Source: a virus (lineage: Duplodnaviria; Heunggongvirae; Uroviricota; Caudoviricetes). Taken from it: DNA of 64,000 nt. Below the pieces are notes generated by a model. That model had not been told where the DNA came from. It did not search any database and saw only the letters and a list, made by a program, of their open reading frames with translations. The stretch is from positions 24,841-88,840 of IMG/VR virus record IMGVR_UViG_2541047117_000001. One strand, 5' to 3'. Of the stretch, positions 1-64,000 are shown piece by piece. The translations under genes were made by a program, and so were the position numbers. How positions within the stretch are numbered: the stretch's first letter is position 1; the number at the start of each line of letters is the position of its first letter.

Positions 1-199
1 ACTCACCTTTAAAATTATTTTCCAACACCGTCTTAGGATTTGCTTTGTAATCCATTAGTGTAGAACCAACCTTGAATGTCTTTGCGTCCTGCATATCATC
101 GGACAGTCGTATACTCCTGATTTTCCCTTCTTTATCTACTAAGAAAGTTACAACATATTCTCCTCGAATTTTTACGATGAAATTTTGGTCTTTGTGCAT
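1..199 (-). CDS. hypothetical protein; start codon at 199, 3' end lies beyond the window start
   Basis: ATG at 199..197 with GGAGAAAA RBS 5 nt upstream; the open frame MHKDQNFIVKIRGEYVV... runs off the window; conserved motif lies 60 nt upstream. Confidence 0.45.
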   Translation of the reverse strand, partial: MHKDQNFIVKIRGEYVVTFLVDKEGKIRSIRLSDDMQDAKTFKVGSTLMDYKANPKTVLENNFKGE

Positions 200-261
200 G
201 TTCGTTTTCTCCATTCTGTTTGTTATTATTTGCAGAAGCATCACTTGGACGCCTCTGCAAA

Positions 262-282
262 TTCATTATTTTTTACACTTGT
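262..282 (-). promoter_or_regulatory. conserved repeated element (minus-strand consensus TACAAGTGTAAAAAATAATGAA), copy 1
   Basis: near-exact match; followed by a leader hairpin 251..283. Confidence 0.6.
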
Positions 283-291
283 TGTTAAAAA

Positions 292-2040
292 TTAAAAGCT
301 CTTAGCCACTCGCTCACGAATCTCTTGTAAGCTTTCGTCACGATGCAGTTGACCATTGAAGAATACCTGCTCTAATTGGTCTTTGCCGAAGTAGCTTACT
401 TGCTGTTCCTTGTTTAAGCCATCAATTAATTTCAATTCGCCATCTTCTTCGATTACTACTACTCGACCTTTTTGAGATTTCTTCGTACCATCATCTGTTT
501 TCGGGTCTTTGTAGATTAATTTTTCTTCGCCATTAATCACTGCATACGTAGCCTTCATAGCAAATCCGAACGTGTCTCGTGTATTAAACTGGTATGTATA
601 TGAACCGATACCGAACACTACGTTAGTAGATGCGAAACCTTTATCTGCAAGACGTTTACAAATAGTCTTACAACGCTCTAATGTGATTGCATCTCCATAA
701 ATTGCTCCGATACAAGGTGCTAATACTTTGTATCCTTGCTCTGTAACAGTTCCACCAAAAATGTTCCAAAGTGCTTCAATTAATCCTAAATCTGCAACAC
801 TTGGAGTGAACTCTTCAAAGCGTTTTACTTTGTCTTCACAAATGTAATAGAATCGCTTGTCGTGACGGTCATACTCAACTTCGATTTCTAATTCATAATA
901 TTTACCATCATACTTAAATTGCCCTGAGATTTCAGTATCTCCATGTTCACCATGTGGAGTATCTTCACGCAATTCCTCCAATAGAGATTCATAGAAGTCC
1001 TGTTTAGCCTCTTCTAAGTTGCTTACATATTTTGAACCTGTAAGGTCAGGAATGTGAGCGCCACAAAGAATATCTTCAGGAATACCACTGTCAGGTCGGA
1101 TAACAACTTTACCATCACGGTTTTCAATTACTTCTTTCAGTCGTGGAATAATCTCACCGACAATGTTCCAAAAGTCCCATGTGTCAGAAACGATAGATAC
1201 AAAGCCTTTTGGGTAAACCTCTGTAATCATACGCTTGAATACTTCATACTCATTTTGACCATTCGCACACATTACTGAATGCTCTGTAGCAGGAATACTC
1301 GTTCCTACAAGTTCTTTCTCAATGTTTGCATTGTAGAACTGCTCCAAGTATAAGATTGCAGGGACAGTATCCGTTCCTACGAATGATAACAAGTGACCTG
1401 CTCCACTTTTCTGTGCTGATTGTAAAGAACTCATTCCACGCATTGAGAAATCGTGTCCTTGGAATACAACACCGTCAGTAGTTCCAACTGTCTTCATAGC
1501 GTACTCATTTAAAATCTTACGGTACTGCAACGCAATTGAAGCAGAAGTCATCCCTTGCCAAATCTCAGTGCTAAGTAATGTTTCCAAGTAATTAGTAATC
1601 CAAAAGAACTTTGGCATCGTATTTTCAATAGTCATCACTGGAACTTTCATTGGTGCTAATGTACCTTCTTTTAAAGCTTTGATTCGTACTGGTAAATATC
1701 CTAAATCATGAAGCTCGGCAATGTGAGTTGTATCAGGATTCTCTTCGCCTAAGCAGAATTTGATAACTCGTGCGTACTCTGCTAAGACAACTTCTTTCTT
1801 ACGTGCAAAGAAGTATTTGTTAAAGTAGCCGATTAAGAACTCCTTGATGAATGATTGAATCTCAAATACTACTACCTTATCAATCATAGGCATATGCTTA
1901 TTTGAACGTGGTGTCATAGTTGAATAGATTGCTTCTGTACCTTTTGGATACTGTGGGCGATGAGATAGTTTGTAGAAATCGCACAGTAAAGTTGGTGGAA
2001 GAAAGTTTTCCGTTTCAGTTGAATGAATAAAATCTGTCAT
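292..2040 (-). CDS. nadV: nicotinamide phosphoribosyltransferase family protein (NAMPT/NadV-like; could instead be a Namat-type ADPR-PP:nicotinamide transferase)
   Basis: 582 aa with the NAMPT signatures GTDTVPAI and IRPDSG; carries a ~100-aa insertion relative to canonical ~490-aa NAMPT. Confidence 0.85.
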   Translation of the reverse strand: MTDFIHSTETENFLPPTLLCDFYKLSHRPQYPKGTEAIYSTMTPRSNKHMPMIDKVVVFEIQSFIKEFLIGYFNKYFFARKKEVVLAEYARVIKFCLGEENPDTTHIAELHDLGYLPVRIKALKEGTLAPMKVPVMTIENTMPKFFWITNYLETLLSTEIWQGMTSASIALQYRKILNEYAMKTVGTTDGVVFQGHDFSMRGMSSLQSAQKSGAGHLLSFVGTDTVPAILYLEQFYNANIEKELVGTSIPATEHSVMCANGQNEYEVFKRMITEVYPKGFVSIVSDTWDFWNIVGEIIPRLKEVIENRDGKVVIRPDSGIPEDILCGAHIPDLTGSKYVSNLEEAKQDFYESLLEELREDTPHGEHGDTEISGQFKYDGKYYELEIEVEYDRHDKRFYYICEDKVKRFEEFTPSVADLGLIEALWNIFGGTVTEQGYKVLAPCIGAIYGDAITLERCKTICKRLADKGFASTNVVFGIGSYTYQFNTRDTFGFAMKATYAVINGEEKLIYKDPKTDDGTKKSQKGRVVVIEEDGELKLIDGLNKEQQVSYFGKDQLEQVFFNGQLHRDESLQEIRERVAKSF

Positions 2041-2055
2041 AATTATTAGCCCCTT

Positions 2056-2556
2056 TTAACCTTCGTATTTATAAATTGTTACACCGTAATCCTTGAAAAT
2101 ATCTTGAATCATTGGATACACAACGTTATCCCAGTCACCGTTAGCTAGACCGCATCCTAGATTGTATGGGATAGCAATTGATATCCCTAATGCGCTAGCA
2201 TCATCTCTAAGTACTGCTAAACCTTTTCGTAATGCTTCATAATTTGTGTATAAAACATTTTCTCGTCCATAGTTTAATTGACCAAAAATATTCACTACAT
2301 ACTCGTATTTATCCTCAGGCTTACTGTTTTCGTCTCGAAGATATACAGCATGAATACTTCCAAGTAAATCTTGTGGACGTTTACCGTGACATTGTGCTTG
2401 ATACATTCTATACACTTCGGGGTGTTTAGCTCTAATCTGCTTAGCTAATCCACTTCCCATCACGCCTTGGCAATTTACTTGTTGTACAATGACTTGTTCT
2501 GTTGCTTCTAGTAAGTTACCCTCTACAATTCCAATCATAGTAATGGTCGCACCCAC
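2056..2556 (-). CDS. macro domain (ADP-ribose binding/processing) protein
   Basis: 166 aa; VQQVNCQGVMGSGLAKQI resembles the MacroD VNAAN..GGGV core; translationally coupled between the NAMPT-like and Prs-like genes. Confidence 0.7.
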   Translation of the reverse strand: MGATITMIGIVEGNLLEATEQVIVQQVNCQGVMGSGLAKQIRAKHPEVYRMYQAQCHGKRPQDLLGSIHAVYLRDENSKPEDKYEYVVNIFGQLNYGRENVLYTNYEALRKGLAVLRDDASALGISIAIPYNLGCGLANGDWDNVVYPMIQDIFKDYGVTIYKYEG

Positions 2557-3344
2557 AATCTGTCGTCGTACTCTTCTTCATTTAAGATGCTGTCAGTTGT
2601 AAAGATTTTATCAATCAAATCAGTCTTTAACAGTTCACCCTTGTAAATAGAGTTCTCACAGTGAGTAACTACTAGATAGATTCTAGAAGCCCCTAATTTT
2701 TTTAACTCTGTAGCACTTCGTAGGAATGTACCACCGAATGAGCAAAGGTCATCCACAATAATTGCTGTAAATCCTGCGCCATCAACTTTACCCATCACTT
2801 CAAGACTCTCGATATTTCCGCTATCGAAATCACGTTGTTTATGACCTACGAGGTGACGGTACTTTTTAGCGGACTTGTAACGTTTAGATGCACCTGCATC
2901 GGGGAAGAAGACATAATCCGCTTCCTCATCAAACCCAACAATTTCAATCGCATCCTTTAAGATTTGCTCAGAGTAATCAATAACCTCGCATCGGTCTAAT
3001 AGAGCAGGTGTTACATCTGAGTGAGCTTCATAAACATAGACTTTCTTGAATTTCAACTTGTTAATGAAGTTTGCAACATCCTTTAGAGTGAATGCAGAAA
3101 CACCTTCGACTCTATCCATACGGCTGTAAGGCATGTACATAATCTTCAATTCTGCATTTAAGCCCATGTTTTCTAAGTAGTTTTTAACAAACATTAATCT
3201 GATTAAATCTCCATCTGTTTCATATTTGAACATGATGGTATTTTGAGTAGGATGAGCATTGGCTTTAATAAGCTTTGCATCCACTTTGGTTTCACCATTT
3301 GGAAACTCTGGAAAATCAAGTCTTGCACCATTAATTTTAATCAT
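2535..3344 (-). CDS. prs: ribose-phosphate pyrophosphokinase family protein (Prs-like; could instead be an Adps-type ADPR pyrophosphate synthetase)
   Basis: 269 aa; type I PRTase PRPP-binding loop IIVDDLCSFGGT; GGAGAGGG RBS; conserved motif 15 nt upstream. Confidence 0.7.
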   Translation of the reverse strand: MIKINGARLDFPEFPNGETKVDAKLIKANAHPTQNTIMFKYETDGDLIRLMFVKNYLENMGLNAELKIMYMPYSRMDRVEGVSAFTLKDVANFINKLKFKKVYVYEAHSDVTPALLDRCEVIDYSEQILKDAIEIVGFDEEADYVFFPDAGASKRYKSAKKYRHLVGHKQRDFDSGNIESLEVMGKVDGAGFTAIIVDDLCSFGGTFLRSATELKKLGASRIYLVVTHCENSIYKGELLKTDLIDKIFTTDSILNEEEYDDRLWVRPLL

Positions 3345-3358
3345 TTCATTCCCTCTCC

Positions 3359-3380
3359 TTCATTATTTTTTACACTTGTA
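3359..3380 (-). promoter_or_regulatory. conserved repeated element, copy 2
   Basis: exact consensus, 15 nt before the prs-like start. Confidence 0.65.
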
Positions 3381-3388
3381 ATAAAAAA

Positions 3389-3595
3389 TTAAAGCTTTTC
3401 GTTCTTAATAATCGCTGTGTTGCACAGGATGTGTCCCAACATGAAGATAACAATCATCTCAAAAGCATTGTCACAGAATGCATTTCCAATAAGGTATACA
3501 ACCCAAAATGCCATCCCTATTACTATGAACCTTAAATCAATACTGATTGTTTTAGGCTCATTATCTTTATTCGTTGTTTCTATCTTCATGTTCAT
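3389..3595 (-). CDS. small membrane protein
   Basis: 68 aa with hydrophobic helices; GGAGAGG RBS. Confidence 0.4.
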   Translation of the reverse strand: MNMKIETTNKDNEPKTISIDLRFIVIGMAFWVVYLIGNAFCDNAFEMIVIFMLGHILCNTAIIKNEKL

Positions 3596-4013
3596 GTGAA
3601 ACCTCTCCTCTCGCTACTTGGATGCCTGTTAAACAGATGGCTTGCATTGGAGTATTTGCAACTGATTCATGTGAATCAAAAATGAAGAACTCTCCTGTTT
3701 CTTTGTATATGCGACAAAGCGTATCGCCTAACCCTATGATTTCAAGTTCAAGGAACTCAACTAACTCTTTCGTCACCTCGACTAAATTGTAGGTAAAACC
3801 TTTCTTCTTGAAGTGTTCGATAACTTTCCAAGATTGGTTTAAGTTTTCTATAGGATTCCAGTCATGCTTTTCCATAACTCGTGACTTAGCTCCACATGTA
3901 ACCTCATAATAACAACCTTCTTCTGAATTAAATTCCCATCCAAGAACCTCAGTTGCTACTTGATGATTTACTGTCTCATTGCAAATACTTAATGTATCCA
4001 TTGTGTTAGCCAT
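3567..4013 (-). CDS. hypothetical protein
   Basis: 148-aa ORF co-oriented with the surrounding minus-strand genes. Confidence 0.5.
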   Translation of the reverse strand: MANTMDTLSICNETVNHQVATEVLGWEFNSEEGCYYEVTCGAKSRVMEKHDWNPIENLNQSWKVIEHFKKKGFTYNLVEVTKELVEFLELEIIGLGDTLCRIYKETGEFFIFDSHESVANTPMQAICLTGIQVARGEVSHEHEDRNNE

Positions 4014-4148
4014 CCTTTCTATCTATCAATCCATATAATTTAAAAGCATCTGCTAGTGAACCGATTGTCATTTGGTGAAACGGGTTATTTGTGTCTAAAC
4101 TCTCTAGAGCTTCTATTAATTTCCGCTTCAAATCATCACATTCAGTCA

Positions 4149-4436
4149 TTAGCTTGCCTCACTTACCTCTTCAACTTTTTGCATCACTGCAATCCATTTT
4201 TGATTGAACATCGCACCTTCTCCGCTCCTCATCTTGAGTCTAGTTGGTTTGAGTCCATCTTCTTTAAAACTGTATATCTTACCGCTATTGGCTACTTCGA
4301 AGATTGGTCTAATGCATTCATATCCTCTTCCTTCTAGCTCAATAACACGTTTAACACACTCAAGCTTATCCCCACCAGTGACGGTGATTCTAAAAGGTTG
4401 GTCTTTATCCTTATGGTTGGTCGCCATTTCATACAT
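4149..4436 (-). CDS. hypothetical protein
   Basis: 95 aa; three tandem copies of the conserved motif lie upstream. Confidence 0.5.
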   Translation of the reverse strand: MYEMATNHKDKDQPFRITVTGGDKLECVKRVIELEGRGYECIRPIFEVANSGKIYSFKEDGLKPTRLKMRSGEGAMFNQKWIAVMQKVEEVSEAS

Positions 4437-4438
4437 CC

Positions 4439-4461
4439 TTTTATTATTTTTTACACTTGTA
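4439..4461 (-). promoter_or_regulatory. conserved repeated element, copy 3a
   Basis: first of three tandem copies at 4439..4599. Confidence 0.6.
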
Positions 4462-4504
4462 TGTAATTTTTAAAGTTCACCCGCTTGTGAACTTCTTTAT
4501 ATTA

Positions 4505-4525
4505 TCATTAATTTTTACACTTGTC
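4505..4525 (-). promoter_or_regulatory. conserved repeated element, copy 3b (variant)
   Basis: GACAAGTGTAAAAATTAATGA. Confidence 0.5.
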
Positions 4526-4577
4526 AACATATTCTAAGAAAATTAAGCATTTTGCTCCCCTTCCCTCATCTGATATA

Positions 4578-4599
4578 TTCATTATATATTACACTTGTA
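4578..4599 (-). promoter_or_regulatory. conserved repeated element, copy 3c (variant)
   Basis: TACAAGTGTAATATATAATGAA. Confidence 0.5.
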
Positions 4600-4627
4600 T
4601 CAACTGTCAATGCTTCGGTCAAAAGTT

Positions 4628-4668
4628 TTTAAAATAAAAAAGTGAGATAAACACTAGGCTTATCTCAC
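4628..4668 (-). terminator. rho-independent terminator
   Basis: hairpin GTGAGATAA / TTATCTCAC with TTTTTTATTTT on the minus strand. Confidence 0.6.
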
Positions 4669-4880
4669 TCTCCTGCATATAGATATCTTAAATAAAATTC
4701 CCCTTTTAAATAATCCATGAGACAGTCCTCATGCACGTATGCCTCGTCCAATACAAGGATGCAGTACTCACCATAACTGATGTCTTCATCGCATGAAGCA
4801 CAACGACAAAAACGCCTCAATGCATTATCGGGCGTATCTGTCTTGTAATCATCGTAATGATTAGAGTTTATATAACTCAT
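4665..4880 (-). CDS. hypothetical Cys-rich protein
   Basis: 71 aa with CRCASCDED...HEDC; followed by an intrinsic terminator. Confidence 0.45.
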   Translation of the reverse strand: MSYINSNHYDDYKTDTPDNALRRFCRCASCDEDISYGEYCILVLDEAYVHEDCLMDYLKGEFYLRYLYAGE

Positions 4881-5160
4881 CCTCTACGTGTTTATTAAAT
4901 AGATTCATATCCTTTGCATACTCATCATAGTATTTCATGAAATATCCATAGAATACAATGATGCATAGAACATCTTCATACCGTTTATTAGGGGCTTTTA
5001 AATTAGGGAATAATACAAGACTCTTACTCTCGCTTGCTTTATTAATCATGAATCCTCGTAAAATATCTTTCTGATAACCTTTCACTGCTACACCACACAA
5101 CTCTTTGGCGAATAAAAGGATATCATTCTTATAATCTTCTAAGTTGTGAGTCTTGTTCAT
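4861..5160 (-). CDS. hypothetical protein
   Basis: 99-aa ORF. Confidence 0.45.
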   Translation of the reverse strand: MNKTHNLEDYKNDILLFAKELCGVAVKGYQKDILRGFMINKASESKSLVLFPNLKAPNKRYEDVLCIIVFYGYFMKYYDEYAKDMNLFNKHVEDELYKL

Positions 5161-5163
5161 TAC

Positions 5164-5595
5164 TTATTCCTCCTCTTCGGACATTTCACAAGCATCTCCA
5201 TAACCTTCCCAGTTATCTACACCCATTGCTTCTAGACAATTTAAGAAGTGTTGGCTCTCTAGTAATCCTTCATATTCTCCTTTAGAGATGGTTGCTGTCT
5301 TAACATTGCCCTTATTCTCTTTGTACAGCTCTACTAACTCCTCACGGCTCTTGCCTAGCAATCCTTGTGTAAACTTAAATAGTTCCCAGTCGGGGAAGTC
5401 GTCATTTCGACAGAAATTACATGTCCCACTATCGTCAATGGTTTCCTGTGTTTCCTCATCAATCTCTTCTCTGAATCCTTCTGCTTTTGCACACTTGTCA
5501 GAACACCAATCATTTCCACATGGACAGCCTACATAATAGCCACAGTCAGCGAAAGTATCCTCACATTTGTTACAACATAAATAATCTACACCCAT
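5164..5595 (-). CDS. Cys-rich hypothetical protein (probable metal-binding)
   Basis: 143 aa; many CxxC pairs and an acidic C-terminal tail; conserved motif upstream. Confidence 0.5.
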   Translation of the reverse strand: MGVDYLCCNKCEDTFADCGYYVGCPCGNDWCSDKCAKAEGFREEIDEETQETIDDSGTCNFCRNDDFPDWELFKFTQGLLGKSREELVELYKENKGNVKTATISKGEYEGLLESQHFLNCLEAMGVDNWEGYGDACEMSEEEE

Positions 5596-5612
5596 TTATT
5601 TCTTCCTTTCAA

Positions 5613-5634
5613 TTCATTATTTTTTACACTTGTA
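5613..5634 (-). promoter_or_regulatory. conserved repeated element, copy 4
   Basis: exact consensus; abuts the dnaE stop codon. Confidence 0.65.
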
Positions 5635-5644
5635 AGGAATTAGA

Positions 5645-8600
5645 TTAATCCCTTACAAGCTTCTTACAGTGAGTGATGTATGAGTCGTACTCATCAATCT
5701 TCACCCATTTACCATCTACTTTACGGCTCTTCTGACGCAACTCTGTATCTAAGAGCTTGATAGTATCTCCTACTTCTAGAGCAGGGTTACCCATACCATC
5801 AAAGTAGTGAACTTTCTTCATCTTCATAGGTACTTCTTGTCCAGTTCTCACTTGGTATAAAGTAATAACTGGTGTGTATTTTGTATTAACATCTACTACA
5901 ACATAGAATGAAGGCTTCACATTCGGCTTCTTAAATGTTGAGTATCCTAAATACTCCTTCTCAAAGCTAATCTGCTCGAATAAATCTAAAGGCGGAAACT
6001 CTAGAGATTTAATGATTTGAATCTCCTCAATTAACAATCCAATACGTTTAACTTTTGTATTAGCCTTATGAGTTTTACTGTATCGGTTCTTACCTTTATA
6101 CACTAATTCTGCAATCTTCAATAACTCCTCAGGTGTTCCATATTCACTAAAGAAGTTCAATCGAATCAAGATATCAAGCTGTTTCGAGTTAACAGATGTT
6201 CTCTCCATGATGTCGATGAATAGCTTTAGGATTGGCTCATCAACTGTTAACACTTCGTCACCCACTAGAATACTTGCCGTATCCTCTTGGTGAGCAATAT
6301 CATACAGCTCATTTGCAATACGCTCATTTAAGAACTTAACAGATTTCAATCCTTTATAGATTGTCTTCGTATTCTTATCAGGTGAATAAGAGCTTAAAGA
6401 TTTACCGAAATGAATCGGAGCAACCTTGATTCCAAATTGGTCAAGCTCTTTCATAATCTTGGCTGTCATAACTGTATCATCTTGATATAGATTCAGAACA
6501 ACCGTGTAATATTCAAGTGGATATTCTGCTTTCAAGTAAGCTCCATAGATTGAATCTAGTGCTACTGATAAGGCATGTGATGCGTTAAATCCATATCCAA
6601 CTGCATCCTCAATGATTTTCCATACCTTTAGAGCTTGTTCATGACTACCTGTTTTCTCAACGAATCCATTGATGAACTTGTCATGGATAGGCTCAATTAC
6701 ACCTTCTACCTTCTTGGAAATGGCTTTTAGGAGTCCATAGGTGACGTCCTCACTAAAGCCTGCGAATACCAGTGCTGACATGATGTTCTCCTGATAGAGT
6801 ACAAAGTTATCACTCTCTTTAAGGATTTCATCAAAAGCAGGAATCCCATATGAGAACGGCTGTCGATTTAAGAATACATCTTTCATAGATGCAAACGATG
6901 GTCGAATCGCTGATACCCATGCGGATAACTCACGGATGCCCTTTGGCATATATCGCTTAACTTGAGGTGTTCCACTATCTGTTCCTGCTTGGTTCAGTGT
7001 AGCGGTTAATCCTTTCTCATATAACTCCCATACTTTAGGGTTATTTTCTACTAACTTAGTTAGTTCACGAATATCGGGAATTGGTGCGCCAATTAGCTCA
7101 AACGTTTCTGCAATAATCCGCCAAACACTTACTGTTAAGAAGTCATTCTTTAGAAATTTCCATACATCTGACGTGTATGAATCTATAACTGCACACATCT
7201 CAGTTCCAACTTTGATAACTCCAACCTCTTCTGAAATCGGCTTATTTAGTAGCAAGAATGCACATGGATGAGGTGATACAGAATCAATTACTCCAACAAA
7301 TCGGTTAGCTTCTTCAATTAAGTCTTTCCATTGTGGATGATTCTCATAGTCCTCAAGATTCTTCGCTACATCGTTGTATTCACTCAGCTTCATGCCTCGT
7401 GAACGACATAAGTTACGGAATGAGGATGAACGCTTCATTGTGCCGAAAGCAGTCATGTAGTAGACATTATCTTCACCAAGGATTTCTTTACATGCCTCTG
7501 CGAACGGTGTCGAGTCAGCAGTATTAAAATCAATATCAGGAAGTGATTTTGTCTCAAGGATACGTGACTTGGACATGAAACGTGTTGGATACAGCGTAAC
7601 AGGAGCATCAACTCTATCAATCTCTGTGAATCCTAATAACTTATTCAAGTAGAATGATGGTGCAGAACCACGACCTGTACGGGTTAAGACTCCACCTTTT
7701 TCTTTTGCTAGTTTGATTCCTTTATAGTTCAGTAGGAAGTAATCTTCCATTTTCGTAGTTTCAATGATATCCATCTCAAACTTAATCGCTTCAATGTATT
7801 CTGCATGGTGACTAACTGGGATGTGCTGTTTATCCTTGTTCCACTCTTTCTGAACAATCTTCTTGAGCTTATTTACCTTCTCTTTATGTGATAGATGAGG
7901 GTAAATCGTAGGCATCTTAATATCCTTATTCAGTACAATCTCTTCAAAGTCATCTACAATACATGTATTCTGCAAGGCTTGTGTGACCTGTTCCTGTGTG
8001 AATACGCCTTGTGCATCATAACGCTCATATAATGTCTCTGAGCTTGGATAATCTAAGATGAATCCATCTTCATCATCATAGAAGATTCCTTTACCCTGTA
8101 GGAGTAAATCACGATACTTAGCATCTTCGGGATAGATATAATGCGTATCATTAGCATGTACTAATGGAATATTATATTTCTCGTGGAATGCTAAAATCTT
8201 TTCGTTGTATGCTTTCTGTACTGGGTGAACGTGAGGTTGAATCTCTAGATAGAAATTATCACCGAAGTACTTATGACATTTGCAAATGAAGCAGTCAGCA
8301 TATTCGCTGTCATACTTATTAACTGGACTCGCCACACATGTTGATGTGACAACTACATCTTTCGGATTCAATGAGAATAATAACTCTTCATCAATACGTG
8401 GCTTGTAGTAATAGCCTGTCTTATTTGCTTCTGACATAATACTAATCAACTGCTTCATACCTCGCTCATTACGAGCCATAACTAATAGATGGGTATTCGT
8501 CTTATCTTTCTCGAAGCGGTTCTTAACGTAATAGAACTCGATTCCAAAGATGTATTTTAATCCGTATTTCTTAGCTACATCATAGTATTCAAAAATATTT

Positions 8601-8794
8601 CCTGCATATCCATGTTCAACAGTAGATAATGTTTTGTGTCCTAGCTCCACTGCACGCTTAGCGATATCTTCGGGCTTGATAATACAATCGACCGTAAAGA
8701 TGTTGCTGTAGTGAGTGTGTTTGTGCCAGTTCTCATATCTAATATCGAAATTTGTAAGGACATTTCTATGTTCCACAAGTCTCACTAGCATCAC
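5645..8794 (-). CDS. dnaE: DNA polymerase III alpha subunit (DnaE-like, PHP domain)
   Basis: 1049 aa; N-terminal PHP histidines (HTHYSNIF, VEHGY); DnaE-like size and architecture; conserved motif immediately upstream. Confidence 0.85.
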   Translation of the reverse strand: MMLVRLVEHRNVLTNFDIRYENWHKHTHYSNIFTVDCIIKPEDIAKRAVELGHKTLSTVEHGYAGNIFEYYDVAKKYGLKYIFGIEFYYVKNRFEKDKTNTHLLVMARNERGMKQLISIMSEANKTGYYYKPRIDEELLFSLNPKDVVVTSTCVASPVNKYDSEYADCFICKCHKYFGDNFYLEIQPHVHPVQKAYNEKILAFHEKYNIPLVHANDTHYIYPEDAKYRDLLLQGKGIFYDDEDGFILDYPSSETLYERYDAQGVFTQEQVTQALQNTCIVDDFEEIVLNKDIKMPTIYPHLSHKEKVNKLKKIVQKEWNKDKQHIPVSHHAEYIEAIKFEMDIIETTKMEDYFLLNYKGIKLAKEKGGVLTRTGRGSAPSFYLNKLLGFTEIDRVDAPVTLYPTRFMSKSRILETKSLPDIDFNTADSTPFAEACKEILGEDNVYYMTAFGTMKRSSSFRNLCRSRGMKLSEYNDVAKNLEDYENHPQWKDLIEEANRFVGVIDSVSPHPCAFLLLNKPISEEVGVIKVGTEMCAVIDSYTSDVWKFLKNDFLTVSVWRIIAETFELIGAPIPDIRELTKLVENNPKVWELYEKGLTATLNQAGTDSGTPQVKRYMPKGIRELSAWVSAIRPSFASMKDVFLNRQPFSYGIPAFDEILKESDNFVLYQENIMSALVFAGFSEDVTYGLLKAISKKVEGVIEPIHDKFINGFVEKTGSHEQALKVWKIIEDAVGYGFNASHALSVALDSIYGAYLKAEYPLEYYTVVLNLYQDDTVMTAKIMKELDQFGIKVAPIHFGKSLSSYSPDKNTKTIYKGLKSVKFLNERIANELYDIAHQEDTASILVGDEVLTVDEPILKLFIDIMERTSVNSKQLDILIRLNFFSEYGTPEELLKIAELVYKGKNRYSKTHKANTKVKRIGLLIEEIQIIKSLEFPPLDLFEQISFEKEYLGYSTFKKPNVKPSFYVVVDVNTKYTPVITLYQVRTGQEVPMKMKKVHYFDGMGNPALEVGDTIKLLDTELRQKSRKVDGKWVKIDEYDSYITHCKKLVRD

Positions 8795-8797
8795 TCT

Positions 8798-8819
8798 TTC
8801 ATTATTTTTTACACTTGTT
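8798..8819 (-). promoter_or_regulatory. conserved repeated element, copy 5
   Basis: AACAAGTGTAAAAAATAATGAA, directly upstream of dnaE. Confidence 0.6.
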
Positions 8820-9012
8820 TAGCAACGTAACTAACGACCTGTCGCATGTAATACGGAACAAAGAACGGGTCTCTGCTTAAATCTCCATACCACATGCATC
8901 TCAAGTATCGTAATTCCTCTTTGCCAATATTTATATTTGGGTCTTTGAGGATATCCTTAATCGAATATCCTTTTAAACCACGTAACTCCTCATATTGTTG
9001 CTTTGTAATCAT
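8809..9012 (-). CDS. hypothetical protein
   Basis: 67-aa ORF. Confidence 0.4.
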   Translation of the reverse strand: MITKQQYEELRGLKGYSIKDILKDPNINIGKEELRYLRCMWYGDLSRDPFFVPYYMRQVVSYVAKQV

Positions 9013-9043
9013 TGCTGTTAACCTCTCCTACTTGTGTAGGTGA

Positions 9044-9262
9044 TTAATAAGCGTGGCGCAACTCTTTCTCAAAAGCAGAAATCTCAACATAGTCAAATTT
9101 ACCATTAGCAAACGGATGCTTTTCAACAGACTTCAACTGAAACTGCAACAATCCATTCTCTACGCTAACCTTACTTTTTAAAGTGATACCAACGATTTCA
9201 TAGAGAATATCATCATCGCCACCACGTAATATAACTTCATCACCTTTTTGAAACTTTAACAT
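9044..9262 (-). CDS. hypothetical protein
   Basis: 72 aa; GAGGTG RBS; conserved motif upstream. Confidence 0.45.
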   Translation of the reverse strand: MLKFQKGDEVILRGGDDDILYEIVGITLKSKVSVENGLLQFQLKSVEKHPFANGKFDYVEISAFEKELRHAY

Positions 9263-9279
9263 TTTTAAACACCTCTAGT

Positions 9280-9300
9280 TTCATTATTTTTTACATTTGA
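9280..9300 (-). promoter_or_regulatory. conserved repeated element, copy 6
   Basis: TCAAATGTAAAAAATAATGAA; overlaps the last codons of tdk. Confidence 0.55.
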
Positions 9301-9872
9301 GAGGTGGCTTGGAAAGAGTTATAGCATTCACGACAAATACTACGATAACTCTCTTCGAAACCGACTTGAACCACTTCTCCGTGGAACACTGGTCTACTGT
9401 TAAGTAATCGCATGTTTCGGATTGCTTTGTTCGTACAATAGATGCACACGTTAGGCATATCAGAAATTGTATCAGCATTCTCAATTAATGCTTTAGAGCC
9501 TTCAAATAGAACTCCTCTGAAATCAACTAGCAGTCCATAACTGTACACATCAATCTTCAATTCATCAACGATGCTTACTAATTCTAGTACTTGCTCTGCT
9601 GTTAAGAACTGAGCCTCATCAACAAAGATATAAAGCGGACGATGCTTTTTCGCTAATTCAAACATCTTACCCTTCTCTTCTCCACCAACTAATGTTGCAG
9701 GGATTTCCGTGTCCAATGCTCGTGATTTAACTGCATCTCCATCTCGTGTATCTAATCTTGGCTTGAATACAAGAACCTCTTTCTGTTGTCCTTGTAAGCT
9801 GAAAACTCGCATGATAAGTTCTGCTGATTTTCGACCATTCATTGTTGTGTGGATATACTGTAATTCAGCCAT
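9291..9872 (-). CDS. tdk: thymidine kinase
   Basis: TK fold with a C-terminal CxxC...CxxC zinc ribbon; start placed at MAELQY (ATG 9872) after a GAGGAGAG RBS. Confidence 0.8.
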   Translation of the reverse strand: MAELQYIHTTMNGRKSAELIMRVFSLQGQQKEVLVFKPRLDTRDGDAVKSRALDTEIPATLVGGEEKGKMFELAKKHRPLYIFVDEAQFLTAEQVLELVSIVDELKIDVYSYGLLVDFRGVLFEGSKALIENADTISDMPNVCIYCTNKAIRNMRLLNSRPVFHGEVVQVGFEESYRSICRECYNSFQATSQM

Positions 9873-9887
9873 TCTTAAATCTCTCCT

Positions 9888-9918
9888 CATTATATTATCA
9901 TTATTTATTACACTTGTA
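9888..9918 (-). promoter_or_regulatory. conserved repeated element, copy 7 (variant with duplicated AATAATG half)
   Basis: TACAAGTGTAATAAATAATGATAATATAATGA, upstream of tdk. Confidence 0.5.
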
Positions 9919-9964
9919 AAGTGTTTGATTCATTATTAACCATACTAAAGGGCAGTAAAATTAA

Positions 9965-10366
9965 TCACTGCCCTTCAAACCATCGCTCTGAAATCGTTCG
10001 ATTAAATAGCGAAACTTTAATTTCATCTTTTGTCATATCTAATAATCTTAAAGCGTGTTCTAGAAGCTCTGTATCATCTGCTTCCTTCTCACGGAATGAG
10101 TCAACGTTGAGTGTAAAATCGCAAACATTGTCTGACGCATGGTCACGGTAATCCATTTCAAACTTTCGTCCTTTGTACTCGATTACATAGCGACCGTGTT
10201 CATACCATCCGTCAACTGAATCTGTTTCTTGGCTATATTCGACATCCTCGTGACACTCAAGAAGAGATTGAATATCACCACCAAATTCCTCCTCGAATAC
10301 CTCTTCACCAAATACAGCATGAATTAACTCTTCGCCTTTTCTAGTCATTACTTCACAACCTTCCAT
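9965..10366 (-). CDS. hypothetical acidic protein
   Basis: 133-aa ORF. Confidence 0.45.
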   Translation of the reverse strand: MEGCEVMTRKGEELIHAVFGEEVFEEEFGGDIQSLLECHEDVEYSQETDSVDGWYEHGRYVIEYKGRKFEMDYRDHASDNVCDFTLNVDSFREKEADDTELLEHALRLLDMTKDEIKVSLFNRTISERWFEGQ

Positions 10367-10641
10367 ACATGAGATGCTACTTCAATTTTCTCTACTTCAT
10401 TGCATTCAATGTATCCGTCTGAATCGGTTACATATTGCTCTTCCCATCCATAAGAACGTTCAACACGTTTTCCTTTACATGCATAATGCTTACCACCATG
10501 CATAAAGATTACTGTGCGCTCTTGATAACTATCATGTTCGCCTTGAGTCCATTTAGGTGATTCAATTTCATATAAATCACTTGCACCGTGACTCCATCCA
10601 CTCAGAACTGTATCTTTTAAGTCTTCTAATAGGAATTTCAT
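10348..10641 (-). CDS. hypothetical protein
   Basis: 97-aa ORF. Confidence 0.45.
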   Translation of the reverse strand: MKFLLEDLKDTVLSGWSHGASDLYEIESPKWTQGEHDSYQERTVIFMHGGKHYACKGKRVERSYGWEEQYVTDSDGYIECNEVEKIEVASHVWKVVK

Positions 10642-10943
10642 TATTTCACAGCCTCAAATTCATATGTAGAGTTACGTGTAGCTACAATCAATCCGCCATC
10701 AATGCTACTCGCTACATTTACAACAGTTGAAGTACGAAGACCTCTTCCGCTACCGTCCACCAATGTGAAAATTGCTGATAATCCAAGTTCTACTCTTTGT
10801 ACAGTGAACTCTTGTCCAACATATTCTTCTTGCCAATTACTCGTGTCATTGTTTGATTTAAAGTTTACTAATGTGTATGTCATTTTTCTTCCTCCCATAA
10901 TTGATTTGCAGTAGAATTTCCTACCACAAATCATCTGCATCAT
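10641..10943 (-). CDS. hypothetical protein
   Basis: 100-aa ORF. Confidence 0.45.
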   Translation of the reverse strand: MMQMICGRKFYCKSIMGGRKMTYTLVNFKSNNDTSNWQEEYVGQEFTVQRVELGLSAIFTLVDGSGRGLRTSTVVNVASSIDGGLIVATRNSTYEFEAVK

Positions 10944-11229
10944 TCATTGTTTCTACTACTTTTTTACGTGGCACAAGTTGCATATCATACTCACTTGCAC
11001 GGTAAAGCTTCTGCGCTCCACGAAGAACATTAACTTTTACAGACTGTGTTAATCGCCCTAGTGATTGAAATGTACCGTTGTAGGCATTTCGTCCGCTCAT
11101 AGAGTGGAAGCGGAAGAGTCCTGAGATTTCCATACAAACATATGTATCCTTATTTGTTACTAACATATCTCCTAGCTCTACTCGTGGAAATTGCTCTTCT
11201 TGTTGTGTTTGTGGTTCTAATACTCGCAT
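10921..11229 (-). CDS. hypothetical protein
   Basis: 102 aa; conserved motif upstream. Confidence 0.45.
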   Translation of the reverse strand: MRVLEPQTQQEEQFPRVELGDMLVTNKDTYVCMEISGLFRFHSMSGRNAYNGTFQSLGRLTQSVKVNVLRGAQKLYRASEYDMQLVPRKKVVETMNDADDLW

Positions 11230-11246
11230 TGTTTCCTCTCCCTTAA

Positions 11247-11268
11247 TTCATTATTTTTTACACTTGTA
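11247..11268 (-). promoter_or_regulatory. conserved repeated element, copy 8
   Basis: exact consensus. Confidence 0.65.
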
Positions 11269-11302
11269 ATTAATGCTATAGAAAGCAACATTTTATTGAT
11301 TT

Positions 11303-12091
11303 CTATGCGTTGTTGTTCAAATATGATTTTAGTCGCTCTTTTGCTTCTTCCAATTCATTTTCTTTGAAAGTTCCAATTCGCTTCTTCTTACCATTTTCCA
11401 AAACATTAATTACCCATCTTTCGGATTTCTTGTTCCATATAATTCCCTTTACACCTGATTTCTTAGTCGCTACAGGTCTAGGGTTCTTCGTAATCAAATC
11501 ATTACCCTTGACTCCTGCTTCATACCTGCACCATATAGTACTCTCTGCTATTCCTGTAGTTTCAGACCATTCCCACAACTGTTTGACTTCCCCTTCGATA
11601 TCTATGTATCTATTGTTTCGTCTGTTATTTGATTGCACTTTCATGTTTACCCACCTACAGTTTTCTTTACAATAGCCTTTGTTGAAATCAATTCTATCTA
11701 GGGTTAATCCTTCTTCCCAACTCTCAGCCATATCTGCGAAGAAATTCTCTACATCTTCCCACCTTGAATCGTATGTAATGCCTCTACCACCATAATATTC
11801 ATTGTCAGGATTACTACATCTCTTTTTCATATTTTGCCAAGCATTGTACAACTGTGGATTCTTCTTGTGTCCACGGCTAGGATTCAACTTACTTGCTCTC
11901 TCTTTTTTAACACATCCACAGCTTACTACCTGTCCGCTTTCCAATAAGTAAGCAGTTAAATATTTTTGAGTTTTATTTTTACATTGACACTCACATAGCC
12001 ATAAAACTTTTCCCCACTTATCTCGACCTGCTTCACGTACTACTATGAAGTTCCCGAAAACCTTTCCGTTCAAATCTTTCTTTTTAGCCAT
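11303..12091 (-). CDS. putative homing-endonuclease-like DNA-binding protein (zinc finger plus AP2-like domain)
   Basis: 262 aa; CxC..C..C cluster near the N-terminus; C-terminal segment IIWNKKSERWVINVLENGKKKRIGTFKENELEEAKERL resembles an AP2/HNH-associated domain. Confidence 0.45.
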   Translation of the reverse strand: MAKKKDLNGKVFGNFIVVREAGRDKWGKVLWLCECQCKNKTQKYLTAYLLESGQVVSCGCVKKERASKLNPSRGHKKNPQLYNAWQNMKKRCSNPDNEYYGGRGITYDSRWEDVENFFADMAESWEEGLTLDRIDFNKGYCKENCRWVNMKVQSNNRRNNRYIDIEGEVKQLWEWSETTGIAESTIWCRYEAGVKGNDLITKNPRPVATKKSGVKGIIWNKKSERWVINVLENGKKKRIGTFKENELEEAKERLKSYLNNNA

Positions 12092-12106
12092 ACGTCCTCC
12101 ATGTAT

Positions 12107-13408
12107 TTAATAATAACTTGGCTCATCTTTGCCTGTTACGCATTTGAAAACAGGGAATCTAAGTGACAATCCTCCTGATTCATTTTTACTCTCTTCGAAG
12201 TAGCTTACTGCAATAATCTTTCCAAGTAAAACATTTTGATTTTTCCAGTAGTATTCTCGCTCTTGGTCTGTGAATCCACTACCTACTTTAACCTCATAAT
12301 CTTCCTTGTATTGAATGACAACAGCTCCAAGTTTGCCAGTATTCTTCCCCGTACCTTCTTCGAGTCGAATAACACGCTCATCTATCTCATGCATCTTCTT
12401 AACTTTCAACAGATTGCTTGTACGCTTACATTCGTAAACTCCATCTACTCGGTTTACCATGACACCTTCTTTGTTTTCTAGAATCATTTGGTCAAGATAA
12501 TGAGCAATCATGTTTTTGTCTGAGCCAACATAAAGCAATGGAACTAATTCTAGATGTTTGAATTGTACAAATGTAGATGCGAAGATTTCCATTAACTTTT
12601 TACGACGCTTCTTGTAAATTACCTCCGAACGTCCCTCATGGAACTCATCTGCTGTTAAGATATCAAAGATATGGAACGTTAAGCCCATCTTCTCTCCGTC
12701 TTTTCTAACAACCTTTTGCGTAGCTCGGAATAGGTCATCGCTTGATAATCCCTCTTCATTTTTAAGAAGCAGTTCTCCATCATATACAAAGCCATCGGGC
12801 AATAATGCAATCTCTGCTGTAATTTCAACTAAATCTAGCACTGGTTGTCCTTGACGTGTGAAGAATTTAATCGTTCCACTCTCCTTAACACATACTACTC
12901 GGTTTCCATCTAACTTCTCTGTGACAGCAAATTCACCTGTTAACTTGTTCGCCTCATCTGAGTAAGCTTTAGCTAGTTGTACATTAAACTCAGGAATGAA
13001 TTTCTCTCCGAACGACTTATTGATTGTTTTTGCAGTAATACCGCTCTTAAATGACTTCGTGAACAGCTCTTTAAAGAATACAATCTCACTTGGAATCATT
13101 AATGTTCCCAAGAAATATTGAACTACAGCAATGTCACTATCACGACCGCTATTGTGTGCTTTTAAATATTCAAGTACATCTAACCCATTTTCAAATTTAT
13201 GCTCAGCAGGCAACTCTAAGAATCGCTCTGTGCTTAGCTTTTTATTAACCTTCTTCTTGCTTAGTCCTGTAATAACATATGGATTGTAAAGGAAGTCCAA
13301 TACATATCGTAGTTCCTCATTCTCCTTATGTTGCTTTAGGATTGTCTCCTTGACAGTTCTACTAGAGTCCGCTTTGATTCGCTCTAGAATTTCAATTACA
13401 TTTTCCAT
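12107..13408 (-). CDS. ATP-dependent DNA ligase
   Basis: 433 aa; nucleotidyltransferase motif I KLDGNR. Confidence 0.7.
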   Translation of the reverse strand: MENVIEILERIKADSSRTVKETILKQHKENEELRYVLDFLYNPYVITGLSKKKVNKKLSTERFLELPAEHKFENGLDVLEYLKAHNSGRDSDIAVVQYFLGTLMIPSEIVFFKELFTKSFKSGITAKTINKSFGEKFIPEFNVQLAKAYSDEANKLTGEFAVTEKLDGNRVVCVKESGTIKFFTRQGQPVLDLVEITAEIALLPDGFVYDGELLLKNEEGLSSDDLFRATQKVVRKDGEKMGLTFHIFDILTADEFHEGRSEVIYKKRRKKLMEIFASTFVQFKHLELVPLLYVGSDKNMIAHYLDQMILENKEGVMVNRVDGVYECKRTSNLLKVKKMHEIDERVIRLEEGTGKNTGKLGAVVIQYKEDYEVKVGSGFTDQEREYYWKNQNVLLGKIIAVSYFEESKNESGGLSLRFPVFKCVTGKDEPSYY

Positions 13409-13591
13409 TTAACCCCTCCTGCTACTCTTGGCTGTGCTAGACATCAATATTGGAACTATGATAGAACCAACAAGTGCAATCACACATGCAAAACCTAACA
13501 CTGGTGAACCTCCGATGATGAGAACTGGGATAGCAATTGTTAGTGCCATCCCTATGAAAATCCCAAACAGAAACACTGTTGGCTTAGTCAT
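13409..13591 (-). CDS. small membrane protein
   Basis: 60 aa, two TM helices; conserved motif upstream. Confidence 0.4.
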   Translation of the reverse strand: MTKPTVFLFGIFIGMALTIAIPVLIIGGSPVLGFACVIALVGSIIVPILMSSTAKSSRRG

Positions 13592-14003
13592 TTTCTACGC
13601 TCTCATTTCCATTATTTTTTACACTTGCATTATTTTTTTGAAGCTCTCTGATGATGTCGTAGACTTCTTCATCTTTAAGCCTTTTAAATCGTTCAACATA
13701 TCTGCCTTCAAATTCCACATGCTCAAGGAACATGCTTAATGGTCGCAACCATTTCTCGCCTTTGATACCTTCATAGAGAATCAACGGTTTTTCCATGACA
13801 TATTGCTTGTCTACCGAATAGAAGTTTAATCCATATCCTTCTGACCATTTAGTTAGATAGACGGGAATCTCTTCCTCTGTCTCAGTGTGTTTAGCAATGA
13901 AAATTTGCTCTCTCCCGAATTGTTCTCCTAAATATGTTTCACGGACACTTACGGGCTTTTGCAGTACATTGTAATAGTCACCTTTATAATGTTGGTAAAT
14001 CAT
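13584..14003 (-). CDS. hypothetical protein
   Basis: 139-aa ORF. Confidence 0.45.
   Translation of the reverse strand: MIYQHYKGDYYNVLQKPVSVRETYLGEQFGREQIFIAKHTETEEEIPVYLTKWSEGYGLNFYSVDKQYVMEKPLILYEGIKGEKWLRPLSMFLEHVEFEGRYVERFKRLKDEEVYDIIRELQKNNASVKNNGNESVEND
13607..13629 (-). promoter_or_regulatory. conserved repeated element, copy 9
   Basis: TGCAAGTGTAAAAAATAATGGAA. Confidence 0.55.
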
Positions 14004-14007
14004 TTGC

Positions 14008-14268
14008 TCACCCCATTTGGCTTTTTAATGTGATATCCTTTGGATTCACAAACTGTCGAAGTCCATCATCTACACTCACACATTCATAATTCCCTGTCTT
14101 ATCTTTGCTATCGACATTTACGATTGTATCCATAGGGTAGTAATGATGAAGGCTGTCTGAATCATTGCCTGTGATAATTCCTTGATTGTCACCTAAATTT
14201 CCCACAAACTTTTTGTACGCTTTCATCTCTTGCTTTTTTGCTTGCTTTTTCTTCTGTCTCTTATTCAT
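14008..14268 (-). CDS. hypothetical protein
   Basis: 86 aa, Lys-rich N-terminus. Confidence 0.45.
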   Translation of the reverse strand: MNKRQKKKQAKKQEMKAYKKFVGNLGDNQGIITGNDSDSLHHYYPMDTIVNVDSKDKTGNYECVSVDDGLRQFVNPKDITLKSQMG

Positions 14269-14411
14269 CCAATCATCCCTTCCAAAATAGCCACAATAAT
14301 TTCACAGATAATCTCTAGGATGAAGAAATCCTTCCCAGTAGATTTATCCCATATATAGTAAAGTGCAAACAGCACGGATAAACATAACATGATAATCCCA
14401 AATACTAACAT
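14265..14411 (-). CDS. small membrane protein (48 aa, absent from the ORF track)
   Basis: MLVFGIIMLCLSVLF...; stop overlaps the downstream start (ATGA). Confidence 0.3.
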   Translation of the reverse strand: MLVFGIIMLCLSVLFALYYIWDKSTGKDFFILEIICEIIVAILEGMIG

Positions 14412-14430
14412 CTATATCAAAGCCTTTCGC

Positions 14431-14649
14431 TTAGTCACAAGAGATTGAGCCTCCGCCATCTCCGCAACTTGAACTTGAACCTCCACCATCTCCATCGCCA
14501 AAAGCAAAGAATGAGGAGCTATCGTGATGACTGTTTCCGCCACTTGAACCATTTCGACGTTTTCTACTTGATGAACTACTTGATACTGATGATGCCATTG
14601 CAATAAGCACTAAAAGTAATACAACTATAATTAATGCAATCCAAACCAT
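14431..14649 (-). CDS. membrane-anchored Gly/Ser-rich protein
   Basis: 72 aa; TM helix followed by S/G/D low-complexity; GGAGG RBS. Confidence 0.45.
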   Translation of the reverse strand: MVWIALIIVVLLLVLIAMASSVSSSSSSRKRRNGSSGGNSHHDSSSFFAFGDGDGGGSSSSCGDGGGSISCD

Positions 14650-14660
14650 TGTTAATCCTC

Positions 14661-14885
14661 CTAAGCTACTAAAGTTACTGTTAATGCCAACTCTCCGCCT
14701 TCTTTCAGCAGGCTGACAATATATCCCTCTCTATGTAAACCGACAACGAGAAATCCGTAGTCGAAATCATCCTTCATACCTTCAAAATTGCCAACTTTAA
14801 TTTCATATCTTTCACCTTTAACTTTATCGACCTTGGCAAAAGAATTAATTACTTTTTCAATCATTAACTGCTCTTCATAAAACAC
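14661..14885 (-). CDS. hypothetical protein
   Basis: 74-aa ORF. Confidence 0.4.
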   Translation of the reverse strand: MFYEEQLMIEKVINSFAKVDKVKGERYEIKVGNFEGMKDDFDYGFLVVGLHREGYIVSLLKEGGELALTVTLVA

Positions 14886-15076
14886 TAACTTTCATTTCCT
14901 CTCACTACTTTTTCAACGGTTATATCTCTATTTAAATTTACGTGGAGTCCATACTTTAAAAATACGGCTTCTGCAATAAGCTCGTCCGACTCCGCTATAC
15001 TCATTGAATTAGTTGAGATATCTTCTGCATCAATTTCAACACAAAATCTAACTGTAGCTGTGCCGATAACTTTCAT
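14885..15076 (-). CDS. hypothetical protein
   Basis: 63-aa ORF. Confidence 0.4.
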   Translation of the reverse strand: MKVIGTATVRFCVEIDAEDISTNSMSIAESDELIAEAVFLKYGLHVNLNRDITVEKVVRGNES

Positions 15077-15080
15077 TCTA

Positions 15081-15365
15081 TTAACTCCTTACTTCAACTT
15101 CATAGAAGTTCTTTGCTTTTAGATAATCGTAATCTAGGAACTCCGTTACCATGAATCCGATAAACTCTGAATCTATTACGTCAAACTCATGAATAGATAC
15201 ATATATGTTATCAACGCCCCACTCTTCCTCATTAAAGACAACCGTTCTTGTCACGCCATCTTTCAGCATGTTTTCATAGACTTCTTGCTTATCGAATTTC
15301 TTTTCAAAATTCATAGCATCAAAATCTCCATCACCGCTGACTAATAAAAATACTCTTTTCGTCAT
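15081..15365 (-). CDS. hypothetical protein
   Basis: 94-aa ORF. Confidence 0.45.
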   Translation of the reverse strand: MTKRVFLLVSGDGDFDAMNFEKKFDKQEVYENMLKDGVTRTVVFNEEEWGVDNIYVSIHEFDVIDSEFIGFMVTEFLDYDYLKAKNFYEVEVRS

Positions 15366-15565
15366 TCGTTTCGCTCCTTAAATCAAATCATCTTCCTATT
15401 CACTCTTTATGTTCTGCAAAATTATCAAACTGGTGTTTTAAAGCTTCTTCTAGTGCTTCATCAAATAATGCAAATACTGTATCAACTCTTTCTTTACCTA
15501 GCTTTTCGCACAGATGACTATAACAGCGTTGATATTCTTGGTATATTGCTTCCTTCAACATTGCT

Positions 15566-15814
15566 TTATTCATTTGTCATATTCTGTATTTGAAGAAACT
15601 CAACAACAGACAAGTCTTGAATCTTCACTCGGCTAAGAGGAATCTCTTTCTTATAAGTGATTTTTGAATAACTACATGTCGCTTTAAAGTCCTTTGACGA
15701 CTTCGCTTCAAGGGCTGTCTCTAAATCTTTCTCATCGTTAACAAGTAATACTTCTGCAAATCCTGACGTTCCTGCTGTGTCAAATCGCACAAAATAAGCT
15801 TTCATTCTTATCAC
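15566..15814 (-). CDS. hypothetical protein
   Basis: 82-aa ORF. Confidence 0.4.
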   Translation of the reverse strand: MIRMKAYFVRFDTAGTSGFAEVLLVNDEKDLETALEAKSSKDFKATCSYSKITYKKEIPLSRVKIQDLSVVEFLQIQNMTNE

Positions 15815-16006
15815 CTCTATGTAAAATGTTTGAGTTATTCATCAAGTATCTTGTTGTACTCCTTGATGCGTCTCTCCCATATTCCTAACTGAATCTTATA
15901 GGTTCTCGAACAATATTCACTCTTGCCACTCTTCCAATCCGCTTTCAACTTATCGACTTGCGACTGGTAAATATTCCTTAGATTCATAGTTGTTTCATCC
16001 ATATAA

Positions 16007-16216
16007 TCACCTTGACTCTCGTGGCTTCACATTCGCATAATTGTCGTAGTCGATTGCGAACCGCCAAATATTCATTGCCCAACCTAGAGGAGTTTTTCTG
16101 AATGAGAAGAACTTAAAATCTTCTTTATCCCATTCGCTTCCAAATACGAAGCCAAGATATTTTGGTTTATCTTTATTGCCCCATTGCATATAATCACTCC
16201 TTGGACAATTCCTCAT
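16007..16216 (-). CDS. hypothetical protein
   Basis: 69-aa ORF. Confidence 0.35.
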   Translation of the reverse strand: MRNCPRSDYMQWGNKDKPKYLGFVFGSEWDKEDFKFFSFRKTPLGWAMNIWRFAIDYDNYANVKPRESR

Positions 16217-16451
16217 AATTCAAATCTATTCTTTGGTTTAAGTACCCTAGAAGTTGTTCTGTAATTTCACCATTCTGTGGTACATACCATGCTAACTGGA
16301 AGAACCCTTTTAAGTCACTCCCACATTCACATTTTGTAAATCTCACAGGTTGACCATATCCGTCAGTACACAGCTTTGTTAACTCAGGGAAGTCTTCTAC
16401 AACTTTTACCTCTTTATGGTTGCACTTTGGACAATACTCATAGATTTCCAT
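16194..16451 (-). CDS. zinc-ribbon protein
   Basis: start moved to MEIYEY (ATG 16451) after an AAGGAGTG RBS; CPKC...CECG. Confidence 0.45.
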   Translation of the reverse strand: MEIYEYCPKCNHKEVKVVEDFPELTKLCTDGYGQPVRFTKCECGSDLKGFFQLAWYVPQNGEITEQLLGYLNQRIDLNYEELSKE

Positions 16452-16595
16452 CAAATCACTCCTTGAAAAATTCTTTATTACACTTTTGGCAAAATGACCA
16501 AGGGTAATGCATTCCAATTCTTATGTTGTGAATCATGTCTCGCTTTTTGAAATACTTGGTACATAAATCACATTTCTTCCAAAGAAACAACATAA

Positions 16596-16889
16596 CTATG
16601 CCTCACTAACTAACTCATAAGTCTTTTCAAAGATGTCAGGTTTGCAAGGATATTTCTCACCATTGATTCCAGTGACGATGTAGTCACCATTTGAAACCTT
16701 CATTCTTCCTTCTAATGTTTCAATTACTGGAACTCTATTTGCTTTCGGATATGGGCTTGTTTTCATTTCTTCATTCGTCATATAACAAATATAATTTCCG
16801 CCTATACCGTAAAACTCAAACCCATCTTCTAATCCTGCCCTATACAACTCAGCTTCGATGACAATTGGTTTCTTTCTGTATTTAGCCAT
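16596..16889 (-). CDS. hypothetical protein
   Basis: 97-aa ORF. Confidence 0.45.
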   Translation of the reverse strand: MAKYRKKPIVIEAELYRAGLEDGFEFYGIGGNYICYMTNEEMKTSPYPKANRVPVIETLEGRMKVSNGDYIVTGINGEKYPCKPDIFEKTYELVSEA

Positions 16890-16971
16890 AACAACGTTCC
16901 CTTCTTTGCTTGATAAAGGATAGTTTGTGTCCTACTGTAATCATAGGACACAAACTTTAACCCTTATATCA

Positions 16972-19023
16972 TCAATCCCATCTATCAATCTTGATGATTC
17001 GAGTAGAATTACCTGTAGTTACTTTTACAGTCAAGTTCCACTCAGTATCCTTAGAATAACCAACTCCACATGCGTCAGCTTTATCGCCACCCTCGATTGG
17101 AGTGTTAGCAGTGAATGCTTCCAATGTCTTACGGATTTGACGTAAGTCAGCTTTTAACATTTCGTTAAAGAATCCTCGACCTTTACCTTCTGACATGTCT
17201 TTCATGCCATCTAGTAAGAAGAATACATGAGTTCCTGCACCAGTAACTTGCTTCTCTTCCCATAGGTTAGGTGAAGTCGTGATGCCATTTACTTTCACAA
17301 ATTCTCCTGTTCCGATAGACCAAGAATCATTAGAAGAATAAGAGTTGCCTTGGATGTTTGGTTGCTGTCCTTGTACATAATCAAACTCAAACACTGTGAT
17401 ATCCTTATACTCCTGTAAAGCTTGACCTTCATAGTGATAAACTTGACCGTGAATCTCTAACTCTACTCGGAATGGAGTACCTTGACGGTGATTTACTCGC
17501 TCACTGAAATTATTAACATAGAAACGGTAGCGCCCCTCAGGTACATTTTGAGACCATCTCATGTTTTCAACTGGTGTTGTACTCTTCTTATCAAGACCAT
17601 TCATATCCAAGTCTAAGTGACCGCCACAGCGACCTCGCTTATGGTTGTACATGATATGCTCTCCTGATGGAGTGATACAGTGTAGGTCAAGGTCAGTTAA
17701 GCCTTCCCATAATAATGAGCAACGCATTGCGTTGTTTTCATAACGTCCGCCTGCATCTTCTACACGACGCTTCATTTCTCCGTCAATTCCACCGTGATAG
17801 TACCAACTAAATGTGTTGTCCCATCGCAAGATGTTTGGAGCTGTTTTATCCATCGCGGTGATTAGAGCCATAAGGCGATTCGGGTTGTCAATTAAGACTT
17901 CCATCTTATCTGCTGTTGGCATTACTGTGCGTTGGAATTTATCCCATGTCATCACTGATGTTGGCAATGTCATTACATTTGATTGAGTTTTACCTCTTGG
18001 TGTAATGTGACCAAATACTCCACCTCTAGCCTGCTCACCTTTTAATCTATTAACTGTGTCATTGTTCTTCCATAAGAAGTGTGGTAACTCTCCAAACATT
18101 GCATATCGTCTCTGTAGAGAGTTTTCAATACCTAACTTTGCAACAATCTTTTCTGCTTCAAGAATTGCATTTGCAGTTGGAGCAGATTGTGAACGCATGT
18201 GATTCTCAGGGTTCATCTTCTCAGCGAATCGAGCTGAAATAACTCGTGCTGATAATCCATCTTGGATATCATCAAGCAATGTGCCAAGCATACCACTTCG
18301 GATATGAGTGAATCCTGTAGGCGCATTAGCAACAGCTTGCCAAACGATATTTCGCTTCTGCTCAGAAGTTAAACGGCTTTCACGTTTCACAATTACCTTC
18401 TTGAACCATCTAGCAGTATCAAATACTTTATCCGCACGATACAGTGTTTCTGATTGAATTAATGCTAGTGCTTGCTCAACATCTTCAAGAGAATAGCTTG
18501 ATAATGCATTGATTAGCATGTTGTACTCTTCACGTTTCTGAGCCATAGCTTGTCCTGCTGTTTTTAGCATGTCACTGAATTGCATATGTCTTGGAATATC
18601 CACAGAAAGATGTGTCCATTTCCCAGTCTTCGGAGTACCTAATCGTCGTTCCTCAGTTAAGAACACACCAGTCACTTTTGCATTTAGCACCAAATTCTTC
18701 ATAGCTTGAACTGCTTTCTTGAAGAATGGTGGTACAGCAAGTACATCCCACATTACAGATTGAGAATTACCTTCCACATCAATTGTTACTAGACCGCCAA
18801 AACGATTAATGAATCGTCGGCATTCATTACAGCTATAGTTCTGACGAGATTCCTGTGGAAGATGGCTTAAATATACTTCGTATAGGTCTTCTACATTAGT
18901 AGTGAATAGCTTCTGTCCGCCATCAATTGCCTCTTCGAAAGATACTTTTAAGCTATCTTCAAACTCAGGGTATCTATCCTTTTTATCGTTGTAAGCTCCG
19001 TTAAAGTTAGTGATGTTTGTCAT
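16972..19023 (-). CDS. large hypothetical protein of unknown function
   Basis: 683 aa from MTNITNF (ATG 19023) after a GAGGAGCG RBS; the track's N-terminal extension was rejected; no motif recognised with confidence. Confidence 0.55.
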   Translation of the reverse strand: MTNITNFNGAYNDKKDRYPEFEDSLKVSFEEAIDGGQKLFTTNVEDLYEVYLSHLPQESRQNYSCNECRRFINRFGGLVTIDVEGNSQSVMWDVLAVPPFFKKAVQAMKNLVLNAKVTGVFLTEERRLGTPKTGKWTHLSVDIPRHMQFSDMLKTAGQAMAQKREEYNMLINALSSYSLEDVEQALALIQSETLYRADKVFDTARWFKKVIVKRESRLTSEQKRNIVWQAVANAPTGFTHIRSGMLGTLLDDIQDGLSARVISARFAEKMNPENHMRSQSAPTANAILEAEKIVAKLGIENSLQRRYAMFGELPHFLWKNNDTVNRLKGEQARGGVFGHITPRGKTQSNVMTLPTSVMTWDKFQRTVMPTADKMEVLIDNPNRLMALITAMDKTAPNILRWDNTFSWYYHGGIDGEMKRRVEDAGGRYENNAMRCSLLWEGLTDLDLHCITPSGEHIMYNHKRGRCGGHLDLDMNGLDKKSTTPVENMRWSQNVPEGRYRFYVNNFSERVNHRQGTPFRVELEIHGQVYHYEGQALQEYKDITVFEFDYVQGQQPNIQGNSYSSNDSWSIGTGEFVKVNGITTSPNLWEEKQVTGAGTHVFFLLDGMKDMSEGKGRGFFNEMLKADLRQIRKTLEAFTANTPIEGGDKADACGVGYSKDTEWNLTVKVTTGNSTRIIKIDRWD

Positions 19024-19055
19024 GATTAATTCGCTCCTCGTTATTTGTTTTAGTT

Positions 19056-19271
19056 TTATTTGAACAATAATTTGTTTTGTTGGATAATCTTGATTAAATC
19101 CTTTTGAATGGAAATTGCACCTTTTAGAAATTCGATACAATCACCTTCCCATCCGTCACGATTCTTTCGCTTTTGATAACGTAGATAGTTCTCTACAAAC
19201 TTATAGTTACTTTTCTGCATCTTATCTTTAAAGTCAATGAGATGCTTGTATTCAGCTAGTAACTCATTCAC
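19056..19271 (-). CDS. hypothetical protein
   Basis: 71-aa ORF. Confidence 0.4.
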   Translation of the reverse strand: MNELLAEYKHLIDFKDKMQKSNYKFVENYLRYQKRKNRDGWEGDCIEFLKGAISIQKDLIKIIQQNKLLFK

Positions 19272-19273
19272 TT

Positions 19274-19996
19274 TTAGACCTCCTGTAATACATCTTTGTT
19301 TCGTGCCTCTTTAATCCACTGTGGGAACTCATTTAACACTCTATCCATGAACTCTTCATCACTAATTTGACGTAAGTCATTAACGTGGAAGAAGTTTGCA
19401 TTGTCTAGGAATCTTCCTGACATATCATCAAGCTTTTGTAAGAAGTCGAATCTCGCTCTTCCAACTCCGATAAATTGCCAAAAGATTGCTTGATTTGATG
19501 ATTCACGGATAATCTTTTCAGTTTCCTCTTTGTCAAAGTTATCACCATCTGTTACAAAGAATACTAAGGTAGGTACAGTTGGTTTTTCAGCAGTTTTACT
19601 TCCCATTAGTCGTGAAAGGAATCCTTGTTTCTGTACAGGTTGACCATACTTCTTCACGATTCTATCCATGACTCCTGCATAGTATGTATAGCTTTCGAGC
19701 GATACCTGTCGTAGCAGAACGTTGTTAATGAATCCTTGATGATTCCCTTCTGTTACAGAGCCAATCTCATGTGAATGCTTACCAAACGCAAATACATCAA
19801 TACTCTTATCAACGTCTAGATTCATACCGATACTTAGCAATCTATCGTTTAGCTCTTGCATTGTACCGTTCGTGTAGAGTGTGTCCATAGAAATAGAGAT
19901 GTCATCGACTACTGCAACCTGAGCCTTTTCACCGAAGATTTCCTTCTTCTCTAAAACTATCTGTGCTTTCTTGCTTAAATCAATTAAGTTGACCAT
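19274..19996 (-). CDS. von Willebrand factor A (vWA) domain protein with intact MIDAS (TerY/TerF-like)
   Basis: DDISISM (DxSxS), then T and D (VTDGDN) MIDAS residues. Confidence 0.6.
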   Translation of the reverse strand: MVNLIDLSKKAQIVLEKKEIFGEKAQVAVVDDISISMDTLYTNGTMQELNDRLLSIGMNLDVDKSIDVFAFGKHSHEIGSVTEGNHQGFINNVLLRQVSLESYTYYAGVMDRIVKKYGQPVQKQGFLSRLMGSKTAEKPTVPTLVFFVTDGDNFDKEETEKIIRESSNQAIFWQFIGVGRARFDFLQKLDDMSGRFLDNANFFHVNDLRQISDEEFMDRVLNEFPQWIKEARNKDVLQEV

Positions 19997-20043
19997 TGTT
20001 GTTTCGCCCCTTTGTTGTTTGTTTTGTTTGAGATGAGTTTCAC

Positions 20044-20229
20044 TTACTCATACCTACTGCCAAATTTTAAACCTTTGATTCTATCTTCTCTTTTAAGAAT
20101 CTCTTTTTTGTTGAGGTATATGATAATCTCATTTACCTTCTTGACCACTTCTTCATGGTTCGGCAACCTTGTTACTTGTGTACCGTCTGCATTATTCTCG
20201 ATAATTACTCGCCTCAAGGGTTCAATCAT
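20044..20229 (-). CDS. hypothetical protein
   Basis: 61-aa ORF. Confidence 0.35.
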   Translation of the reverse strand: MIEPLRRVIIENNADGTQVTRLPNHEEVVKKVNEIIIYLNKKEILKREDRIKGLKFGSRYE

Positions 20230-20263
20230 TTCTCACCCTCCTTGGATAAAATCGTACTTTTCT

Positions 20264-20452
20264 TCAATTATTCTTTGAAAAGCTATCTATGATTTCGACT
20301 GTCACCTTAACAGTTTTTCCTGTGAATCCGTTGAAATAGTTCTCAACCTCTAAGCCATTCAAAAATAATTTCTGTTCAAATCCATTACTGTGAGACCACG
20401 TTTGTTTTTCTCGAAGATTTCCTACAATCTCCAAGCGCTCTCTAGATTTCAT
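20264..20452 (-). CDS. hypothetical protein
   Basis: 62-aa ORF. Confidence 0.4.
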   Translation of the reverse strand: MKSRERLEIVGNLREKQTWSHSNGFEQKLFLNGLEVENYFNGFTGKTVKVTVEIIDSFSKNN

Positions 20453-20458
20453 AGTAAA

Positions 20459-20710
20459 TTACCCTCCTATTTTCATTACCTGAAATTCATTTGTGGATAA
20501 AGTGACATTAACACTAATTTTCTCTTCATCACCTTTGCCACAGTGAGTATAGCTAGCACCTTCACGAGCATGAACACCATTCTCTTCACAGAATCTAGCA
20601 ATCGTTTTACTAATCTCGGCACATAGCTCACTTTGCATCTTAGAAAGAGATTTCTCGCCTCTCTTACTTGCTCTATGAGTTCTGATATGACCTGCTCCAA
20701 AACAACACAT
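20459..20710 (-). CDS. hypothetical protein
   Basis: 83 aa; preferred over the overlapping 20476..20751 frame on RBS quality, but the frame choice is uncertain. Confidence 0.3.
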   Translation of the reverse strand: MCCFGAGHIRTHRASKRGEKSLSKMQSELCAEISKTIARFCEENGVHAREGASYTHCGKGDEEKISVNVTLSTNEFQVMKIGG

Positions 20711-20723
20711 CGTTTACACCGTC

Positions 20724-20918
20724 CTAGATAAAGATTTTTGAAATTAACCATAAGAATCCTGTCATGGCTAATGCGTAAATAACACCTACAAATCCATACT
20801 TACCAATGAGTATCCCTACTATAAAAATGAAGAAACAGATAAATATGATTGCTCCGAATATTAACCTTTGTAATTGCTCCATCTTAATACAACACCCAAT
20901 ATTCCTTGATACATCCAA
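20724..20918 (-). CDS. small membrane protein
   Basis: 64 aa, two TM helices. Confidence 0.4.
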   Translation of the reverse strand: MDVSRNIGCCIKMEQLQRLIFGAIIFICFFIFIVGILIGKYGFVGVIYALAMTGFLWLISKIFI

Positions 20919-21081
20919 TCATGATGATGGCATAGATAATTGCGAACACCATCACCACTATGAAGTCAATAAATTTTGATTTCTTAACCATCAACGCTAT
21001 GTCAACAAATCCGAAGGTGAACATGAAGCCCATAATGATTGCTCCGCACACTAAGATATTCATTACAAGTAACGCATCCAA
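20884..21081 (-). CDS. small membrane protein
   Basis: 65 aa, two TM helices. Confidence 0.4.
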   Translation of the reverse strand: MDALLVMNILVCGAIIMGFMFTFGFVDIALMVKKSKFIDFIVVMVFAIIYAIIMIGCIKEYWVLY

Positions 21082-21443
21082 CCATGTTTGATAATTTTGT
21101 CTTGCAACGCATCAATCTCTGTCTCTAAGCGCTTCATATCAATCTTGGTATTCATTAAGTCCTTCATGCTTTCTTGCATAATCCAAATGTCTTTCACATC
21201 ACAGTTCTTCGTATAATCATTGATATAAACATCGAGTGCCATGTTGCTTTTTGCATCTCTTAGTCCGTTATAATCAAACATTTTCTTTACCATAAACATT
21301 TGTATGCCTTTGAATTTCTCTACAAGTGAAGCTCGTTCTTTCTTCTTTGCGTTAAATAGCTCAATCGTTTTCTTGAACTCTTCAACTTCCTGCTCACCTT
21401 TATATGTAATTTCAATAGGAATCCACTTAATCGTTTCAGTCAT
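21063..21443 (-). CDS. hypothetical protein
   Basis: 126-aa ORF. Confidence 0.45.
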   Translation of the reverse strand: MTETIKWIPIEITYKGEQEVEEFKKTIELFNAKKKERASLVEKFKGIQMFMVKKMFDYNGLRDAKSNMALDVYINDYTKNCDVKDIWIMQESMKDLMNTKIDMKRLETEIDALQDKIIKHGWMRYL

Positions 21444-21456
21444 TGTTGTTTCTCCT

Positions 21457-21867
21457 TTAAAACATGCTTAATTGTTCTTCTACTGGTTCTTTCACAGGTT
21501 CATCTAACACTTCCATGTCGTCGGTGCGGAACGCTACTAGCATAGTTACGATTGTTGGTTCTTTATGACGTTTTTTCAATACGGTATATGAAATTTTACA
21601 GCCATAAAATTCTCCCTTACTCGCAATCTTACTAATCTCCACAACCTCAGTTTGTGTTTTATCCATCTTGGCATGTGATGGTCTTGCTGTACCTGTTCTT
21701 GTATCTATAAACGAAGCTTCAAACTTGTAGAACTCATCCACCTCTTTGAATTTCTTGCTATCCAACATTTCAATCATTTTGTTTTCTGCAACTGTTAGCA
21801 GATTATCTTCTACTACTTTCAAAGTTGGTTTCTTTTCCACCTGTTTGTTAACTTGCTTCTTCGCCAT
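21457..21867 (-). CDS. hypothetical protein
   Basis: 136-aa ORF. Confidence 0.45.
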   Translation of the reverse strand: MAKKQVNKQVEKKPTLKVVEDNLLTVAENKMIEMLDSKKFKEVDEFYKFEASFIDTRTGTARPSHAKMDKTQTEVVEISKIASKGEFYGCKISYTVLKKRHKEPTIVTMLVAFRTDDMEVLDEPVKEPVEEQLSMF

Positions 21868-22324
21868 ATTTCTTTTCTCTCGCTTTCTTTACTGCTGATT
21901 TCGCCAATTGGTCACAGCGTTCGTTCAGAGGAATACCTATATGTCCTTTGACCTTCACGAACTCTACATCTCTCTGCTTCTCAACCAATTCAATCATTCG
22001 TTCCCATATCTCCTTGTTCTCGACAGCCTTCTTTTTGCTGTTCTTCCAACCGTTCTTACGCCAGTTCACATACCACTTTTGTAGGAAGCAGTTCACAACA
22101 TAAGCGCTGTCGCTATGGATTTTTATAGGAATGTTTGTTGTTGCGATATTTTCTAGAGCTACTACGACAGCCATCATTTCCATCGTGTTATTGGTTTGTC
22201 CTCCACCAAATGCTTTAGAAATTTCTCTATTATGGCTCTTGTAATTCATGACAATGCCAACGCCACCAAACTCGTTGTTCTTGTTGTCACATGAGCCGTC
22301 AGTCCATACGTCAATGTAATCCAC
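21848..22324 (-). CDS. rnhA: ribonuclease HI
   Basis: 158 aa; VWTDGSC ... TNNTMEMMA ... HSDSAYV catalytic DEDD pattern. Confidence 0.8.
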   Translation of the reverse strand: MDYIDVWTDGSCDNKNNEFGGVGIVMNYKSHNREISKAFGGGQTNNTMEMMAVVVALENIATTNIPIKIHSDSAYVVNCFLQKWYVNWRKNGWKNSKKKAVENKEIWERMIELVEKQRDVEFVKVKGHIGIPLNERCDQLAKSAVKKAREKKYGEEAS

Positions 22325-22679
22325 TCGTTGTAACCTTGTGCGTACCTGCCTTATATCTGAGATTCAATCCCAACCCATCGAGTAAAGATGCTAGTGACTC
22401 AGCAGAGACATTATCACCAAACCGATTCTTAACTTCCTCAAGTAGCAAGTCTCGTGCAGGTTTACGTGATTCTCTTTCTGTTTCGGGTTCAGATACTAAT
22501 ATGTATCGGTAAACATTTGAACCTTCTGATATGGTATTGACTTCGTAGCCTTTTTCATATAATCGACCAAGATAACCGCCATAACGTAAAGCGATATCTG
22601 ATAGTTGAACATTTGTTAAACCTTTTGTACCTGCAACACGTAATGCATCTAATATTCTTTCTGATTGAGATAAAGACAT
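22311..22679 (-). CDS. winged-helix DNA-binding protein
   Basis: 122 aa; wHTH-like N-terminal region; two motif copies upstream. Confidence 0.45.
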   Translation of the reverse strand: MSLSQSERILDALRVAGTKGLTNVQLSDIALRYGGYLGRLYEKGYEVNTISEGSNVYRYILVSEPETERESRKPARDLLLEEVKNRFGDNVSAESLASLLDGLGLNLRYKAGTHKVTTSGLH

Positions 22680-22692
22680 TCACAGCATCCCT

Positions 22693-22714
22693 TTCGTTAT
22701 TTTTTATACCTGTT
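22693..22714 (-). promoter_or_regulatory. conserved repeated element, copy 10 (degenerate)
   Basis: AACAGGTATAAAAAATAACGAA. Confidence 0.35.
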
Positions 22715-22776
22715 GAGTTTTAAATGACTCTTTGGTTAAGAGTACTATTTCTAAAACGACAATCAGCGTATCTATA

Positions 22777-22798
22777 TTCATTATTTTTAACACTTATA
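22777..22798 (-). promoter_or_regulatory. conserved repeated element, copy 11 (variant)
   Basis: TATAAGTGTTAAAAATAATGAA. Confidence 0.5.
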
Positions 22799-22799
22799 A

Positions 22800-23363
22800 T
22801 TAATTTTCATCGAGAGCATCTGCACTCTCTAACAATTCCCAAACAACTTGTTTTACTATTCCATCATGCAATAACCATTCAGTGTGACAGTCAAGGCAAT
22901 AGGAATTATAGATATTGTTATCTTCCACAATATCTTCTTCTATGTACGTGTTGTTTAGTTGATTTACATTTGAACCTTTACATGTCGGGCATGCATTCCA
23001 ACTGTCCCAATTAATCGGTTTGAATGCATCATCTTCATTCTCTTCGACTTTCTTGGACTCAGTAGTTCCAAATTCCCGATTAATCTTGGTCATCGTTGAG
23101 TTCGACATATCAAACAACTTTGCGATTGCCGATAAAGTTTCATTCGTGTTGTTAAAACGCTCCATCAAGAACATCTTGAAGTCATCACTCAACTTCTTCC
23201 CGATAACCCTACTAGAACTTTTGTAACGTAACAATTCTGCTTTAATCTCCGATTCGGTAATACCGAACTCGTCTGATATATCTCTCAAGCTCCAACCATA
23301 CTTGTAAAGCTTTAAGAGCTTTTGATTCAACCATTTCACTCCTTCCCTCAACCTTGTATACAC
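22800..23363 (-). CDS. DNA-binding protein with two HTH-like segments and a C-terminal zinc finger
   Basis: 187 aa; WSLRDISDEFGITESEIK and LSAIAKLFDMSNSTMTKI; CPTC...CLDCH. Confidence 0.5.
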   Translation of the reverse strand: MYTRLREGVKWLNQKLLKLYKYGWSLRDISDEFGITESEIKAELLRYKSSSRVIGKKLSDDFKMFLMERFNNTNETLSAIAKLFDMSNSTMTKINREFGTTESKKVEENEDDAFKPINWDSWNACPTCKGSNVNQLNNTYIEEDIVEDNNIYNSYCLDCHTEWLLHDGIVKQVVWELLESADALDEN

Positions 23364-23397
23364 ATTGTAACATCTAATTTATGCACTTGCAATACCT

Positions 23398-23421
23398 TTT
23401 TTATTATTTTTTACATCTGTA
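23398..23421 (-). promoter_or_regulatory. conserved repeated element, copy 12 (variant)
   Basis: TACAGATGTAAAAAATAATAAAA. Confidence 0.5.
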
Positions 23422-23435
23422 TTTAAACAAATAAA

Positions 23436-23460
23436 AAGAGAGAGGATTTCTCCCTCTCTC
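23436..23460 (-). terminator. rho-independent terminator after nupC
   Basis: GGAGAGAGGGA / TCCTCTCTC hairpin then TTTTTATTT. Confidence 0.55.
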
Positions 23461-23464
23461 CATG

Positions 23465-24655
23465 TTACAGCAACCAAATACCAACGATAGTTGCACTGAT
23501 TAAATTTGCTAAAAGTCCTGCTACAATTGCACGAAGTCCGTACTTAGCAACAATACCTCGTTTCTCAGGAGCGAGAACACCAAGACTTCCCAATAAAATA
23601 CCAATAGATGAGAAGTTTGCGAAGCCACCGATACCAATAGTCAGCATAGCAATTGTACGAGTATCCATTTGTGCCATCTCTTTTGCCATTGCAGAATAAG
23701 CAATAAACTCATTCGTTGCGAACTTCTGACCTAATAATTGACTTGCTGTCATTACTTGGTCATGGCTTACATTCATTAGGAATGCGAGTGGATAGAATAA
23801 GTATCCAAGCAACTGTTCAAGTGATACACCAAAGTTTCCTAAGATACCATTTACTAATGCAATTAATGCTACGAAAGCAATTAACATTGTAGCTGTAGCA
23901 CAAGCGATTTGCATACCACTCATTGCACCATTTGAAATTGCTTCGAAAATATTAGCCGAACCTTGCTTACGGTCAAGTTCAATCTTGCCGTTCGTTTGGC
24001 TCTCTTCTGTTTCGGGAACAATTAGTTTTGCTACCAATAAACTAGAACCTGTAACCATGAAACACGCCACAAGTAACCATTCTAACGGGATACCCATTAA
24101 GTTGTATCCGATTAAGATTGAACCTGCCATAGAACCTGTTCCTGCAACCATTACCGCAAACAGCTCTGCTTTCGTCAGATGTTTTAGATATGGTTTAATG
24201 AATGTCGGAACTTCGTTTTGTGATGCAAAGATATTCATAACTGCACTAAATGTTTCTACTCGTGTAGTACCAAGTAGTTTAGATAATGCACCACCCACAT
24301 ATTTAACAAAGAACTGAATGACATTCAGATAGAATAACACAGCGAATAACGCTCCAAAGAATACGATTACCATCAATACATTGATTGCAAATACAAATGT
24401 TGTATGCTCATTAAAGAATCCGCCAAATACGAACATGATTCCATCTGTTGCATAGCTTGAGATTTTTGTATAACCATCCGATAACCATTTCATTGCTTGT
24501 TGACCTGCGCTTGTTACTAATAAGTAAGCTAATAGGAATTGCATAGCTAAAGCCGTTCCAATCGTTCGCCACTTAATTTTCTTCTTATTTTCAGATAGCA
24601 AGAATGCTAATCCCATTAGACCAATAAGACCTAATACTGATATTAAAATCTGCAC
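23465..24655 (-). CDS. nupC: concentrative nucleoside transporter (NupC/CNT family)
   Basis: 396 aa polytopic membrane protein; N-terminus MQILISVLGLIGLMGLAFLLSENKKKIKWRT matches the NupC pattern. Confidence 0.7.
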   Translation of the reverse strand: MQILISVLGLIGLMGLAFLLSENKKKIKWRTIGTALAMQFLLAYLLVTSAGQQAMKWLSDGYTKISSYATDGIMFVFGGFFNEHTTFVFAINVLMVIVFFGALFAVLFYLNVIQFFVKYVGGALSKLLGTTRVETFSAVMNIFASQNEVPTFIKPYLKHLTKAELFAVMVAGTGSMAGSILIGYNLMGIPLEWLLVACFMVTGSSLLVAKLIVPETEESQTNGKIELDRKQGSANIFEAISNGAMSGMQIACATATMLIAFVALIALVNGILGNFGVSLEQLLGYLFYPLAFLMNVSHDQVMTASQLLGQKFATNEFIAYSAMAKEMAQMDTRTIAMLTIGIGGFANFSSIGILLGSLGVLAPEKRGIVAKYGLRAIVAGLLANLISATIVGIWLL

Positions 24656-24668
24656 TTCTAATTTCCTC

Positions 24669-25340
24669 CTAGATACCTAATTCCTCTAATTTCTCTTTTA
24701 CAAGCTTAACTACATACTCTTTGTCCGATTCGTTATGAACATAGTCTAGATTGTCCACTTCAATGATTAAGACTTCGCTAGCTTTATAGTGTTTCATTAC
24801 CCACTCGTCGTACTTTTCCCATAGGAATCTGTAGTACTCGACTAGTTTTTCATCTAATTCAAACTCACGTCCACGTTGCTTGATTCGCTTTATTACCGTT
24901 TCAAAACTTCCTTTTAGATAAACCATAAGGTCAGGAGATTTCTTCGGTAATTCCTCAAGTTCCTCCATCATGTTTTCAAAGAGTCCCATGTAGATTGTTT
25001 CCTCTAAATCAGTAATTCGGTTTTCTCCAATTAATCGTCCGTATTGCTGATTACGCTTCATGAAATAGATATCTTCATAGATACTGCGGTCTAATACGTT
25101 GTGAGAGTGTATCAAGGCTCTCTTAATAGAATCAAATCTCGTATTTAAGAACCACAGTTGCAGTAGGAATGTTAAGCGCTCTGCTTCTGCTTCCTCTTTA
25201 CTTGCTGTATAGAATCGCTCCAATACAGGGTTGTTGTCTACTGATTCGTAGAACACTTCACTTTCTAATGTTTCGCCTAATAATTTAGCCATGCTAGATT
25301 TCCCTAAAGAAATCATTCCGCCTACACAGATAATAGCCAT
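24669..25340 (-). CDS. deoxynucleoside kinase (dCK/dGK family)
   Basis: 223 aa with the family's N-terminal nucleotide-binding segment. Confidence 0.65.
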   Translation of the reverse strand: MAIICVGGMISLGKSSMAKLLGETLESEVFYESVDNNPVLERFYTASKEEAEAERLTFLLQLWFLNTRFDSIKRALIHSHNVLDRSIYEDIYFMKRNQQYGRLIGENRITDLEETIYMGLFENMMEELEELPKKSPDLMVYLKGSFETVIKRIKQRGREFELDEKLVEYYRFLWEKYDEWVMKHYKASEVLIIEVDNLDYVHNESDKEYVVKLVKEKLEELGI

Positions 25341-25408
25341 CGCCCACTTCCTTAATGTTAGTTATTTATTAGCCATGGAGCATAAAGCCCCACAGCAATT
25401 AACAGTAA

Positions 25409-25864
25409 TTAGCGAACTCCGCCATGCCAGTAGTTAGTCGGTAGGTTCTTCCAGTCATAATCTAGAGCTTCTTGACGACCTTTTAGGAATGCGTGACAAG
25501 AATCAGTAAGCATTAAGTTGATGCCATCATGTTTCTCTGTGAATACAATCACAAATTTACCTGCTACGATACCTGCTCCAACTTCAAAGATTGTTCCTTG
25601 GTCAGAACCTTCACCTTCGCCATCGTAAATAGCTACTACCATGTCAGCTTCCATTAAGTGCTTCATGTCATTTAAGTACACTACTTCACGCCATTCTTTA
25701 GAGAAAAGCTCGTACTGGTCAAATTGATGTTCTCGTGGAGAGAATACATCAAATCCTTGCTCACGCAATACTTTCTCCATGAATGCTACTCTTTCAATTT
25801 CTTCCTCACAGAAGAAAGGTGATGCTAAATAAATTTTCTTTGCGCCTGTATTTTCGTATGCCAT
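25409..25864 (-). CDS. nucleoside 2-deoxyribosyltransferase-like protein
   Basis: 151 aa; KIYLASPFF and TIFEVGAG motifs. Confidence 0.55.
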   Translation of the reverse strand: MAYENTGAKKIYLASPFFCEEEIERVAFMEKVLREQGFDVFSPREHQFDQYELFSKEWREVVYLNDMKHLMEADMVVAIYDGEGEGSDQGTIFEVGAGIVAGKFVIVFTEKHDGINLMLTDSCHAFLKGRQEALDYDWKNLPTNYWHGGVR

Positions 25865-25884
25865 ATATAATTGCTCCTCTAGTT

Positions 25885-26607
25885 TTATTTACCGCTTGAA
25901 CCTAACTTGCCTTCACCACGCTCAGACGGAATCGCTTTTAATTCTTCAAATGAAATTTCCTTCACTCGTACTGGTGGCACATACTCAATTGTTGCTTGAG
26001 CAATTGCCTTATTGTATGGGTAAAGAATCATATTCTCATGCTCTTCAACTTCTGTTACAGCGGATGTAAGAACGATGTCTTTATAAAGAGGTACAATGTT
26101 AATGAAGATTTCTCCACGATATCCGCTATCCACGACACCACTTAAAATGTTCATGCCTACTTTCCCAGTAGAACCACGCTCATGTTTCAGATTCATGTAG
26201 TACTTAGGAAGCATAGATGTTGCAATACCTGTTGGTACTAACGTCGGTTTACCCTTTGGAAGTAACAGCTCACGTACATGAACTTGCTCTTCTCCTTCTT
26301 GAACCACCCGTGCAGTCTCTAAGTTTGCATATAAATCAAAACCTGCATCCTCATCACGTTTAGTCGGGATAATTGCATCCTCACGAACTCGTGCAAATAA
26401 CACTGTATCTTTGTGAGAGTCTTTGCGAATTGGTAACTTACGGATGTCCCATAACTTAATAACTTTCTCTTTACCATCTTTGTATGTAACAGTAGCTTCA
26501 TAGCTAGTAAGATTTACATCTTTAACTTTCACAATCTCCTTAGTTTCCTTTAGGGTTACTAACTCGCCTGCTTTGTAATAATTTTTCTTCTTCTTTAATT
26601 TTGTCAT
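25885..26607 (-). CDS. dut: dUTP diphosphatase (trimeric dUTPase) with an N-terminal extension
   Basis: GFDLYA motif, GSTGKVGMN motif, DSGYRGEI motif. Confidence 0.8.
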   Translation of the reverse strand: MTKLKKKKNYYKAGELVTLKETKEIVKVKDVNLTSYEATVTYKDGKEKVIKLWDIRKLPIRKDSHKDTVLFARVREDAIIPTKRDEDAGFDLYANLETARVVQEGEEQVHVRELLLPKGKPTLVPTGIATSMLPKYYMNLKHERGSTGKVGMNILSGVVDSGYRGEIFINIVPLYKDIVLTSAVTEVEEHENMILYPYNKAIAQATIEYVPPVRVKEISFEELKAIPSERGEGKLGSSGK

Positions 26608-26645
26608 TGTATTTCCCTCCGCTTCCCCTCATTACGAGGGGTAAA

Positions 26646-26667
26646 TTCATTATTTTTTACACTTGTG
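26646..26667 (-). promoter_or_regulatory. conserved repeated element, copy 13
   Basis: CACAAGTGTAAAAAATAATGAA, upstream of dut. Confidence 0.6.
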
Positions 26668-26674
26668 ATGTTTT

Positions 26675-26977
26675 TTAAAACGATACGTCCCACACGTTAC
26701 CTTCTGCATCCGTGTACTCTACTTCAATACTCTCTAATGAGTGACAGCCATGCTCACAAAATGGCATGTCTAGGTAGCCATAATCAAAGCCTTCTAATTG
26801 ATAGTGACCGCTATGGTTTTCCTGCAAATCAATTAACTCACCAATAATACCGTCTTCAAATTCCTTCTTTGTGTATGTATTGATTGTTGTGATGTAATCA
26901 GCGTCATTTGAATCAGCAACAATTGTTACTTTAAACCCTTCAACAGCAGATTTCTTAACTAAACTATAATTACTCAC
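26675..26977 (-). CDS. hypothetical acidic protein
   Basis: 100-aa ORF. Confidence 0.45.
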   Translation of the reverse strand: MSNYSLVKKSAVEGFKVTIVADSNDADYITTINTYTKKEFEDGIIGELIDLQENHSGHYQLEGFDYGYLDMPFCEHGCHSLESIEVEYTDAEGNVWDVSF

Positions 26978-27349
26978 TCTATTTTCTCCTCACTAGTTTT
27001 CGTATTTTTGCAGAGCTACTAATACCTTTGCCTTAGCAATCAGAAGGATTCCGTATTGTTCGTGGTTGTAAGTGCGTTGTTGTAACTCCTCTTTGATTTC
27101 TTCAAGAGTGTTTTCAAGCTCTTTTTTGATATTCATGAAGCTCCCTCCCTTAAATAAAATTGTCATTTTAACTTAATTACAATAGGAATCCGCAATCTTC
27201 TCCAACCTTGATTCCCTCAGCAAAAGCAAAGAGAAATACTTCTCTTTCAGTCTGTGATAACTTGACCTTATGCTTTCTTTCGAACTCTGCTAAGCATTGT
27301 TCCATCCAACTTTTCAAAGGATTGCTTTCCATATTCCCATCTCCTTAAT

Positions 27350-27550
27350 TTAATTGACTCGGATGTACCAAGAACCATTGATTAGAAAATCGAATCTGAT
27401 ATAATCGGGCGGAACATCTGTCTTTTCAATGAAAAAGAACTCTTTGCCATACTTGCACATCAAATCCTCTTTACCTACACACTTCTTAACGTAATCAACG
27501 CTAATTTCACGCCAATTAAAACCAAATTCATTAATCATAATATCCTCCAA
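27350..27550 (-). CDS. hypothetical protein
   Basis: 66-aa ORF. Confidence 0.35.
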   Translation of the reverse strand: MEDIMINEFGFNWREISVDYVKKCVGKEDLMCKYGKEFFFIEKTDVPPDYIRFDFLINGSWYIRVN

Positions 27551-27705
27551 TCACTAACGTCAGGTGGCTCAAAAACAACCTTTATCATCTTTTCTTGACG
27601 TGGTAGAACAAGTACCATATCTTCACTAACAGGTACAATCTCCCAGTCAGGATTCTTCTCTATCAATTCCTTGAGTTCTTCATTTTCTTGTACATCAATC
27701 ATTGC

Positions 27706-27963
27706 TTACAATAATCCACGTTTTGTAAAGATTTCAGTCACTTTTGATTGACCTACACCTTGATAACGTTGTACTTCTGCACCAGTATCGTCTAACAGAA
27801 TTAGTACTGGTGTTTTTACAACTCCAAACTCTCCTGCCATTTCCATACCTTTTTCTTCTTTTACGTTGTATTCCTCATCTGCTGTCACACCTAAACGGCT
27901 CATAGTGTCAACAAGCATGTTACATGGTGTACATGGTGTTTGATAAAACTTCATTACTTTCAT
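27706..27963 (-). CDS. thioredoxin/NrdH-like redoxin
   Basis: 85 aa with a CTPC active site. Confidence 0.6.
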   Translation of the reverse strand: MKVMKFYQTPCTPCNMLVDTMSRLGVTADEEYNVKEEKGMEMAGEFGVVKTPVLILLDDTGAEVQRYQGVGQSKVTEIFTKRGLL

Positions 27964-27986
27964 TACTGTACTTCCTTTCGTTTTGT

Positions 27987-28961
27987 TTATTTATTTTCAG
28001 CTTCCAATTGTGGGAAGTAGAAATCATCGTCATTTAAATCTTCGTAAATGGCTTTTAAATATCCATTACCTTTAGTTGAGAAGAAATCATGATTCTTCGT
28101 ATCTGTCTTCAATCCATTCTCAACGATAGGGTTAATCTTCTTCTCTTCATAGATTGGCTCAAGACCTAAATTCATCATCGCTTTGTTAGCGTTGTAGAGT
28201 AGGAAATTCTTTACTTCATGGTCTAATCCAATTGGAGCATAGATTTCCTCAGTGTAGCGGAACTCAATTTCCATCAACTCTTCTAACAGCTCGATTACCA
28301 TATTGTGTGCATGTTGCTTCTCTTCTTCTGTTAGCTCTTCGAATACTTCCTGAGCTAGAAGACCAACATAAACTCCGTGAATACTTTCATCACGTAAAAT
28401 TAGATTGATAATCTCACCACTAGCAACCATCTTTCCTTGACCTGCAAGATACAGAGGATAGAAGAATCCACTATAGAATAAGTAACTTTCTAGGAATACA
28501 CTCGCTACCATAGCCATATACAGGCTTAGCTCATCATTGATATTCTGATACAAGCTATCAATGCGGTCTGCTTTCTGTTGCAGTCGTGGATGTGCATTTA
28601 CCCATTCGAACACTTCATCAATTTCTTGTGGACTGATAAGTGTTGTAAAAATAGTAGAATAAGATTTTGCATGTACTGCTTCCATAGTTCCCATGAATGA
28701 TAGAACTGCTTTACGCTGTAAATCGGGAATATGTTCGGAAATCTTAGGCATCCCTGCGATAGATTGCTTGGTATCTAGCAGTGTTAAACCACCTAATACT
28801 TTCTTATAAGTCTCTTGCTGTTCGGGAAATAGTAGTCTCCAAGACTTTAAATCATTGGAAATAGGAATTTCCGTATCTAGCCAAAATTGAGCAACGTTTT
28901 GTTGCCAAAACATCTGTGTAAAACTATCTTCTTCAATGTTCCAATTAACTGCTTTATGCAT
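27987..28961 (-). CDS. nrdF: ribonucleotide reductase class Ib beta subunit
   Basis: 324 aa with the ferritin-like di-metal carboxylate architecture. Confidence 0.85.
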   Translation of the reverse strand: MHKAVNWNIEEDSFTQMFWQQNVAQFWLDTEIPISNDLKSWRLLFPEQQETYKKVLGGLTLLDTKQSIAGMPKISEHIPDLQRKAVLSFMGTMEAVHAKSYSTIFTTLISPQEIDEVFEWVNAHPRLQQKADRIDSLYQNINDELSLYMAMVASVFLESYLFYSGFFYPLYLAGQGKMVASGEIINLILRDESIHGVYVGLLAQEVFEELTEEEKQHAHNMVIELLEELMEIEFRYTEEIYAPIGLDHEVKNFLLYNANKAMMNLGLEPIYEEKKINPIVENGLKTDTKNHDFFSTKGNGYLKAIYEDLNDDDFYFPQLEAENK

Positions 28962-29005
28962 AAATTCACCTCTGTTTAATATAAGTTCAGCCTAACGGAA
29001 ACCCG

Positions 29006-31114
29006 TTAAACTGAACATGAACTACATTCGCTGATATCTGATTTCTTTGTACGTGTGTAGTACAGAGATTTCAGTCCTTTTTTCTGTGCATAGATAAAGT
29101 ATCTAGCTAAATCTCGTGTCGTCGTTGTCATTCCATCTACATATAATGTTGTTGAAATTCCTTGGTCAACGTGACCTTGAATTACAGCCATTAAGTCAAT
29201 CAGCTTATACATATCAACGTCATATGCTGATTGGTAGAAGAAGAAATTCTCATTTGAGATGTACGGCATTGGATAATGCGTTGTACTATCTTCATATGTA
29301 CGAGTCTCGATTTGTTCGATGACAGGAAGTACACTTTGAGTAGCGTTCTGAACATATGAGATAGATTGAGTCGGAGCAATTGCCATGTTGTAAGCATTGA
29401 ACAGTCCGTGTCTCTGAATCTTTTCATTTAATTCAGCCCAGTCCTCTTGAGTTGGAATATAAATTCCCTCAAATAATTTCTGTACTTTCTCAGTCTTCGG
29501 AGCAAAACTCTTTTCCAAGTATTTCTTGAGAGCATTTCCGTTTGCGTACTCACTCTTCTCGAATCCTGTAAATGTTTCGCCCGTCTCTTTGGCTATGTCA
29601 TTACTTTCTTCTAATGCATAGAAACGCATCATCATAAAGAATGTGTCAGCAAAGTCTCTTGCAGATTCGCTACTGTATAGGATTTTATTCTTAGCTAAAT
29701 ATCCATGCAGGTTCATCGCTCCAAGACCAACAGAGTGAAGTGCTTCATTTGCTTTCTTAACAGTTGGTACTTCATCAATTGCAGATTCGATAGATACTGT
29801 CGTTAAAGCGTTAGTCGCTAATCGTACAGCCTCTTTAATATTCTTGTGTTCCATGACATTTACGATGTTGATAGAACCTAAATTACAGTTAACATCGTAC
29901 CCAAACTTATCTTCGCCTTTGTATCCTTGGATATCAGACTCGGTTTGTAGTTGGAAAATTTCGACACACAGATTAGACATTTTGACTTTACCTAACCCTT
30001 TAAGTGTGTGTTGTTCATTCGCATTATCAATGTTGATTAGGTATGGATAACCACTCTCAATCTGAGTTTTAGCGATGTCTGTAAGCATTTTACGAGCAGG
30101 AATCATTTGCTTCTTACGTACTCGTGGATTATTAAGTAACTTCTCATACCATTCATCCATATCCATGTCATCAAGGTACATATCGTACTCTTTTCGTACT
30201 GAATTAGGATAGAATGTGAAGTACGGCTCATTCTTCTCAGCAAGCTCGTAGAACTTGTTTGGGATAATAAGACCAAGAGAAAGTGTTTTTAATCGGATAT
30301 TCTCATCGGCATTAATCTTTTTCGTAGACAGGAACTCGATGATATCAGGATGAAAAATGTTTAAATAAACCGCACCTGCACCTTTACGTTGACCTTTTTG
30401 GTCGAACTGGTTGAATACACCTTCAAATAATTTAGCTACACCGACAACACTCTTAGAAGCATTCTCAGTTCCACTAATGTCTTCCCCTGCGCTACGTAGT
30501 TTAGATAAGTTGATTGCAACTCCTCCACCCATACGTGACAAGTGACCTGCTGATTGTAGTGCATAGAAGATACTTTCCGTTGTATCCTGTGTATCTAATA
30601 GGAAGCATGATACGTATTTACCACCACGATAGCGTCCTACATTCAAGAATGTTGGTGTTGCAGGCTGATAATCTTGTTGGATTAATACAGTCGCAAATCG
30701 CTTAGCCTTCTCTACATCGCCTTTACCAAAGAACAATGCATTTACAGCTACTCGGTCTTCGTATCGCTCTAGGTAACGTGTGCCATCATCTGTCTTCAAC
30801 GAGTAATTGTTGTAGAATTTAAATGCTGACATGAATGATGCGAATCTAAATTTCTTGTCATACACATATTTGAAGATTTCTTCTACTTCTTCGAATGTAT
30901 ACATGTCAAAGATTTTCTTGTCATAGTAGATTGATTCAGTTGAGTTCTCGCCAAACATGTACTCTAATTGCTCATTGATAGTGTGGAAGTATTGCATGTT
31001 CTGATTAACATGGTCTACAAAGTAACTCTTTACTGCTTCCAAGTCTTTCTCGAATTGGAATCTTCCATCTTTCTCAATCTTTACTTCATTATTCAGTTCA
31101 TAATATTTTGCCAA
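29006..31114 (-). CDS. nrdE: ribonucleotide reductase class Ib alpha subunit
   Basis: 702 aa; canonical length, so no intein or intron. Confidence 0.9.
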   Translation of the reverse strand: MAKYYELNNEVKIEKDGRFQFEKDLEAVKSYFVDHVNQNMQYFHTINEQLEYMFGENSTESIYYDKKIFDMYTFEEVEEIFKYVYDKKFRFASFMSAFKFYNNYSLKTDDGTRYLERYEDRVAVNALFFGKGDVEKAKRFATVLIQQDYQPATPTFLNVGRYRGGKYVSCFLLDTQDTTESIFYALQSAGHLSRMGGGVAINLSKLRSAGEDISGTENASKSVVGVAKLFEGVFNQFDQKGQRKGAGAVYLNIFHPDIIEFLSTKKINADENIRLKTLSLGLIIPNKFYELAEKNEPYFTFYPNSVRKEYDMYLDDMDMDEWYEKLLNNPRVRKKQMIPARKMLTDIAKTQIESGYPYLINIDNANEQHTLKGLGKVKMSNLCVEIFQLQTESDIQGYKGEDKFGYDVNCNLGSINIVNVMEHKNIKEAVRLATNALTTVSIESAIDEVPTVKKANEALHSVGLGAMNLHGYLAKNKILYSSESARDFADTFFMMMRFYALEESNDIAKETGETFTGFEKSEYANGNALKKYLEKSFAPKTEKVQKLFEGIYIPTQEDWAELNEKIQRHGLFNAYNMAIAPTQSISYVQNATQSVLPVIEQIETRTYEDSTTHYPMPYISNENFFFYQSAYDVDMYKLIDLMAVIQGHVDQGISTTLYVDGMTTTTRDLARYFIYAQKKGLKSLYYTRTKKSDISECSSCSV

Positions 31115-31485
31115 ATTCGTTTCACCTCTGATTTAACTTTTTCAACGTCGCTGTCTAGCCCCGACATCTCGAATTTGTGCAATATATTTACTTCAAACTC
31201 CTCTGAGATTCTGTCGGCACTAAAAGCGAATCTCATGCCCCAATTCTTGTTGCCACTAGCACAAACACCTATGATGTTCTCAGCGTGCTTGGGGTTCTTT
31301 CTCAAAAAATCCATAGTAGACTTAGGGACAGCACCAAAGCCCGTCGTATATGTAATCAAGACGAACTTCTCGCTAATCTCTAAGTCTCTATGAATCTTCA
31401 TGTTGGGCATGTCTAGCTTTTGTACGAATCTCTCAACGTTTTTCGTCTTTGAGTCATATACAATAAGCAACTCAGCCAACTCCAA
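31093..31485 (-). CDS. nrdI: flavodoxin-like NrdI
   Basis: NrdI-like N-terminus (LIVYDSKTKNVERFV) and VLITYTTGFG; start uncertain: TTG at 31485 immediately after the motif, or TTG at 31470 after GGAG. Confidence 0.7.
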   Translation of the reverse strand: MELAELLIVYDSKTKNVERFVQKLDMPNMKIHRDLEISEKFVLITYTTGFGAVPKSTMDFLRKNPKHAENIIGVCASGNKNWGMRFAFSADRISEEFEVNILHKFEMSGLDSDVEKVKSEVKRIWQNIMN

Positions 31486-31507
31486 TTCATTATTTTTTAC
31501 ACTTGTA
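31486..31507 (-). promoter_or_regulatory. conserved repeated element, copy 14
   Basis: exact consensus; abuts the nrdI start region. Confidence 0.65.
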
Positions 31508-31553
31508 AGTTAAACTATGGAGCAGAGTATCCACTCCATAGTAGTTTTATTGC

Positions 31554-32381
31554 TTATTTTCCTTGAGGAATTGTTACCATAGGTGTTGAACCACCTGTAA
31601 CGCTTGGTAATTTACCGTCCCATTTCTTGATAGATTCGTAGTTCACAATCTCAGCAGATAATGATTGCTTAACAGTTTCGTTAGCTTTTGCTTCTGCTTC
31701 TGATTTAATGCGCTTAGATTCTGCTTCACCTTTTGCTTCTTCAACCGCTTTCTCAGCTCTTACAACAGCTTGTTTCTTCTCAATTTCTAAAGCTTCTAAT
31801 TCTTGTTGTCGGTCGATTACCTTTTGCAGTGCTTGCTCAGTTTGACCGTCAGCTTTTGGATTTCCTAATGTAACGTTCTCAACGATGAAACCATGCTTCT
31901 TAACGTCAGATTGGAAATTCTTTTGAATCTCAGTACGGATATTTTCTCGGTTTTGGAATACTTCAAGAATTGTGTACTTAGATGTTACCGATAAAGCACT
32001 CTCTTTTAGACGTGATTTTAACCATGAATCTTCAATCGCCTCAGGCTTTGCACCTTTGAACTTGTTGAAGATATGAGGTAATTTCTCTACATCATTGAAG
32101 TAGTCGTATGTAATTTCCATTGTTAACGGCTTACCGTCTTTCGTAGCGATTGCTAAATCTTTGTAATTAACTGTAGATGTAGAAATCGGATATTCCGTAA
32201 CTCGGCTAAATGGAGATACTGTTTGCCAACCTTGAGATAATGTTTCACCTTTAACACCACCGCTTGCACTGTAAACAACACCTGCTTGACCTTGTGAAAT
32301 CTTAGTCGTACACATACCTACAACTGAACCCACTAAAATACTACCTGCTAAGAAAATTACTGCACCTTTTTTCATTACCAT
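31554..32381 (-). CDS. SPFH/band-7 (stomatin/prohibitin-like) membrane protein
   Basis: 275 aa; N-terminal TM, SPFH core, coiled-coil C-terminus. Confidence 0.65.
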   Translation of the reverse strand: MVMKKGAVIFLAGSILVGSVVGMCTTKISQGQAGVVYSASGGVKGETLSQGWQTVSPFSRVTEYPISTSTVNYKDLAIATKDGKPLTMEITYDYFNDVEKLPHIFNKFKGAKPEAIEDSWLKSRLKESALSVTSKYTILEVFQNRENIRTEIQKNFQSDVKKHGFIVENVTLGNPKADGQTEQALQKVIDRQQELEALEIEKKQAVVRAEKAVEEAKGEAESKRIKSEAEAKANETVKQSLSAEIVNYESIKKWDGKLPSVTGGSTPMVTIPQGK

Positions 32382-32383
32382 TG

Positions 32384-32536
32384 TTAAATACTCTCCTTTT
32401 TCTCTTCTTTTTTTAATGTGTTTTTTGCTTTCTCTGACGCCTTTTCAACCTTGTCTAAGATTCCTAACTTTCCAAGAATCATTGCAATGATTACAAGAAC
32501 AACGCCAATTAAGATGAAACCTGCAACTACAGGCAA
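32384..32536 (-). CDS. small single-TM protein directly upstream of the SPFH gene
   Basis: 50 aa from TTG after a GAGGTAGGTG RBS; stop abuts the SPFH RBS. Confidence 0.3.
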   Translation of the reverse strand: MPVVAGFILIGVVLVIIAMILGKLGILDKVEKASEKAKNTLKKEEKKESI

Positions 32537-32554
32537 TTCAAACACCTACCTCAA

Positions 32555-32577
32555 ATCATTATTTTTATCACCTGTGG
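32555..32577 (-). promoter_or_regulatory. conserved repeated element, copy 15 (degenerate)
   Basis: CCACAGGTGATAAAAATAATGAT; overlaps a long inverted repeat. Confidence 0.35.
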
Positions 32578-32635
32578 TTGGTGGTTAGAAGATACCTTCC
32601 TTACAATAGAAGCAAAGCATCTTCTAACCACCAAC
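32577..32635. repeat. perfect 17-bp inverted repeat with a 25-nt loop
   Basis: GTTGGTGGTTAGAAGAT ... ATCTTCTAACCACCAAC; no U-run on either strand. Confidence 0.5.
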
Positions 32636-32649
32636 AATACAGGATTAAC

Positions 32650-32688
32650 TCATTATTTATTGCATTATTTATTATTATTTACACTTGT
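32650..32688 (-). promoter_or_regulatory. conserved repeated element, copy 16 (variant with a triplicated AATAATG/AATAAATAATG half)
   Basis: TACAAGTGTAAATAATAATAAATAATGCAATAAATAATGAG. Confidence 0.45.
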
Positions 32689-32693
32689 AATAA

Positions 32694-33782
32694 TTATTTT
32701 AAGCTAACATGTACCTCTTTAGCCTTCTTGTCTATTAGTTCTTTTGCCATTCTCACAAACCCACTCTTACCTTTAGTGTGTAAAGAATCACATGGGATAT
32801 CATTATCCTTACAAAGCTGATTTGCTAAGATAGTACCTCTATGCTTGACGTAGCTCAGCATTAACACAACTGCGTCTGCATCTTTCATAGTTGCTTCAAA
32901 TCTTGACTCATCTTCCATTCCATGAAGACATTCGAATTGTCCACCATGTCTTTCAACTGCATCCTTGAAGCTAGCCTTTTCTACATCGAATCCAACCATA
33001 ACAACCTTTTTACCTGCAAGGAATTGTTCGTACTTCTTCTTCTCTATGATAGGCTTCTTAGGTTCTTTCCTGATGTTTGATGTGTACTGTCTTTTGTATT
33101 CATCTGCTGTTGCATGTTTCCAAACAACACGGCTGAAATCAAGGTCATTTTTATCTACGCTGATATCAACAATATCTCCTGTCATGATGTTAAAACTTCT
33201 AAAATCACTGTCTGAGATAATAATCTCCGTTTCATTACCATTGACTATAATGGGATTATCCATCCAATCCTTACTAGCCTTATAATGATTGCTTGCAGGG
33301 TCAAGTTCTACAACAGCCATTTTAATTGAAATTACATCGGATAGACTATCACAACCGCAATCATCTAATACTGTGTACTTATATCGCTTGTCACCAATCT
33401 TCTCGGCTTTAACGATGTCTCCATGCTGTAGTCCAAGCTCTCTGATAAATCTTTCGGGAACATATATGTCCGTTCCTTCTAAAAATCCACCTTTGATATT
33501 TCTCCTAAACTCGTAACCCTCAGCTTTGTTCTCTGTATGTAACTGAATTGTATCTCCACTTAAACTAACGACATTTGATTGATTAGGCTCATTCGCTTCT
33601 TCGCTCACTTCATTTATCCCATTAATAATATGAGGCAATTGGCTATAAGCTTTTGCAAAGTCTAAGTATTTCACAACATCACTATAAACTTGGTCTATAT
33701 TTGCAACTTCTAAAGAGTCTACTATTTTTATAATGTTTTGTTTTGCTGATTCTATAATTTGTTTTTCCATTTGTAGTACCAT
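32694..33782 (-). CDS. hypothetical protein
   Basis: 362 aa; three motif copies upstream. Confidence 0.5.
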   Translation of the reverse strand: MVLQMEKQIIESAKQNIIKIVDSLEVANIDQVYSDVVKYLDFAKAYSQLPHIINGINEVSEEANEPNQSNVVSLSGDTIQLHTENKAEGYEFRRNIKGGFLEGTDIYVPERFIRELGLQHGDIVKAEKIGDKRYKYTVLDDCGCDSLSDVISIKMAVVELDPASNHYKASKDWMDNPIIVNGNETEIIISDSDFRSFNIMTGDIVDISVDKNDLDFSRVVWKHATADEYKRQYTSNIRKEPKKPIIEKKKYEQFLAGKKVVMVGFDVEKASFKDAVERHGGQFECLHGMEDESRFEATMKDADAVVLMLSYVKHRGTILANQLCKDNDIPCDSLHTKGKSGFVRMAKELIDKKAKEVHVSLK

Positions 33783-33817
33783 CCCTATGTCTGTAATATT
33801 ATAAGCAAGTTAGTGAT

Positions 33818-33839
33818 GTTATTATTTTTCTCACTTGTA
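33818..33839 (-). promoter_or_regulatory. conserved repeated element, copy 17 (variant)
   Basis: TACAAGTGAGAAAAATAATAACA. Confidence 0.45.
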
Positions 33840-33913
33840 AACCGTGTCTGCAATGTCTTAACTCACTTACAATAGCTATTGTACAACATAAGAATATCTT
33901 TGGCAATACCTTT

Positions 33914-33935
33914 TTAATTATTTTTCACACTTGTA
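33914..33935 (-). promoter_or_regulatory. conserved repeated element, copy 18a (variant)
   Basis: TACAAGTGTGAAAAATAATTAA. Confidence 0.45.
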
Positions 33936-33940
33936 TTAAA

Positions 33941-33959
33941 AATAATTTTTACACCTGTG
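33941..33959 (-). promoter_or_regulatory. conserved repeated element, copy 18b (degenerate)
   Basis: CACAGGTGTAAAAATTATT. Confidence 0.35.
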
Positions 33960-33970
33960 TTTAAGATAAT

Positions 33971-34249
33971 TTACTTCTTTCGATAAATAAACACTTGAAC
34001 CAACACTATCATTGCTAGACCTAAATTAAATGTCTCTGTAATCAGATAGCCATATGTTCCAAATTTGTTATAAATCATAAATGCATTTGTGAACATAAGA
34101 GTTAATGCAATGTTTAACAATACCCAAAACCATAATGAGATACTACTAACATCTTTAGTCTTATAGTTTTTAACAATCTGAGGAATATAACAGATTGATA
34201 GGAATACCGTTGCAATAATCGGCACCAATTCTAGTAATAACTTTTCCAT
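33971..34249 (-). CDS. PQ-loop (SemiSWEET-like) small membrane transporter candidate
   Basis: 92 aa, three TM helices, PQ motif YIPQIVKNYKTKD in TM1. Confidence 0.45.
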   Translation of the reverse strand: MEKLLLELVPIIATVFLSICYIPQIVKNYKTKDVSSISLWFWVLLNIALTLMFTNAFMIYNKFGTYGYLITETFNLGLAMIVLVQVFIYRKK

Positions 34250-34290
34250 GTATTACTCACCTCCTTCAAAAAGGTGTGACTTCGTTTAAT

Positions 34291-34704
34291 TCATAGAGAG
34301 GGTTTGCCTCCTACAATCTGCTCTATACAGTCGTGATACATCTTTCTATTGTGCGCTCTATAAAATTCTCTACCTGCACGGAATCTATTAATTGCCATGA
34401 CCTTGTACGTTTGAATCTCATTTACAAAGCGATTATAATAAATGACAATGTAATTTTTCAGCACAAAGTTATCATCTTTACAAAACTCTTTGTGCAACTG
34501 TTTCTCGTAATCTGTTGAGCTATCAATTCTTAGATTTGGAGCGTAAATAGTATTAGTAGTAATCTTATAATCAATACTATGCTTCCTACTAAACTCATTT
34601 AACACTTCCATTACATCTTTTAGTAATGTGCTATTCGGATTGTCATTCAATCTTCTCCTACAAACCTCATGAAGCTCATTCCAGTCTTCGCCTAGTGAAT
34701 ACAT
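34291..34704 (-). CDS. hypothetical protein
   Basis: 137-aa ORF. Confidence 0.45.
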   Translation of the reverse strand: MYSLGEDWNELHEVCRRRLNDNPNSTLLKDVMEVLNEFSRKHSIDYKITTNTIYAPNLRIDSSTDYEKQLHKEFCKDDNFVLKNYIVIYYNRFVNEIQTYKVMAINRFRAGREFYRAHNRKMYHDCIEQIVGGKPSL

Positions 34705-34740
34705 GCCTTACACACCTCCTTAAAGTAAGAGGATAATTTA

Positions 34741-34944
34741 CTAAATCAATCTCCAAACGTTGTCTGCAATTTCGCTATACGGGACATAATCTATGTATCC
34801 ATCGCTATCATACATTACTTTGAAACACGGTCTTTCTTCATACCCTTTTGGTGTAAAGTTCACAAGCCTAATTACTCTCGGATTCTCTTCACCATATCTA
34901 AAGCATTTTGCATTTAGAGATTCTAAATATAATGGTCTTTCCAT
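34741..34944 (-). CDS. hypothetical protein
   Basis: 67-aa ORF. Confidence 0.4.
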   Translation of the reverse strand: MERPLYLESLNAKCFRYGEENPRVIRLVNFTPKGYEERPCFKVMYDSDGYIDYVPYSEIADNVWRLI

Positions 34945-34946
34945 AT

Positions 34947-35282
34947 TTACTCTTCTTCCTCTTCATCATCTAGTTCAACATCTAGATTCTCTTCCGCTTC
35001 ATATATAGAGACATTCGTCACCATCTCTTTTTCCAGTTCTAACATTACATCAAATGAACCCTCAATGTGATAGTACCTGTCTAAGAAGCGACTAAGATTA
35101 TAGTAGCTATTGTATTCTTCTTGCTTTTCATTGTTTAAGATGATAAATGTATCTCCAACAACTTCTCCAAATGTCGTAATAATCTTTTCTAGGAAGTCTC
35201 GGTCTTCGATTCTATATTTCTCCACTAATTCATTTACGAACTTCGTGAAAGGAATCTTATGTAATTCAACATATGTACCCAT
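34947..35282 (-). CDS. hypothetical acidic protein
   Basis: 111-aa ORF. Confidence 0.45.
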   Translation of the reverse strand: MGTYVELHKIPFTKFVNELVEKYRIEDRDFLEKIITTFGEVVGDTFIILNNEKQEEYNSYYNLSRFLDRYYHIEGSFDVMLELEKEMVTNVSIYEAEENLDVELDDEEEEE

Positions 35283-35347
35283 ATAAATCTCCTTCTCTTC
35301 TTAGAATAAAAACATCCTTTTATTTGATAATCATGCTCCTTGCACCA

Positions 35348-36352
35348 TTACCATCCACGCCAATAATGCCTGCGTCTATCTTCATAATCTCGTTGTGCCT
35401 TAACAACTTCCGACAGACCTTCATTACCTATATTCATGTCTTTCTTATTAGTGACAAGGCATCCTAATCTGTGACCTTCAAGAGCATCACTATGGTATGT
35501 CGTTTTTAGATATCTTTGACGCTTAGCTTCACCGAAAGCATTTATCTTCTCTAATACTTTACTTGTCTCAATATCTACGTGTCTCCCATTCTCGATTTTA
35601 AATGAATGAGTTTTTAATATTTTGAAATCCCATAAATACAGATTTTCTTTCTTCGCTAGAGCATCCTTGTCATCGCTTCTCAAATCTTTGCTCATCTCTT
35701 CGAAGTTGTGACCACTTTTCACAAATAACATAGCTTTGTACGGCTTAGATAATTCTCCTGTATGAATATCCACGTCAGCAGTGTATACGAATCCTAAGAA
35801 AATACTTTTACTTCCGCTTAGAGTTTCATATTCATAACCCACCTTCAAGTCACTCTTCTTGATATTCTTTGTGAAAGTTTCTTTCTTATCAGTATCTTTA
35901 ACAGCTTCTTGATGGTCTTTTGAACCTTCTCGTACAAGGTTAGTCTGTGCGCCATCTTTAATGAAGCAAAACGTTCCATTGAGTTTTCCGCCTGCTAAAA
36001 TACCTGCATTATTAATTACATCCATTAACGCCTTCTCACGTAAATCTACACGTACCTTATGTTCTCCAAGGTCTAAGACTACTTGATAAGCTCTTCCACC
36101 GTTTCCACGTTGCTTGAGGTCTGTGATAGCAACATTATCAAAAGCTTTGTTTTCTAATTCGAACACAGTCGGTGGAATAGTCCGCTCATTTTCTCGGCTA
36201 TGAGTTTCATAATTGTAATCAAATTTATTCTCAGTAGCCCACTTCTCTGCTGTATCATGATTAGTCGCCTCTGAATCAATAGGGAACGCATGAAGAACAT
36301 CATCTGCACTCTCAGACTTACAATAGAAGGTTACTTTCTTTGGTAATAACAT
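35348..36352 (-). CDS. hypothetical protein
   Basis: 334-aa ORF. Confidence 0.5.
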   Translation of the reverse strand: MLLPKKVTFYCKSESADDVLHAFPIDSEATNHDTAEKWATENKFDYNYETHSRENERTIPPTVFELENKAFDNVAITDLKQRGNGGRAYQVVLDLGEHKVRVDLREKALMDVINNAGILAGGKLNGTFCFIKDGAQTNLVREGSKDHQEAVKDTDKKETFTKNIKKSDLKVGYEYETLSGSKSIFLGFVYTADVDIHTGELSKPYKAMLFVKSGHNFEEMSKDLRSDDKDALAKKENLYLWDFKILKTHSFKIENGRHVDIETSKVLEKINAFGEAKRQRYLKTTYHSDALEGHRLGCLVTNKKDMNIGNEGLSEVVKAQRDYEDRRRHYWRGW

Positions 36353-36715
36353 TTACTCACCTTCTTCTAGGAACTTTGTAAATCTTCGAATATATGTAGG
36401 ACTCTCAGAAATGAACTCAGCTACAATCATGTAAGCCTTCTTCCAATCATCTTCAAGATATCTATCGTCCGTTTTGACGATTGCGTATGGAGTGTCCTCA
36501 CTGCAAACATAATAATTTGCACATTCAGCCTCAAGCTTACTTTTTCGCCATTCAGCTTCCCATAGTCCAAAATTCTCTTTGCTGATATATCTTCTACCCA
36601 TACACCAAAACATGAAATTATTAGCCCTCAGATAGCCATCGAAATAATCCAAGAAGTCTTCACCTGCTTCGGATTCCCATTCAACTATCTTATCGAATAT
36701 CTCCTGTTTCTCCAC
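36353..36715 (-). CDS. hypothetical protein
   Basis: 120-aa ORF. Confidence 0.45.
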   Translation of the reverse strand: MEKQEIFDKIVEWESEAGEDFLDYFDGYLRANNFMFWCMGRRYISKENFGLWEAEWRKSKLEAECANYYVCSEDTPYAIVKTDDRYLEDDWKKAYMIVAEFISESPTYIRRFTKFLEEGE

Positions 36716-36850
36716 TTTGATTACGCCTCCTCTTCATAAATTTCGTCAACTTTACTTTAAGCTTCGGATTCAGCTTAGGTGGCTTCTCTAAATACTGTTG
36801 AAGCCACTCTGCTTGCTCCTCGGTTATTGTCATCGGTTCAATCTTTCTCA

Positions 36851-37045
36851 TTACTTCTTATCCAACCACTCATGGATTTTATCGTCCACTGCATACATAA
36901 GTAGCAGTGTACAAGTCATTGAAAAACAGGTTGACATAATTGATTCCATTGCATCACTACTATCCGCAAAGCTTAAACCAAAACTCAGAACACTTACCCA
37001 TATAACAGTAATCCAGTTTCTTTCCACAAAAGCTAAAAAATTCAT
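36851..37045 (-). CDS. small membrane protein (paralog A)
   Basis: 64 aa; clear paralog of the adjacent 60-aa ORF (F-E-F/LKRN ... FSMT/S). Confidence 0.4.
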   Translation of the reverse strand: MNFLAFVERNWITVIWVSVLSFGLSFADSSDAMESIMSTCFSMTCTLLLMYAVDDKIHEWLDKK

Positions 37046-37224
37046 TTTGCACCAAACTTTCTATCAAAGAAATATAAGACTATTGACGTAAAACTCATTG
37101 AAAATATAGTTGAAAAAATGGAGTAAATTATATCGAAACTCGTTGCAAATGCCAACACGAAATTGCAAATGCATAGAGCAATCATAAAGGTGCGATTTCT
37201 TTTTAAAAACTCGATAAACTTCAT
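37042..37224 (-). CDS. small membrane protein (paralog B)
   Basis: 60 aa; tandem paralog of 36851..37045. Confidence 0.4.
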   Translation of the reverse strand: MKFIEFLKRNRTFMIALCICNFVLAFATSFDIIYSIFSTIFSMSFTSIVLYFFDRKFGAK

Positions 37225-37237
37225 CTAATACACTCCT

Positions 37238-37348
37238 CTAAAAGCGTTCGTCACACCATTCCCAAAAGTATTTAATGGCACAAACCACTGACGTCCCAAT
37301 GAGAGCTAGCCATCCTGTAATTACAACGAATCCGCCTACAAAGCCCAT
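37238..37348 (-). CDS. hydrophobic micro-protein (36 aa; paralog 1; absent from the ORF track)
   Basis: MGFVGGFVVITGWLALIGTSVVCAIKYFWEWCDERF; AGGAGG RBS 7 nt upstream. Confidence 0.4.
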   Translation of the reverse strand: MGFVGGFVVITGWLALIGTSVVCAIKYFWEWCDERF

Positions 37349-37361
37349 GTAAATCCTCCTG

Positions 37362-37472
37362 CTATCTTTTTTTCCTATTCTTAGTTTCCATCCAATGGAT
37401 GAAATAACCTATTCCGCATCCAAGAACAGCTAACCATCCTGTGATTATAATGAATCCCATTACAAAACCCAT
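37362..37472 (-). CDS. hydrophobic micro-protein (36 aa; paralog 2; absent from the ORF track)
   Basis: MGFVMGFIIITGWLAVLGCGIGYFIHWMETKNRKKR; AAGGAGG RBS. Confidence 0.4.
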   Translation of the reverse strand: MGFVMGFIIITGWLAVLGCGIGYFIHWMETKNRKKR

Positions 37473-37484
37473 TGTTTTTCCTCC

Positions 37485-37844
37485 TTAACCGTGTCTGACG
37501 CTTCCTCCTGCATCTATAGAGCCTCCAACTTTACCACATCGAACTGAACCACCTGCATCTACATCTCCGCCTACATCATGAGCTGTTACGCTACCGCCTG
37601 CATCTACATAACCTTGTACATTACGACAGGTAACAGAGCCTCTGCTTCGTAGATTTCCTAATACATTTCCATCAATAGTTGTTGGAGCATCCGTGATTAA
37701 CTGACCGATGTCTCCTTCAACCTTAATGTTTAAGTTTCCTTTTAGCCCTTCTGTTTGAAGGACACCATCAATGAAAACTGCTCCATTGCTGATTTGAATG
37801 CTATTACCGTAATACGTGTTACCGTTATATGTAATACTTCCCAT
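37485..37844 (-). CDS. beta-helix repeat protein (bactofilin-like?)
   Basis: 119 aa; five tandem ~10-residue repeats V-x-G-x-V-DAGGSV. Confidence 0.45.
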   Translation of the reverse strand: MGSITYNGNTYYGNSIQISNGAVFIDGVLQTEGLKGNLNIKVEGDIGQLITDAPTTIDGNVLGNLRSRGSVTCRNVQGYVDAGGSVTAHDVGGDVDAGGSVRCGKVGGSIDAGGSVRHG

Positions 37845-37856
37845 TTCATTCGCTCC

Positions 37857-38861
37857 TTAGTGTGCTAGAGTATCCGCATCTCGCAAGATTTCTAACATCT
37901 CGTATGTTTCATCTCCTACAAGTCGTCTTAGTCTCTTCTGACCTTTTTCACCTGCATTAAGCAGAACCATGTGGAACTGAATCAGTTTAGTGACTTGAAG
38001 GATAAAATCATCATTATGTACTGCTTTAGCAAGAATTGAGCTAGCCATTTGCGCTCCTACATTCTCATGTGAGATGAAGTTTGCATAGCGTGTTTCCTCA
38101 CCGTCACGGCTCTCAAAATTCTTACAGTATGGTTTGCCAATATCATGAAGCAGTGCAGTCCACAGCATCACTAATCGGTCATATTCACTTCCATTATCAA
38201 AGTTGTCAAAGACATATTTGTATACATGGTATACATGGCGACTCACAGAGAATGAATGGTATTTCGAATCCTGTGGCATGTTATACATGGCTAAGAACTC
38301 AGGGAAATACCCCATAAGACCTGTCATGATTTCTTCATGAGTTCCGCCACTTTGAACAATCTTCATAATGTTTCTGCGGTCTTCAATATCAAATACACCC
38401 TCTTGACGTTGAATGATATATACATCATCCCAACCTTCCTCTTTGATTGGTACATTTAAGCTCTTGTATGAGCGCTCAATCACGAAAGGTGGTACTGGTT
38501 TTCCTCTTAATCCATTATCTAAAAGAGCTACTTCAACAGCCGTATTAATGTAATACACAAACTTCATAGCACCAGTCGCTTTAAAAGTCTTATTAAGTCG
38601 TTGAAGTAATCCGATTCTACGGTTACGATTGATATTTGTTGCATCATATACAACACTTTTTCCTTGCATTAGAGCTTCCACGGTTCGCTCAAACATTAGA
38701 GCAAACACATCCTGACTATTGCGCTCATGGTCTTCACCATTTAACTCTTTACCAATCACGTCAGAGGAAAGCAGAACTGCATTATCTCTTTCTGCTAGAA
38801 GCTCTGCGAATGATGTTTTTCCGCTTGCAGGGATGCCTACCATCATCATAAATTTAAGCAT
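37857..38861 (-). CDS. pnk: polynucleotide 5'-kinase fused to an HD-domain phosphohydrolase (RNA end-healing enzyme)
   Basis: N-terminal P-loop GIPASGKTSF; C-terminal HD motif ALLHDIGKP. Confidence 0.65.
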   Translation of the reverse strand: MLKFMMMVGIPASGKTSFAELLAERDNAVLLSSDVIGKELNGEDHERNSQDVFALMFERTVEALMQGKSVVYDATNINRNRRIGLLQRLNKTFKATGAMKFVYYINTAVEVALLDNGLRGKPVPPFVIERSYKSLNVPIKEEGWDDVYIIQRQEGVFDIEDRRNIMKIVQSGGTHEEIMTGLMGYFPEFLAMYNMPQDSKYHSFSVSRHVYHVYKYVFDNFDNGSEYDRLVMLWTALLHDIGKPYCKNFESRDGEETRYANFISHENVGAQMASSILAKAVHNDDFILQVTKLIQFHMVLLNAGEKGQKRLRRLVGDETYEMLEILRDADTLAH

Positions 38862-39990
38862 CTTCTTCCTCTCCCTCTTTGATGAACTCTCTGTAGTTTT
38901 TGTAGATATACATCTTGATTACATCAATGTTAATCTCCTTGCTGTCGTAGCCTGTGAAGATTAGAGATTGATATTTCTTCTCTAGAGATTCATTATTTTT
39001 TACATTTGTAGCGAAATCTTTACGAGTCTCTGCATTAGCAAGACACTCTTCTAATATGTATTGAAGATTCGTAGTAATCGTCACAGCAAGTGCATCCCAT
39101 TGCTCTTGGAATGATTCCACTTCCTTGCGGAACTCTTCGGGAACTTGCTCGATTAATTCTTTCATTTTGCCAGTATGCCAAGCTTCTAGTTTTCGCTTGA
39201 GTGATAATCCGTAAGCTACACGGTGTACAGCCATATAATCATCGCCTTTTACCTTTAATCGCTTACCACTATCCCACTGCAATACCCAACCTTCTTCATT
39301 GGCAGGGATTTCACTCTTCATTTTGATTGCTTCATCAATGGTTAAATCTACTTGCTCAGTCACGGGCATATCTAACATTTGACCGACAGCTTTCAACGAA
39401 TCCATTGTTAAATCAATTGGAAACTTACCTCGGATGTCGATAGCTCCGATAAGAACTAAGTCAGACATTCCTTCGTAATCCACGACGATTCTTGTCTTAG
39501 GGTCGATGATTTCAACTAAAAGAGTAATTCCTCGTAGTGTTTCACGAAGCTTCTCATCTTTAATTATTTTGGTAGCATACTTTCTATCCCAAATTTCATT
39601 CGCAATAAATGCCTGCTTAGATTCGAAAGAGCCTCTAGTAGCCCAAAATAAAGCATTACCCATCATATAACTAATGCCTAATGAGCCATCGTGCTTCACT
39701 GTTAATGTCGGCGGATTACAATCACATCGTGGAATATCACGCTGATACTCTAAATTCTCATCTACATTGAAGAACTTTGGAAACGGCTTAGCAACGACTT
39801 CTAATGTATTCGTATCAAGGATTAATCCTCGTGCCATCATTGTTTCATTATTCCATCGACGGTCAACAACAGCTCGGTTTGTATAATTGAGAATTACTAG
39901 ATTCTTAAACCAAGGATGTCGTTTTTCAGCAATGTAGCCCTCTTCCTTTTCAAGTTGGAACTTCTTATAGTCCGCTAAAGTGAACTGCAT
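38854..39990 (-). CDS. rnl: RNA ligase (Rnl1-type nucleotidyltransferase)
   Basis: 378 aa; motif I KHDGSL, as in T4 RnlA KEDGSL; overlaps and is co-transcribed with pnk. Confidence 0.65.
   Translation of the reverse strand: MQFTLADYKKFQLEKEEGYIAEKRHPWFKNLVILNYTNRAVVDRRWNNETMMARGLILDTNTLEVVAKPFPKFFNVDENLEYQRDIPRCDCNPPTLTVKHDGSLGISYMMGNALFWATRGSFESKQAFIANEIWDRKYATKIIKDEKLRETLRGITLLVEIIDPKTRIVVDYEGMSDLVLIGAIDIRGKFPIDLTMDSLKAVGQMLDMPVTEQVDLTIDEAIKMKSEIPANEEGWVLQWDSGKRLKVKGDDYMAVHRVAYGLSLKRKLEAWHTGKMKELIEQVPEEFRKEVESFQEQWDALAVTITTNLQYILEECLANAETRKDFATNVKNNESLEKKYQSLIFTGYDSKEINIDVIKMYIYKNYREFIKEGEEEDA
38989..39010 (-). promoter_or_regulatory. conserved repeated element, copy 19; lies inside the RNA ligase coding sequence
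   Basis: TACAAATGTAAAAAATAATGAA, encoding ...ATNVKNNES... of the ligase; ~125 nt upstream of pnk. Confidence 0.55.
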
Positions 39991-40000
39991 TCTAGCACCT

Positions 40001-40228
40001 CTATTCTTTATTCTGTTTTTCGTACTCTTTGATAATTTGACATTTCTTCAAATACCTGTACCATGCTTTAGAACCTATCTCGTCAACAGCTTTGCATTTA
40101 GGACAGAAGCAAGTAACCATAACGATTCTTTTGTACTTCCCATAGCTACCGATGGTCTCTGTTCTTTCGTCGAGATATTTCCATTCATGTTCACATCTCT
40201 TAAACAAGTTGCTTAACCACTTGAACAT
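40001..40228 (-). CDS. zinc-ribbon protein
   Basis: 75 aa with CEHEW...CFCPKC. Confidence 0.4.
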   Translation of the reverse strand: MFKWLSNLFKRCEHEWKYLDERTETIGSYGKYKRIVMVTCFCPKCKAVDEIGSKAWYRYLKKCQIIKEYEKQNKE

Positions 40229-40232
40229 CTAA

Positions 40233-40814
40233 TTACATCTCTTTTACGTCAACTTTGTACTCAATTGAGTTACATAGCATCTTAGCGAACTTCTCAATCT
40301 CTTCTTTGACAGTACGAGTTTTAGTGAATAATGACTTGCGCTCACTCGCTTTCGCTTTCTTTCGGCTCTCTACTACTTCTACTTGAGCTTTTAAAGACTT
40401 CAATTGAGCATCTAATCCATCAAGCTCGATATCAACCTTATTTACTTCTTCTTGCATTGCTAACTCAGCAACTTCTAACTCTGTATTTAAACCTTGAATA
40501 TCTTCAAGTAAATCTTTTGCAATCTTGCGGTTTGTCTTGTCAGAATAACCGTAATCCGTTTTATATAATGTAACTAACGCTGTGTTGTCAGTATCGGCTA
40601 CTAAAATGATGTCACCGTTAATATAGAAATTTCGAGTGATATTTGACTCACCCAACTGTCCCTTCCAAATGAAGATGGCATGTTCCATCATCTTTTTGGC
40701 GTCCTCTGTAATCTTGTCATGATTTGCAGTTACGAAGACATTGATTTCCTCTTTACCTTTGATGCCCTTGATACGTTGAGCATATCGTCTTTTGCAATGT
40801 TTTGTTACGTTCAT
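40233..40814 (-). CDS. coiled-coil hypothetical protein
   Basis: 193 aa; GAGGGG RBS; motif upstream. Confidence 0.5.
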   Translation of the reverse strand: MNVTKHCKRRYAQRIKGIKGKEEINVFVTANHDKITEDAKKMMEHAIFIWKGQLGESNITRNFYINGDIILVADTDNTALVTLYKTDYGYSDKTNRKIAKDLLEDIQGLNTELEVAELAMQEEVNKVDIELDGLDAQLKSLKAQVEVVESRKKAKASERKSLFTKTRTVKEEIEKFAKMLCNSIEYKVDVKEM

Positions 40815-40828
40815 TGTTTACCCCTCGT

Positions 40829-40850
40829 TTCATTATTTTTTATACTTGCA
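40829..40850 (-). promoter_or_regulatory. conserved repeated element, copy 20
   Basis: TGCAAGTATAAAAAATAATGAA. Confidence 0.55.
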
Positions 40851-40871
40851 ATGAAGGAAGATAGCTCTCCC

Positions 40872-41015
40872 TCAGTATTGTTTAAAGAAAGTGTAATATG
40901 CACAAACAGCAAGTAATAGAAGAGTAACTACTCCCCAAAACATGCTCTTGAACAAACTCACTATACCAAGTAGAAGAGCTATAATCAATATGATTCCTAC
41001 GATTACTAAGCACAT
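40872..41015 (-). CDS. small membrane protein (47 aa; absent from the ORF track)
   Basis: [21 protein letters not shown]...; GGAGGG RBS; own sigma-A-like promoter. Confidence 0.4.
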
Positions 41016-41044
41016 ATTTAGTCCCTCCTAAAAGGTATATATTC

Positions 41045-41073
41045 ATTATATTTCACACAAAAGCATAAGTCAA
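41045..41073 (-). promoter_or_regulatory. sigma-A-type promoter (TTGACT, 17 bp, TATAAT) for the small membrane protein gene at 40872..41015
   Basis: -35 TTGACT at 41073..41068 and -10 TATAAT at 41050..41045, exact 17-bp spacer. Confidence 0.5.
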
Positions 41074-41081
41074 CAATATAT

Positions 41082-41103
41082 TTCATTATTTTTTACACTT
41101 ATT
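41082..41103 (-). promoter_or_regulatory. conserved repeated element, copy 21
   Basis: AATAAGTGTAAAAAATAATGAA; a second, degenerate copy at 41042..41060 overlaps a sigma-A-type -10. Confidence 0.55.
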
Positions 41104-41367
41104 GACCTCACCTTTAATTTTCCTTACTATAGTAGTTGAGCTTATTTTTGCTCTGATAAACTATCTATTTTTCTCTTGTTCGTGTTCTTCCCATAACAGC
41201 CACGAGCAAAAATGCAATAAGGATGATTGTATTTACAGTCATCACAAACCTATCGTGTTGGCGCACGGTGGGTTATTTTTTTGCATAAAACTCATCTTTT
41301 ACACAAGGTATATTTGTTTCCAACTATATCCATACTAAGAGAAACATACATAAAAGAGGTGTAATAT

Positions 41368-41601
41368 ATGAGTACAAATGATACTATGTTGAAACTCATT
41401 CCGCATATTGCAAAGCACATGAGTGTTATCAGGCATCATCAAGAATGGATAAAAAATAATCCCGATGAAAAAGAGGAAATAAAAAACCGAACAAAGGTTA
41501 TTAATGCTGAGAAAGAGCAGATAGAGATGATGGACTTTCTAATCAGACTCCGCCAGTCAATTGAGGAAACAAATGAAGAGTGGAATGAGAAGCAGGCATA
41601 A
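41368..41601 (+). CDS. hypothetical protein; the only convincing plus-strand gene
   Basis: 77 aa; AAAAGAGGTG RBS; followed by a bidirectional intrinsic terminator. Confidence 0.5.
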   Translation: MSTNDTMLKLIPHIAKHMSVIRHHQEWIKNNPDEKEEIKNRTKVINAEKEQIEMMDFLIRLRQSIEETNEEWNEKQA

Positions 41602-41602
41602 A

Positions 41603-41640
41603 AAAAGAACCCTCCTAATGGAAGGTTCTTCTTCTGTGTA
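41603..41640. terminator. bidirectional rho-independent terminator at the only strand switch
   Basis: GAACCCTCC / GGAAGGTTC hairpin flanked by A-run and T-run. Confidence 0.6.
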
Positions 41641-41697
41641 TTTTGCAATACACGCCTATGGTTTCTTATTATATTAGATGTAACCCATCAAGTCAAT

Positions 41698-41913
41698 CTA
41701 AGCTGACTCTTCATATTTTTCCAATTTCACTTTCATCGTAACATTCTCTATAATCAACTCTTTATTTGACTCTTCTTTGCGCTTAACCTCATTTTGAAGA
41801 TAAGTAATGTATTCTTTGATATCTCTTACTGTAGAGTCTTCCACTATCTTATCTACTGACAGCTTTGCTCCATGACTAGATAAATGAGATAAAGCTTTTG
41901 CTATCTTGCTCAT
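41698..41913 (-). CDS. hypothetical protein
   Basis: start moved to MSKIAK (ATG 41913) after an AGAGAGGG RBS; the upstream extension would include a terminator hairpin. Confidence 0.45.
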   Translation of the reverse strand: MSKIAKALSHLSSHGAKLSVDKIVEDSTVRDIKEYITYLQNEVKRKEESNKELIIENVTMKVKLEKYEESA

Positions 41914-41939
41914 ATATATCGCCCTCTCTTTAAATAACG

Positions 41940-42005
41940 AAAAAGAGCTTCGCTTTCGCAAAGCTCCTTCCCTCACCTGCTAACGCCACTAGCAGGTGTT
42001 TTGTT
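41940..42005. terminator. back-to-back terminator hairpins (minus: GAGCTT / AAGCTC plus TTTTT; plus: CACCTGCT / AGCAGGTG plus TTTTGTTGT)
   Basis: two adjacent stem-loops, each followed by a U-run on its own strand. Confidence 0.5.
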
Positions 42006-42157
42006 GTGTGTGTCGTAGTTGGTTGGTAGTAATTTCTTTCTTCATGAGACAAACTTTTGAATCCAAACTCGAAAAATAATAGGAAATAGTATAAAAAAGT
42101 AATTCAACTTATGTTCTGTGTAAGCTTTGATTTGTTTTGCTTACAAGATATATATTA

Positions 42158-42178
42158 TCATTATTTTAAACACTTGTA
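42158..42178 (-). promoter_or_regulatory. conserved repeated element, copy 22 (variant)
   Basis: TACAAGTGTTTAAAATAATGA; sits ~180 nt upstream of a terminator, so it may drive a short non-coding transcript. Confidence 0.45.
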
Positions 42179-42204
42179 AACCATAAAATTAATTATTTTT
42201 TATA

Positions 42205-42420
42205 TTAGTGTGCGTACAGCAAACCTTTGTCTTCTACCTGCCTCATTACATCTCCATACGTCATCGTATGATTGTACAAGACCATCGCACTATATCGCTG
42301 ATTAGAAGACATTTGATAACTTACTTTAACTACTTGGTCTCCTAATGTTTCTAGTACTTTGTTTAAGTCACGTTCTAATCCTAAATCTGTATGAGATTCG
42401 ACAATCTTGGCTCTAAGCAT
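42205..42420 (-). CDS. hypothetical protein
   Basis: 71-aa ORF. Confidence 0.45.
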   Translation of the reverse strand: MLRAKIVESHTDLGLERDLNKVLETLGDQVVKVSYQMSSNQRYSAMVLYNHTMTYGDVMRQVEDKGLLYAH

Positions 42421-42432
42421 TCTTTCCCTCTC

Positions 42433-42747
42433 CTAACTCTTAAATTTAAATAGTTTTACCTTCAAGAACTTCTTCAAACATCCTTGCAAGAACAGTACAA
42501 ATACACCTAATACAATTGCAGGTAATACTAACGGTGTGCGAAGTAAATCATACAAAGTAAAGTATTCACGCTCGAAGAAAGTCTGTCTGATTGCACTTGT
42601 CATCGGAAACGGTTGTCGCTTCGTATAGTAGTGATACTTACTGTATAGTCCGAATGCATTTACTAATGTGAAAATCACATAGACAATCCATAATAAGAAC
42701 AACCACCATTGCATTCCAAAGATTTCAAACGTTAAAAATTGATACAT
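42433..42747 (-). CDS. membrane protein
   Basis: 104 aa, two or three TM helices. Confidence 0.45.
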   Translation of the reverse strand: MYQFLTFEIFGMQWWLFLLWIVYVIFTLVNAFGLYSKYHYYTKRQPFPMTSAIRQTFFEREYFTLYDLLRTPLVLPAIVLGVFVLFLQGCLKKFLKVKLFKFKS

Positions 42748-42836
42748 ACCCTTTTCTCTCCTCTTCTGTCATCCCTAAATGAATAGGGTTCTCTTCTTTA
42801 ATTGCAGTAACTAAGACACTGCTCAATACACTGACA

Positions 42837-43100
42837 TTAATTTCGTGCGATACTTGCATTAGCCCAAAACACCGCTTCCTCAATTTTTGTAATAGCTAAT
42901 GACTTCTCACGGCTATTAGGACATAAGCCATCAATTAAGTTAGCAAAATGCAAACCTTCATTTCTAATATCTACATACTTCTCCACTTGCCCCTCTTTTG
43001 GTGGGTGATGTGTGAAGTTATTTTTCAATTGTTCTTTCATAATATTAATCTCCTCTCTATCCAAGAATGCCACTTTTAACATAAACACAGTCAAATTCAT
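42837..43100 (-). CDS. hypothetical protein
   Basis: 87-aa ORF. Confidence 0.4.
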   Translation of the reverse strand: MNLTVFMLKVAFLDREEINIMKEQLKNNFTHHPPKEGQVEKYVDIRNEGLHFANLIDGLCPNSREKSLAITKIEEAVFWANASIARN

Positions 43101-43323
43101 GTCCCGTATTCAGTGCTTCTTCAAAATCCTTTAGTGTTTCAATTCTTTTATTATGTTGAATTACTCCACTTGGAGGATTTGGATGCTTATCGCATGGATA
43201 AATAAGAACCTGATGTGAACCTTTCCATGCCATATATTCATTGCCATTCGCTCCAAACCAAAACATATTTGTATGACTATCCCAATGCAAAGTATTCACT
43301 CCTATCTCTTTGGATGACCACAT
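43057..43323 (-). CDS. hypothetical protein
   Basis: 88-aa ORF. Confidence 0.4.
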   Translation of the reverse strand: MWSSKEIGVNTLHWDSHTNMFWFGANGNEYMAWKGSHQVLIYPCDKHPNPPSGVIQHNKRIETLKDFEEALNTGHEFDCVYVKSGILG

Positions 43324-43556
43324 GCCTCTTCATAACTCCAATAGCCTCTGCACTCTGTTGAACTTGGTGTCATTTTAAAATCAGTTAAACTTTCAGAAAC
43401 ACATACTTTAGAATCAGAACGATTAGGAAAGTACAAATTCCAATAACATTCTGTACAACTGCAAGCTAAATCTTGACCTTCTTGAACCTTATCAATCTTA
43501 GCAAACAATTCATTTATACCTACTAAACCTTCGATTGTAATCACCTTTCCTTTCAA
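43302..43556 (-). CDS. hypothetical Cys-containing protein
   Basis: 84 aa; non-ATG start, poor RBS. Confidence 0.3.
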   Translation of the reverse strand: MKGKVITIEGLVGINELFAKIDKVQEGQDLACSCTECYWNLYFPNRSDSKVCVSESLTDFKMTPSSTECRGYWSYEEACGHPKR

Positions 43557-43672
43557 ATACTGAGCTATCTAACTGCTTCAACCACCTTATGCAAGGTTGT
43601 GGGTCTTTCTTCATGGAAGAGCAGGGTTACAGGTCTATAGCTCGCCTACTGTTAACCCTTGTTCGGCAAATC

Positions 43673-45292
43673 TTACATATGTCTGTAATCGTCTAAGATT
43701 ACTTGAATCGTTACGATATTTTTTCGATGTCCCCAATGGAAGAACTCATTGATGTTTAATTCTCCAACAATCTCGATATCATCGAATGTATCTACATCAT
43801 CTGCATATTCACTGTTCTCACGGAATCGAATCGCATCTAAGCAGTTTGTAACAAGCTTGACTGTATCCTTGTTTTTACCCATTACTTTGCGCTCATCAAC
43901 CATTAAATCGGTTACTCGGACTTTGACTTTCTCGAATCCGTTACCTGCAATACGGTTAATCTCTTGCAGTTCCTCTACGAATCCCATCGTTACATCTCGA
44001 CCTTTCATTTCTAAGTCGTATTCGATGTCATCTAAGAAGATATCCATATTGATGTGTTCATTGAAGTAGTCTCGTAGCTCTTCTACATTCTCAGCTACAA
44101 CCTCTACACCACCTGCAAATGGATGACCAACAGATTTCTTTACAAGTCCAGTTCGTTTTAGATAACTGTTCATGTTGAAATCTCCCATACTTCGGAAACT
44201 TCCTGCAATCTTATCTCCAAAATCACGAGCTACAATAGCAGGTCGCTTATATTTCTGAGCAATCTTATTAGCTACTAATCCATTAAATGATTTTGACGGG
44301 TCATTACCAATCGCAATGATAATCTTGTCATTCGGATTAACTTGCTCTTCGTACATCTTCATAAGCTCGATTTCCTTCTTCTTACGGTCATCATTTAGCT
44401 TAGCCATCTGTTTTACAATCTTCTTACACTCCAATGGGTCACGTTCTAATAGAAGTTCGATTGCTAATTCAATCTTATCCATTCGAGCTACACCATTAAT
44501 TAGAGGCGCAATACTGAATCCAATAGTAGTAGATGATACTTCATCAAACTTCACGTTGGCATTGTCTAAGATTGCTTTTAGCCCTTCATTTTGAATGTTT
44601 GTGATACCATCCATAATCAGGCGTCGATTCTCCATTACAGAGAGATTCATTACATCGGCTACAATACCAACTGCAACTAAATCTAAGTAATCTTCAATCA
44701 TTCCAGTACCAAAACTATCATCAAGCACTTGAACTACTTTATATGTAACTCCTGCACCACTGATTGCTTTATTCGGGTAATCGTCCATTTGCGGATTTAC
44801 AATCGTTGCATATGGATTCTCTACTTCAAAGTCATGGTGGTCAACTACGAGTACGTCCATGCCACGTTCTACAAGCTTTTTACATCCCTCTACTGAGTTT
44901 GTAGATGAATCTAGTACAACAACTAGCTTTGTCTCATCATCAATCTTATCCACTTGATACTCGACACCGTGACCTTCTGCACGCTGATGGTAAACGTAGT
45001 ATACATTGTCTGTGAACTGGGAAAGATAATCGACGAGGATTGCAGTGGATGTTACGCCATCGGCATCTACGTCAGCACTGACCGCAATTCTCTCTCCTTT
45101 TAATACAGCTTCTTTAATTCTCTCTGCGACTTCACGAATGTTATCCAACAAATACGGGTCATGTAAAACATTTACTGGTGGGTCTAGAAAATCCTCAATG
45201 TTCTCAATACCTCTTATCTTTGCAATCCTCTTCGTAAGCGAATCCGCTTTCAAGATTCTCTTAGTTGGTTTTCTTTTAATCCAATCCATCAA
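43673..45292 (-). CDS. RecJ-like single-strand DNA exonuclease (DHH/DHHA1 family)
   Basis: 539 aa; DHH motifs (VSADVDADG ... VVDHH). Confidence 0.75.
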   Translation of the reverse strand: MMDWIKRKPTKRILKADSLTKRIAKIRGIENIEDFLDPPVNVLHDPYLLDNIREVAERIKEAVLKGERIAVSADVDADGVTSTAILVDYLSQFTDNVYYVYHQRAEGHGVEYQVDKIDDETKLVVVLDSSTNSVEGCKKLVERGMDVLVVDHHDFEVENPYATIVNPQMDDYPNKAISGAGVTYKVVQVLDDSFGTGMIEDYLDLVAVGIVADVMNLSVMENRRLIMDGITNIQNEGLKAILDNANVKFDEVSSTTIGFSIAPLINGVARMDKIELAIELLLERDPLECKKIVKQMAKLNDDRKKKEIELMKMYEEQVNPNDKIIIAIGNDPSKSFNGLVANKIAQKYKRPAIVARDFGDKIAGSFRSMGDFNMNSYLKRTGLVKKSVGHPFAGGVEVVAENVEELRDYFNEHINMDIFLDDIEYDLEMKGRDVTMGFVEELQEINRIAGNGFEKVKVRVTDLMVDERKVMGKNKDTVKLVTNCLDAIRFRENSEYADDVDTFDDIEIVGELNINEFFHWGHRKNIVTIQVILDDYRHM

Positions 45293-45330
45293 ACACTCTC
45301 CTTATTTAAAGACGAGCCGAAGCTCGCCTA

Positions 45331-45352
45331 TTCATTATTTTTTACACTTGTA
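45331..45352 (-). promoter_or_regulatory. conserved repeated element, copy 23
   Basis: exact consensus upstream of the RecJ-like gene; a leader hairpin follows at 45310..45330. Confidence 0.65.
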
Positions 45353-45368
45353 AGACATTTATTAGAGC

Positions 45369-46427
45369 CTATAGCTCCTTTCCACGTACAAAGAAACAGT
45401 TCTCTTCAAGTAATTTCTCAAAGACTTCTTGTCCTTTATCCACTGGTGCTTCCTTACCTTGTAGCAAGTCTTCTACATCGAAAATTGCATGTATTTCACG
45501 ATTTGTAATCTTCTCAGCTTGGCTGTATACAAATTCAGCATCCTTATCTTTGTCCATCGCAAAGATTATTTGTACATCGTGACCAAGATTCTTAATTAAT
45601 TGAGCCTGCACATCACTTAATTCATCACCACAGATTGCTATGCACTCTCCGTATCCATATTGATGAGCAAACATTACACTCTTCTCAGATTCAAAGATGA
45701 TAACTCTCTTAATGTCTTTGATTATTGGCGTTGCACGATATAGATTGAACAGTTCAATACTCTTATTACATGGATATAAATAAAGGTATTTTCTTGAATC
45801 ATTCACCACTGTTCTTCCTTTGACTCCAACTAATTCTCCTCTTACATCTCTAATGGCAAATACAATGCGTTCACTTAAAATATCGAATCCTACTTCAAAT
45901 TCACACTGTGTTTCCCATGATAACCCTTCATCTATCCACCATTTAGCAGGATACATGTCGTAGTATTTGTAGGTTTCCTCTACATCTAATACATCATTAG
46001 GCGTTATCTCAGCTAAGTCTACGACTCTTGTACGCTTCTTTTTAATTGGTTTCAACCAATGTAATAAGTCTGCTCTCTTTTTCTTGTCCTTGCTTAGCAA
46101 GTGATGACAATCAAGAATATCGACTAACCATTCCTTTGCTCTGTAGAGGTCATTTTGCATCTCATCTTCTGTTTTGCAGTCATGTTTGATGTAAGATACC
46201 AATGAATAAATATCCCCTGTCATACCTCTAGAGCGTATATGAGCAGATAGATTGTCATTGACACGGATTTGAACACTTCGCCTATTGTTACTATTAAACT
46301 TATCAGGTAATTGAGCCTCATAGCGGTTGTTTCGTAATTCAATATGACTACATCCAAGCTCCTCAAGGACGAAATCTATCTTTTCTTTTTCTAAGATAAA
46401 CTGTTTAATCTTTTTTAAATCAGACAC
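45369..46427 (-). CDS. DNA primase (Toprim-domain)
   Basis: 352 aa; Toprim-like E ... DxD (IIFESEKS, AMDKDKD). Confidence 0.5.
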   Translation of the reverse strand: MSDLKKIKQFILEKEKIDFVLEELGCSHIELRNNRYEAQLPDKFNSNNRRSVQIRVNDNLSAHIRSRGMTGDIYSLVSYIKHDCKTEDEMQNDLYRAKEWLVDILDCHHLLSKDKKKRADLLHWLKPIKKKRTRVVDLAEITPNDVLDVEETYKYYDMYPAKWWIDEGLSWETQCEFEVGFDILSERIVFAIRDVRGELVGVKGRTVVNDSRKYLYLYPCNKSIELFNLYRATPIIKDIKRVIIFESEKSVMFAHQYGYGECIAICGDELSDVQAQLIKNLGHDVQIIFAMDKDKDAEFVYSQAEKITNREIHAIFDVEDLLQGKEAPVDKGQEVFEKLLEENCFFVRGKEL

Positions 46428-46442
46428 CGCAATACCAACTTC

Positions 46443-47987
46443 CTACTTACTGTTTCTATCGTCATCTACCATTGTGAATCCTCTTTCAATCCAAGTATTT
46501 GTTGCCATATTGACTTCAAACACCAACATATTCAAGCCTGTGTTATTTGCTTTCCCTCGTCGGTTCTTAGGAACAAAGAGAATCTGATACTTCTTCTTAG
46601 GGTCTAATGTAAACTCTTCTTTTACCCATCCATTCTTAGCAAAAGGATTGCTTTCATTTTTCACATAGTGATAGCACAGTAATTCGTTCTTACCACCTTC
46701 ATACTCAGATTGATAAGCCCAACGAGCCAGTAATAGTTGCCCTGCTTCGTTCTTAATTTTCTTAGATTCACCAAGACACGTTTCATCTAGGTATCTACGA
46801 CCAATCGTATTGTCTCCTAATTGGACATTAATCCAACATCTCATGTTGAGACCATTCGCATTTTTACGTGAAAGTTGATACATCTTCTTGATAGATTCGT
46901 AGAAGCTCTCCCAACGAGAAGAATACATATCATCCTCAGGTGGCTTAGCTGTATCGACAATGACACTTCCTGTCCCTCTTCGAGCATGTCTACGCATTAC
47001 ACGTTCAACATTTTTTGTTGTGTAGTTCTCTAAGAATACAAGAGTAATAAGTTTATCGTTACCCTCTGTGAATTGCTTCAACCATGCAGAAGCATCTTTA
47101 AGTTTCTTCTTCTCTTCTGCTGTAAATTCACCCTCATTCAACCTTTGACGGTCAATTATATTACCACTCTGTCCCATTGCTGTGATGAGTAGCATCTTCT
47201 TCCATTCCATTTCATCCTGCTCATTCGCAATGATAAGTAACTTCTCTTTCTGTTCAATGTGAGACATAATAACTTTACTGATAGTGAAAGATGTTTTACC
47301 ACCACCCGAATAGTTGGCTAATATGTATGTAGTTCCTCGTGCAAATCCACTAAATATCTTTGTTAACTGTGGACTACGATAGAAAGGCATTCCTGCATCG
47401 ACATTTTTATCCCAAATATCAATTGCTTCATCCATTCCTTCTAATAAGCTACACTCATCGAATTTCTCACCTTGTGTGGTGCTTACGTTACTAACCTTAT
47501 CTACCCAGTAATTCCACACAGTCTCACTGTCTAGTAGCTTATAGTCATAGTTTCCATCTTTGGTAACGACCTTATCACCAAACAAGTCGTATAATTCCTT
47601 GACTGTGTTATATTTCTGAACCTCTTCATAATAGGCTTCGAAGTTCTCTGCACGCTGTTTCACTTCCACCATGACCTGCTTCATCGTATCGAATCCACCA
47701 AAGCTATCGTAAAGCTTAACGTGCTTCTTACTTAAATCATTCAACGTCTTTTGAGTTACGATATCGTCAAATACACGGATATCCGCATCAAACATTGTTC
47801 TTCCTAACTCAAAAAAGAATCCCCAGTGTGGATTTCTGAATGTTGAATGATTCAGCTTTTCTTTGCTGTATAAATTGTAATACTCTTCGGGGTTATGCCA
47901 AAACAAACCCGTCAACAGAGCCTCGGAGATTTCGGCTTCTTTAGCCAACTTTTTTGCGACTTCTTCTGCTGTATTCTTTTTAGTCAA
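46443..47987 (-). CDS. replicative DNA helicase (DnaB-like)
   Basis: 514 aa; Walker A GGGKTSF within a RecA-like C-terminal domain. Confidence 0.6.
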   Translation of the reverse strand: MTKKNTAEEVAKKLAKEAEISEALLTGLFWHNPEEYYNLYSKEKLNHSTFRNPHWGFFFELGRTMFDADIRVFDDIVTQKTLNDLSKKHVKLYDSFGGFDTMKQVMVEVKQRAENFEAYYEEVQKYNTVKELYDLFGDKVVTKDGNYDYKLLDSETVWNYWVDKVSNVSTTQGEKFDECSLLEGMDEAIDIWDKNVDAGMPFYRSPQLTKIFSGFARGTTYILANYSGGGKTSFTISKVIMSHIEQKEKLLIIANEQDEMEWKKMLLITAMGQSGNIIDRQRLNEGEFTAEEKKKLKDASAWLKQFTEGNDKLITLVFLENYTTKNVERVMRRHARRGTGSVIVDTAKPPEDDMYSSRWESFYESIKKMYQLSRKNANGLNMRCWINVQLGDNTIGRRYLDETCLGESKKIKNEAGQLLLARWAYQSEYEGGKNELLCYHYVKNESNPFAKNGWVKEEFTLDPKKKYQILFVPKNRRGKANNTGLNMLVFEVNMATNTWIERGFTMVDDDRNSK

Positions 47988-48008
47988 TAGCTACAACTCC
48001 ATTTCTAA

Positions 48009-48656
48009 TTACAACAAATCTGAGATATCTACTCTCTTCGTTTGCTTGCTCTTATCGTATTTAACATTTGTAAAGAAGGTCTCAGACTGCATTTCTTCCT
48101 GTACCTGCTCTCGGATTGCTTTTCTTTGTCGTTCCTCACGTTCAGCTTTATTTCTCACTTTCACGATGCTGTTAGCGATAATTGCCAATCCATACTGACA
48201 CTCCTGTAGAGTCCCTTTGAAATCCTTGGTCTTCTTTGCCCACTCAATATCTGATTCACAAGCTTTATATGTCTCAGCAATCAATTTGAATGGATAGCCA
48301 CGCTTAGTACGACGTCTCACTTTCCCTACTCGGATAGTGCCGTTTCGTAAATCCTGTAAGAATGGAACGAATCTCGATGGTACTGGGAATCCATAAACCT
48401 CTTCGAACACATTCCAAAGGTAATCCCATTCTTCATTCTCCTTATCGGTGAACGCTCTCTGTTCTTGGAATGTTTCCCAACACTCTCCTTCGTGGTAATA
48501 CTTTCGGGAAACCTTACCTGACTTTGGAGATATCTTTTCATCCACTTCCATTTCTTCTCTCGGTGACTTTTCTTTGCAAATCTGACACATCAACGGTCTT
48601 GCCATGCTACTCCTCCTCTTTGCAGTGGATGTTATCTCACCATAATAAACATCCAC
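48009..48656 (-). CDS. hypothetical protein
   Basis: 215 aa; motif upstream. Confidence 0.5.
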   Translation of the reverse strand: MDVYYGEITSTAKRRSSMARPLMCQICKEKSPREEMEVDEKISPKSGKVSRKYYHEGECWETFQEQRAFTDKENEEWDYLWNVFEEVYGFPVPSRFVPFLQDLRNGTIRVGKVRRRTKRGYPFKLIAETYKACESDIEWAKKTKDFKGTLQECQYGLAIIANSIVKVRNKAEREERQRKAIREQVQEEMQSETFFTNVKYDKSKQTKRVDISDLL

Positions 48657-48670
48657 TGATTTATGTATTT

Positions 48671-48692
48671 TGCATTATTTTTTACACTTGTC
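48671..48692 (-). promoter_or_regulatory. conserved repeated element, copy 24
   Basis: GACAAGTGTAAAAAATAATGCA. Confidence 0.55.
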
Positions 48693-48951
48693 AGGAAAGC
48701 AATTTCACACTAAATTTAATGTGATTTAATTGTTCCTCATAGTATTTATCAATAGCTTCACTAGGCGTATATCCTTGCTTGTAGAAGTCAAATATCGTAG
48801 GATATTTCCCGTCACTCGCCTTCTCGGAATACTCTAAGCAAGCTAATTGGAATGCATATTCTTCTGCTTGCTCTTGATTCTCAAAATGACATAACCCTGT
48901 TGCTATGACAATATCATCTATACTCGAATGGTATTCGTATGATTTAAGCAT
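48691..48951 (-). CDS. hypothetical protein
   Basis: 86-aa ORF. Confidence 0.45.
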   Translation of the reverse strand: MLKSYEYHSSIDDIVIATGLCHFENQEQAEEYAFQLACLEYSEKASDGKYPTIFDFYKQGYTPSEAIDKYYEEQLNHIKFSVKLLS

Positions 48952-49297
48952 TCATGTACTCCTTTAGTTCTTTTGAAGTGATTTCGATTTTTAAACTTTG
49001 GTTGAAATCCGAAATTAGACCATCAAGATTGTTCTTTTTATGGCTTTTCTTTAAGTATTCCATTACCTTGACTTTCACCACATTCGCCAACTTTTCTTTA
49101 AGATATATCATGGCATTCTCCTCAAAATTACCTCTGTAATCATAACTATCGAATGACGCCTCCAACATAACAAACTTCTTAAATAAATTGGGTTCAAATG
49201 GATTAGTGAACCACATTCTAATGCGAAGCCATTCACTGATACGATAGTCATCAATTTTCATACGCTTTATTCGCACTTTAACTTTGACTGTATTCAT
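48944..49297 (-). CDS. hypothetical protein
   Basis: 117-aa ORF. Confidence 0.45.
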   Translation of the reverse strand: MNTVKVKVRIKRMKIDDYRISEWLRIRMWFTNPFEPNLFKKFVMLEASFDSYDYRGNFEENAMIYLKEKLANVVKVKVMEYLKKSHKKNNLDGLISDFNQSLKIEITSKELKEYMNA

Positions 49298-49700
49298 CCT
49301 GTTCTTTCTCCTCTTTTATGGTCACAATAACCTTGTGTCCCTGATTAACCTGTTTCATAATCGACTCTAGCTGATGCTTCTCCATATAATCACCCATAAA
49401 ATTACGAACTTCGTTTTCTACAAGTCTGTTCAGATGTTTTGTTTGCAGAAGTTCTGCAACTCTATCAAAAAATTTCGATTCAGCTTCCTTGTAGTTCTGT
49501 CCTATTTTGTAAACAATCTCTTCCTCTCCTAGTAGACGCTGAGGAAACAAAGAAACATCAAATATTTCACAAAATCTTTGTCTGAGTCCTAGAGGTGTAA
49601 ATCGTCTCTTTAACGGATTGATGAATCGAATTTGTATATTCATACAACGTCTATCTCTATACCAATCCAATTCAACTTTGACGCTTGCTTCGATTTTCAT
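49278..49700 (-). CDS. hypothetical protein
   Basis: 140-aa ORF. Confidence 0.45.
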   Translation of the reverse strand: MKIEASVKVELDWYRDRRCMNIQIRFINPLKRRFTPLGLRQRFCEIFDVSLFPQRLLGEEEIVYKIGQNYKEAESKFFDRVAELLQTKHLNRLVENEVRNFMGDYMEKHQLESIMKQVNQGHKVIVTIKEEKEQDEYSQS

Positions 49701-49706
49701 CTTCTC

Positions 49707-49867
49707 ACCTACTTCTTACGATATGTTTCTGTTTTAATATCATCCTTTATATCTTCATATGAAGGCATTTCGTTTAATGGTACGCAACTATGTTTCTCCA
49801 AATTCTCAAGCGTGAAGTCTTTCCCACATTCTTTGCATTTGTATGATTCGTTGTTTTTAATTGTCAT
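49707..49867 (-). CDS. small zinc-finger protein (52 aa; absent from the ORF track)
   Basis: MTIKNNESYKCKECGK...HSC; AAGGTGGA RBS. Confidence 0.35.
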
Positions 49868-50081
49868 AGTGTCCACCTTGTTATGTTATTTGTTATTCTT
49901 ATAATTTCACTCGCATAAATAGCTCTAGCTTTTCTTTCTTTTCTTTCTCTTTGCTTTTCTTTATTTCAAGAATTTCCAATAGATTGAAGTTGCTAAAAGT
50001 ATGAACTACTGCATTTTTATCATTAATTAACATCCAAGTTTGTCTCGTTGTTAAGTTTTCAAACATCTTAACCTCTCCCTG

Positions 50082-50381
50082 TTATTCTACTTCGATATAG
50101 AACTCTTGACGTTCTTCATCAAAATGATGAGTATATGCATTATCTCCTGTAGCTTCTACATTGTACACTGGAATACCAATTTCATTTCCATCCTTATGTA
50201 ATAAAGCACCAATCAACTTCGTAGTCCCTAACTCTAAGCGAATAGCATTATATACAATCTTCTGTAGTTGAAGAGCTTTTTCTTCATCTAATCCTTCTTG
50301 TTTTTCACGTAACCATTTAATTCGATTTACTGCATCTTCTGATGTTGATGTATAAAACTCTTCTGCATATAATCGTTTCAT
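50082..50381 (-). CDS. hypothetical protein
   Basis: 99-aa ORF. Confidence 0.45.
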   Translation of the reverse strand: MKRLYAEEFYTSTSEDAVNRIKWLREKQEGLDEEKALQLQKIVYNAIRLELGTTKLIGALLHKDGNEIGIPVYNVEATGDNAYTHHFDEERQEFYIEVE

Positions 50382-51024
50382 GTTCTTCTCTCCTTTAATA
50401 CTGTTTGTTTAACCACTGATTCAATCTGTATTCCATCTCTTTCGTCTCTTTGAAGGCAACATACATAAGGTATGCAAACATGCTCAACCATAGCGAGCCT
50501 GCGATTGCTATAATTGCTACAAGAGTATATGGTATCAACACTTTATTCACCTCTTATTAAGTATCCCAATGCTCTGTCAAACTTAATAATGTCCAATACC
50601 CATAATCCATTTTTAAACTTGAAACTAGCACCATCTAATTCTTCTATCATGGACAGGTATTCTATCATTTTCCCGTATGAATCAAACTCTTTTTGAATTA
50701 TGTTCATTTGACCATCCCTCTTATTTATGTTCTTGGATTACCCTGATAGCATTCTTTAAACCTCTGATATGCCCACTGCCTTTTATGGCATTAGGTTTCT
50801 GTCTTTGCTCAGCTTTCTTGATTTCCTTCTTTAATTTAAATAGAATATCTTTCTTACGCATCTCGTTTCTCCTTAAATAACTTCACTATCAAAACGATGA
50901 GAACAATTAGTAAGGAAAAATTGATAAAACCGAAAATATTCATATTAGACACCCCTCAAAAGCCTTTGATTTACTGCTATTTTTGGATCTGATTTTTCCT
51001 GATTTATTAAGTAAAATATCTCTT

Positions 51025-51180
51025 TTATTTAATTAAAGGCTCTACTTTGAACACTCGTCCGTCCGATATATCATAGCTCTCACAGAAAGGGCAATGCTCA
51101 GCAACATCTCCTAAAATCGTATAGAAGACTTTTTCGCAATCATCTTCATCACAGTGCCATTGATTAAGTAACTCTGTCAT
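51025..51180 (-). CDS. zinc-ribbon micro-protein
   Basis: start moved to MTELLNQWHC (ATG 51180) after a GGAGAGGAAGAG RBS; HC...C...CPFC. Confidence 0.4.
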   Translation of the reverse strand: MTELLNQWHCDEDDCEKVFYTILGDVAEHCPFCESYDISDGRVFKVEPLIK

Positions 51181-51184
51181 ACAA

Positions 51185-51607
51185 TCACTCTTCCTCTCCA
51201 ACGAACTTAATGATTGTTCTACCTTCGTGACCATGAATATGCTGTACTGACTGCACATTAGGATAAATGTTATGAGAAATAACATAAGACTGTGACCACT
51301 CATGAATGCATTTACCACTAGGCATAACAACACCTTCGGCTACAATTCCAGTACCACTCACTCCACTGAAATCTTCATTTCTTTGCAGATAGTATTCTCG
51401 CAATCTATCCTTGCCCTTTGATTTTAACGGCACTAACTTTGTACCTTTATCTCTATTACAAACGAACTCTTTCACTTGTTCGATATTGTCATAGAATGAT
51501 AATGTCTTTATAGCGCTAGTCCACTCTAACAATGTGATGTTTGATTTCAGCGTTACACCTACAGCTAAAACCTTTTCATGTTCATCTATAATCTTAAATT
51601 GTTCCAA
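51185..51607 (-). CDS. hypothetical protein
   Basis: 140 aa; TTG start after AAGGAG. Confidence 0.45.
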   Translation of the reverse strand: MEQFKIIDEHEKVLAVGVTLKSNITLLEWTSAIKTLSFYDNIEQVKEFVCNRDKGTKLVPLKSKGKDRLREYYLQRNEDFSGVSGTGIVAEGVVMPSGKCIHEWSQSYVISHNIYPNVQSVQHIHGHEGRTIIKFVGEEE

Positions 51608-51622
51608 TGTTAATACTCCTTC

Positions 51623-51778
51623 TTACTTATTGAATCTGCACTGACTGCACACATTGTTACTCCAACTGTTATCACAAGATTTACATTCTTTTAATCTACA
51701 GTTTCCACAGTCTATGCCTTCCTTATCAATACACTTGTCAGTATGTATAAATTTGCAATAAAACATATCCTTAGTCAT
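51623..51778 (-). CDS. Cys-rich micro-protein (51 aa; absent from the ORF track)
   Basis: MTKDMFYCKF...CGNCRLKECKSC...CSQC; start overlaps the upstream stop. Confidence 0.3.
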   Translation of the reverse strand: MTKDMFYCKFIHTDKCIDKEGIDCGNCRLKECKSCDNSWSNNVCSQCRFNK

Positions 51779-51881
51779 CGTCGATGCATCCTACATATTC
51801 ATACTCATATTCATCGCCACAGCGACATATTTCACTTGAGCTAGCGCAAATATTGCATCTATAATCATCTAAATCCCACAT
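51771..51881 (-). CDS. Cys-rich micro-protein (36 aa; absent from the ORF track)
   Basis: MWDLDDYRCNICASSSEICRCGDEY...; GAGGTG RBS. Confidence 0.3.
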   Translation of the reverse strand: MWDLDDYRCNICASSSEICRCGDEYEYEYVGCIDDD

Positions 51882-51893
51882 ACAATCACCTCA

Positions 51894-52085
51894 TCATTTA
51901 GTGCCTGTTCTTAATTTCAACTCTAGCTCAGCCTTCTTTAGATAGAGCGTCGCTAATTTAGATTCTATAAACTCTACAACATCATCCTGACACACATTGG
52001 CTAGGTCAGACTCTAGGATGACTATATCTAAATTTATATCCTTTAATTTCTCTTCCATAGCGTTTCTCCTTAACATGACTAACAT
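51894..52085 (-). CDS. hypothetical protein
   Basis: 63-aa ORF. Confidence 0.35.
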   Translation of the reverse strand: MLVMLRRNAMEEKLKDINLDIVILESDLANVCQDDVVEFIESKLATLYLKKAELELKLRTGTK

Positions 52086-52267
52086 TTAATAGGACATTCA
52101 TTTGGAATTGGTGACTTATCGTACCAATCTAGATATTCATGCACATCCTTATTTAGCTTAGTGCAATGGATTTTTCTAACATCATCCCATGAATCCCGTG
52201 TGTATACCTTTGACACCTGAGCTAAAGGACACTGGTCACAGTTCTCTATCTCTATTTTCACTTGCAT
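52079..52267 (-). CDS. hypothetical Cys-containing protein
   Basis: 62-aa ORF. Confidence 0.4.
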   Translation of the reverse strand: MQVKIEIENCDQCPLAQVSKVYTRDSWDDVRKIHCTKLNKDVHEYLDWYDKSPIPNECPIKC

Positions 52268-52281
52268 CTACTTCACCTCTC

Positions 52282-52554
52282 CTACGTGATGTTGTCTCTG
52301 TATGAATAAATCAAGATTTTGCTTCGAAACTTCTCTGTGAGTCTCCTTGATTCTTCTTCGTCACCATAGATAACTACTTTGGTAATCAATAAATCGTCAC
52401 CTAGATATACTGAGTGCCAATCTATGTAACCAATCCATTCTTTATTTTTTACAATCATGACTCCTAATCCCATTTGTAAGTAAGCAAATAAACTATCTGC
52501 ATCACATTCTCGCTTTATATCTTCTGCACTTACACAGCTATCTGATATCCTCAC
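52282..52554 (-). CDS. hypothetical protein
   Basis: 90-aa ORF. Confidence 0.4.
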   Translation of the reverse strand: MRISDSCVSAEDIKRECDADSLFAYLQMGLGVMIVKNKEWIGYIDWHSVYLGDDLLITKVVIYGDEEESRRLTEKFRSKILIYSYRDNIT

Positions 52555-52566
52555 GTTAACACCTCT

Positions 52567-53295
52567 TTATGCGACATTTTCAATCGAGTGATTGAACACT
52601 TTATTAATCTTCGTCATGCCATGATGTATTTGCATTGAGATAGTTGCCCTGCTCTTCCCTAGCATCTCTCCAATTTCTGTTGGAGTATATCCTTGCAATC
52701 GAAGTTCAATGCAGGTTCTTTGCGTTTCAGATACTACAGCTAATCGTTGGGAAAGCCCTGTTTTGAGACCTGCTAATTCCATATCATGATGAGCGCTCTC
52801 ATCACTCAGTGTATCAATTAGCTTCAAGTTCTCTCCTTCTTTACTGTTACCAACTGTTGTCTCAATGCTCATTACTGTCATGTCCATAAATGACAAAGCT
52901 CTTTTCATAACCTCATCTGACGCATCAAATGTCTTTTGAATCTCTTCTAGAGTTTTCTTCCCTCGATGCTTACGCATGTATTTCGCAATCCGTGTAACCT
53001 CATAGCTTACTCGAACACCTTTGTATGTACTTCGTATTGCATTATAGATTTCCGTTCGGATATATCTAACGGCTATCGTTGAGAGTTTGCCTTTTGATTC
53101 ATCATAAGCATCTAATGACTTCATCCACCCAATGATTCCAAATTGCGCTAAATCATCAAATGTATAACCATGTGTCTTTTCATAATAAGAATAGTAAGTA
53201 AAATATTTACGTATCGTATCAGCTACTAATTTATATCCGTTTTCGGGCAATGTTAAATCTTTTTCTTCTATAGCTTGTAATTCATCTATTTGCAT
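52567..53295 (-). CDS. sigma-70-family RNA polymerase sigma factor
   Basis: 242 aa; region-2-like FGIIGWMKSLDAYDESKG...IRTEIYNAIR and region-4 HTH TPTEIGEMLGKSRATISMQIHHG. Confidence 0.65.
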   Translation of the reverse strand: MQIDELQAIEEKDLTLPENGYKLVADTIRKYFTYYSYYEKTHGYTFDDLAQFGIIGWMKSLDAYDESKGKLSTIAVRYIRTEIYNAIRSTYKGVRVSYEVTRIAKYMRKHRGKKTLEEIQKTFDASDEVMKRALSFMDMTVMSIETTVGNSKEGENLKLIDTLSDESAHHDMELAGLKTGLSQRLAVVSETQRTCIELRLQGYTPTEIGEMLGKSRATISMQIHHGMTKINKVFNHSIENVA

Positions 53296-53310
53296 TGTTA
53301 TTTTCTCCGA

Positions 53311-53332
53311 TTCATTATTTTTTACATTTGTA
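53311..53332 (-). promoter_or_regulatory. conserved repeated element, copy 25a, upstream of the sigma factor gene
   Basis: TACAAATGTAAAAAATAATGAA. Confidence 0.6.
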
Positions 53333-53388
53333 TCATATCAAATGGGGAATAGCATGTCAACTACCAATGCATAGAAAAAGGAGATAAG

Positions 53389-53410
53389 TTCATTATTTTT
53401 TACACTTATC
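53389..53410 (-). promoter_or_regulatory. conserved repeated element, copy 25b
   Basis: GATAAGTGTAAAAAATAATGAA. Confidence 0.55.
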
Positions 53411-53423
53411 TCCTTGGTACTTA

Positions 53424-53948
53424 TTATTTATTCAATTGGTAAGCCTCTTTGTGACGGATATTTGCAATGATGATATCTACAATGTAGTCACTTGTAAGCT
53501 CTTCTGTACTTAGGCTCAACACATCTAGCTCAGAACCCACGATAATACGCTCAAATCCTTTGTTAATCGTATCAAACATATTGTCCGCTATCTCTTTCTC
53601 TTCACGCTCCTGTTTGCGCTTAATAAGCGTTTCGGGGCTTGCATAAAGGTAAACCACTAGAGCCTTCTCTTTCAGTTGTTCTTCAAGGTATTTGACTTGC
53701 TCTTCATCTAATCGTGAGTAACCATCGTATAACTCTGTATACACGAGATTTGACATGTAATATCTATCTACAATTAGATTGTCAGCATGGTCAGCGATTC
53801 CTTTTACATACTGGAATAAATCCGTAGTAGGAAGCTGTGCAATTTGGAATGAGTTACCCTTGATGACACCGTATTTTAGTCTCTCAGCTAACTTCTGAGC
53901 AACGGTTGTTTTAAAATTCAGCTCATTTCCTTCTAAAATAATAAGCAT
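53424..53948 (-). CDS. dNMP (thymidylate-type) kinase-like protein
   Basis: 174 aa; degenerate P-loop ILEGNELNFKTT; NMP-kinase-like layout; low certainty. Confidence 0.4.
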   Translation of the reverse strand: MLIILEGNELNFKTTVAQKLAERLKYGVIKGNSFQIAQLPTTDLFQYVKGIADHADNLIVDRYYMSNLVYTELYDGYSRLDEEQVKYLEEQLKEKALVVYLYASPETLIKRKQEREEKEIADNMFDTINKGFERIIVGSELDVLSLSTEELTSDYIVDIIIANIRHKEAYQLNK

Positions 53949-53966
53949 ATGTATTCCCCTTTTTCT

Positions 53967-54788
53967 CTATTTAATAATACGAACCTTCGCACCACGTTTA
54001 CCGATGCTATTCATTTCACTTGCACTACCGACTAGAATATCAATTCTATTCCCTTTGATAGCTCCGCCTGTATCAATCGCCACGAAGCGTCCATATCCTT
54101 CGATTTCTACGGTTGAACCCAATGGGATTACAGATGGGTCTACAGCAATGATTCGCTGTCCATTGTGATGAATCGTATTCGTGATGTCGTGACCGCTTTT
54201 CGTCAATACTTTACCACCATATGTCCCACCGTTCTCTGACGGATGATTTGTGTAAGCTGTGATAACGAAATTCATCCAACTACCACTAGACTCACTCTCC
54301 TCTTTTTGAGGTGTTGGAGCTGACTGCATCACGGGAGTTTGTGCAGGTTCTTTTTTCGCTTCTTCCTTCTTTACTTCTTTTGGTTTCTCTTCGGATTTCT
54401 TCTGAATAGGAGTATAGCTCACTTTTTCTAGTGAGCTAACTTTCTCCTGTAATTTCTGCTTGTCCGATTCGAGCTCAGAAATCTTAGCATCTCTCTGCTT
54501 GATTTCTTCTTCAAGGTTAGACTTTTGCTGTTCTAGGTCATTCTTCATGTTGTCTAAGTCTGTTTTTTCCTTCTCTAACCCTTCAACCTTCTCTTTTGAA
54601 GACGATAGTTCTCCCTCGATTTTTTGAATTTTGGAATCACCCTCAGTTAACTTCTCTTGATATGATTGAATCTGTTGCTGTGTGGAATTATAGTAATCAT
54701 ATGAAAGTTTGCTAGCAGTGCCAATTACGACAACTGCTAGCAGAGTAGTTAAAATAATAAAGAGCTTTTTCTTGCTAAAGGTGGGCAT
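53967..54788 (-). CDS. 3D-domain (MltA-like) cell-wall-associated protein with N-terminal TM and coiled coil
   Basis: 273 aa; C-terminal 3D-domain signature (conserved Asp residues ...IAVDP...IDTGGAI...). Confidence 0.55.
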   Translation of the reverse strand: MPTFSKKKLFIILTTLLAVVVIGTASKLSYDYYNSTQQQIQSYQEKLTEGDSKIQKIEGELSSSKEKVEGLEKEKTDLDNMKNDLEQQKSNLEEEIKQRDAKISELESDKQKLQEKVSSLEKVSYTPIQKKSEEKPKEVKKEEAKKEPAQTPVMQSAPTPQKEESESSGSWMNFVITAYTNHPSENGGTYGGKVLTKSGHDITNTIHHNGQRIIAVDPSVIPLGSTVEIEGYGRFVAIDTGGAIKGNRIDILVGSASEMNSIGKRGAKVRIIK

Positions 54789-54790
54789 TA

Positions 54791-55906
54791 TCAGCCGATT
54801 AATTCCTTAACAGCTTCCACACCTTGTTTTAATACGTCTACATCTTCTACACTTGTGTAGTCAGTAGTACCTAGAGTCTTCTCAAAGATTCCTTTTAATT
54901 TACGCTTTTGAACTGGTTTCAGAGTACCAATGCTTTCTTTCAACCAAGCGTGCATTTCTTCTGCTGTCATTTCAGCCTTTTGAGTTTTAGCAAACTTCTC
55001 AGCTTGACGCTCAGTCTCTACTTTTTGCTCAGCTTTTGCTTTCTCTACAGCTTTTTCATCGTTGTCATATTCTTTTAGAACTGCATTCTCAAATGCTTCT
55101 AAGAACTCATCAACACTGTTGTTGATTTTGTCAGGCATATGACGGAAACGTGAACCACAGATTACATTACCTTCTGAACGGAATCGTAGGAAACGTTCTG
55201 ATTTAGCGACACCCTTTTTAGCTGTCGTTACTAAGTCACCATAGATGATTAAGTCACTTTCACGAAGAACGATATCCGATGTTTTACCTAAGCAGTTAAG
55301 CGTAGTTAAATCATAAGAAGAACCATCACGTTGCTCAACCTTCTTTGTCTTACTGTGACCAATGATGAATACTCCAAATCCTGCTTTCTTTAAACGGTCG
55401 ATTTGCTCATAGATTACATCTGCAACTAGGTTGTAACCTTTACCGTATGCGATATCAGAAATATCTTCAATTTTCGCAGTAGACTTAATCTTCTGTTTTT
55501 TAATGATGTGTTTCTCCGCTAAGTCCTCAAGTGCTGTAATTGTATCAATAACAATTAACTTGTATGGAATTGTCTTACGGTTCTCGATTAACTCATCAAT
55601 AACCTCAACGAATCCTCTTGCGTCATTGTCAGTCTTCTCTTCTTTTACTTCTTCATCTTCGTCCTCATCATCTTCTTCTACATACTCGAAAACAGAGATT
55701 GGAAGTGCGTGGATTCCATTTAAAGCTTTGTAACCTACTTCTGTACCAAGTAGTAACATCTTGCTTAAATCTCCACCGTAATACTTCATAGCTAAATCAT
55801 ATAGAAATGTTGTTTTACCAAATTTACTTGGTGCAAACAGACACATAAGATACTGTTCTAATTCTGCTTTTACTTTATTCGGGTTTAATGCATGTAAAAA
55901 TGACAT
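54791..55906 (-). CDS. RecA-fold P-loop ATPase (phage AAA/Sak4-like)
   Basis: 371 aa; Walker A APSKFGKTTF; Walker B LIVIDTI; acidic linker. Confidence 0.5.
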   Translation of the reverse strand: MSFLHALNPNKVKAELEQYLMCLFAPSKFGKTTFLYDLAMKYYGGDLSKMLLLGTEVGYKALNGIHALPISVFEYVEEDDEDEDEEVKEEKTDNDARGFVEVIDELIENRKTIPYKLIVIDTITALEDLAEKHIIKKQKIKSTAKIEDISDIAYGKGYNLVADVIYEQIDRLKKAGFGVFIIGHSKTKKVEQRDGSSYDLTTLNCLGKTSDIVLRESDLIIYGDLVTTAKKGVAKSERFLRFRSEGNVICGSRFRHMPDKINNSVDEFLEAFENAVLKEYDNDEKAVEKAKAEQKVETERQAEKFAKTQKAEMTAEEMHAWLKESIGTLKPVQKRKLKGIFEKTLGTTDYTSVEDVDVLKQGVEAVKELIG

Positions 55907-55922
55907 TCAATCACGCTCTCTT

Positions 55923-55946
55923 TTCAATTATTTTTTATATTTGTGG
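55923..55946 (-). promoter_or_regulatory. conserved repeated element, copy 26a (variant)
   Basis: CCACAAATATAAAAAATAATTGAA. Confidence 0.4.
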
Positions 55947-55985
55947 AGAAGAAAAGGATATACTTCTCCCCTCCATGTATGTAAT

Positions 55986-56007
55986 TCATTATTTTTTACA
56001 CTTGTAA
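55986..56007 (-). promoter_or_regulatory. conserved repeated element, copy 26b
   Basis: exact consensus; a 7-bp-stem hairpin at 55944..55968 lies between the two copies. Confidence 0.65.
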
Positions 56008-56022
56008 GTATAAGTTAACGGC

Positions 56023-57081
56023 TTACCACAGGTCGTCCCCTTCTTCACTGTCACCAGTGTCAGCAAATGGATTGTCATCGCCAGTGTCCTCAGCCTTTTC
56101 TTCTTCTACTGGTAGAACGAAGTCTTCTTCTTTGTACTTAGCAGTAACAAATGACTCAGCTTCTACACCTTCAATTTGAAGTTCGTTTGTGTACTCTCGT
56201 GAAGTACGTTTCTCAAGAGATTTATGCTTCTCTTTACCTACTGTAGCAAACGGGTTCTTCTTATCTACTGGTTTTGCATCTGTTTCCTCAGCCTCTACGA
56301 ACTCCACTCGGTTTACTACTTTACCGTAAACTTTCATGAATGCACCGAATTTAAGCTTCTTGAACGCCTTGATAAGACCTTCTAAGTCCTTGTCGTTGCC
56401 ATCAATGATGAATGAACCGTTAGCAAATTTACCGCCATATCCAATTGTACGACCAAGTACTTTGGCTTTCTTCGTTTCACGGTCTACTTCCATGCCTACG
56501 AATACCATTTCTTGTTCAAATACTGCTGTCTCTTCGAAATTTTCTGCCTCGAAATCAATGTCTTTCTTTAGTAAACCTAGAGATTTCATGACAAAACGTT
56601 TTTGCTCTTTCTTCTCGCCATCTTTCTCGTACTCAGAGATTTCAACCTCACCGTTTAAGTAGATGTGCATTCCATCTTGAAGCTCATTGAAGATTTCTTC
56701 AACTGCATCATAAGGATGTAGATTTTCAGTGATAATCTTTCCTTCTTCGTCACGTTGTAAGCCAACTCGAACACCGAATAGGTGATAACCGTCAGGTAAG
56801 TTGTCACGGCTTTCAAATGGGAAGCGCTTACCTTCTTTCTTCTTCATATTGTAAGCGTATACTTCATCTTGCTCCATACCGAATAGTTCAACAGGTACTT
56901 CATTCTTTTCGCCCTCAGCATCATTTGTGATTACTGTGAAACGTAAGCTCTTATAAGGCTTTCCTGAGCCTGTTTCTCCCTCTTTAAAAGCATGGTCGCT
57001 ATCCATACGAGATACAACACCTTGTAATTTGATTGCACTCTTAGTTTGTTCTAATACTACTTCTTCCTTCTTCTTCGCCAT
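56023..57081 (-). CDS. putative single-stranded DNA-binding protein (tandem OB-folds?) with an acidic C-terminal tail
   Basis: 352 aa; acidic tail ...DTGDSEEGDDLW ending in an aromatic residue; sits in the replication module. Confidence 0.4.
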   Translation of the reverse strand: MAKKKEEVVLEQTKSAIKLQGVVSRMDSDHAFKEGETGSGKPYKSLRFTVITNDAEGEKNEVPVELFGMEQDEVYAYNMKKKEGKRFPFESRDNLPDGYHLFGVRVGLQRDEEGKIITENLHPYDAVEEIFNELQDGMHIYLNGEVEISEYEKDGEKKEQKRFVMKSLGLLKKDIDFEAENFEETAVFEQEMVFVGMEVDRETKKAKVLGRTIGYGGKFANGSFIIDGNDKDLEGLIKAFKKLKFGAFMKVYGKVVNRVEFVEAEETDAKPVDKKNPFATVGKEKHKSLEKRTSREYTNELQIEGVEAESFVTAKYKEEDFVLPVEEEKAEDTGDDNPFADTGDSEEGDDLW

Positions 57082-57099
57082 TTACTGCACTCCTTAAAA

Positions 57100-57121
57100 T
57101 TCATTATTTTTTATACTTGTA
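57100..57121 (-). promoter_or_regulatory. conserved repeated element, copy 27
   Basis: TACAAGTATAAAAAATAATGAA, upstream of the SSB-like gene; a degenerate half-copy lies at 57189..57207. Confidence 0.6.
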
Positions 57122-57278
57122 AAGAAAACAAAAACCCCTAATTTATTTATTAGAGGTTGAAAGAAGCCCTCCACACAATAAATAACTTTTCATTATTTAT
57201 TACGTTTAAAGGGCTTTTCCTTAACAACTGCATTCATTATATCATTCATTTGTAAGCATTGTCAAATTGGCTTTTATC

Positions 57279-57668
57279 TTACGGCAACATTTTTGCCAAT
57301 TTCATTGCTCTCGCATGAATGTCTTTCTTATGTAATAAGAAGATATCCTTTGGAGATAGGCTGTTCTTCTTTACTATGCTTTGGAACAAAGCGAAATCAT
57401 CTGCATTCAAGTCAAATCGGAATAATTTTACAAGAGAGATGTGAGGGTCTTCACCATAAAGGACTTCAAAATCCTCTATAGCAATGCTTGTGTTGCGTAG
57501 TTTATACATTCGCATGTCGAAGAGATGTTCCCATTTTTGTTTTTCAATGTTTAATACTTCATTAGTGAAATATTTTATATCATCTTCGTCATCAAACAAG
57601 ACTGAAAAATCTTTCTCCTCTGTGTGAGTTAGTCCTAAGATGAGCGAAAATCCTTTCAAATCCTGCAT
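57279..57668 (-). CDS. hypothetical protein
   Basis: 129-aa ORF. Confidence 0.45.
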   Translation of the reverse strand: MQDLKGFSLILGLTHTEEKDFSVLFDDEDDIKYFTNEVLNIEKQKWEHLFDMRMYKLRNTSIAIEDFEVLYGEDPHISLVKLFRFDLNADDFALFQSIVKKNSLSPKDIFLLHKKDIHARAMKLAKMLP

Positions 57669-57970
57669 TGTATCGACTTCCTTCCATTATTAAATTTTCT
57701 GACCGCTACGTTTACTAAGTCAAATAATAAAACATTATTACCTAATATGTACGTATAACAATTTTTATAGCTGTAACCCAACAGCTAGATTATGTACTTT
57801 GGCATAAAGATGCACTCATCGTTCCTTTGAATCTGAGATGAACGACGTCCGACATCGACCAAATATAACAACATTTGTTAAAAACCTTATATAGACCTTA
57901 ATGATATTAACATTCAATGAAGGATTTTGCAACGATTTTATGCATATTTTATCCATTTATTAAATACTTT

Positions 57971-57995
57971 TTCATTATTTATAACTTCTGTTGCA
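57971..57995 (-). promoter_or_regulatory. degenerate copy of the repeated element in the 57668..58069 regulatory intergenic region
   Basis: TGCAACAGAAGTTATAAATAATGAA. Confidence 0.3.
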
Positions 57996-58068
57996 AGACG
58001 AGACACCCTTAGCTATACTTTTGCTAAAGGTGTCTCAGCAATAACAGTGGTTCGACATGGTTGCTCCA

Positions 58069-58341
58069 TCATTCCTCACCTTCTTCCGCTGTTGGCTTTA
58101 ATTCGAAGATATCTTTAATATCTATCTCTAAAGCTTCACAAATTACATATGCATAAGTTAGCTTCCACAGGTTTTGTTTATTAATTAGAGCAATGAACCC
58201 CCTATACTTGATATGGATACCGTATTCATCAACAATCTTCTCCCATAGTTGTTTCGCATTCATATCTTTTCTTTCTAGATACATTTTGAATTTATCTTTA
58301 TTCATCCTTGCTTCGAGTTTATGCTCAACTTTATAACCCAT
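58069..58341 (-). CDS. XRE-family helix-turn-helix transcriptional regulator
   Basis: 90 aa; C-terminal HTH-like LTYAYVICEALEIDIKDIFEL. Confidence 0.5.
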   Translation of the reverse strand: MGYKVEHKLEARMNKDKFKMYLERKDMNAKQLWEKIVDEYGIHIKYRGFIALINKQNLWKLTYAYVICEALEIDIKDIFELKPTAEEGEE

Positions 58342-58356
58342 AATTCAAATCGCTCC

Positions 58357-59373
58357 TTAATTGTCTTGTCCTAAAAAGTCACCATATAATTCTTTTATAT
58401 TTTTAACATTACAATATTTTTTCATTGGATAGAAATTATTAATATCAAATCTAATTGCTATATTTTTATAATCTTCTGTGCTTAGGTAGTACTCGCCTTT
58501 TTCTTCCATTATTTTCTTAGCCATATATAATTGTCCACTTTTTATGATGCTTTTAGTTTTTAATTGAGGATATCCTAAAACTTCACCGATTAAATTAACA
58601 CGTCTATAGATAACAGATTCTTTAATAGCTTGATGATAACTTCCTGTTCTTGTTATAGAAGGACGGAATACATATTCATTATCAACCAATTCAGTAACGG
58701 CACGGATATTTTCCCTTTGCTCCATGTCTCCGTTTTTCTTCCAGTATCTCTTCTCTTGCATAGCTTGTTCTAGCATAAGTACAGTACGAGCATCAACTTC
58801 TGTGAAAGCTCCACCAATATTTAAAGGCACTTTTGTATCTTCTATATCACTATTAAGTCCTTTTTCTTGCATAAATTCTAGAGCCTGTTCTACGTCTGAC
58901 TTTTTCAGTTCTCTAATTTCTATAGCTTTTTCTCCACAAATTCCTTCAAATAATAATCTAATTATTGTTGAGTCTTGATAGTTATAACAATCTGATTCGA
59001 TTTTTAGTAGTTGTTTTTTAGTTATATATAGATTTTTTACATTTTCACTGATATTTTCAAACCATTTAGCGCTAACATCTAGTAGAGGATTATTAGTTTT
59101 TTTGTAGTTATTTTCTACTGCCCATTTCATATACGCTGAAATTACACGACCGTAAACTTCTGTTGCCTGTGCGCTTCCACGTAATTGAATTAAAAGCTCT
59201 TCAATTTCTTCTAATGTAAAATCATATAAATCTTTATTTAGAGTTTCTTCCATTTGTTCAGCTTTGGTGAATATTCTATTGTAGTATGATTTAGTTGTAT
59301 CGTTAGTATAGTTAGTTAAAAATAAGTCTTTTGCAGTTTCACCGTTCTTTAGCTCATCCATTCCGTGAGTCAT
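58357..59373 (-). CDS. hypothetical protein; candidate SPbeta MrpR/YopR-type repressor (recombinase-like fold), low certainty
   Basis: 338 aa and AT-rich; N-terminus faintly resembles an integrase SAM-like domain; no catalytic R..H..R..Y tetrad recognised. Confidence 0.35.
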   Translation of the reverse strand: MTHGMDELKNGETAKDLFLTNYTNDTTKSYYNRIFTKAEQMEETLNKDLYDFTLEEIEELLIQLRGSAQATEVYGRVISAYMKWAVENNYKKTNNPLLDVSAKWFENISENVKNLYITKKQLLKIESDCYNYQDSTIIRLLFEGICGEKAIEIRELKKSDVEQALEFMQEKGLNSDIEDTKVPLNIGGAFTEVDARTVLMLEQAMQEKRYWKKNGDMEQRENIRAVTELVDNEYVFRPSITRTGSYHQAIKESVIYRRVNLIGEVLGYPQLKTKSIIKSGQLYMAKKIMEEKGEYYLSTEDYKNIAIRFDINNFYPMKKYCNVKNIKELYGDFLGQDN

Positions 59374-59559
59374 TTCTTACCACTTCTCCTTTATACCTCT
59401 GTAACTTTGTAATTTCTACTTTACCTGTAACTCAACTGTTTAAATTGGTTTAAGTTGACTATGTTCGTAGTCTATGTATGTGTATGTGTGTGTATGTTCG
59501 CTGACTATTGCCAGCAGTCAAATTATACCATATATAAAATCCATTGCCAATACCAAATT

Positions 59560-59580
59560 TCCTTATTTTTTCCATTTGTC
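59560..59580 (-). promoter_or_regulatory. degenerate copy of the repeated element upstream of the 338-aa candidate regulator gene
   Basis: GACAAATGGAAAAAATAAGGA. Confidence 0.3.
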
Positions 59581-59863
59581 TAGATATTAACAGAGAATTT
59601 ATACATTAAATGTATATTCAACGTATATTATAGATGTTAATTTAACGATATATATTGTGTGTGTGCTACCTTAACATCCTATGTTTACTGCATACAAATA
59701 GTATACAATCATAATATGTACACTGTCAATGCATTATTGTCGGTTTTTAAGTTCGATTTATTATTATTTACACTATATGCTAGATTTTAATTATTTTTTA
59801 TATCTCCGACTTAGATATATATAACATATGAGACCTTCGCATTCAAGTAATAAAAATTCAAAT

Positions 59864-59897
59864 TAACAAAAAAAATAAGACAGTGTAATACTGTCTT
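59864..59897 (-). terminator. rho-independent terminator
   Basis: AAGACAGT / ACTGTCTT hairpin then a run of 8 T on the minus strand. Confidence 0.6.
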
Positions 59898-59941
59898 AAT
59901 AATTGCCTTTACATTTGAAACATTTCAGTAAATATTAACCT

Positions 59942-60277
59942 TTATTTTAGAGAGTCAGATGTCGATTCCGTTTGAGGTGTCTGAGAAGCCGTTTGAGCGT
60001 CTGATTTTTTTAAAGCTATAATTTCATTTAGTTTCTTTAGAATAAGCCCTAGAGCTAAGAATAATGCTCCTACAAGCAATCCTGAGAATATCATTGTATA
60101 TCCGTATAAACTATATGACCTTGCTATTCCTTTATAAACTTCGTTATAGAACTCTAGCTCATAGTAAGATTCCTTCATTTCGTTTGCTACGTTTAAATTA
60201 GCGTTTCCAACATTCATCATTATTAGGCATGAAATAATCCCGATTGCTATAAATATAAGGTGTAAGTACTTCTTCAT
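59942..60277 (-). CDS. membrane protein
   Basis: 111 aa, two TM helices; followed by an intrinsic terminator. Confidence 0.45.
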   Translation of the reverse strand: MKKYLHLIFIAIGIISCLIMMNVGNANLNVANEMKESYYELEFYNEVYKGIARSYSLYGYTMIFSGLLVGALFLALGLILKKLNEIIALKKSDAQTASQTPQTESTSDSLK

Positions 60278-60493
60278 TAGTTTAATTCTCCTGTTGTAAT
60301 GTAATATTTGTTAAATACATTATAGCAATCAATAAAGTTTACAGTCAATCTGAGTAAATGAGATTCGGTTTATTGTTTTTTGAATGAATCCTTTGATGAT
60401 TATTTTTAGATGCAGGCGAAGCCTATATATTAATTAATTATTAAGGTCTTTTTAAAAGATTTGTTTTTTTAAAAGAATATTGTCTTATTATAC

Positions 60494-60750
60494 TATCACC
60501 GTGTGATAGGCGGTCGTGTATCATGTGGTGATAGGTGGGTACTATCATGCTGTGATAGGCGGAAATCCCGTGTATCATTTCATGATAGGCGGAAATTGTG
60601 GATAATTTCAAAAAATCTGTGGATAAGTCGCCTATCATATGGTGATAGGCGTCGCCTATCATGTGGTGATAGGCAGTGTATCACACGGTGATAGGCGGGA
60701 ATCGTTTCGTGTATCATGTGGTGATAGGCAGTGTATCATACCGTGATAGG
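60494..60750. repeat. iteron array: nine 17-bp palindromic units TATCA-N5-TGATAGG(C) spaced ~23-32 bp, interrupted by two DnaA boxes
   Basis: units at 60494, 60519, 60543, 60573, 60633, 60657, 60679, 60712, 60734; each has inverted arms (GCC)TATCA / TGATAGG(C). Confidence 0.7.
60597..60626. promoter_or_regulatory. two direct perfect DnaA boxes (TGTGGATAA = TTATCCACA) 21 bp apart inside the iteron array
   Basis: 60597..60605 and 60618..60626. Confidence 0.6.
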
Positions 60751-60803
60751 CGGAAGGATTATTTTTCTGAAAAAATAAAAAAGCAAGAGGAAAATCCCCT
60801 TGC

Positions 60804-61811
60804 TTAAATTTCTACGATATATTCATCGTGTGTTTTGAATATGTATGTTGTATCTTCTACGTTGAATCCGATTTGCTTTCCGACCTCTTCTGCGATAATT
60901 GTTTTAAACTTATCTTGAACGTGTGTTTTAGCAAAGTCATGAGCGCATAACACGTAGACTGAATTTTTCTCTGAATCTAAGGCAAGTACAGCGTCCTTAA
61001 ACCAAACATCGAATGATGGCTTAGCAATTCTCTCTTGAAGAGATGTGAGAATCTTCTCTCCTGCTTCGATGCACTCAGGAGCGATTTTTTCTCTTATGTA
61101 TGTTGCTTTATTTTCTTCTTCAATCTTTTCTTTGGCTTCACGAATCTGAGATTTGCTTCTAAATAACTCAGCGTTTTCAATTAACCCTTCGATTACTTTG
61201 CTGTTTTTTAGCTCATTAGTCGCAATGTCAATATCCTTATAATCTTCCATATATGTATCATGGTCTTTTTTTAGTTTAGCAGGTAGCTCTTCATAGAGTT
61301 CATTAGTTAATAGAGGTACAAACCTTCTAATCTTAAACAGAGGACTCACAGAGCGGTTGTTATCCTTTGTATCACGTCTGTTGAAGATGACAATAAAGTT
61401 ATGCTCTTCTAATGTCTTTAGACATCCTTTTACAAAGTTCTTACTCTTCTTCATCTTCAATGCGATAGTGTCTATGTCAGGGAAGCAGAAGTCTTTTTTG
61501 CCGTAAGCATGACGTCTTAGATGGATATACACTTGAATGCATTCTGAACCTAATACAGCTCCCCAAAAGTCTAGTAGATAGTTTTGAATCATAGTGAAGT
61601 CTTCTGCGTCCAATGTAGGAACACATTCACCAATCGAGTTAAGATTCAATGCTTTAATCTCTTCGAACTCTACAATACGTTGCTCTCTAATTGGTACACG
61701 TCTTGAGCCATTTCTAGTATTTTGAGTTGTGAATTTTCCTGTATGAACCTCTCTATAGTGAAGATATCGTTCATTTTTATATCCTGCATATAAATCTTTG
61801 TTATTTTCCAT
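60804..61811 (-). CDS. putative replication initiator (Rep-like winged-helix protein)
   Basis: 335 aa; sits 40 bp from an iteron array with two DnaA boxes; function inferred from context only. Confidence 0.45.
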   Translation of the reverse strand: MENNKDLYAGYKNERYLHYREVHTGKFTTQNTRNGSRRVPIREQRIVEFEEIKALNLNSIGECVPTLDAEDFTMIQNYLLDFWGAVLGSECIQVYIHLRRHAYGKKDFCFPDIDTIALKMKKSKNFVKGCLKTLEEHNFIVIFNRRDTKDNNRSVSPLFKIRRFVPLLTNELYEELPAKLKKDHDTYMEDYKDIDIATNELKNSKVIEGLIENAELFRSKSQIREAKEKIEEENKATYIREKIAPECIEAGEKILTSLQERIAKPSFDVWFKDAVLALDSEKNSVYVLCAHDFAKTHVQDKFKTIIAEEVGKQIGFNVEDTTYIFKTHDEYIVEI

Positions 61812-62057
61812 TTGTGTTTCCTCCTAAATGCGCTGTTTAGGAGCTTCACTCATATTTACTTATCCCATTGTTTATGATATTATAAACATACAAATCTAAT
61901 GTTAACGAGACTTGCATCTACTCATTTGAGTGAAGCTCCATTTTTGGGATACTTCGTAGATACAATCTCTCCAATGCCCATTCATAAAGTTTTGGTTGGT
62001 CGCCATTTCAACTTTGAGAGTGGGTTTTTTCATGCTCTTTTTTACCTCTTAAATCAA

Positions 62058-62357
62058 TCATGATGCTATATTCAACTCATAAACGTTGAAATTCTGTCTA
62101 CCATAGTAACGCATAACTTTCAAAAAACCCTTTTCTTCTAGTGATTTAATGAATTTAATGACGCTTCTGCGAGTTAAAGAGCATTTATGAGCGATTTCTT
62201 CATATGCCATTTCGATACTGCTTCCATTGCCTTCCACACATAGAGTCAATAAAACTAGCTTTTCGTTAGCAGTCAACTCTTCTGTTCGAATAATATTGTT
62301 TGCAATGTGTGTCATGTATCTCACCTCAACCTTCTTTAATAAGTGAATTTGATGCAC
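62058..62357 (-). CDS. winged-helix DNA-binding protein
   Basis: 99 aa with a wHTH (EIAHKCSLTRRSVIKFIKSLEEKGFL); degenerate motif upstream. Confidence 0.45.
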   Translation of the reverse strand: MHQIHLLKKVEVRYMTHIANNIIRTEELTANEKLVLLTLCVEGNGSSIEMAYEEIAHKCSLTRRSVIKFIKSLEEKGFLKVMRYYGRQNFNVYELNIAS

Positions 62358-62390
62358 CTATTCAACAAAAAAATATGGTGTATTTCAATC

Positions 62391-62417
62391 TTACATTATT
62401 TATTACATTTGTGCAAT
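62391..62417 (-). promoter_or_regulatory. degenerate copy of the repeated element upstream of the wHTH gene at 62058..62357
   Basis: TGCACAAATGTAATAAATAATGTAA. Confidence 0.35.
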
Positions 62418-62565
62418 GGAAGAATTGTAGAATCATAATGAAATTTGTAACCATTTGATTTTACGTGTCAAACTGTATCTCTAGCACTTTCATAGTATAG
62501 CACCCTTGAAATCCACTGTCAATGGATTTGTGTATAAAAAAAGAGAGATTATAATAATCTCCCTC

Positions 62566-63153
62566 TTATCTATTCAAATCACCAAGAGAAGGCATTACAG
62601 CAGGCTTACTTACTGGTTCTTCCTTCTTCACTTCAACTGGTTTTTCTTCTCCAAGCATTCGCTTAGGTTGAGCTTCTTGGCGTTTCTCTTTAATAACTTT
62701 TGGCACATCTAAACTACTAACCTCTTCTACAACAGGTTCTTCTACTTCATTTACTACTTCCTCTACGACCTCTTGTACAGGCTCTTGAGGAGTATCTGTT
62801 ACTTCCACAGTCTTTTCTTCAACTGTTGATGCTATTTCTTCTACAACTTCCTCTGCAACCTCTTGAACAGGTTCAGATTGTGTTTGTATTGGTGTTGCTT
62901 GTGTTTTAGCGACAGGAGTTGGTATTTGCACAGGTGTAGGATTGTCCAAATCGACCATTCCCATCTCTATCAGAAGTTTAAGTTTTTTAACGTCTATATC
63001 CCCGAATTTTTGCATGAAATAATCTAAAACAAATCGGAATGAATCTGAGAAGTTATCTTGGTTATTATACCAATCAACGAATTTTTGGTCGTCTACTCCA
63101 AACTTATAGATAATAGTTGAACCGACTTGTTTATCCTTTTTAGTTGCACTCAT
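62566..63153 (-). CDS. putative segregation adaptor (ParR/AlfB/Alp7R-like by position)
   Basis: 195 aa; ~70-aa folded N-terminus then acidic P/V/E-rich repeats; immediately downstream of the actin-like ATPase gene. Confidence 0.35.
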   Translation of the reverse strand: MSATKKDKQVGSTIIYKFGVDDQKFVDWYNNQDNFSDSFRFVLDYFMQKFGDIDVKKLKLLIEMGMVDLDNPTPVQIPTPVAKTQATPIQTQSEPVQEVAEEVVEEIASTVEEKTVEVTDTPQEPVQEVVEEVVNEVEEPVVEEVSSLDVPKVIKEKRQEAQPKRMLGEEKPVEVKKEEPVSKPAVMPSLGDLNR

Positions 63154-63195
63154 AATTGTAATACCCTCCTGTTAGTCAAAAGCAAAAGACGTAAT

Positions 63196-64000
63196 TTACG
63201 CCTTCTGCTTCTCTTTCTTAGCCATGTATTGTTCTTTTAATTGTGGAAGTAATACATTTAAGAATACATCCATGCCTTCTACGTTGATTGTTGTAGCGTA
63301 CTTCTCAGGAATCCATAGGAGCTTTCCACGGCAATCATCTGCAACTGCTTTAAGCGGGTTATATAGCTTGTCTTTAAGCGTGATAGAGCCACCACCGAAT
63401 ACAGAGATTAAACGAGGTTGTTTTCTAGCTCCATGAACAACTAATTGCTCAACAAATTTGTGAATTAGTGTTGCTTGGTCTGATGAATTGTCTTTCAGTG
63501 TAGCAACTGCTTCTACATGGAATGCATCATCTGAATCTTTTACGATTTCCATGTATTCATGTCGTGTTAATGCAGGGAATCTCATTGCCTTCTTGAACAC
63601 TGGAAGAGCTTTAGTGATTGCATAGCCAACTCCTAAGTCGTCTCCACCACTTAAATCATCAATTTGCTTATAGCCTTTTAAGATTCCAACGTCAGTTGTT
63701 CCCTCTCCGATATCAGTTCCACAAGTCATTTTCATGTTGAACACATCTTCACCTGTAAAGCTATCTAATTGATATTCCCATTTTAATTCTTCAAAAATAT
63801 CATCATTTCTCCATTGTCCTTTGTTATCAAGGATAAGTGCGTAGTTTGCACATGCACCCTCTTGTAATGCATAAACAAATTCAAAAGTGATTGATACTTT
63901 TACGAATGTTGTACCAACATGAACCATTACTTCGTGTGTATTATTCATGAAACGCTCTTCAAAGGCTTTTGCCGTAGTAGCGTCGTATTCTTTAATAGGT
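63196..64000 (-). CDS. actin-like segregation ATPase (ParM/Alp family); N-terminus lies beyond the window end
   Basis: phosphate-2 motif DIGEGTTDVGIL; frame stays open to position 64000. Confidence 0.6.
   Translation of the reverse strand, partial: PIKEYDATTAKAFEERFMNNTHEVMVHVGTTFVKVSITFEFVYALQEGACANYALILDNKGQWRNDDIFEELKWEYQLDSFTGEDVFNMKMTCGTDIGEGTTDVGILKGYKQIDDLSGGDDLGVGYAITKALPVFKKAMRFPALTRHEYMEIVKDSDDAFHVEAVATLKDNSSDQATLIHKFVEQLVVHGARKQPRLISVFGGGSITLKDKLYNPLKAVADDCRGKLLWIPEKYATTINVEGMDVFLNVLLPQLKEQYMAKKEKQKA

What the first reader, a model, noticed from the sequence alone, without database searches (positions are those of the whole stretch)
37857..39990. RNA repair pair with an unusual healing enzyme: polynucleotide kinase fused to an HD phosphohydrolase, plus an Rnl1-type RNA ligase
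The ligase has motif I KHDGSL (T4 RnlA has KEDGSL). The upstream overlapping gene encodes an N-terminal P-loop kinase (GIPASGKTSF) fused to an HD domain (ALLHDIGKP). T4 Pnkp instead uses a HAD-type 3'-phosphatase. An HD domain could act as a 2',3'-cyclic phosphodiesterase/phosphatase, which would give a different end-healing chemistry for repairing tRNAs cut by host anticodon nucleases (PrrC, RloC, VapC and HEPN-type defences). A copy of the conserved element sits inside the ligase coding sequence at 38989..39010, about 125 nt before the pnk start. This suggests pnk can be expressed on its own.
Basis: partly seen in the sequence, partly recalled or inferred. Interest (0 to 1): 0.65.

Follow-up and report, generated by a model that had tools for sequence, protein, structure and literature searches.

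The report
Phage RNA repair pair: ligase plus kinase-HD
A large Bacillus phage carries two overlapping genes, a T4-type RNA ligase and an end-healing enzyme built from a polynucleotide kinase and an HD phosphoesterase; this is most likely an ordinary phage kit for mending cut tRNAs, of a kind already described in other phages.

Summary
[quoted passage not shown] Catalytic residues are present in all three modules, with one exception: the T4 Arg38 position of the kinase is Gly.

A 22-nt promoter-like element lies inside the ligase ORF, 127 nt before the kinase start.

The "heal and seal RNA repair" reading is supported by homology, by a pLDDT 89 model, and by gene neighbourhood. In 67 non-redundant viral loci, kinase-HD genes sit near Rnl1-type ligases, OB-fold RNA ligases or NAD+-dependent DNA ligase (LigA) in 48.

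It is not unusual:
- HD-based healing enzymes are already characterised (phage RM378 PNK, Runella HD-Pnk).
- Both halves of this protein match the RM378 family best, in swapped order.
- The same gene pair is adjacent and annotated in Tsamsa- and Thrax-like Bacillus phages, where the T4/PrrC repair model has been invoked in print.
- A 95%-identical protein is in GenBank.
- The kinase-then-HD architecture has at least 206 clusters at 50% identity.

Still untested: the enzyme activities, the host nuclease being countered, and whether the internal element really drives separate pnk expression. Verdict: new member of a known kind, low-to-moderate interest.

The parts
38854..39990 (-). Rnl1-type (T4 RnlA-like) ATP-dependent RNA ligase, 378 aa. 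Motif I is K99-HDGSL. It includes the region that aligns with the C-terminal part of T4 Rnl1.
   Evidence: ORF. Pfam PF09511 7e-20. phrog_562 4.8e-64. phmmer to T4 Rnl1 structures 2c5u/5tt6 at 1e-16 over residues 52-373. Invariant R54, K72, F74, K99, G102, E160, E233-G234, K246, K248 in the alignment with T4, Tsamsa, PJN02 and RM378 ligases.
37857..38861 (-). Bifunctional end-healing enzyme candidate, 334 aa: polynucleotide 5'-OH kinase domain fused to an HD phosphoesterase domain.
   Evidence: ORF. Pfam AAA_33 plus HD. AlphaFold2 model with pLDDT 89.2 and pTM 0.89. 352 homologues with the same architecture.
38391..38861 (-). Kinase domain (about aa 1-157). P-loop G9-IPASGKT16, general-base candidate D34, D73, R119, R130. 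The position of T4 Arg38 is Gly37, followed by Lys38.
   Evidence: hhalign to T4 Pnkp residues 1-155, 97.6%, E 3.4e-12. Profile against PDB: CthPnkp kinase 1.5e-16, T4 Pnk 3e-9. Foldseek top hit 4jt2, E 2.5e-6. phrog_6931 positions 186-338, 3.8e-22. Arg at this position in 242 of 253 relatives.
37860..38324 (-). HD (HDIG) phosphoesterase domain (about aa 180-334) with candidate metal ligands H209, H239-D240, H265, H297, D330 and a conserved QDSKYH(202)SFSVSRH(209) motif.
   Evidence: Pfam HD 4.2e-8 and TIGR00277 HDIG 3.9e-9. Invariant columns in 20 homologues. Similarity to the HD of A. aeolicus A-adding enzyme 3wfp and to CCA-adding enzyme model TIGR02692. phrog_6931 positions 23-152, 1.8e-13.
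38854..38861 (-). 8-nt overlap (ATGCTTAA) of the ligase stop and the kinase-HD start. A Shine-Dalgarno-like GAGGGAGAGG lies at 38868..38877, 6 nt before the ATG.
   Evidence: Sequence read directly. In the 88%-identical relatives the ligase stops 8 codons earlier and there is no overlap.
38989..39010 (-). Promoter-like conserved element TACAAATGTAAAAAATAATGAA inside the ligase ORF, 127 nt before the pnk ATG.
   Evidence: 21 of 22 match to the consensus of 33 same-strand copies, 31 of them intergenic and typically 8-43 nt before a start codon. It is the only copy deep inside an ORF. It is identical in relatives L006-L011.
40829..40850 (-). Nearest upstream copy of the same element. It precedes ORFs 40233..40814 and 40001..40228 and then the ligase, so it is the likely start of the transcription unit that contains the pair.
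   Evidence: 2 mismatches, 19 nt before the next start codon. ORFs.

Best explanation
The two genes form a phage 'heal and seal' RNA repair cassette of the T4 Pnkp/Rnl1 type.

**Proposed mechanism (inferred).**
1. [quoted passage not shown]
2. The C-terminal HD domain of the 334-aa protein uses bound metal and a water nucleophile to open and remove the cyclic or terminal phosphate, giving a 3'-OH. Unlike the DxDxT domain of T4 Pnkp, it forms no covalent aspartyl-phosphate intermediate.
3. The N-terminal P-loop kinase transfers the gamma-phosphate of an NTP to the 5'-OH.
4. The 378-aa Rnl1-type ligase, through a lysyl-AMP intermediate at K99, seals the healed ends.

**Expression (inferred).** The genes are co-transcribed with two small upstream ORFs from a phage-specific promoter-like element at about 40850. 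The kinase-HD gene has its own ribosome-binding site. It may also be transcribed alone from the element copy inside the ligase ORF.

**What is shown here:** domain identities, conservation of catalytic residues, the predicted fold, and gene linkage across many phages.

**What is inferred:** every enzymatic activity, the tRNA substrate, the identity of the nuclease, and promoter function.
For: **Ligase.**
- Full-length homology to T4 Rnl1, including the C-terminal region.
- The positions aligned with T4 R54, K75, F77, K99, G102, E159, E227-G228, K240 and K242 are conserved.

**Kinase domain.**
- hhalign to the T4 Pnkp kinase domain at 97.6%, with K15, T16, D34 and R130 aligned to T4 K15, S16, D35 and R126.
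- The roles of those T4 residues are given in PMC3592404.
- Polynucleotide kinases are the best structural matches.

**HD domain.**
- A complete H...HD...H...H...D set is invariant among 20 homologues.
- It is closest to the CCA/A-adding enzyme HD.
- The E. coli CCA-enzyme HD domain is the subject of the paper Yakunin et al. 2004 (reference seen). That it has 2',3'-cyclic phosphodiesterase and phosphatase activities is from my own memory; the title is cut off.

**Relation to a characterised enzyme.**
- Both halves match phrog_6931 best (3.8e-22 and 1.8e-13).
- The RM378 PNK protein matches that family at 3.9e-127.
- RM378 PNK has demonstrated kinase activity and HD-borne 3'-phosphatase activity (PMC1997131).

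**Gene linkage.**
- The same adjacent ligase-then-kinase-HD pair is found in Tsamsa, Izhevsk, Thrax and more than 30 other Bacillus phage records.
- Among 67 non-redundant viral loci with a kinase-HD gene, 48 have a same-strand ligase within 6 kb: Rnl1-type in 31, OB-fold plus PF09414 RNA ligase in 15, LigA in 2.
- RlaP 'RNA repair pathway' nucleotidyltransferases are adjacent in 9 of the 67.
- In T4, rnlA also lies upstream of pseT on the same strand.
- In Runella, the ligase ORF overlaps the start of HD-Pnk, as it does here.
Against: - No activity has been measured for this protein, or, as far as I could find, for any protein with the kinase-then-HD order (one search found no literature).
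- The kinase lacks the Arg aligned with T4 Arg38. It has Gly37-Lys38 where 242 of 253 relatives have Arg, so kinase efficiency or substrate choice may differ.
- The ligase scores far below the NCBIfam T4 RnlA equivalog cut-off (81.6 against 242).
- No tRNA genes and no other RNA repair genes lie in the 64-kb window.
- No cognate nuclease in the Bacillus cereus group host was identified here.
- The characterised Runella HD-Pnk is described as a DNA/RNA end-healing enzyme, and the natural substrate of its partner ligase is unknown. HD-Pnk linkage therefore does not prove tRNA repair.
Confidence: 0.7

Rival explanations
1. The kinase-HD protein mainly heals DNA ends (3'-phosphate and 5'-OH nicks or gaps) during phage replication, recombination or repair. 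Its link to RNA repair would then be secondary.
For: - The pair sits in a replication and nucleotide-metabolism module: RNR, RecJ, primase and helicase.
- Runella HD-Pnk is titled a 'DNA/RNA end-healing enzyme'.
- D. radiodurans HD-PNKP was studied as a DNA repair enzyme.
- Two viral loci pair the gene with an NAD-dependent DNA ligase.
- Related phages have an ATP-dependent DNA ligase about 1 kb downstream.
Against: - Here the gene overlaps an Rnl1-type RNA ligase. The window's DNA ligase is about 25 kb away, at about 12137..13408.
- 46 of the 48 ligase-linked loci carry RNA ligase families rather than DNA ligase.
- The HD domain is most similar to the HD of tRNA CCA/A-adding enzymes.
Confidence: 0.12
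2. In this lineage the kinase half is impaired or retargeted because the Arg aligned with T4 Arg38 is replaced by Gly. The protein would then act mainly as a 2',3'-phosphoesterase, or would phosphorylate a different substrate.
For: - Gly37 aligns with T4 Arg38.
- Arg occupies this position in 242 of 253 family members. Gly-Lys occurs only in the window protein and its two closest relatives.
- The best sequence matches in the PDB are PSTK tRNA kinases rather than Pnk.
Against: - The P-loop, D34 and R130 are intact.
- Lys38 next to Gly37 could take over the contact.
- RM378 PNK also lacks Arg three residues after its Asp (SRDEIMM), yet it is reported as an active 5'-kinase (title of Blondal 2005, cited).
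- The gene is conserved at 88-95% identity in relatives without decay.
Confidence: 0.1
3. The HD domain degrades nucleotide signals or 2',3'-cyclic nucleotides as an anti-defence function, and does not heal polynucleotide ends. Alternatively, the ligase serves a non-catalytic structural role, like the tail-fibre attachment activity of T4 gp63.
For: - HD domains include cyclic nucleotide phosphodiesterases (general knowledge).
- An Acb2/Tad1-like sponge gene lies about 3 kb upstream.
- PHROG labels the ligase family 'RNA ligase and tail fiber protein attachment catalyst'.
Against: - The fusion to a polynucleotide kinase and the recurrent linkage to three different ligase families point to polynucleotide ends.
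- All ligase catalytic residues are conserved.
- The named relatives carry siphovirus-style names (vB_BanS, vB_BcoS, vB_BsuS), so they are not expected to have T4-type long tail fibres. This point is an inference.
Confidence: 0.05

Closest known systems
Rhodothermus phage RM378 polynucleotide kinase/3'-phosphatase (RM378p110; Blondal et al. 2005, J Biol Chem 280:5188), together with the RM378 Rnl1-type RNA ligase
   Same: - One polypeptide joins a P-loop polynucleotide kinase to an HD phosphohydrolase related to the CCA/poly(A) polymerase HD.
- Both halves of the window protein hit the RM378 family (phrog_6931) better than any other PHROG.
- That phage also encodes an Rnl1-type ligase.
   Different: - The domain order is reversed. 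RM378 has HD at residues 35-94 and kinase at 189-325; the window protein has the kinase first and HD second.
- Pairwise identity is only 24-31%.
- In RM378 the ligase and PNK genes are about 6.5 kb apart and on opposite strands. Here they overlap.
Runella slithyformis HD-Pnk and its upstream ligase (Munir and Shuman 2017, J Bacteriol 199:e00739-16)
   Same: - HD 2',3'-phosphoesterase plus 5'-OH kinase in one protein.
- The ligase ORF lies immediately upstream and overlaps the start of the healing-enzyme ORF.
   Different: - Domain order is HD first, then kinase.
- The context is bacterial, with Tpt1 and a methyltransferase-HIT protein alongside.
- The partner ligase is not Rnl1-type, and it did not seal standard substrates.
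Phage T4 Pnkp (pseT) plus Rnl1 (rnlA), the tRNA repair system that counters PrrC
   Same: - The order within the healing enzyme is the same: kinase first, phosphatase second.
- The ligase family is the same (Rnl1).
- The ligase gene lies upstream of the kinase gene on the same strand.
- Kinase residues K15, D35 and R126 are conserved.
   Different: - The phosphatase module is an HD metallo-enzyme, not a DxDxT acylphosphatase with a covalent Asp-phosphate intermediate.
- The T4 Arg38 position is Gly.
- The T4 genes are separated by four other genes.
Kinase-HD plus RNA ligase pairs of Tsamsa-, Thrax- and Izhevsk-like large Bacillus phages (e.g. Tsamsa gp174/gp175; Thrax gp101/gp100)
   Same: - Same architecture and same adjacent order.
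- 41-49% amino-acid identity.
- Already annotated as polynucleotide kinase plus (t)RNA ligase and interpreted through the T4/PrrC model (PMC9703825).
   Different: - The window phage is a distant relative with no megablast-level DNA match.
- Those phages lack the TACAAGTGTAAAAAATA element.
- Several carry a second RNA ligase and a DNA ligase close by. The window has no second RNA ligase anywhere, and its DNA ligase is about 25 kb away.

Membership tests
Rnl1 (T4 RnlA-type) RNA ligases | Covalent nucleotidyltransferase motifs I, III, IV and V with a lysine nucleophile | tested here: met
   K99 (KHDGSL), E160, E233-G234 and K246/K248 align with T4 K99, E159, E227-G228 and K240/K242. They are invariant in a 5-sequence alignment.
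Rnl1 (T4 RnlA-type) RNA ligases | Rnl1-specific N-terminal residues (T4 Arg54, Lys75, Phe77; named from memory of Wang et al. 2003) | tested here: met
   R54, K72 and F74 are invariant.
Rnl1 (T4 RnlA-type) RNA ligases | C-terminal helical domain that gives tRNA specificity | tested here: inconclusive
   The phmmer alignment runs to T4 residue 374 and TIGR02308 aligns over positions 33-372 of 373. Identity there is low, and no structure was predicted for the ligase.
Rnl1 (T4 RnlA-type) RNA ligases | Curated model thresholds | tested here: inconclusive
   Pfam PF09511 passes (72.3 against 28.3 bits). The NCBIfam T4 RnlA equivalog fails (81.6 against 242.25 bits). It is therefore a family member but not a T4 equivalog.
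T4 Pnkp-type P-loop polynucleotide 5'-OH kinases | P-loop GxxxxGK(S/T), general-base Asp, and transition-state Arg (T4 Lys15, Asp35, Arg126) | tested here: met
   K15/T16, D34 and R130 align with T4 K15/S16, D35 and R126. Residue roles come from PMC3592404.
T4 Pnkp-type P-loop polynucleotide 5'-OH kinases | Arg three residues after the general base (T4 Arg38; its substrate phosphate contact is recalled from memory) | tested here: not met
   Gly37 occupies the position and Lys38 follows. Arg is present in 242 of 253 relatives.
T4 Pnkp-type P-loop polynucleotide 5'-OH kinases | Pnk fold | tested here: met
   The model has pLDDT 89. Best PDB matches are the CthPnkp kinase (TM 0.75 on the target), mammalian PNKP and T4 Pnk.
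T4 Pnkp (kinase plus DxDxT acylphosphatase) | C-terminal HAD/DxDxT phosphatase domain | tested here: not met
   hhalign matches only T4 residues 1-155. Pfam finds HD and no HAD domain.
HD superfamily metal-dependent phosphohydrolases | H...HD...D metal-binding signature and a model hit above threshold | tested here: met
   H209, H239-D240, H265, H297 and D330 are invariant in 20 homologues. Pfam HD scores 33.9 against 22, and HDIG 36.3 against 27.6.
HD-Pnk end-healing enzymes (RM378 PNK, Runella HD-Pnk, D. radiodurans PNKP) | HD phosphoesterase and Pnk kinase in a single polypeptide, each domain homologous to those of the family | tested here: met
   phrog_6931, which RM378 PNK matches at 3.9e-127, is the best PHROG for both halves (3.8e-22 and 1.8e-13).
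HD-Pnk end-healing enzymes (RM378 PNK, Runella HD-Pnk, D. radiodurans PNKP) | Domain order: N-terminal HD, C-terminal kinase | tested here: not met
   The window protein has the kinase at residues 5-98 and HD at 202-332. RM378 has HD at 35-94 and kinase at 189-325. Runella and Deinococcus are described as N-terminal HD.
HD-Pnk end-healing enzymes (RM378 PNK, Runella HD-Pnk, D. radiodurans PNKP) | 5'-kinase and 2',3'-phosphoesterase activities | not testable with these tools
   This needs purified protein.

The most novel reading that the evidence does not exclude
Kinase-then-HD proteins may be a distinct end-healing family with no experimental characterisation.

- The family is very widespread in large phages, with at least 206 clusters at 50% identity.
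- It arose by domain swapping relative to the characterised HD-Pnk enzymes.
- It acts as a portable 'healing' module that plugs into at least three ligase families (Rnl1, OB-fold RNA ligase, LigA) and RlaP nucleotidyltransferases.
- The window lineage has further remodelled the kinase's polynucleotide-binding site (Arg to Gly-Lys). It has also acquired a phage promoter inside the ligase gene, so that healing can be expressed without sealing. One use would be to erase the 2',3'-cyclic phosphate ends or signals produced by host RNases.
Probability: 0.15. Interest if true: 0.5.

Novelty: new member of a known kind. Interest (0 to 1): 0.25.

Why it matters
It adds a distant Bacillus cereus group phage to the list of phages carrying a tRNA/RNA repair cassette. 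That implies its hosts deploy RNA-cutting defences worth countering.

The practical value is modest. The kinase-then-HD arrangement is common in phage genomes but has apparently never been assayed. This protein or a relative would therefore be a reasonable target for defining the end chemistry of phage HD healing enzymes: which metal is used, whether a 2'- or 3'-phosphate intermediate forms, and whether RNA or DNA is preferred.

The modular pairing with different ligase families is useful for annotating such cassettes. None of this would surprise a specialist in RNA repair.

Tried and rejected
- **Megablast.** A search of the 2.9-kb region against 50,697 phage records found nothing. Relatives were reachable only at the protein level.
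- **Papers not held.** I tried to read the primary papers: Blondal 2005, Munir and Shuman 2017, Burroughs and Aravind 2016, and Wang and Shuman 2002. None is held, so their content is cited only through papers that quote them or from memory, and is marked as such.
- **Full-text search.** A search for 'Pnk-HD', 'kinase-HD' and similar terms gave no relevant paper. This is absence from a limited library, not proof that the order has never been described.
- **Generic promoter scan.** The sigma-70 scan of 36800..41200 was not enriched (14 found, 14.0 expected), so I gave no weight to its sites. The terminator-like hits inside ORFs were also disregarded.
- **Other repair components.** ARAGORN found no tRNA gene in the window. 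tblastn found no second RNA ligase, RlaP or LigA there.
- **Conservation of the internal element.** I considered using conservation of the element in close relatives as evidence of selection. I rejected it as weak, because the surrounding 250 nt are about 91% identical anyway.
- **PSTK/KTI12 reading.** I considered that the kinase might be a PSTK/KTI12-type tRNA kinase, because PSTK is the top sequence hit in the PDB. I judged this to be generic Pnk-superfamily similarity, because structural matches and PHROG families favour polynucleotide kinases.
Full report
**1. What is in the sequence**

The window is AT-rich (about 37% GC) and almost wholly coded on the minus strand.

At the stated coordinates there are two minus-strand ORFs:
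- 39990..38854: 378 aa, contains TVKHDGSLG.
- 38861..37857: 334 aa, contains GIPASGKTSF and ALLHDIGKP.

The second ORF starts 8 nt before the first ends (ATGCTTAA). It is preceded by a GAGGGAGAGG ribosome-binding site 6 nt upstream of its ATG. In the direction of transcription the ligase gene comes first and the kinase-HD gene second.

No tRNA gene lies in the window.

Neighbouring genes encode ribonucleotide reductase, RecJ, primase and a DnaB-type helicase. The pair therefore sits in the replication and nucleotide-metabolism region of a large phage.

**2. Identity of the three modules**

*Ligase.*
- Pfam RNA_lig_T4_1 7e-20 and phrog_562 4.8e-64.
- An end-to-end phmmer alignment to the T4 Rnl1 crystal-structure sequences, 1e-16, residues 52-373.
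- In an alignment with T4, Tsamsa, PJN02 and RM378 ligases, the invariant columns include R54, K72, F74, K99, D101, G102, E160, E233-G234, K246 and K248. These are the positions of T4 R54, K75, F77, K99, G102, E159, E227-G228 and K240/K242.
- It fails the strict NCBIfam 'T4 RnlA equivalog' cut-off (81.6 against 242 bits). It is an Rnl1-family enzyme, not a close T4 orthologue.

*Kinase.*
- Pfam AAA_33 6e-15.
- A profile of 20 homologues hits the Clostridium thermocellum Pnkp kinase (1.5e-16), Pnkp1 (9e-10) and T4 Pnk (3e-9) in the PDB.
- hhalign to T4 Pnkp gives 97.6% probability over T4 residues 1-155 only.
- K15/T16, D34 and R130 align with T4 Lys15/Ser16, Asp35 (general base) and Arg126. 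The roles of these residues are stated in PMC3592404.
- An AlphaFold2 model (pLDDT 89.2, pTM 0.89) has CthPnkp kinase, mammalian PNKP and T4 Pnk as its best PDB matches.
- One deviation: the residue aligned with T4 Arg38 is Gly37, followed by Lys38. Arg occupies that position in 242 of 253 family members. Gly-Lys occurs only in the window protein and its two closest relatives.

*HD domain.*
- Pfam HD 4.2e-8 (above threshold) and TIGR00277 HDIG 3.9e-9.
- Its closest named relatives are the HD domains of CCA-adding enzyme (TIGR02692, 3e-15) and the Aquifex A-adding enzyme 3wfp.
- H202, H209, H239-D240, H265, H297 and D330 are invariant across 20 homologues of 40-95% identity.
- There is no HAD/DxDxT module.

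**3. Relatives and gene context**

There is no DNA-level match in the phage collection. At the protein level:
- The kinase-HD protein is 41-49% identical to proteins of Tsamsa, Izhevsk, Thrax1-5, Skywalker, PBC2, Kirov, PJN02 and other Bacillus phages of about 160-170 kb, where it is annotated 'polynucleotide kinase', 'AAA family ATPase' or 'HD-domain containing protein'.
- The ligase is 38-45% identical to their 'RNA ligase' or 'tRNA ligase'.
- In Tsamsa the two genes are adjacent with a 4-nt overlap (gp174/gp175). In PJN02 an endonuclease gene is inserted between them.
- A 95%-identical protein is in GenBank, from Bacillus cereus group assemblies on a 153.6-kb contig. An 88%-identical one lies on a 149.9-kb contig, with the same local gene order.

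The architecture is common:
- 352 hits at E of 1e-5 or better in the 90%-clustered database.
- 206 representatives at 50% identity with E of 1e-30 or better. The 150 listed are almost all collinear proteins of about 300-340 aa.

I tested the linkage directly in 79 viral contigs that carry a kinase-HD gene, which collapse to 67 non-redundant loci:
- 48 of the 67 have a same-strand polynucleotide ligase within 6 kb.
- 31 of these are Rnl1-type, 13 of them immediately upstream.
- 15 have a different RNA ligase with an N-terminal OB fold (PF21189) and a PF09414 nucleotidyltransferase domain (Pfam check).
- 2 have NAD-dependent DNA ligase.
- RlaP ('RNA repair pathway' Pol-beta family) genes are adjacent in 9 loci.

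A healing enzyme that keeps company with interchangeable ligase families is what a heal-and-seal cassette should look like.

**4. Comparison with what is known**

The T4 paradigm is Pnkp (kinase plus DxDxT phosphatase) with Rnl1, repairing PrrC-cut tRNA-Lys. In T4, rnlA also lies upstream of pseT on the same strand, four genes away.

HD-based healing enzymes are already known:
- RM378 PNK is cited as the one PNKP with a demonstrated 3'-phosphatase activity residing in an HD domain, and a subfamily of 'kinase plus HD' PNKPs had been proposed (PMC1997131).
- Runella HD-Pnk is a characterised 2',3'-phosphoesterase/5'-kinase whose ORF is overlapped by an upstream ligase ORF (PMC6097658).

I located the RM378 enzyme (RM378p110, annotated 'probable poly A polymerase'). 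Its order is HD at residues 35-94 and kinase at 189-325.

Both halves of the window protein hit the RM378 family, phrog_6931, better than any other PHROG:
- RM378p110 itself matches at 3.9e-127.
- The window kinase half matches profile positions 186-338 at 3.8e-22, better than the T4-type phrog_505 at 4e-14.
- The window HD half matches positions 23-152 at 1.8e-13.

The window protein is therefore a domain-swapped relative of a characterised enzyme. It has the T4 order of functions but the RM378 kind of phosphatase.

For the Thrax phages, the polynucleotide kinase and RNA ligase genes have already been listed and explained by the T4/PrrC tRNA repair model (PMC9703825). A survey of jumbo phages notes that HD-like domains sometimes supply the phosphatase step (PMC7824862).

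I found no paper that describes or assays the kinase-then-HD order as such. The library is limited.

**5. The internal conserved element**

- The core TACAAGTGTAAAAAATA occurs 35 times with 3 or fewer mismatches, against 1.2 expected, always on the coding strand.
- In my own scan, 31 of 33 copies are intergenic although about 90% of the strand is ORF. They extend to a 22-nt consensus, TACAAGTGTAAAAAATAATGAA.
- Copies mostly end 8-43 nt before a start codon, and several follow terminator-like hairpins.
- There is no conserved -35-like sequence upstream.

This is the behaviour of a phage-specific promoter. That is an inference; no transcript data exist.

The copy at 39010..38989 matches 21 of 22 positions. 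It is the only copy deep inside an ORF and ends 127 nt before the pnk ATG. It cannot be a chance match. It is identical in the 95% and 88% relatives, but the flanks are nearly as conserved, so this says little.

In the protein alignment the element coincides with a two-residue insertion (VKNNES) relative to Tsamsa and PJN02. That hints it was acquired in this lineage, but the gap placement is uncertain.

Separate transcription of pnk is thus plausible and unproven. The nearest upstream copy, at 40850..40829, probably drives the whole unit: two small ORFs, the ligase, then the kinase-HD gene.

**6. Mechanism, rivals and verdict**

The best-supported reading (confidence about 0.7) is a T4-like RNA repair cassette:
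- The HD domain removes 2',3'-cyclic or terminal phosphates by metal-activated water.
- The kinase phosphorylates the 5'-OH.
- Rnl1 seals through lysyl-AMP at K99.

tRNAs cut by host nucleases are the likely substrate. RloC-type wobble-excising nucleases occur in bacilli and may resist such repair (PMC2610378).

Rivals:
- A mainly DNA-directed healing role (0.12).
- A kinase weakened or retargeted by the Arg-to-Gly change (0.10).
- Nucleotide-signal hydrolysis by the HD domain, or a structural role for the ligase (0.05).

The distinctive points are the swapped domain order, which is uncharacterised but abundant, the lineage-specific loss of the Arg38-equivalent, and the promoter-like element inside the ligase gene. 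Interest: 0.25.

Noticed in passing
window, whole length, minus strand (e.g. 3364..3380, 5618..5634, 11252..11268, 31491..31507, 45336..45352, 55990..56006): A 22-nt element, TACAAGTGTAAAAAATAATGAA, occurs 33-35 times, always on the coding strand. 31 of 33 copies are intergenic, usually 8-43 nt before a start codon, with no conserved -35-like sequence. This is probably a phage-specific promoter class. It is absent from the Tsamsa and PJN02 loci.
   Followed up: partly
window 42837..43040 (-): A 67-aa ORF is 97% identical to a gene that carries the Pfam Acb2_Tad1_hairpin domain in close relatives (L006:589-792). It is a candidate anti-CBASS/anti-Thoeris nucleotide sponge, about 3 kb upstream of the repair pair.
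   Followed up: partly
window about 12137..13408 (-): A homologue of the ATP-dependent DNA ligase (44% identity to Tsamsa gp178) lies about 25 kb from the RNA repair pair. In Tsamsa and PJN02 the DNA ligase is only about 1 kb downstream of the kinase-HD gene.
   Followed up: no
window 38750..38752 (-), codon for Gly37 of the kinase-HD protein: The residue aligned with T4 Pnkp Arg38 is Gly, followed by Lys, in the window protein and its two closest relatives. 242 of 253 family members have Arg there.
   Followed up: partly
window 37485..37844 (-): A 119-aa ORF lies directly downstream of the kinase-HD gene (phrog_3163, function unknown). It has a glycine-rich repeat, (D/G)AGGSV, in its C-terminal half. 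It is conserved in the 88-95% relatives but not in Tsamsa or PJN02, where short hypothetical ORFs occupy that position.
   Followed up: no
L008/L009:2872-3984 compared with window 38854..39990: In the 88%-identical relatives the ligase ends 8 codons earlier (370 aa). The ligase and kinase-HD ORFs do not overlap there, so the overlap is not a conserved feature even among close relatives.
   Followed up: yes
L005:3274-3996 (Bacillus phage PJN02): An endonuclease gene, probably a homing endonuclease, is inserted between the RNA ligase and the polynucleotide kinase genes.
   Followed up: no
L016:4617-5894, L060:4620-5996, L074:4622-5992, L031:5178-6008, L051:3980-5998: In other viral contigs the kinase-HD gene lies directly downstream of one of three other genes in place of Rnl1: an OB-fold (PF21189) plus PF09414 RNA ligase, an RlaP nucleotidyltransferase, or an NAD-dependent DNA ligase. 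The healing module therefore pairs with different ligases.
   Followed up: partly
L006 (GCA_002569425.1 contig NVFN01000012.1, 153.6 kb) and L009 (GCA_029696025.1, 149.9 kb): The closest relatives of the window are contigs of about 150 kb inside Bacillus cereus group genome assemblies. This would fit a phage carried in the cell, for example as a plasmid-like prophage. The related Thrax phages are described in the literature as temperate.
   Followed up: no

Follow-up and report, generated by a model that had tools for sequence, protein, structure and literature searches.

Why a phage should carry a plasmid-like origin together with an actin-based segregation system is the question raised by the distal end of the window, by which we mean the whole 64,000-nucleotide (64-kb) stretch of DNA that was analyzed. 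The surrounding backbone encodes DnaE, a DnaB-like helicase, primase, RecJ, RNR, and a sigma factor, and no structural or lysis genes were found within the window. [quoted passage not shown] A plasmid-prophage lifestyle with ParM-type partition is already known for Bacillus phages. The features considered here are collected in Table 1.

Table 1. Coordinates, in window positions, of the maintenance module and the adjoining repressor region
Feature	Position	Strand	Remarks
MrpR/YopR-type repressor	58357-59373	-	Tyrosine-recombinase fold; lysogeny control; adjoins maintenance module
AT-rich intergenic tract, regulatory region of repressor gene	59374-59941	-	568 bp; 26.9% GC (window, 36.7%)
Two tract promoters	59700-59729; 59522-59550	-	Each matches 11/12 consensus positions; both conserved in relatives
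Predicted two-pass membrane protein, 111 aa	59942-60277	-	Own promoter, 60319-60348; terminator, 59876-59898
Candidate DNA-unwinding element (putative role)	60420-60493		74 bp; 16% GC; adjoins iterons
Direct-repeat array, 9 copies (putative Rep-binding iterons)	60494-60750		Dyad-symmetric core TATCA-N5-TGATA plus GG(C)G flank
Two perfect DnaA boxes	60597-60626	-	TTATCCACA read on minus strand; 21 bp apart, central gap of array
Intrinsic terminator of rep	60781-60805	-	11-bp stem, then T-run; invariant in relatives
Rep, 335 aa, pBS72 RepA family	60804-61811	-	N-terminal winged helix-turn-helix (wHTH); C-terminal DnaA-domain-I-like module
rep leader, conserved, non-coding	61812-62057	-	16-bp long-range inverted repeat, 61840-61855/61924-61939
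Small winged-helix protein	62058-62315	-	85 aa from ATG 62315; 99 aa from GTG 62357
Strong sigma-A-like promoter	62494-62522	-	TTGACA, 17 nt, TG-TATACT; before wHTH and rep genes
Candidate ParR-like adaptor, 195 aa	62566-63153	-	42 bp downstream of parM-like gene
Actin-like ParM/Alp ATPase, 3' two-thirds of gene	63196-64000	-	Runs off window

Rep and the putative origin

What a preliminary description of this DNA had called a Rep-like protein is a homologue of RepA from pBS72, a theta plasmid of Bacillus subtilis (tblastn, 32% identity over 88% of the query, E = 1e-38); the two share their domain architecture, and their alignment (32 to 35% identity) spans the full length. Rep matches the Pfam families HTH_36 (9e-07) and DnaA_N (1.4e-05), both past the Pfam cut-offs, as well as phrog_26369, "replication initiation protein" (7e-43), and, in the PDB, DnaA domain I (4tps; E = 0.007). 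Like the small wHTH protein encoded upstream, it weakly matches PHROGs labeled "replication initiation O-like." By tblastn, 41 plasmid records contain a match to Rep.

The nine TATCA-N5-TGATAGG repeats that had been reported after rep are present. The pattern TATCANNNNNTGATAGG yields 11 strand-matches in the window, against 0.01 expected from shuffles, and these correspond to nine sites, all inside the array, two of which are palindromic through their flanks and hence counted on both strands. Orientation is identical in all nine, start-to-start spacings are 25, 24, 30, 60, 24, 22, 33, and 22 bp, and a scan of the whole 64 kb found no perfect 15-nt core outside the array. Two lineages of the element differ at none of the 90 arm positions but at 16 of the 165 other array positions (Fisher P = 0.0009). 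Between the Rep stop codon and the nearest repeat lie 53 bp, a distance first given as 40 bp, and the rep terminator occupies most of this gap.

The two perfect, directly oriented TGTGGATAA boxes that had been placed in the middle of the array are found there, at 60597 and 60618, inside its 60-bp central gap; the rest of the window holds one more DnaA box, with 0.68 expected per window. The box at 60618-60626 is kept in all relatives, and that at 60597-60605 reads TTATCCACG in the L004-L006 lineage. Titok 2006 is reported to have found DnaA dispensable for pBS72. A pBS72-derived replicon has, in contrast, been called DnaA-dependent (PMC5615212), and the role of the boxes is therefore uncertain.

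This arrangement recurs in the Rep family: seven of the nine members examined combine rep, a terminator, dyad repeats around a central DnaA box, and an AT-rich block, with a repeat sequence that differs from member to member. Equivalent arrays of other sequence follow rep in pBS72, pCR3, a 148-kb B. velezensis plasmid, phage PJN02, and a C. horneckiae contig. Homology to pBS72 RepA and the conserved origin architecture together support the proposal that Rep is the initiator of a theta-type iteron origin. In pBS72, too, rep and its terminator are immediately followed by the origin, with short dyad repeats around a DnaA box in AT-rich DNA, but the repeat there is ATTAAAATTTAAT and the DnaA box is single, whereas here there are two boxes and nine tightly phased repeats; pBS72 is, moreover, a conjugative plasmid, whereas the present origin sits in a ~153-kb phage genome, paired with a ParM system. 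The pBS72 derivative pNDH33 is theta-replicating, at about 6 copies (PMC5615212), and the pBS72 replicon studies Titok 2003 and Titok 2006 are cited in PMC8708921 and PMC5615212.

The AT-rich block adjoining the iterons holds two 14-nt repeats, G(T/C)TTTTTTAAAAGA, and is 100% conserved across lineages, with 18 differences in the 130 bp that follow; it is this block, rather than the longer AT-rich tract nearer the repressor gene, that is likely to be the unwinding element. At the array we see no strand-bias switch beyond the local effect of the repeats, and the genes on both sides are co-oriented, so that composition offers no separate evidence for a bidirectional origin.

The ATPase, candidate adaptor, and candidate centromere

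Extension past position 64000, as had been proposed, recovered the N terminus of the ATPase from a contig (L003) that is 100% identical to window positions 50804 to 64000, and revealed candidate centromere repeats upstream. The complete gene encodes 400 to 403 aa and starts ~400 bp past the window end. The in-window part contains DIGEGTTDVGIL, and the recovered protein has the phosphate-1 (DxGN) and adenosine (GGGS) motifs in addition to phosphate 2 (DIGEGT), all three invariant in seven homologues. That the protein is actin-like is borne out by an AF2 model of a homologue, P0001, which is 98% identical to the ATPase over the in-window part: the model has an actin fold (pLDDT, 90.2; pTM, 0.88), and its top PDB matches are Alp7A (5ec0; E = 1.3e-19) and the ParM proteins of B. 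thuringiensis, pSK41, and R1. The ATPase matches phrog_691, "partition protein" (2.7e-12), is 14 to 18% identical to solved ParMs, and scores below the cut-offs of the Pfam actin-like models. Its homologues are overwhelmingly plasmid ParM/StbA genes (293 plasmid records versus 2 phage records), and the sole tblastn match in the phage collection, in BMBtp14, shows 30% identity over half the protein.

The 195-aa protein had been proposed as the adaptor, and its position and architecture do suggest a ParR-like role. A conserved N-terminal domain of ~65 aa is followed by an acidic, Pro/Glu/Val-rich linker that varies by indels and by an invariant C-terminal tail (...AVMPSLGDLNR), and the products of the genes immediately following two homologous plasmid ParMs have the same NxQxNxSxSxR motif, acidic linker, and terminal D-x-N tail. 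Fold and family do not add to this assignment: the AF2 prediction is of low quality (pLDDT, 48), placing three helices at residues 22 to 63, and neither a Pfam or PHROG match nor a recognizable RHH/HTH family was found. The candidate centromere, outside the window, comprises 5.4 copies of ATTATATAAT directly beside the parM promoter, with the lineages differing in copy number by one unit.

Compared with the type II ParMRC/Alp systems (R1 ParMRC, pSK41 ParM, B. thuringiensis pBMB67 ParM, and pLS20 Alp7A/Alp7R), the present locus has the same actin-fold ATPase with phosphate-1, phosphate-2, and adenosine motifs (Alp7A and the ParMs being closest), a small gene directly after it, and an upstream repeat array at the promoter, but the candidate adaptor is long, with an acidic linker, and lacks an RHH/HTH match.

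Putative control of rep and the repressor-proximal region

The promoter that precedes the wHTH gene and rep agrees with the consensus at 11 of 12 positions, has an extended -10 element, and is conserved in related contigs. The winged-helix identity of the first gene product stands (Pfam HTH_36, 3.3e-08), but not the 99-aa length originally given, which is probably 85 aa: a good ribosome-binding site lies just before the ATG at 62315, and gene callers assign 85 aa on the related contigs L003, L004, and L010-L012 and 93 aa on L005 and L006. Among PHROGs, the protein matches phage initiators in their N-terminal, DNA-binding portions (e.g., phrog_270, 1.9e-12), has no detectable similarity to Rep, and is 62% identical between two lineages whose Rep and ParM-like proteins are each 97% identical. 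It may regulate rep expression or copy number. The rep leader is ~95% conserved in relatives, its inverted repeat sits just 5' of the rep ribosome-binding site, and its predicted RNA fold has a z of -2.26; a 43-aa open reading frame (ORF) within it was rejected as a gene since a 1-nt indel frameshifts it in relatives, and the leader is thus taken to be non-coding.

On the other side of the array, the 111-aa membrane protein has no significant Pfam or PHROG match and is not obviously part of the replicon. The AT-rich tract beyond it had been described as a 540-bp ORF-free component of the origin. The TG/TA microsatellite is there (~59476-59497), but the tract is longer and contains only short ORFs, on the plus strand, and we reject its assignment to the origin: the membrane-protein gene has its terminator there, two strong, conserved promoters in the tract point toward the repressor gene, and we reassign it as the promoter region of that gene. 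The repressor itself is of the SPbeta MrpR type, with matches to Pfam MrpR_N_CB (1.5e-19) and MrpR_C_cat (1.3e-15) and to the MrpR structure (PDB 8a0a; E = 1.5e-22); MrpR function is described in PMC10516654.

Probable lifestyle of the element

Relatives of the element occur in four independent isolate assemblies as stand-alone contigs of 152.6 to 153.6 kb, one of which IMG/VR lists, whole, as a viral genome. The module lies 60.8, 28.7, 97.0, and 39.3 kb from the respective contig starts, and these different start points suggest a free circular molecule, although the contigs could instead derive from replicating or packaged phage DNA in cultures. The earlier suggestion that the element may persist as an episome is thus supported by theta-origin homology, actin-based partition genes, and circularly permuted contigs.

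In the mechanism that we propose, Rep would bind, probably as dimers, the nine iterons that closely follow its own coding sequence, the two central boxes may be occupied by host DnaA, and binding would open the neighboring AT-rich block. The C-terminal module of Rep would then recruit a replicative helicase, either that of the host or the phage DnaB-like protein, and theta replication would start, with the Rep level presumably set by the small wHTH protein and the structured leader. The ParM-like filaments would push sister copies apart via the putative adaptor, itself expected to sit on the AT-rich 10-bp repeats that lie ahead of parM shortly past the window end, while the adjoining MrpR-type repressor would silence the lytic genes.

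Other readings share much of this evidence. The Rep/iteron locus could be a general phage origin for lytic growth, with the actin positioning phage DNA and any lysogeny being integrative. Rep is the sole recognizable initiator in a 64-kb window that holds replisome genes, so that Rep may be the phage's own initiator and not, as in the preliminary description, part of a module merely beside the phage replisome with its DnaE, DnaB, and primase genes. Rep homologues also occur in the isolated phages FADO, PJN02, 2S-4, PK-3, and Jenst, permuted contigs could be replicating phage DNA, and integration has also been suggested for related Tsamsa-like phages (PMC9703825). We nevertheless regard an exclusively lytic role as unlikely: the ParM relatives are nearly all plasmid-borne, the nearest Rep relatives are plasmid initiators, one of them from an experimentally studied theta replicon, genomes with the FADO and PJN02 Rep are also deposited as 162- to 166-kb circular plasmids, the element occurs in isolate genome assemblies and carries a repressor gene, and no integrase-family match was seen within the window. 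A lytic-origin role and a plasmid-prophage role are, in any case, compatible.

It is very unlikely that the palindromes are instead operator or centromere sites of a dimeric protein, whether the 85-aa wHTH protein or the 195-aa protein. Every repeat has the dyad symmetry typical for dimeric regulators, and a weak promoter-like site (60582-60611) lies within the array, but no strong promoter overlaps it, equivalent arrays follow rep where ParM differs or is absent (e.g., pCR3, with ParA), the wHTH protein diverges between lineages while Rep hardly changes and the repeat arms are invariant, the parM promoter has a separate repeat array beside it, and central DnaA boxes with an invariant flanking AT-rich block fit an origin. 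Nor is dyad symmetry foreign to origins: the iterons of ori lambda are inverted repeats bound by O initiator dimers beside an AT-rich region, a likeness in layout that comes without close homology. We give hardly any credence to the module being a decaying, no longer functional remnant of a phage-captured plasmid, an idea with no direct support; no ORF is disrupted, Rep and ParM remain 97% identical between lineages with numerous non-coding differences, and conservation extends to the repeat arms, DnaA box, AT-rich block, promoters, and terminators.

Several phages offer precedents for a plasmid prophage. The Bacillus plasmid prophages IEBH, vB_BtS_B83, and Bp8p-C, like the putative plasmid prophages of B. 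cereus sensu lato, are temperate phages maintained as circular plasmids by a replication initiator together with a ParM-like protein and its small adaptor, and plasmid prophages combining ParM with an adaptor are established in Bacillus (PMC8026635, PMC11526630). Their genomes (~50 kb in IEBH and B83, 151 kb in Bp8p-C) have unrelated backbones, and none has the ParM of the present element, which carries its own DnaE replisome and an MrpR-type repressor. The B. subtilis-group phages FADO, vB_BsuS_PJN02, 2S-4, and PK-3 encode a Rep of the same family (27 to 29% identity), their rep genes precede dyad repeats that flank a central DnaA box, and near-identical genomes are deposited as circular plasmids; they differ in host group and repeat sequence, and no homologue of the present ParM is detectable in them.

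By backbone, the nearest sequenced phages include the Tyroviruses (Tsamsa, Thrax1-5, Izhevsk, PBC2, and Kirov; PMC9703825), large temperate siphoviruses of the B. cereus group, which is also the present phage's host group. The DnaE here shares 62 to 64% identity with its counterparts in Geobacillus virus E3 and the Tsamsa-like phages (62 to 63% for Tyroviruses, with E3 marginally closer), and the MrpR-like protein is 35 to 39% identical to that of Tyroviruses, which have no nucleotide-level similarity to the window. A plasmid-prophage stage has been proposed for Tyroviruses from parM, an RHH gene, and an initiator gene (PMC9703825). By tblastn, their ParM and initiator have no detectable homology to the ParM and Rep described here despite the related backbone, and the maintenance module thus seems to have been exchanged.

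A pBS72 RepA-type initiator and its candidate origin

All genes of this part of the window are on the minus strand, and the features discussed here are collected in the table. [quoted passage not shown] Its architecture is that of a winged-helix protein with a DnaA-domain-I-like module: Pfam HTH_36 (residues 94-140) and DnaA_N (residues 252-308) both score above their cut-offs, DnaA domain I is matched in the PDB (4tps, E = 0.007), and PHROG 26369, annotated "replication initiation protein," is matched at 7e-43. Relatives were detected by tblastn in 41 plasmid records (from Bacillus, Paenibacillus, and Cytobacillus) and nine phage records, and the phages FADO and PJN02, which encode members of the same Rep family, have near-identical genomes that were deposited as plasmids. 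Scans with the Rep alignment yielded one locus in viral contigs and two in species-representative genomes, too few for a family-wide statistic. According to two later papers that cite Titok 2003 and 2006, pBS72 is an experimentally studied theta replicon present at about 6 copies (PMC5615212, PMC8708921).

Features of the module and its surroundings (window coordinates unless stated)
Feature	Position	Strand	Remark
Nicotinamide phosphoribosyltransferase and ribose-phosphate pyrophosphokinase genes	292-2040, 2535-3344		NAD-salvage pair
Polynucleotide kinase-like and RNA ligase genes	37857-39990		Adjacent
Acb5-family gene	51185-51607		140 aa
YorF-family gene	56023-57081		352 aa
MrpR-type repressor gene	58357-59373	-	Predicted
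AT-rich tract	59374-59941		26.9% GC (window, 36.7%)
Promoter in AT-rich tract	59700-59729	-
Membrane protein gene	59942-60277	-	Small, two-pass
AT block	60420-60493		74 bp, 16% GC
Repeat array	60494-60750		Nine units
rep	60804-61811	-	335 aa
rep leader	61812-62057		246 nt, conserved
Inverted repeat in rep leader	61840-61855, 61924-61939		16 bp, long range
Promoter-like site in rep leader	61855-61883	Opposite to rep
wHTH gene	62058-62315 or 62058-62357	-	ATG at 62315; probably 85 aa
Divergent cassette	62058-62357 plus leader ~62316-62400
Promoter of wHTH gene	62494-62522	-	Strong
Adaptor gene (candidate)	62566-63153	-	195 aa
parM (actin-like ATPase)	63196-64000	-	Runs off the window
ATTATATAAT array	Contig L003, 7274-7327		5.4 copies
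Candidate centromere with bracketing AGATGTTTAAAAATGGTGAA direct repeat	Contig L003, 7248-7412 (~64400-64564, outside the window)		Direct repeat of 20 bp, perfect

The nine palindromic repeats and two DnaA boxes of the preliminary description were confirmed. The pattern TATCANNNNNTGATAGG has 11 matches, all within the array, against an expectation of 0.01, and these correspond to nine sites because two of the sites are palindromic through their flanks; the perfect 15-nt core has no further copy in the 64 kb outside the array. The nine units are co-oriented, share an extended consensus of approximately GTG-TATCA-N5-TGATA-GGCG, and have start-to-start spacings of 25, 24, 30, 60, 24, 22, 33, and 22 bp, with both DnaA boxes, which are perfect, in direct orientation, and 21 bp apart, lying in the 60-bp gap. 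Elsewhere in the window there is one DnaA box (0.68 expected for the whole window). The distance from the Rep stop codon to the end of the nearest repeat is 53 bp, rather than the 40 bp reported earlier, and most of this gap is filled by an intrinsic terminator. The five sequences of the window lineage represent two haplotypes, and all have nine units with identical spacing; across them, 0 of 90 arm positions vary, versus 16 of 165 other array positions (P = 0.0009). The array units are putative binding sites for Rep.

Two stretches of AT-rich DNA could be considered for the site of unwinding. The AT block adjoins the array, contains two 14-nt repeats, and is invariant across haplotypes, with 18 differences in the next 130 bp, and it is the likely unwinding element. 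The preliminary description had instead assigned to the origin the longer AT-rich tract, which is AT-rich as described; upon inspection, however, a terminator-bounded gene separates this tract from the repeats, and the tract itself contains the terminator of that gene, which encodes the membrane protein, together with two minus-strand promoters (11/12 match) that are both retained in relatives and oriented toward a repressor-like gene. It is therefore best read as the putative regulatory region of the repressor rather than an origin component. The GC-skew profile of the window gave no origin signal other than the effect of the repeats themselves.

As in classical iteron origins (of the RK2, pPS10, and F type), the window combines repeats, DnaA boxes, and an AT-rich block; its units differ from classical iterons in that each carries internal dyad symmetry. 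A comparable layout recurs in the Rep family. In pBS72, a terminator 3' of repA is followed by palindromic ATTAAAATTTAAT copies with one TTATCCACA box among them, and the same layout lies 3' of rep in pCR3 and in a B. rugosus contig. At the corresponding position, a 148-kb B. velezensis plasmid has six GGTTTCAATTTTTG units and a perfect DnaA box, phage PJN02 has six or more ~23-bp units, recurring every 23 bp, around a perfect central box, and a Cytobacillus horneckiae contig has GCAGAAA...TTTCTGC units that surround two boxes with one mismatch each, with AT-rich DNA next to them. Overall, the order of rep, terminator, repeats, and DnaA box holds in seven of nine family members examined, the window included; the exceptions are a B. 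thuringiensis plasmid, whose repeats are accompanied by no better than a one-mismatch box, and a Paenibacillus plasmid, where a different gene directly adjoins rep. The repeat sequence differs from member to member while the layout is constant, as expected for initiator-specific iterons, and this arrangement, in which dyad iterons surround a central DnaA box and an AT-rich block comes next, offers a simple rule for finding origins in this Rep family. In pBS72, RepA and the iteron origin were reportedly needed for replication and DnaA dispensable (Titok's work of 2006), and the DnaA-like domain of RepA is said to have been proposed there as the contact to the replicative helicase.

Segregation genes and a candidate centromere

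The actin-like ATPase gene runs off the window, but its N terminus was recovered from a Logan contig (L003) that is identical to window positions 50804-64000 and extends beyond them, giving a full length of 400 to 403 aa. A search of 5.8 billion proteins turned up just eight homologues; in the seven aligned, the DxGN (phosphate 1), DIGEGT (phosphate 2), and GGGS (adenosine) motifs are invariant. Pfam ALP_N and MreB-like_C matches fall under their cut-offs, and a sequence search of PDB chains returned nothing useful; the protein was identified by structure comparison only. An AlphaFold model of a homologue, P0001, which is 98% identical over the part within the window (pLDDT 90.2, pTM 0.88), has as its best PDB matches Alp7A (E = 1.3e-19), B. 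thuringiensis ParM, pSK41 ParM, Ta0583, and R1 ParM, with a match probability of 1.00 to Alp7A and the ParMs. The ATPase is thus modeled as an actin fold containing the phosphate-1, phosphate-2, and adenosine motifs, in agreement with its original assignment to the ParM/Alp group. By tblastn, relatives with 33 to 42% identity, annotated as ParM or StbA, occur on 293 plasmids; in the phage collection the only hit is BMBtp14 (two records of one genome).

The 195-aa protein, which begins 42 bp past parM, had been proposed as an adaptor from its position. Among its eight close homologues, the N-terminal 70 residues and the C-terminal tail are invariant and the acidic middle varies by indels, and the three-part plan is repeated in the proteins encoded 3' of two homologous plasmid ParMs, with an NxQxNxSxSxR motif and a D-x-N tail at the end in common. 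This plan fits a ParR-like adaptor in which a head would bind DNA and a flexible linker would lead to a tail that binds ParM, as in PDB 4a62 (among the matches of the P0001 model). Position and tripartite plan are compatible with the proposal; the AF2 model, however, is poor (pLDDT 48), the protein has no family match in Pfam or PHROG, and neither its N-terminal domain nor those of the two plasmid counterparts match Pfam at E values up to 10. The remaining reported attributes of the region, namely, the open reading frames, the acidic tail, and the DIGEGTTDVGIL motif, are as described.

The preliminary description had also suggested looking past position 64000 for centromere repeats. On contig L003, upstream of parM and beyond the window end, the palindromic 10-mer ATTATATAAT is repeated 5.4 times right next to the -35 box of the parM promoter, and relatives have an array with one unit fewer; we regard this array as a candidate centromere. 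A perfect 20-bp direct repeat, AGATGTTTAAAAATGGTGAA, brackets the array, and its second copy includes the parM start region.

The winged-helix gene and the rep leader

The small winged-helix (wHTH) gene is present as claimed, although its product is probably 85 aa rather than 99 aa: gene callers applied to relatives give 85 or 93 aa, and a ribosome-binding site precedes the internal ATG. A strong promoter lies upstream of the gene and no terminator was found between it and rep, so that the two probably form one operon. The intervening rep leader is noncoding, because its 43-aa open reading frame is frameshifted in relatives, and Rfam returned no known RNA family for it or for any other part of the window. 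Its long-range inverted repeat lies just 5' of the rep ribosome-binding site, and the leader could be a site of attenuation or antisense control of rep. It also contains a promoter-like site on the opposite strand.

Between the window and the related lineage of contigs L004 and L006, the wHTH protein is 62% identical, compared with 97% for Rep and ParM and ~95% for the flanking noncoding DNA. The gene and its immediate 5' leader form a divergent cassette, which might serve as an exchangeable determinant of incompatibility or immunity, and the protein is presumably regulatory. That the wHTH protein has diverged while the repeats are invariant argues that Rep, and not the wHTH protein, reads the repeats. 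BLASTP of the wHTH protein against Rep found no similarity, which leaves unsupported the idea of a truncated Rep paralogue that competes with Rep for the iterons.

The wHTH promoter and the tabulated promoter in the AT-rich tract have in common an extended motif, AAT(G/C)CATTGACAGTG, around the -35 box and might be co-regulated; CACTGTCAATGSATT, common to both, has 10 matches in the window versus 4.6 expected, an enrichment that is not significant.

The carrier element and its repressor gene

Among the products encoded in the window are DnaE, a DnaB-like helicase, primase, RecJ, RNR, a ligase, a sigma factor, and NAD-salvage enzymes, with no second recognizable replication initiator and no structural genes in its 64 kb. 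Phage replisome, nucleotide-metabolism, sigma-factor, and repressor genes share one molecule with the Rep/ParM module. Its DnaE shares 62 to 64% identity with the DnaE proteins of Geobacillus virus E3 and of the Tsamsa-like phages, which belong to the B. cereus group. Megablast of positions 59400-64000 and 20001-45000 against 50,697 phage records, and of 39001-64000 against 72,556 plasmid records, gave no match. Four contigs from B. cereus-group assemblies, with lengths of 153,621, 152,585, 153,560, and 153,147 bp, are close relatives, and in them the module is offset from the contig start by 60.8, 28.7, 97.0, and 39.3 kb, respectively; IMG/VR counts the 153,621-bp contig among its complete viral genomes. 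The element is also carried, for example, by the strain of assembly GCA_002569425.1. Equal lengths with differing starts are indirect evidence for a molecule that is free and circular, or circularly permuted, and not an integrated prophage.

The gene toward which the promoters of the AT-rich tract point is, judged by its domain matches, a homologue of SPbeta MrpR/YopR: it matches the MrpR core-binding and catalytic-like domains (PF22822 at 1.5e-19 and PF22823 at 1.3e-15) and, over residues 31-335, PDB 8a0a (E = 1.5e-22). MrpR is the master repressor of SPbeta, with a recombinase-like fold and no recombinase function (PMC10516654). Homologues with 35 to 39% identity occur in all Tsamsa-like Tyroviruses, FADO, PJN02, and Geobacillus virus E3, where they are annotated as integrases or tyrosine recombinases, and one of the "three tyrosine recombinases" of the Tyroviruses may thus be a repressor. 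The membrane protein gene, between origin and repressor gene, is served by a strong promoter and a terminator of its own and may be a lysogeny-expressed "moron."

Based on these results, the interpretation of the module as a plasmid-like replication and segregation unit in a phage backbone is supported, subject to three corrections, which concern what the AT-rich tract does, how long the wHTH protein is, and how far the array lies from Rep. [quoted passage not shown] For the Tsamsa-like Tyroviruses, too, a stage as a plasmid has been put forward from their parM, RHH, and initiator genes (PMC9703825), whose products are not detectably related to those in the window. Related backbones (the Tyroviruses and the FADO/PJN02 group) thus have nonhomologous or distantly related maintenance modules, which fits modular exchange between phages and plasmids. 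The present analysis adds to the Bacillus cereus group a large (~153 kb), previously unsequenced lineage of probable phage-plasmids and ties its maintenance to an experimentally studied replicon family, that of pBS72 RepA; it does not overturn current understanding, and the module is well organized and open to experiment but unsurprising. If an SPbeta-type MrpR repressor is indeed coupled here to lysogeny as a plasmid instead of by integration, this would make a useful comparison for lysis-lysogeny control. A joint reading, which we consider improbable (a probability of roughly 0.15), is that one origin serves two lifestyles: the DnaA-domain-I-like module of the RepA-type initiator would load the phage DnaB-like helicase and DnaE replisome, making the prophage-plasmid largely independent of the host replisome, the switch from low copy number to lytic growth would be under the MrpR-type repressor, and the fast-diverging 85-aa wHTH cassette would be the exchangeable incompatibility or immunity determinant that acts between relatives resident in one host.

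Several further genes were noted in the window. The product of the Acb5-family gene matches Pfam PF26761 on the identical contig L003, and going by the family name, we take it to be a possible anti-defense gene. The adjacent kinase-like and ligase genes form a pairing that resembles a tRNA-repair pair. The YorF-family protein matches phrog_2367 and, on the identical contig, PF27337, the Pfam family of SPbeta YorF, and is, by this match, another tie to the SPbeta-like gene pool. As for the NAD-salvage pair, a preprint reports that phages counter NAD-depleting defenses with such pairs (bioRxiv 10.1101/2024.02.11.579819).

Follow-up and report, generated by a model that had tools for sequence, protein, structure and literature searches.

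What is the function of a cluster of nine palindromic repeats, interrupted by two DnaA boxes, that lies behind rather than in front of the gene for a Rep-like protein? The question is raised by a stretch of viral DNA of 64 kb, analysed in its entirety and referred to below as the window, in which an earlier note had interpreted the cluster as an iteron-type origin of replication equipped with host DnaA boxes and paired with the adjacent Rep-like gene. That interpretation is borne out by comparison: the same layout occurs beside homologues of the gene in approximately 19 of 22 distinct loci, among them that of pBS72, a theta plasmid of Bacillus subtilis. Taken together, the sequence comparisons described below suggest, with a probability that we place at about 0.85, that the array is the Rep-bound, DnaA-box-containing origin of a pBS72-type theta replicon.

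Organization of the repeat array and its flanks

Reading of positions 60000-61300, together with a scan of the whole window, located each of the nine units that had been described, with starts running from 60494 to 60734. Specifically, unit 1 (60494..60510, TATCACCGTGTGATAGG) is the farthest from rep and adjoins an AT-rich element, and is followed by unit 2 (60519..60535), unit 3 (60543..60559, TATCATGCTGTGATAGG) and unit 4 (60573..60589, TATCATTTCATGATAGG); beyond the DnaA boxes lie unit 5 (60633..60649, TATCATATGGTGATAGG), unit 6 (60657..60673), unit 7 (60679..60695, TATCACACGGTGATAGG), unit 8 (60712..60728) and, nearest rep, unit 9 (60734..60750, TATCATACCGTGATAGG). The three units previously credited with a TGTGG core are units 2, 6 and 8, each of which reads TATCATGTGGTGATAGG. 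The arms that had been proposed as common to the array can be refined: TATCA-N5-TGATAGG is present in all nine units, the dyad proper being TATCA-N5-TGATA, and units 5 and 6 alone are fully symmetric out to GCCTATCA...TGATAGGC. Asymmetry is confined to the outer flank of the units, and a GGCGG-type flank occupies the same side in nine of nine, indicating that the units are head-to-tail direct repeats of an imperfect palindrome. Measured from centre to centre, successive units are spaced by 25, 24, 30, 60, 24, 22, 33 and 22 bp, which places neighbouring units approximately two helical turns apart; the gaps between them are irregular, at 5-16 bp, with 43 bp across the DnaA boxes.

The concentration of the repeat at this one place is pronounced. 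When at most one mismatch is allowed, TATCANNNNNTGATAGG is matched 14 times in the 64-kb window compared to 0.41 matches expected from shuffles (largest shuffle, 3), and 13 of the 14 fall within positions 60492-60750, some of these representing one dyad read again on the opposite strand. The sole match outside the array, at 34186, carries 1 mismatch, and a motif scan of the whole 64-kb window found no second array of TATCA-N5-TGATA units. Four small ORFs overlap the array (60441-60662, 60503-60691, 60580-60717 and 60676-60807); their translations are periodic, and the ORFs are a by-product of the repetition.

Both of the consensus DnaA boxes said to divide the array 4 + 5 are perfect copies of TTATCCACA. 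They lie on the minus strand between units 4 and 5, box 1 at 60597..60605 and box 2 at 60618..60626, 21 bp apart, and account for two of the three perfect copies of TTATCCACA present in the 64-kb window. In the closest relative (locus L004) box 1 is conserved and box 2 reads TTATCCACG.

Directly past unit 1 is an AT-rich segment of low stability (60423..60493), a candidate unwinding element. The DNA at 60423-60496 is among the least stable of the 64-kb window, with the 40-mers starting at 60423 and 60457 ranking, for low duplex stability, at percentiles 99.99 and 99.7, respectively, and is judged the likely site of unwinding. Positions 60443-60493 carry, on the rep-sense strand, a motif conserved throughout the family, TATAATAAGACAATATTCTTTTAAAAAAACAAATCTTTTAAAAAGACCTT; the window's version contains AAGACAATATTCTTTTAA and AAACAAATCTTTTAA, as aligned with 11 other loci, and in 12 aligned loci, pBS72 included, the core AAAACAATCTTTTAA comes immediately after the last repeat, regardless of the sequence of the repeat. 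Past the AT-rich stretch, a strong sigma-A-type promoter (60348-60319, TTGACT-18-TATAAT) serves the gene for a 111-aa membrane protein.

On its other side the array is parted from rep transcription by an intrinsic terminator on the minus strand (60781..60805), an 11-pair stem followed by a T-run, and an equivalent hairpin stands on the 3' side of rep in loci L001, L004-L009, L013 and L021. Read along the minus strand, the order is thus rep, terminator, units 9-5, the two DnaA boxes, units 4-1 and the AT-rich stretch. The array had been reported to lie downstream of the Rep-like gene, a position that looked odd from this sequence alone; it does lie 3' of rep, past the rep terminator, and location of the origin downstream of rep proves to be the rule among pBS72-type rep loci.

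The Rep initiator and the layout of homologous loci

The rep gene (60804..61811, minus strand) encodes a 335-aa initiator composed of an N-terminal beta-hairpin, a winged helix (residues ~69-161), a helical linker and a C-terminal module resembling DnaA domain I (~245-327). Support for this division can be found in Pfam matches to HTH_36 (29 bits, residues 94-140) and DnaA_N (25.2 bits, residues 252-308), both above the gathering score, with a further match to DnaD_N below threshold; neither Rep_3 nor RepA_N was matched in Rep by Pfam. Among PHROGs, Rep matches phrog_26369, annotated as 'replication initiation protein' (E 7e-43). When a profile is built from 19 members of the family, it finds domain I of B. 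subtilis DnaA (PDB 4tps_B) with an E of 5.5e-12 over the SKPSF(D/E)TW... segment, and in an AlphaFold model of Rep (pLDDT 78.7) the C-terminal domain is superimposed by Foldseek on 4tps with a TM of 0.81 and an rmsd of 1.7 A, the central part matching winged helices of the MarR/TFE type.

Sequence comparison identifies Rep as a full-length homologue of the RepA protein of pBS72, the two being 32.3% identical over residues 17-311 (88% of length; E 1e-38, tblastn against NZ_KX711616). An alignment of the Rep family that includes pBS72 RepA runs from end to end and contains the invariant residues W83, C109, K119-M120, K160, R162, P166 and H184. Where the repeats diverge, so does the beginning of the predicted recognition helix (SKN, GRT, TPV or SRP). 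Closer at hand, a Bacillus cereus protein that occurs on contigs as long as 152,852 bp shows 100% identity to Rep, and a protein on an IMG/VR contig of 153,621 bp shows 97%.

A megablast search with positions 58000-64000 returned no match in the phage and plasmid collections, indicating that relatives of the locus are reachable at the protein level only. A search for related loci seeded with a Rep alignment yielded no more than 2 genome loci and 2 viral loci, and the family survey was drawn from contigs encoding homologues and from PLSDB hits. The family survey consisted of rep homologues, 22-61% identical, with their flanks, and comprised 22 distinct loci. Represented are the phages PJN02, PK-3 (loci L001/L002) and Jenst, together with IMG/VR contigs; assemblies of B. 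cereus, B. spizizenii, Priestia, Viridibacillus, Virgibacillus, Oceanobacillus, Brevibacillus and Geomicrobium; and PLSDB plasmids, including pBS72, pHT01, pG9842_140 and pCR3 as well as others from B. velezensis, Niallia, Cytobacillus, Bacillus sp. S3, Thermobacillus, Paenibacillus and B. licheniformis.

Approximately 19 of the 22 distinct loci possess a family of dyad repeats within the 450 bp past the rep stop, and the dominant palindrome family is present in up to 10 copies just past rep compared to 0 in the rest of each locus. The common layout consists of the rep stop, a terminator, dyad repeats, at least one DnaA box that usually lies mid-array, more repeats and the AAAACAATCTTTTAA element. 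It is seen in pBS72 and approximately 18 other loci, spanning plasmids, phage or phage-plasmid contigs of ~115-165 kb and phage PJN02. Besides pBS72, the loci concerned are L001/L002, L004-L010, L012, L015, L016, L019, L021, L022 and L024-L027. In pG9842_140 the array is offset, at +540 to +800 from rep, and no array was seen directly after rep in L020, L023 or L011, the last being a contig that ends ~350 bp past rep.

The sequence of the repeats is specific to lineage. The window, L004 and L005 have the arms TATCAC/GTGATA, and the arms are TATCAA/TTGATA in L006, L008-L010, L015 and L019, TACCG/CGGTA in L007, TAGTATTAA/TTAATACTA in PJN02, ATTAA/TTAAT in pBS72 and pCR3, TGAAA/TTTCA in pBL141-2 and ACTCA/TGAGT in Geomicrobium. 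A finer view is afforded by comparison of the window with L004, the Rep of which is 97% identical: 0 of 90 arm positions in the array are substituted, in contrast to 8 of 45 positions in the 5-nt cores (Fisher p = 1e-4) and 16 of 165 positions when all non-arm columns are counted (Fisher p = 9e-4). These figures indicate that the arms are under constraint and the cores free, and the sequence of the core is probably not read; no meaning is evident in the TGTGG cores, the cores being the part that changes fastest between close relatives.

The DnaA boxes behave differently. Across the family, 17 perfect boxes lie within 300 bp past the rep stop (in 15 of ~22 loci), with 2 elsewhere in ~130 kb of flanks of the homologous loci, and the box usually sits mid-array; pBL141-2 has five DnaA-like boxes at the head of its array, and no clear box was seen in the region after rep in loci L010, L015 and L025. 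It had been suggested that the units might be mixed Rep and DnaA sites, given the likeness of their half-site to half of a DnaA box. This is not borne out: the repeat arms change fully among relatives and the DnaA box stays TTATCCACA, from which it follows that the repeats and the boxes are separate elements.

Assignment to the pBS72 kind and competing explanations

Several features unite the locus with the pBS72 replicon. Firstly, the Rep proteins are homologous over their full length and share the same architecture of winged helix and DnaA domain I. Secondly, the origin of pBS72 lies 3' of repA past a terminator and presents dyads of the ATTAAAATTTAAT type, a perfect mid-array DnaA box (1388-1396 in locus L013), more dyads and then the AAAACAATCTTTTAA element, in the form AAAACAATCTTTTAAGAAAAGC. 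Every sequence-level feature of the pBS72 replicon that was tested for is found in the window, and at that level the locus belongs to the same kind. The two differ in the sequence of the repeat (TATCA-N5-TGATA in the window, ATTAA-N3-TTAAT in pBS72) and in its regularity, with nine regular units and two DnaA boxes in the window compared to fewer, looser units and one box in pBS72. pBS72 is said to require RepA and an iteron-containing origin, its replication reportedly depends upon DnaB, DnaC, DnaD, DnaG, DnaI, PolC and DnaE, and its RepA is likewise said to contain a domain similar to the helicase-binding domain of DnaA. The theta vectors pHT01 and pNDH33 run on this low-copy replicon and are present at ~6 copies per cell (PMC5615212). 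The replicon is functional without the two ORFs upstream of repA (PMC6331482); with those ORFs removed, what remains is repA and the region downstream of it. The vectors pMTLBS72 and pHCMC are also based upon this replicon.

Resemblance to other origins is more limited. The RepA_N family of staphylococcal and enterococcal theta plasmids, exemplified by the RepA proteins of pSK41 and pTZ2162, likewise consists of theta initiators of Firmicutes, and these proteins reportedly combine a dimeric, winged-helix N-terminal domain that binds iterons with a C-terminal domain that recruits host factors. The Rep model matches the folds of the RepA_N structures 4pql and 4pt7 weakly (E 0.07-0.09, TM 0.43-0.46). 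In the RepA_N family the iterons are internal to the rep gene and the C-terminal domain is a different one, whereas the array in the window lies outside rep. Similarly, the origins of lambda (ori/O) and SPP1 (oriL/G38P) possess dyad iterons for winged-helix dimers and a flanking AT-rich unwinding region (for SPP1, as summarized in PMC5615212), and the C-terminal part of O and G38P recruits the helicase-loading step. The lambda and SPP1 iterons, however, lie inside the initiator gene and lack DnaA boxes, and neither O nor G38P has the DnaA-domain-I module found in Rep; with an intergenic array 3' of rep, and no match between Rep and the O-like PHROGs, the lambda type was rejected. The classical iteron origins, P1 oriR, F ori2, pSC101 and RK2 oriV, have repeats of ~17-22 bp spaced by ~22 bp and combine DnaA boxes and an AT-rich unwinding element in one origin with the initiator encoded adjacent to it (reviewed in PMC4980987). 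Each classical iteron is nevertheless asymmetric and is the target of a Rep monomer that has two winged helices, and the DnaA boxes are usually at the edge of the origin, whereas the units in the window are dyads and the boxes lie mid-array. Membership in the Rep_3 or WH1-WH2 kind was likewise rejected, Rep having one winged helix and a DnaA domain I, no Rep_3 match and dyadic units.

An array of this type could, in principle, be something other than an origin. It might serve mainly as a locus for control of copy number and incompatibility, by titration or handcuffing, or for control of transcription, with initiation taking place elsewhere. The iteron arrays of P1, F and RK2 are known to serve both initiation and control, nine sites exceed the need of a minimal origin, and a TATAAT hexamer adjoins unit 1. 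We nevertheless consider this improbable: throughout the family the layout has DnaA boxes and a conserved, highly unstable AT-rich element built into it, which is the grammar of an origin rather than an operator, the array lies past the rep terminator and not at the rep promoter, the window holds no second array, and the TATAAT sequence beside unit 1, where no promoter was called, is not conserved in pBS72 and pCR3.

The proximity of a partition system suggests a second explanation, namely that the array is a parC-like centromere, centromeres also being repeat arrays. An actin-like partition gene (63196 to beyond the window end, minus strand; 400 aa in locus L028) and a gene for a 195-aa protein lie ~1.8 kb upstream, on the same strand. 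Centromeres of the actin type, however, are normally found immediately in front of the motor gene, and the array is ~2.4 kb downstream of it, beyond rep; a separate block of AT-rich 10-bp repeats does sit upstream of the actin-like gene (L028 7274-7327). Moreover, the array follows rep in other loci that have no adjacent partition genes, as it does in the pBS72-derived vector pHT01, and neither DnaA boxes nor an unwinding element are features of centromeres. A centromere is accordingly given very little chance.

An equally slim chance attaches to the proposal that the units are operators, bound either by the MrpR/YopR-like repressor encoded 1.1 kb from the array (58357-59373) or by the 99-aa winged-helix protein encoded upstream of rep (62058-62357). 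The former belongs to a type with a tyrosine-recombinase fold, and such proteins typically bind palindromes (PMC10516654); the latter is, like Rep, an HTH_36 protein, and matches O-like PHROGs. In SPbeta, however, the MrpR site SPBRE is a 15-bp motif distributed over nine promoter regions (PMC10516654), and the motif in the window is confined to one place. The array is also retained beside rep in loci without a nearby MrpR or small winged-helix gene (L006-L010, L013, L019, L021 and L022), and most of the array-bearing relatives lack the 99-aa protein, for which no similarity to Rep was detected. A dispersed 23-nt motif, present in the window as 26 co-oriented copies, is a better candidate for the site of a global regulator or for a phage promoter.

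Finally, the notion that the array consists of chance repeats, a CRISPR, a coding repeat or a structured RNA can be regarded as negligible: the motif is far too frequent for chance; CRISPR arrays have identical repeats of 24-48 bp and spacers of similar length, and the units here are dyads of 17-22 bp with gaps too short and irregular, and free of spacer-sized inserts, in agreement with the earlier note; the overlapping ORFs, which might have spoken for coding, yield only periodic repeat peptides; and no Rfam family came near its gathering score at the array.

Proposed operation of the probable origin and its phage carrier

With the array read as a pBS72-type origin, a mechanism can be proposed in which the protein bound at each site, the point of melting and the choice of helicase are all inferred. 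Rep dimers would bind the nine dyads via the winged helix, phased at about two helical turns, reading the arms TATCA/TGATA and not the core, and host DnaA would occupy the two central TTATCCACA boxes. The resulting nucleoprotein complex would then open the AT-rich element (60423-60493) beside unit 1, and the DnaA-domain-I-like module of Rep would recruit helicase loading, either by the host DnaD/DnaB/DnaI-DnaC route or with the DnaB-like helicase of the phage.

The contribution of DnaA to this scheme is uncertain, as it is even in pBS72, the model plasmid. DnaA is reportedly dispensable for pBS72 replication. A published account, on the other hand, describes the replicon as 'thought to be DnaA-dependent' (PMC5615212, citing Titok et al., 2003). 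The assignment sharpens the question of the job of a conserved DnaA box where the initiator already carries a copy of the DnaA recruitment domain.

The carrier is unusual for a replicon of this kind. pBS72 is a putative conjugative plasmid of 102 kb (PMC8708921), whereas the window belongs to a ~153-kb phage equipped with a helicase, a primase and Pol III alpha of its own. The genes of the window form the module of a large SPbeta-like phage for replication and nucleotide metabolism, encoding a Pol III alpha-type polymerase, a DnaB-like helicase (46443-47987), a DnaG-like primase, a RecJ-like nuclease, an ATP-dependent ligase and a ribonucleotide reductase, as well as YorF-like and AAA_24 proteins, a sigma factor and the MrpR/YopR-type repressor. 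As all genes of the window lie on the minus strand, GC skew and cumulative skew are uninformative with regard to the origin.

The occurrence of Rep relatives offers an indication of how the phage persists. Rep and its closer relatives are recorded on contigs of 20-200 kb and never on contigs of chromosome size, with the exception of a Brevibacillus laterosporus homologue located in a chromosome, and PJN02-like genomes (~162-166 kb) have been deposited as 'plasmids'. The actin-like partition gene upstream of rep adds to this context of plasmid maintenance. We infer maintenance as a plasmid prophage: the carrier, an SPbeta-like phage of the Bacillus cereus group, ~153 kb in size, probably persists in that state. 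The most likely role of the origin would then be low-copy theta replication of the phage genome during the plasmid-prophage state, and the same origin possibly also serves the first rounds of lytic replication. With replication proteins of its own, namely the helicase, the primase and Pol III alpha, the phage may rely on a different origin during lytic growth.

A more speculative joint reading, which we consider doubtful, would make the invariant AAAACAATCTTTTAA a loading site for a host factor and would have one origin used in two modes. Specifically, a conserved host factor would load sequence-specifically at AAAACAATCTTTTAA, recruited through the DnaA-domain-I mimic of Rep, and replication would be carried out by the host replisome in the plasmid prophage and, upon induction, by the helicase, primase and Pol III alpha of the phage. 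The DnaA boxes would, in this event, provide an input from the host cell cycle or from sporulation (of the SirA type) rather than an essential initiator site.

Beyond the individual locus, the pBS72-type reading assigns a concrete and testable origin and initiator to a large SPbeta-like phage of the B. cereus group, and for Bacillus phages of such size we are aware of no map of the origin in the literature. Likewise, the pBS72 replicon, common in Bacillus expression vectors, emerges as part of a broad family with a fixed origin layout that spans plasmids and phages. The comparisons suggest a shared 'origin grammar', previously unformalised, among Bacillales plasmids, phage-plasmids and plaque-forming phages of ~165 kb, and the layout common to the family may be undescribed as such, above all its invariant AT-rich core and the DnaA box within the array. 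As Rep and repeat specificity are particular to each lineage, the family also constitutes ready material for new compatible vectors. In Brevibacillus phage Jenst, a distant relative, the repeats and two DnaA boxes lie inside rep.

A dispersed 23-nt motif and candidate regulators

Scanning of the window revealed that a 23-nt motif, TTCATTATTTTTTACACTTGTAA, is present in 26 copies at three or fewer mismatches, where none would be expected. The sites are scattered from 262 to 57122 and include, on the plus strand, those at 3359-3381, 5613-5635, 11247-11269, 31486-31508, 45331-45353 and 55985-56007. All copies (26/26) are carried on the plus strand, such that the motif reads TTACAAGTGTAAAAAATAATGAA on the coding strand, and those sites spot-checked against the ORF map occupy intergenic positions immediately before gene starts. 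This motif may represent a phage-specific promoter, a reading suggested by the fact that the phage encodes its own sigma-70-family factor, containing regions 2 and 4 (52567-53295, minus strand). Alternatively, the motif may be an SPBRE-like operator for an MrpR-like repressor. A protein of the MrpR/YopR type, to which the tyrosine-recombinase-fold master repressor of SPbeta belongs (PMC10516654), is encoded at 58357-59373 (minus strand), and each of the two Pfam domains of MrpR is recognised in it (E 1e-19 and 1e-15, respectively); its gene is followed by one encoding a small Cro/C1-type HTH protein (58069-58341, minus strand).

Variants of the probable origin in relatives

The arrangement of the origin relative to rep varies among relatives. 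Specifically, in the Brevibacillus phage Jenst, a distant relative in which a partition gene adjoins rep, the repeats (GGGTGGGTCAAAATCTG) are located within the rep coding sequence, at 4412-4618, rather than downstream of it, as are two perfect DnaA boxes (4471 and 4498); similarly, the origin repeats of lambda lie inside the initiator coding sequence. The B. licheniformis plasmid pBL141-2 displays a variant layout in which five tandem DnaA-like boxes head nine repeats, at +24 to +70 after rep. In a Cytobacillus plasmid (+40 to +330 after rep), the array comes after the AT-rich element and contains a DnaA box in the opposite orientation, and the whole origin therefore seems to be inverted relative to rep.

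Regions flanking rep and the probable origin

A 99-aa winged-helix protein (HTH_36) is encoded upstream of rep at 62058-62357 (minus strand). Its matches include a number of phage PHROGs, of the 'replication initiation' and O-like kinds, in each case over their N-terminal portions; similarity between this protein and Rep was not detectable upon comparison. A small gene of this kind precedes rep in B. cereus-group relatives only (L005 and L028). Additionally, an actin-like partition gene, cut by the window end, occupies 63196-64000 and beyond (minus strand), its counterpart in the related locus L028 (7414-8616) encoding 400 aa. Upstream of the L028 gene, in a region outside the window (7248-7412), AT-rich 10-bp repeats at 7274-7327, together with a 20-mer, AGATGTTTAAAAATGGTGAA, that is present twice, form a candidate centromere.

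In phage PJN02, the T-arm motifs GGTTCGAATCC are repeated within 5500-6000, beginning approximately 300 bp past the origin array, and this region looks like a tRNA gene cluster; an exact copy of ATAAAACAATCTTTTAA at 5486 lies between the array and this putative cluster.

Additional window genes

A 140-aa protein encoded at 51185-51607 (minus strand; L028 20205-20627) is assigned to Pfam PF26761 (Acb5) in the precomputed annotation, whereas our own Pfam scan returned no match at E <= 0.001. A gene at 292-2040 (minus strand) encodes a nicotinamide phosphoribosyltransferase (phrog_448, E 2e-203) and is a phage NAD-salvage gene, of a kind discussed as counter-defence (bioRxiv 10.1101/2024.02.11.579819).
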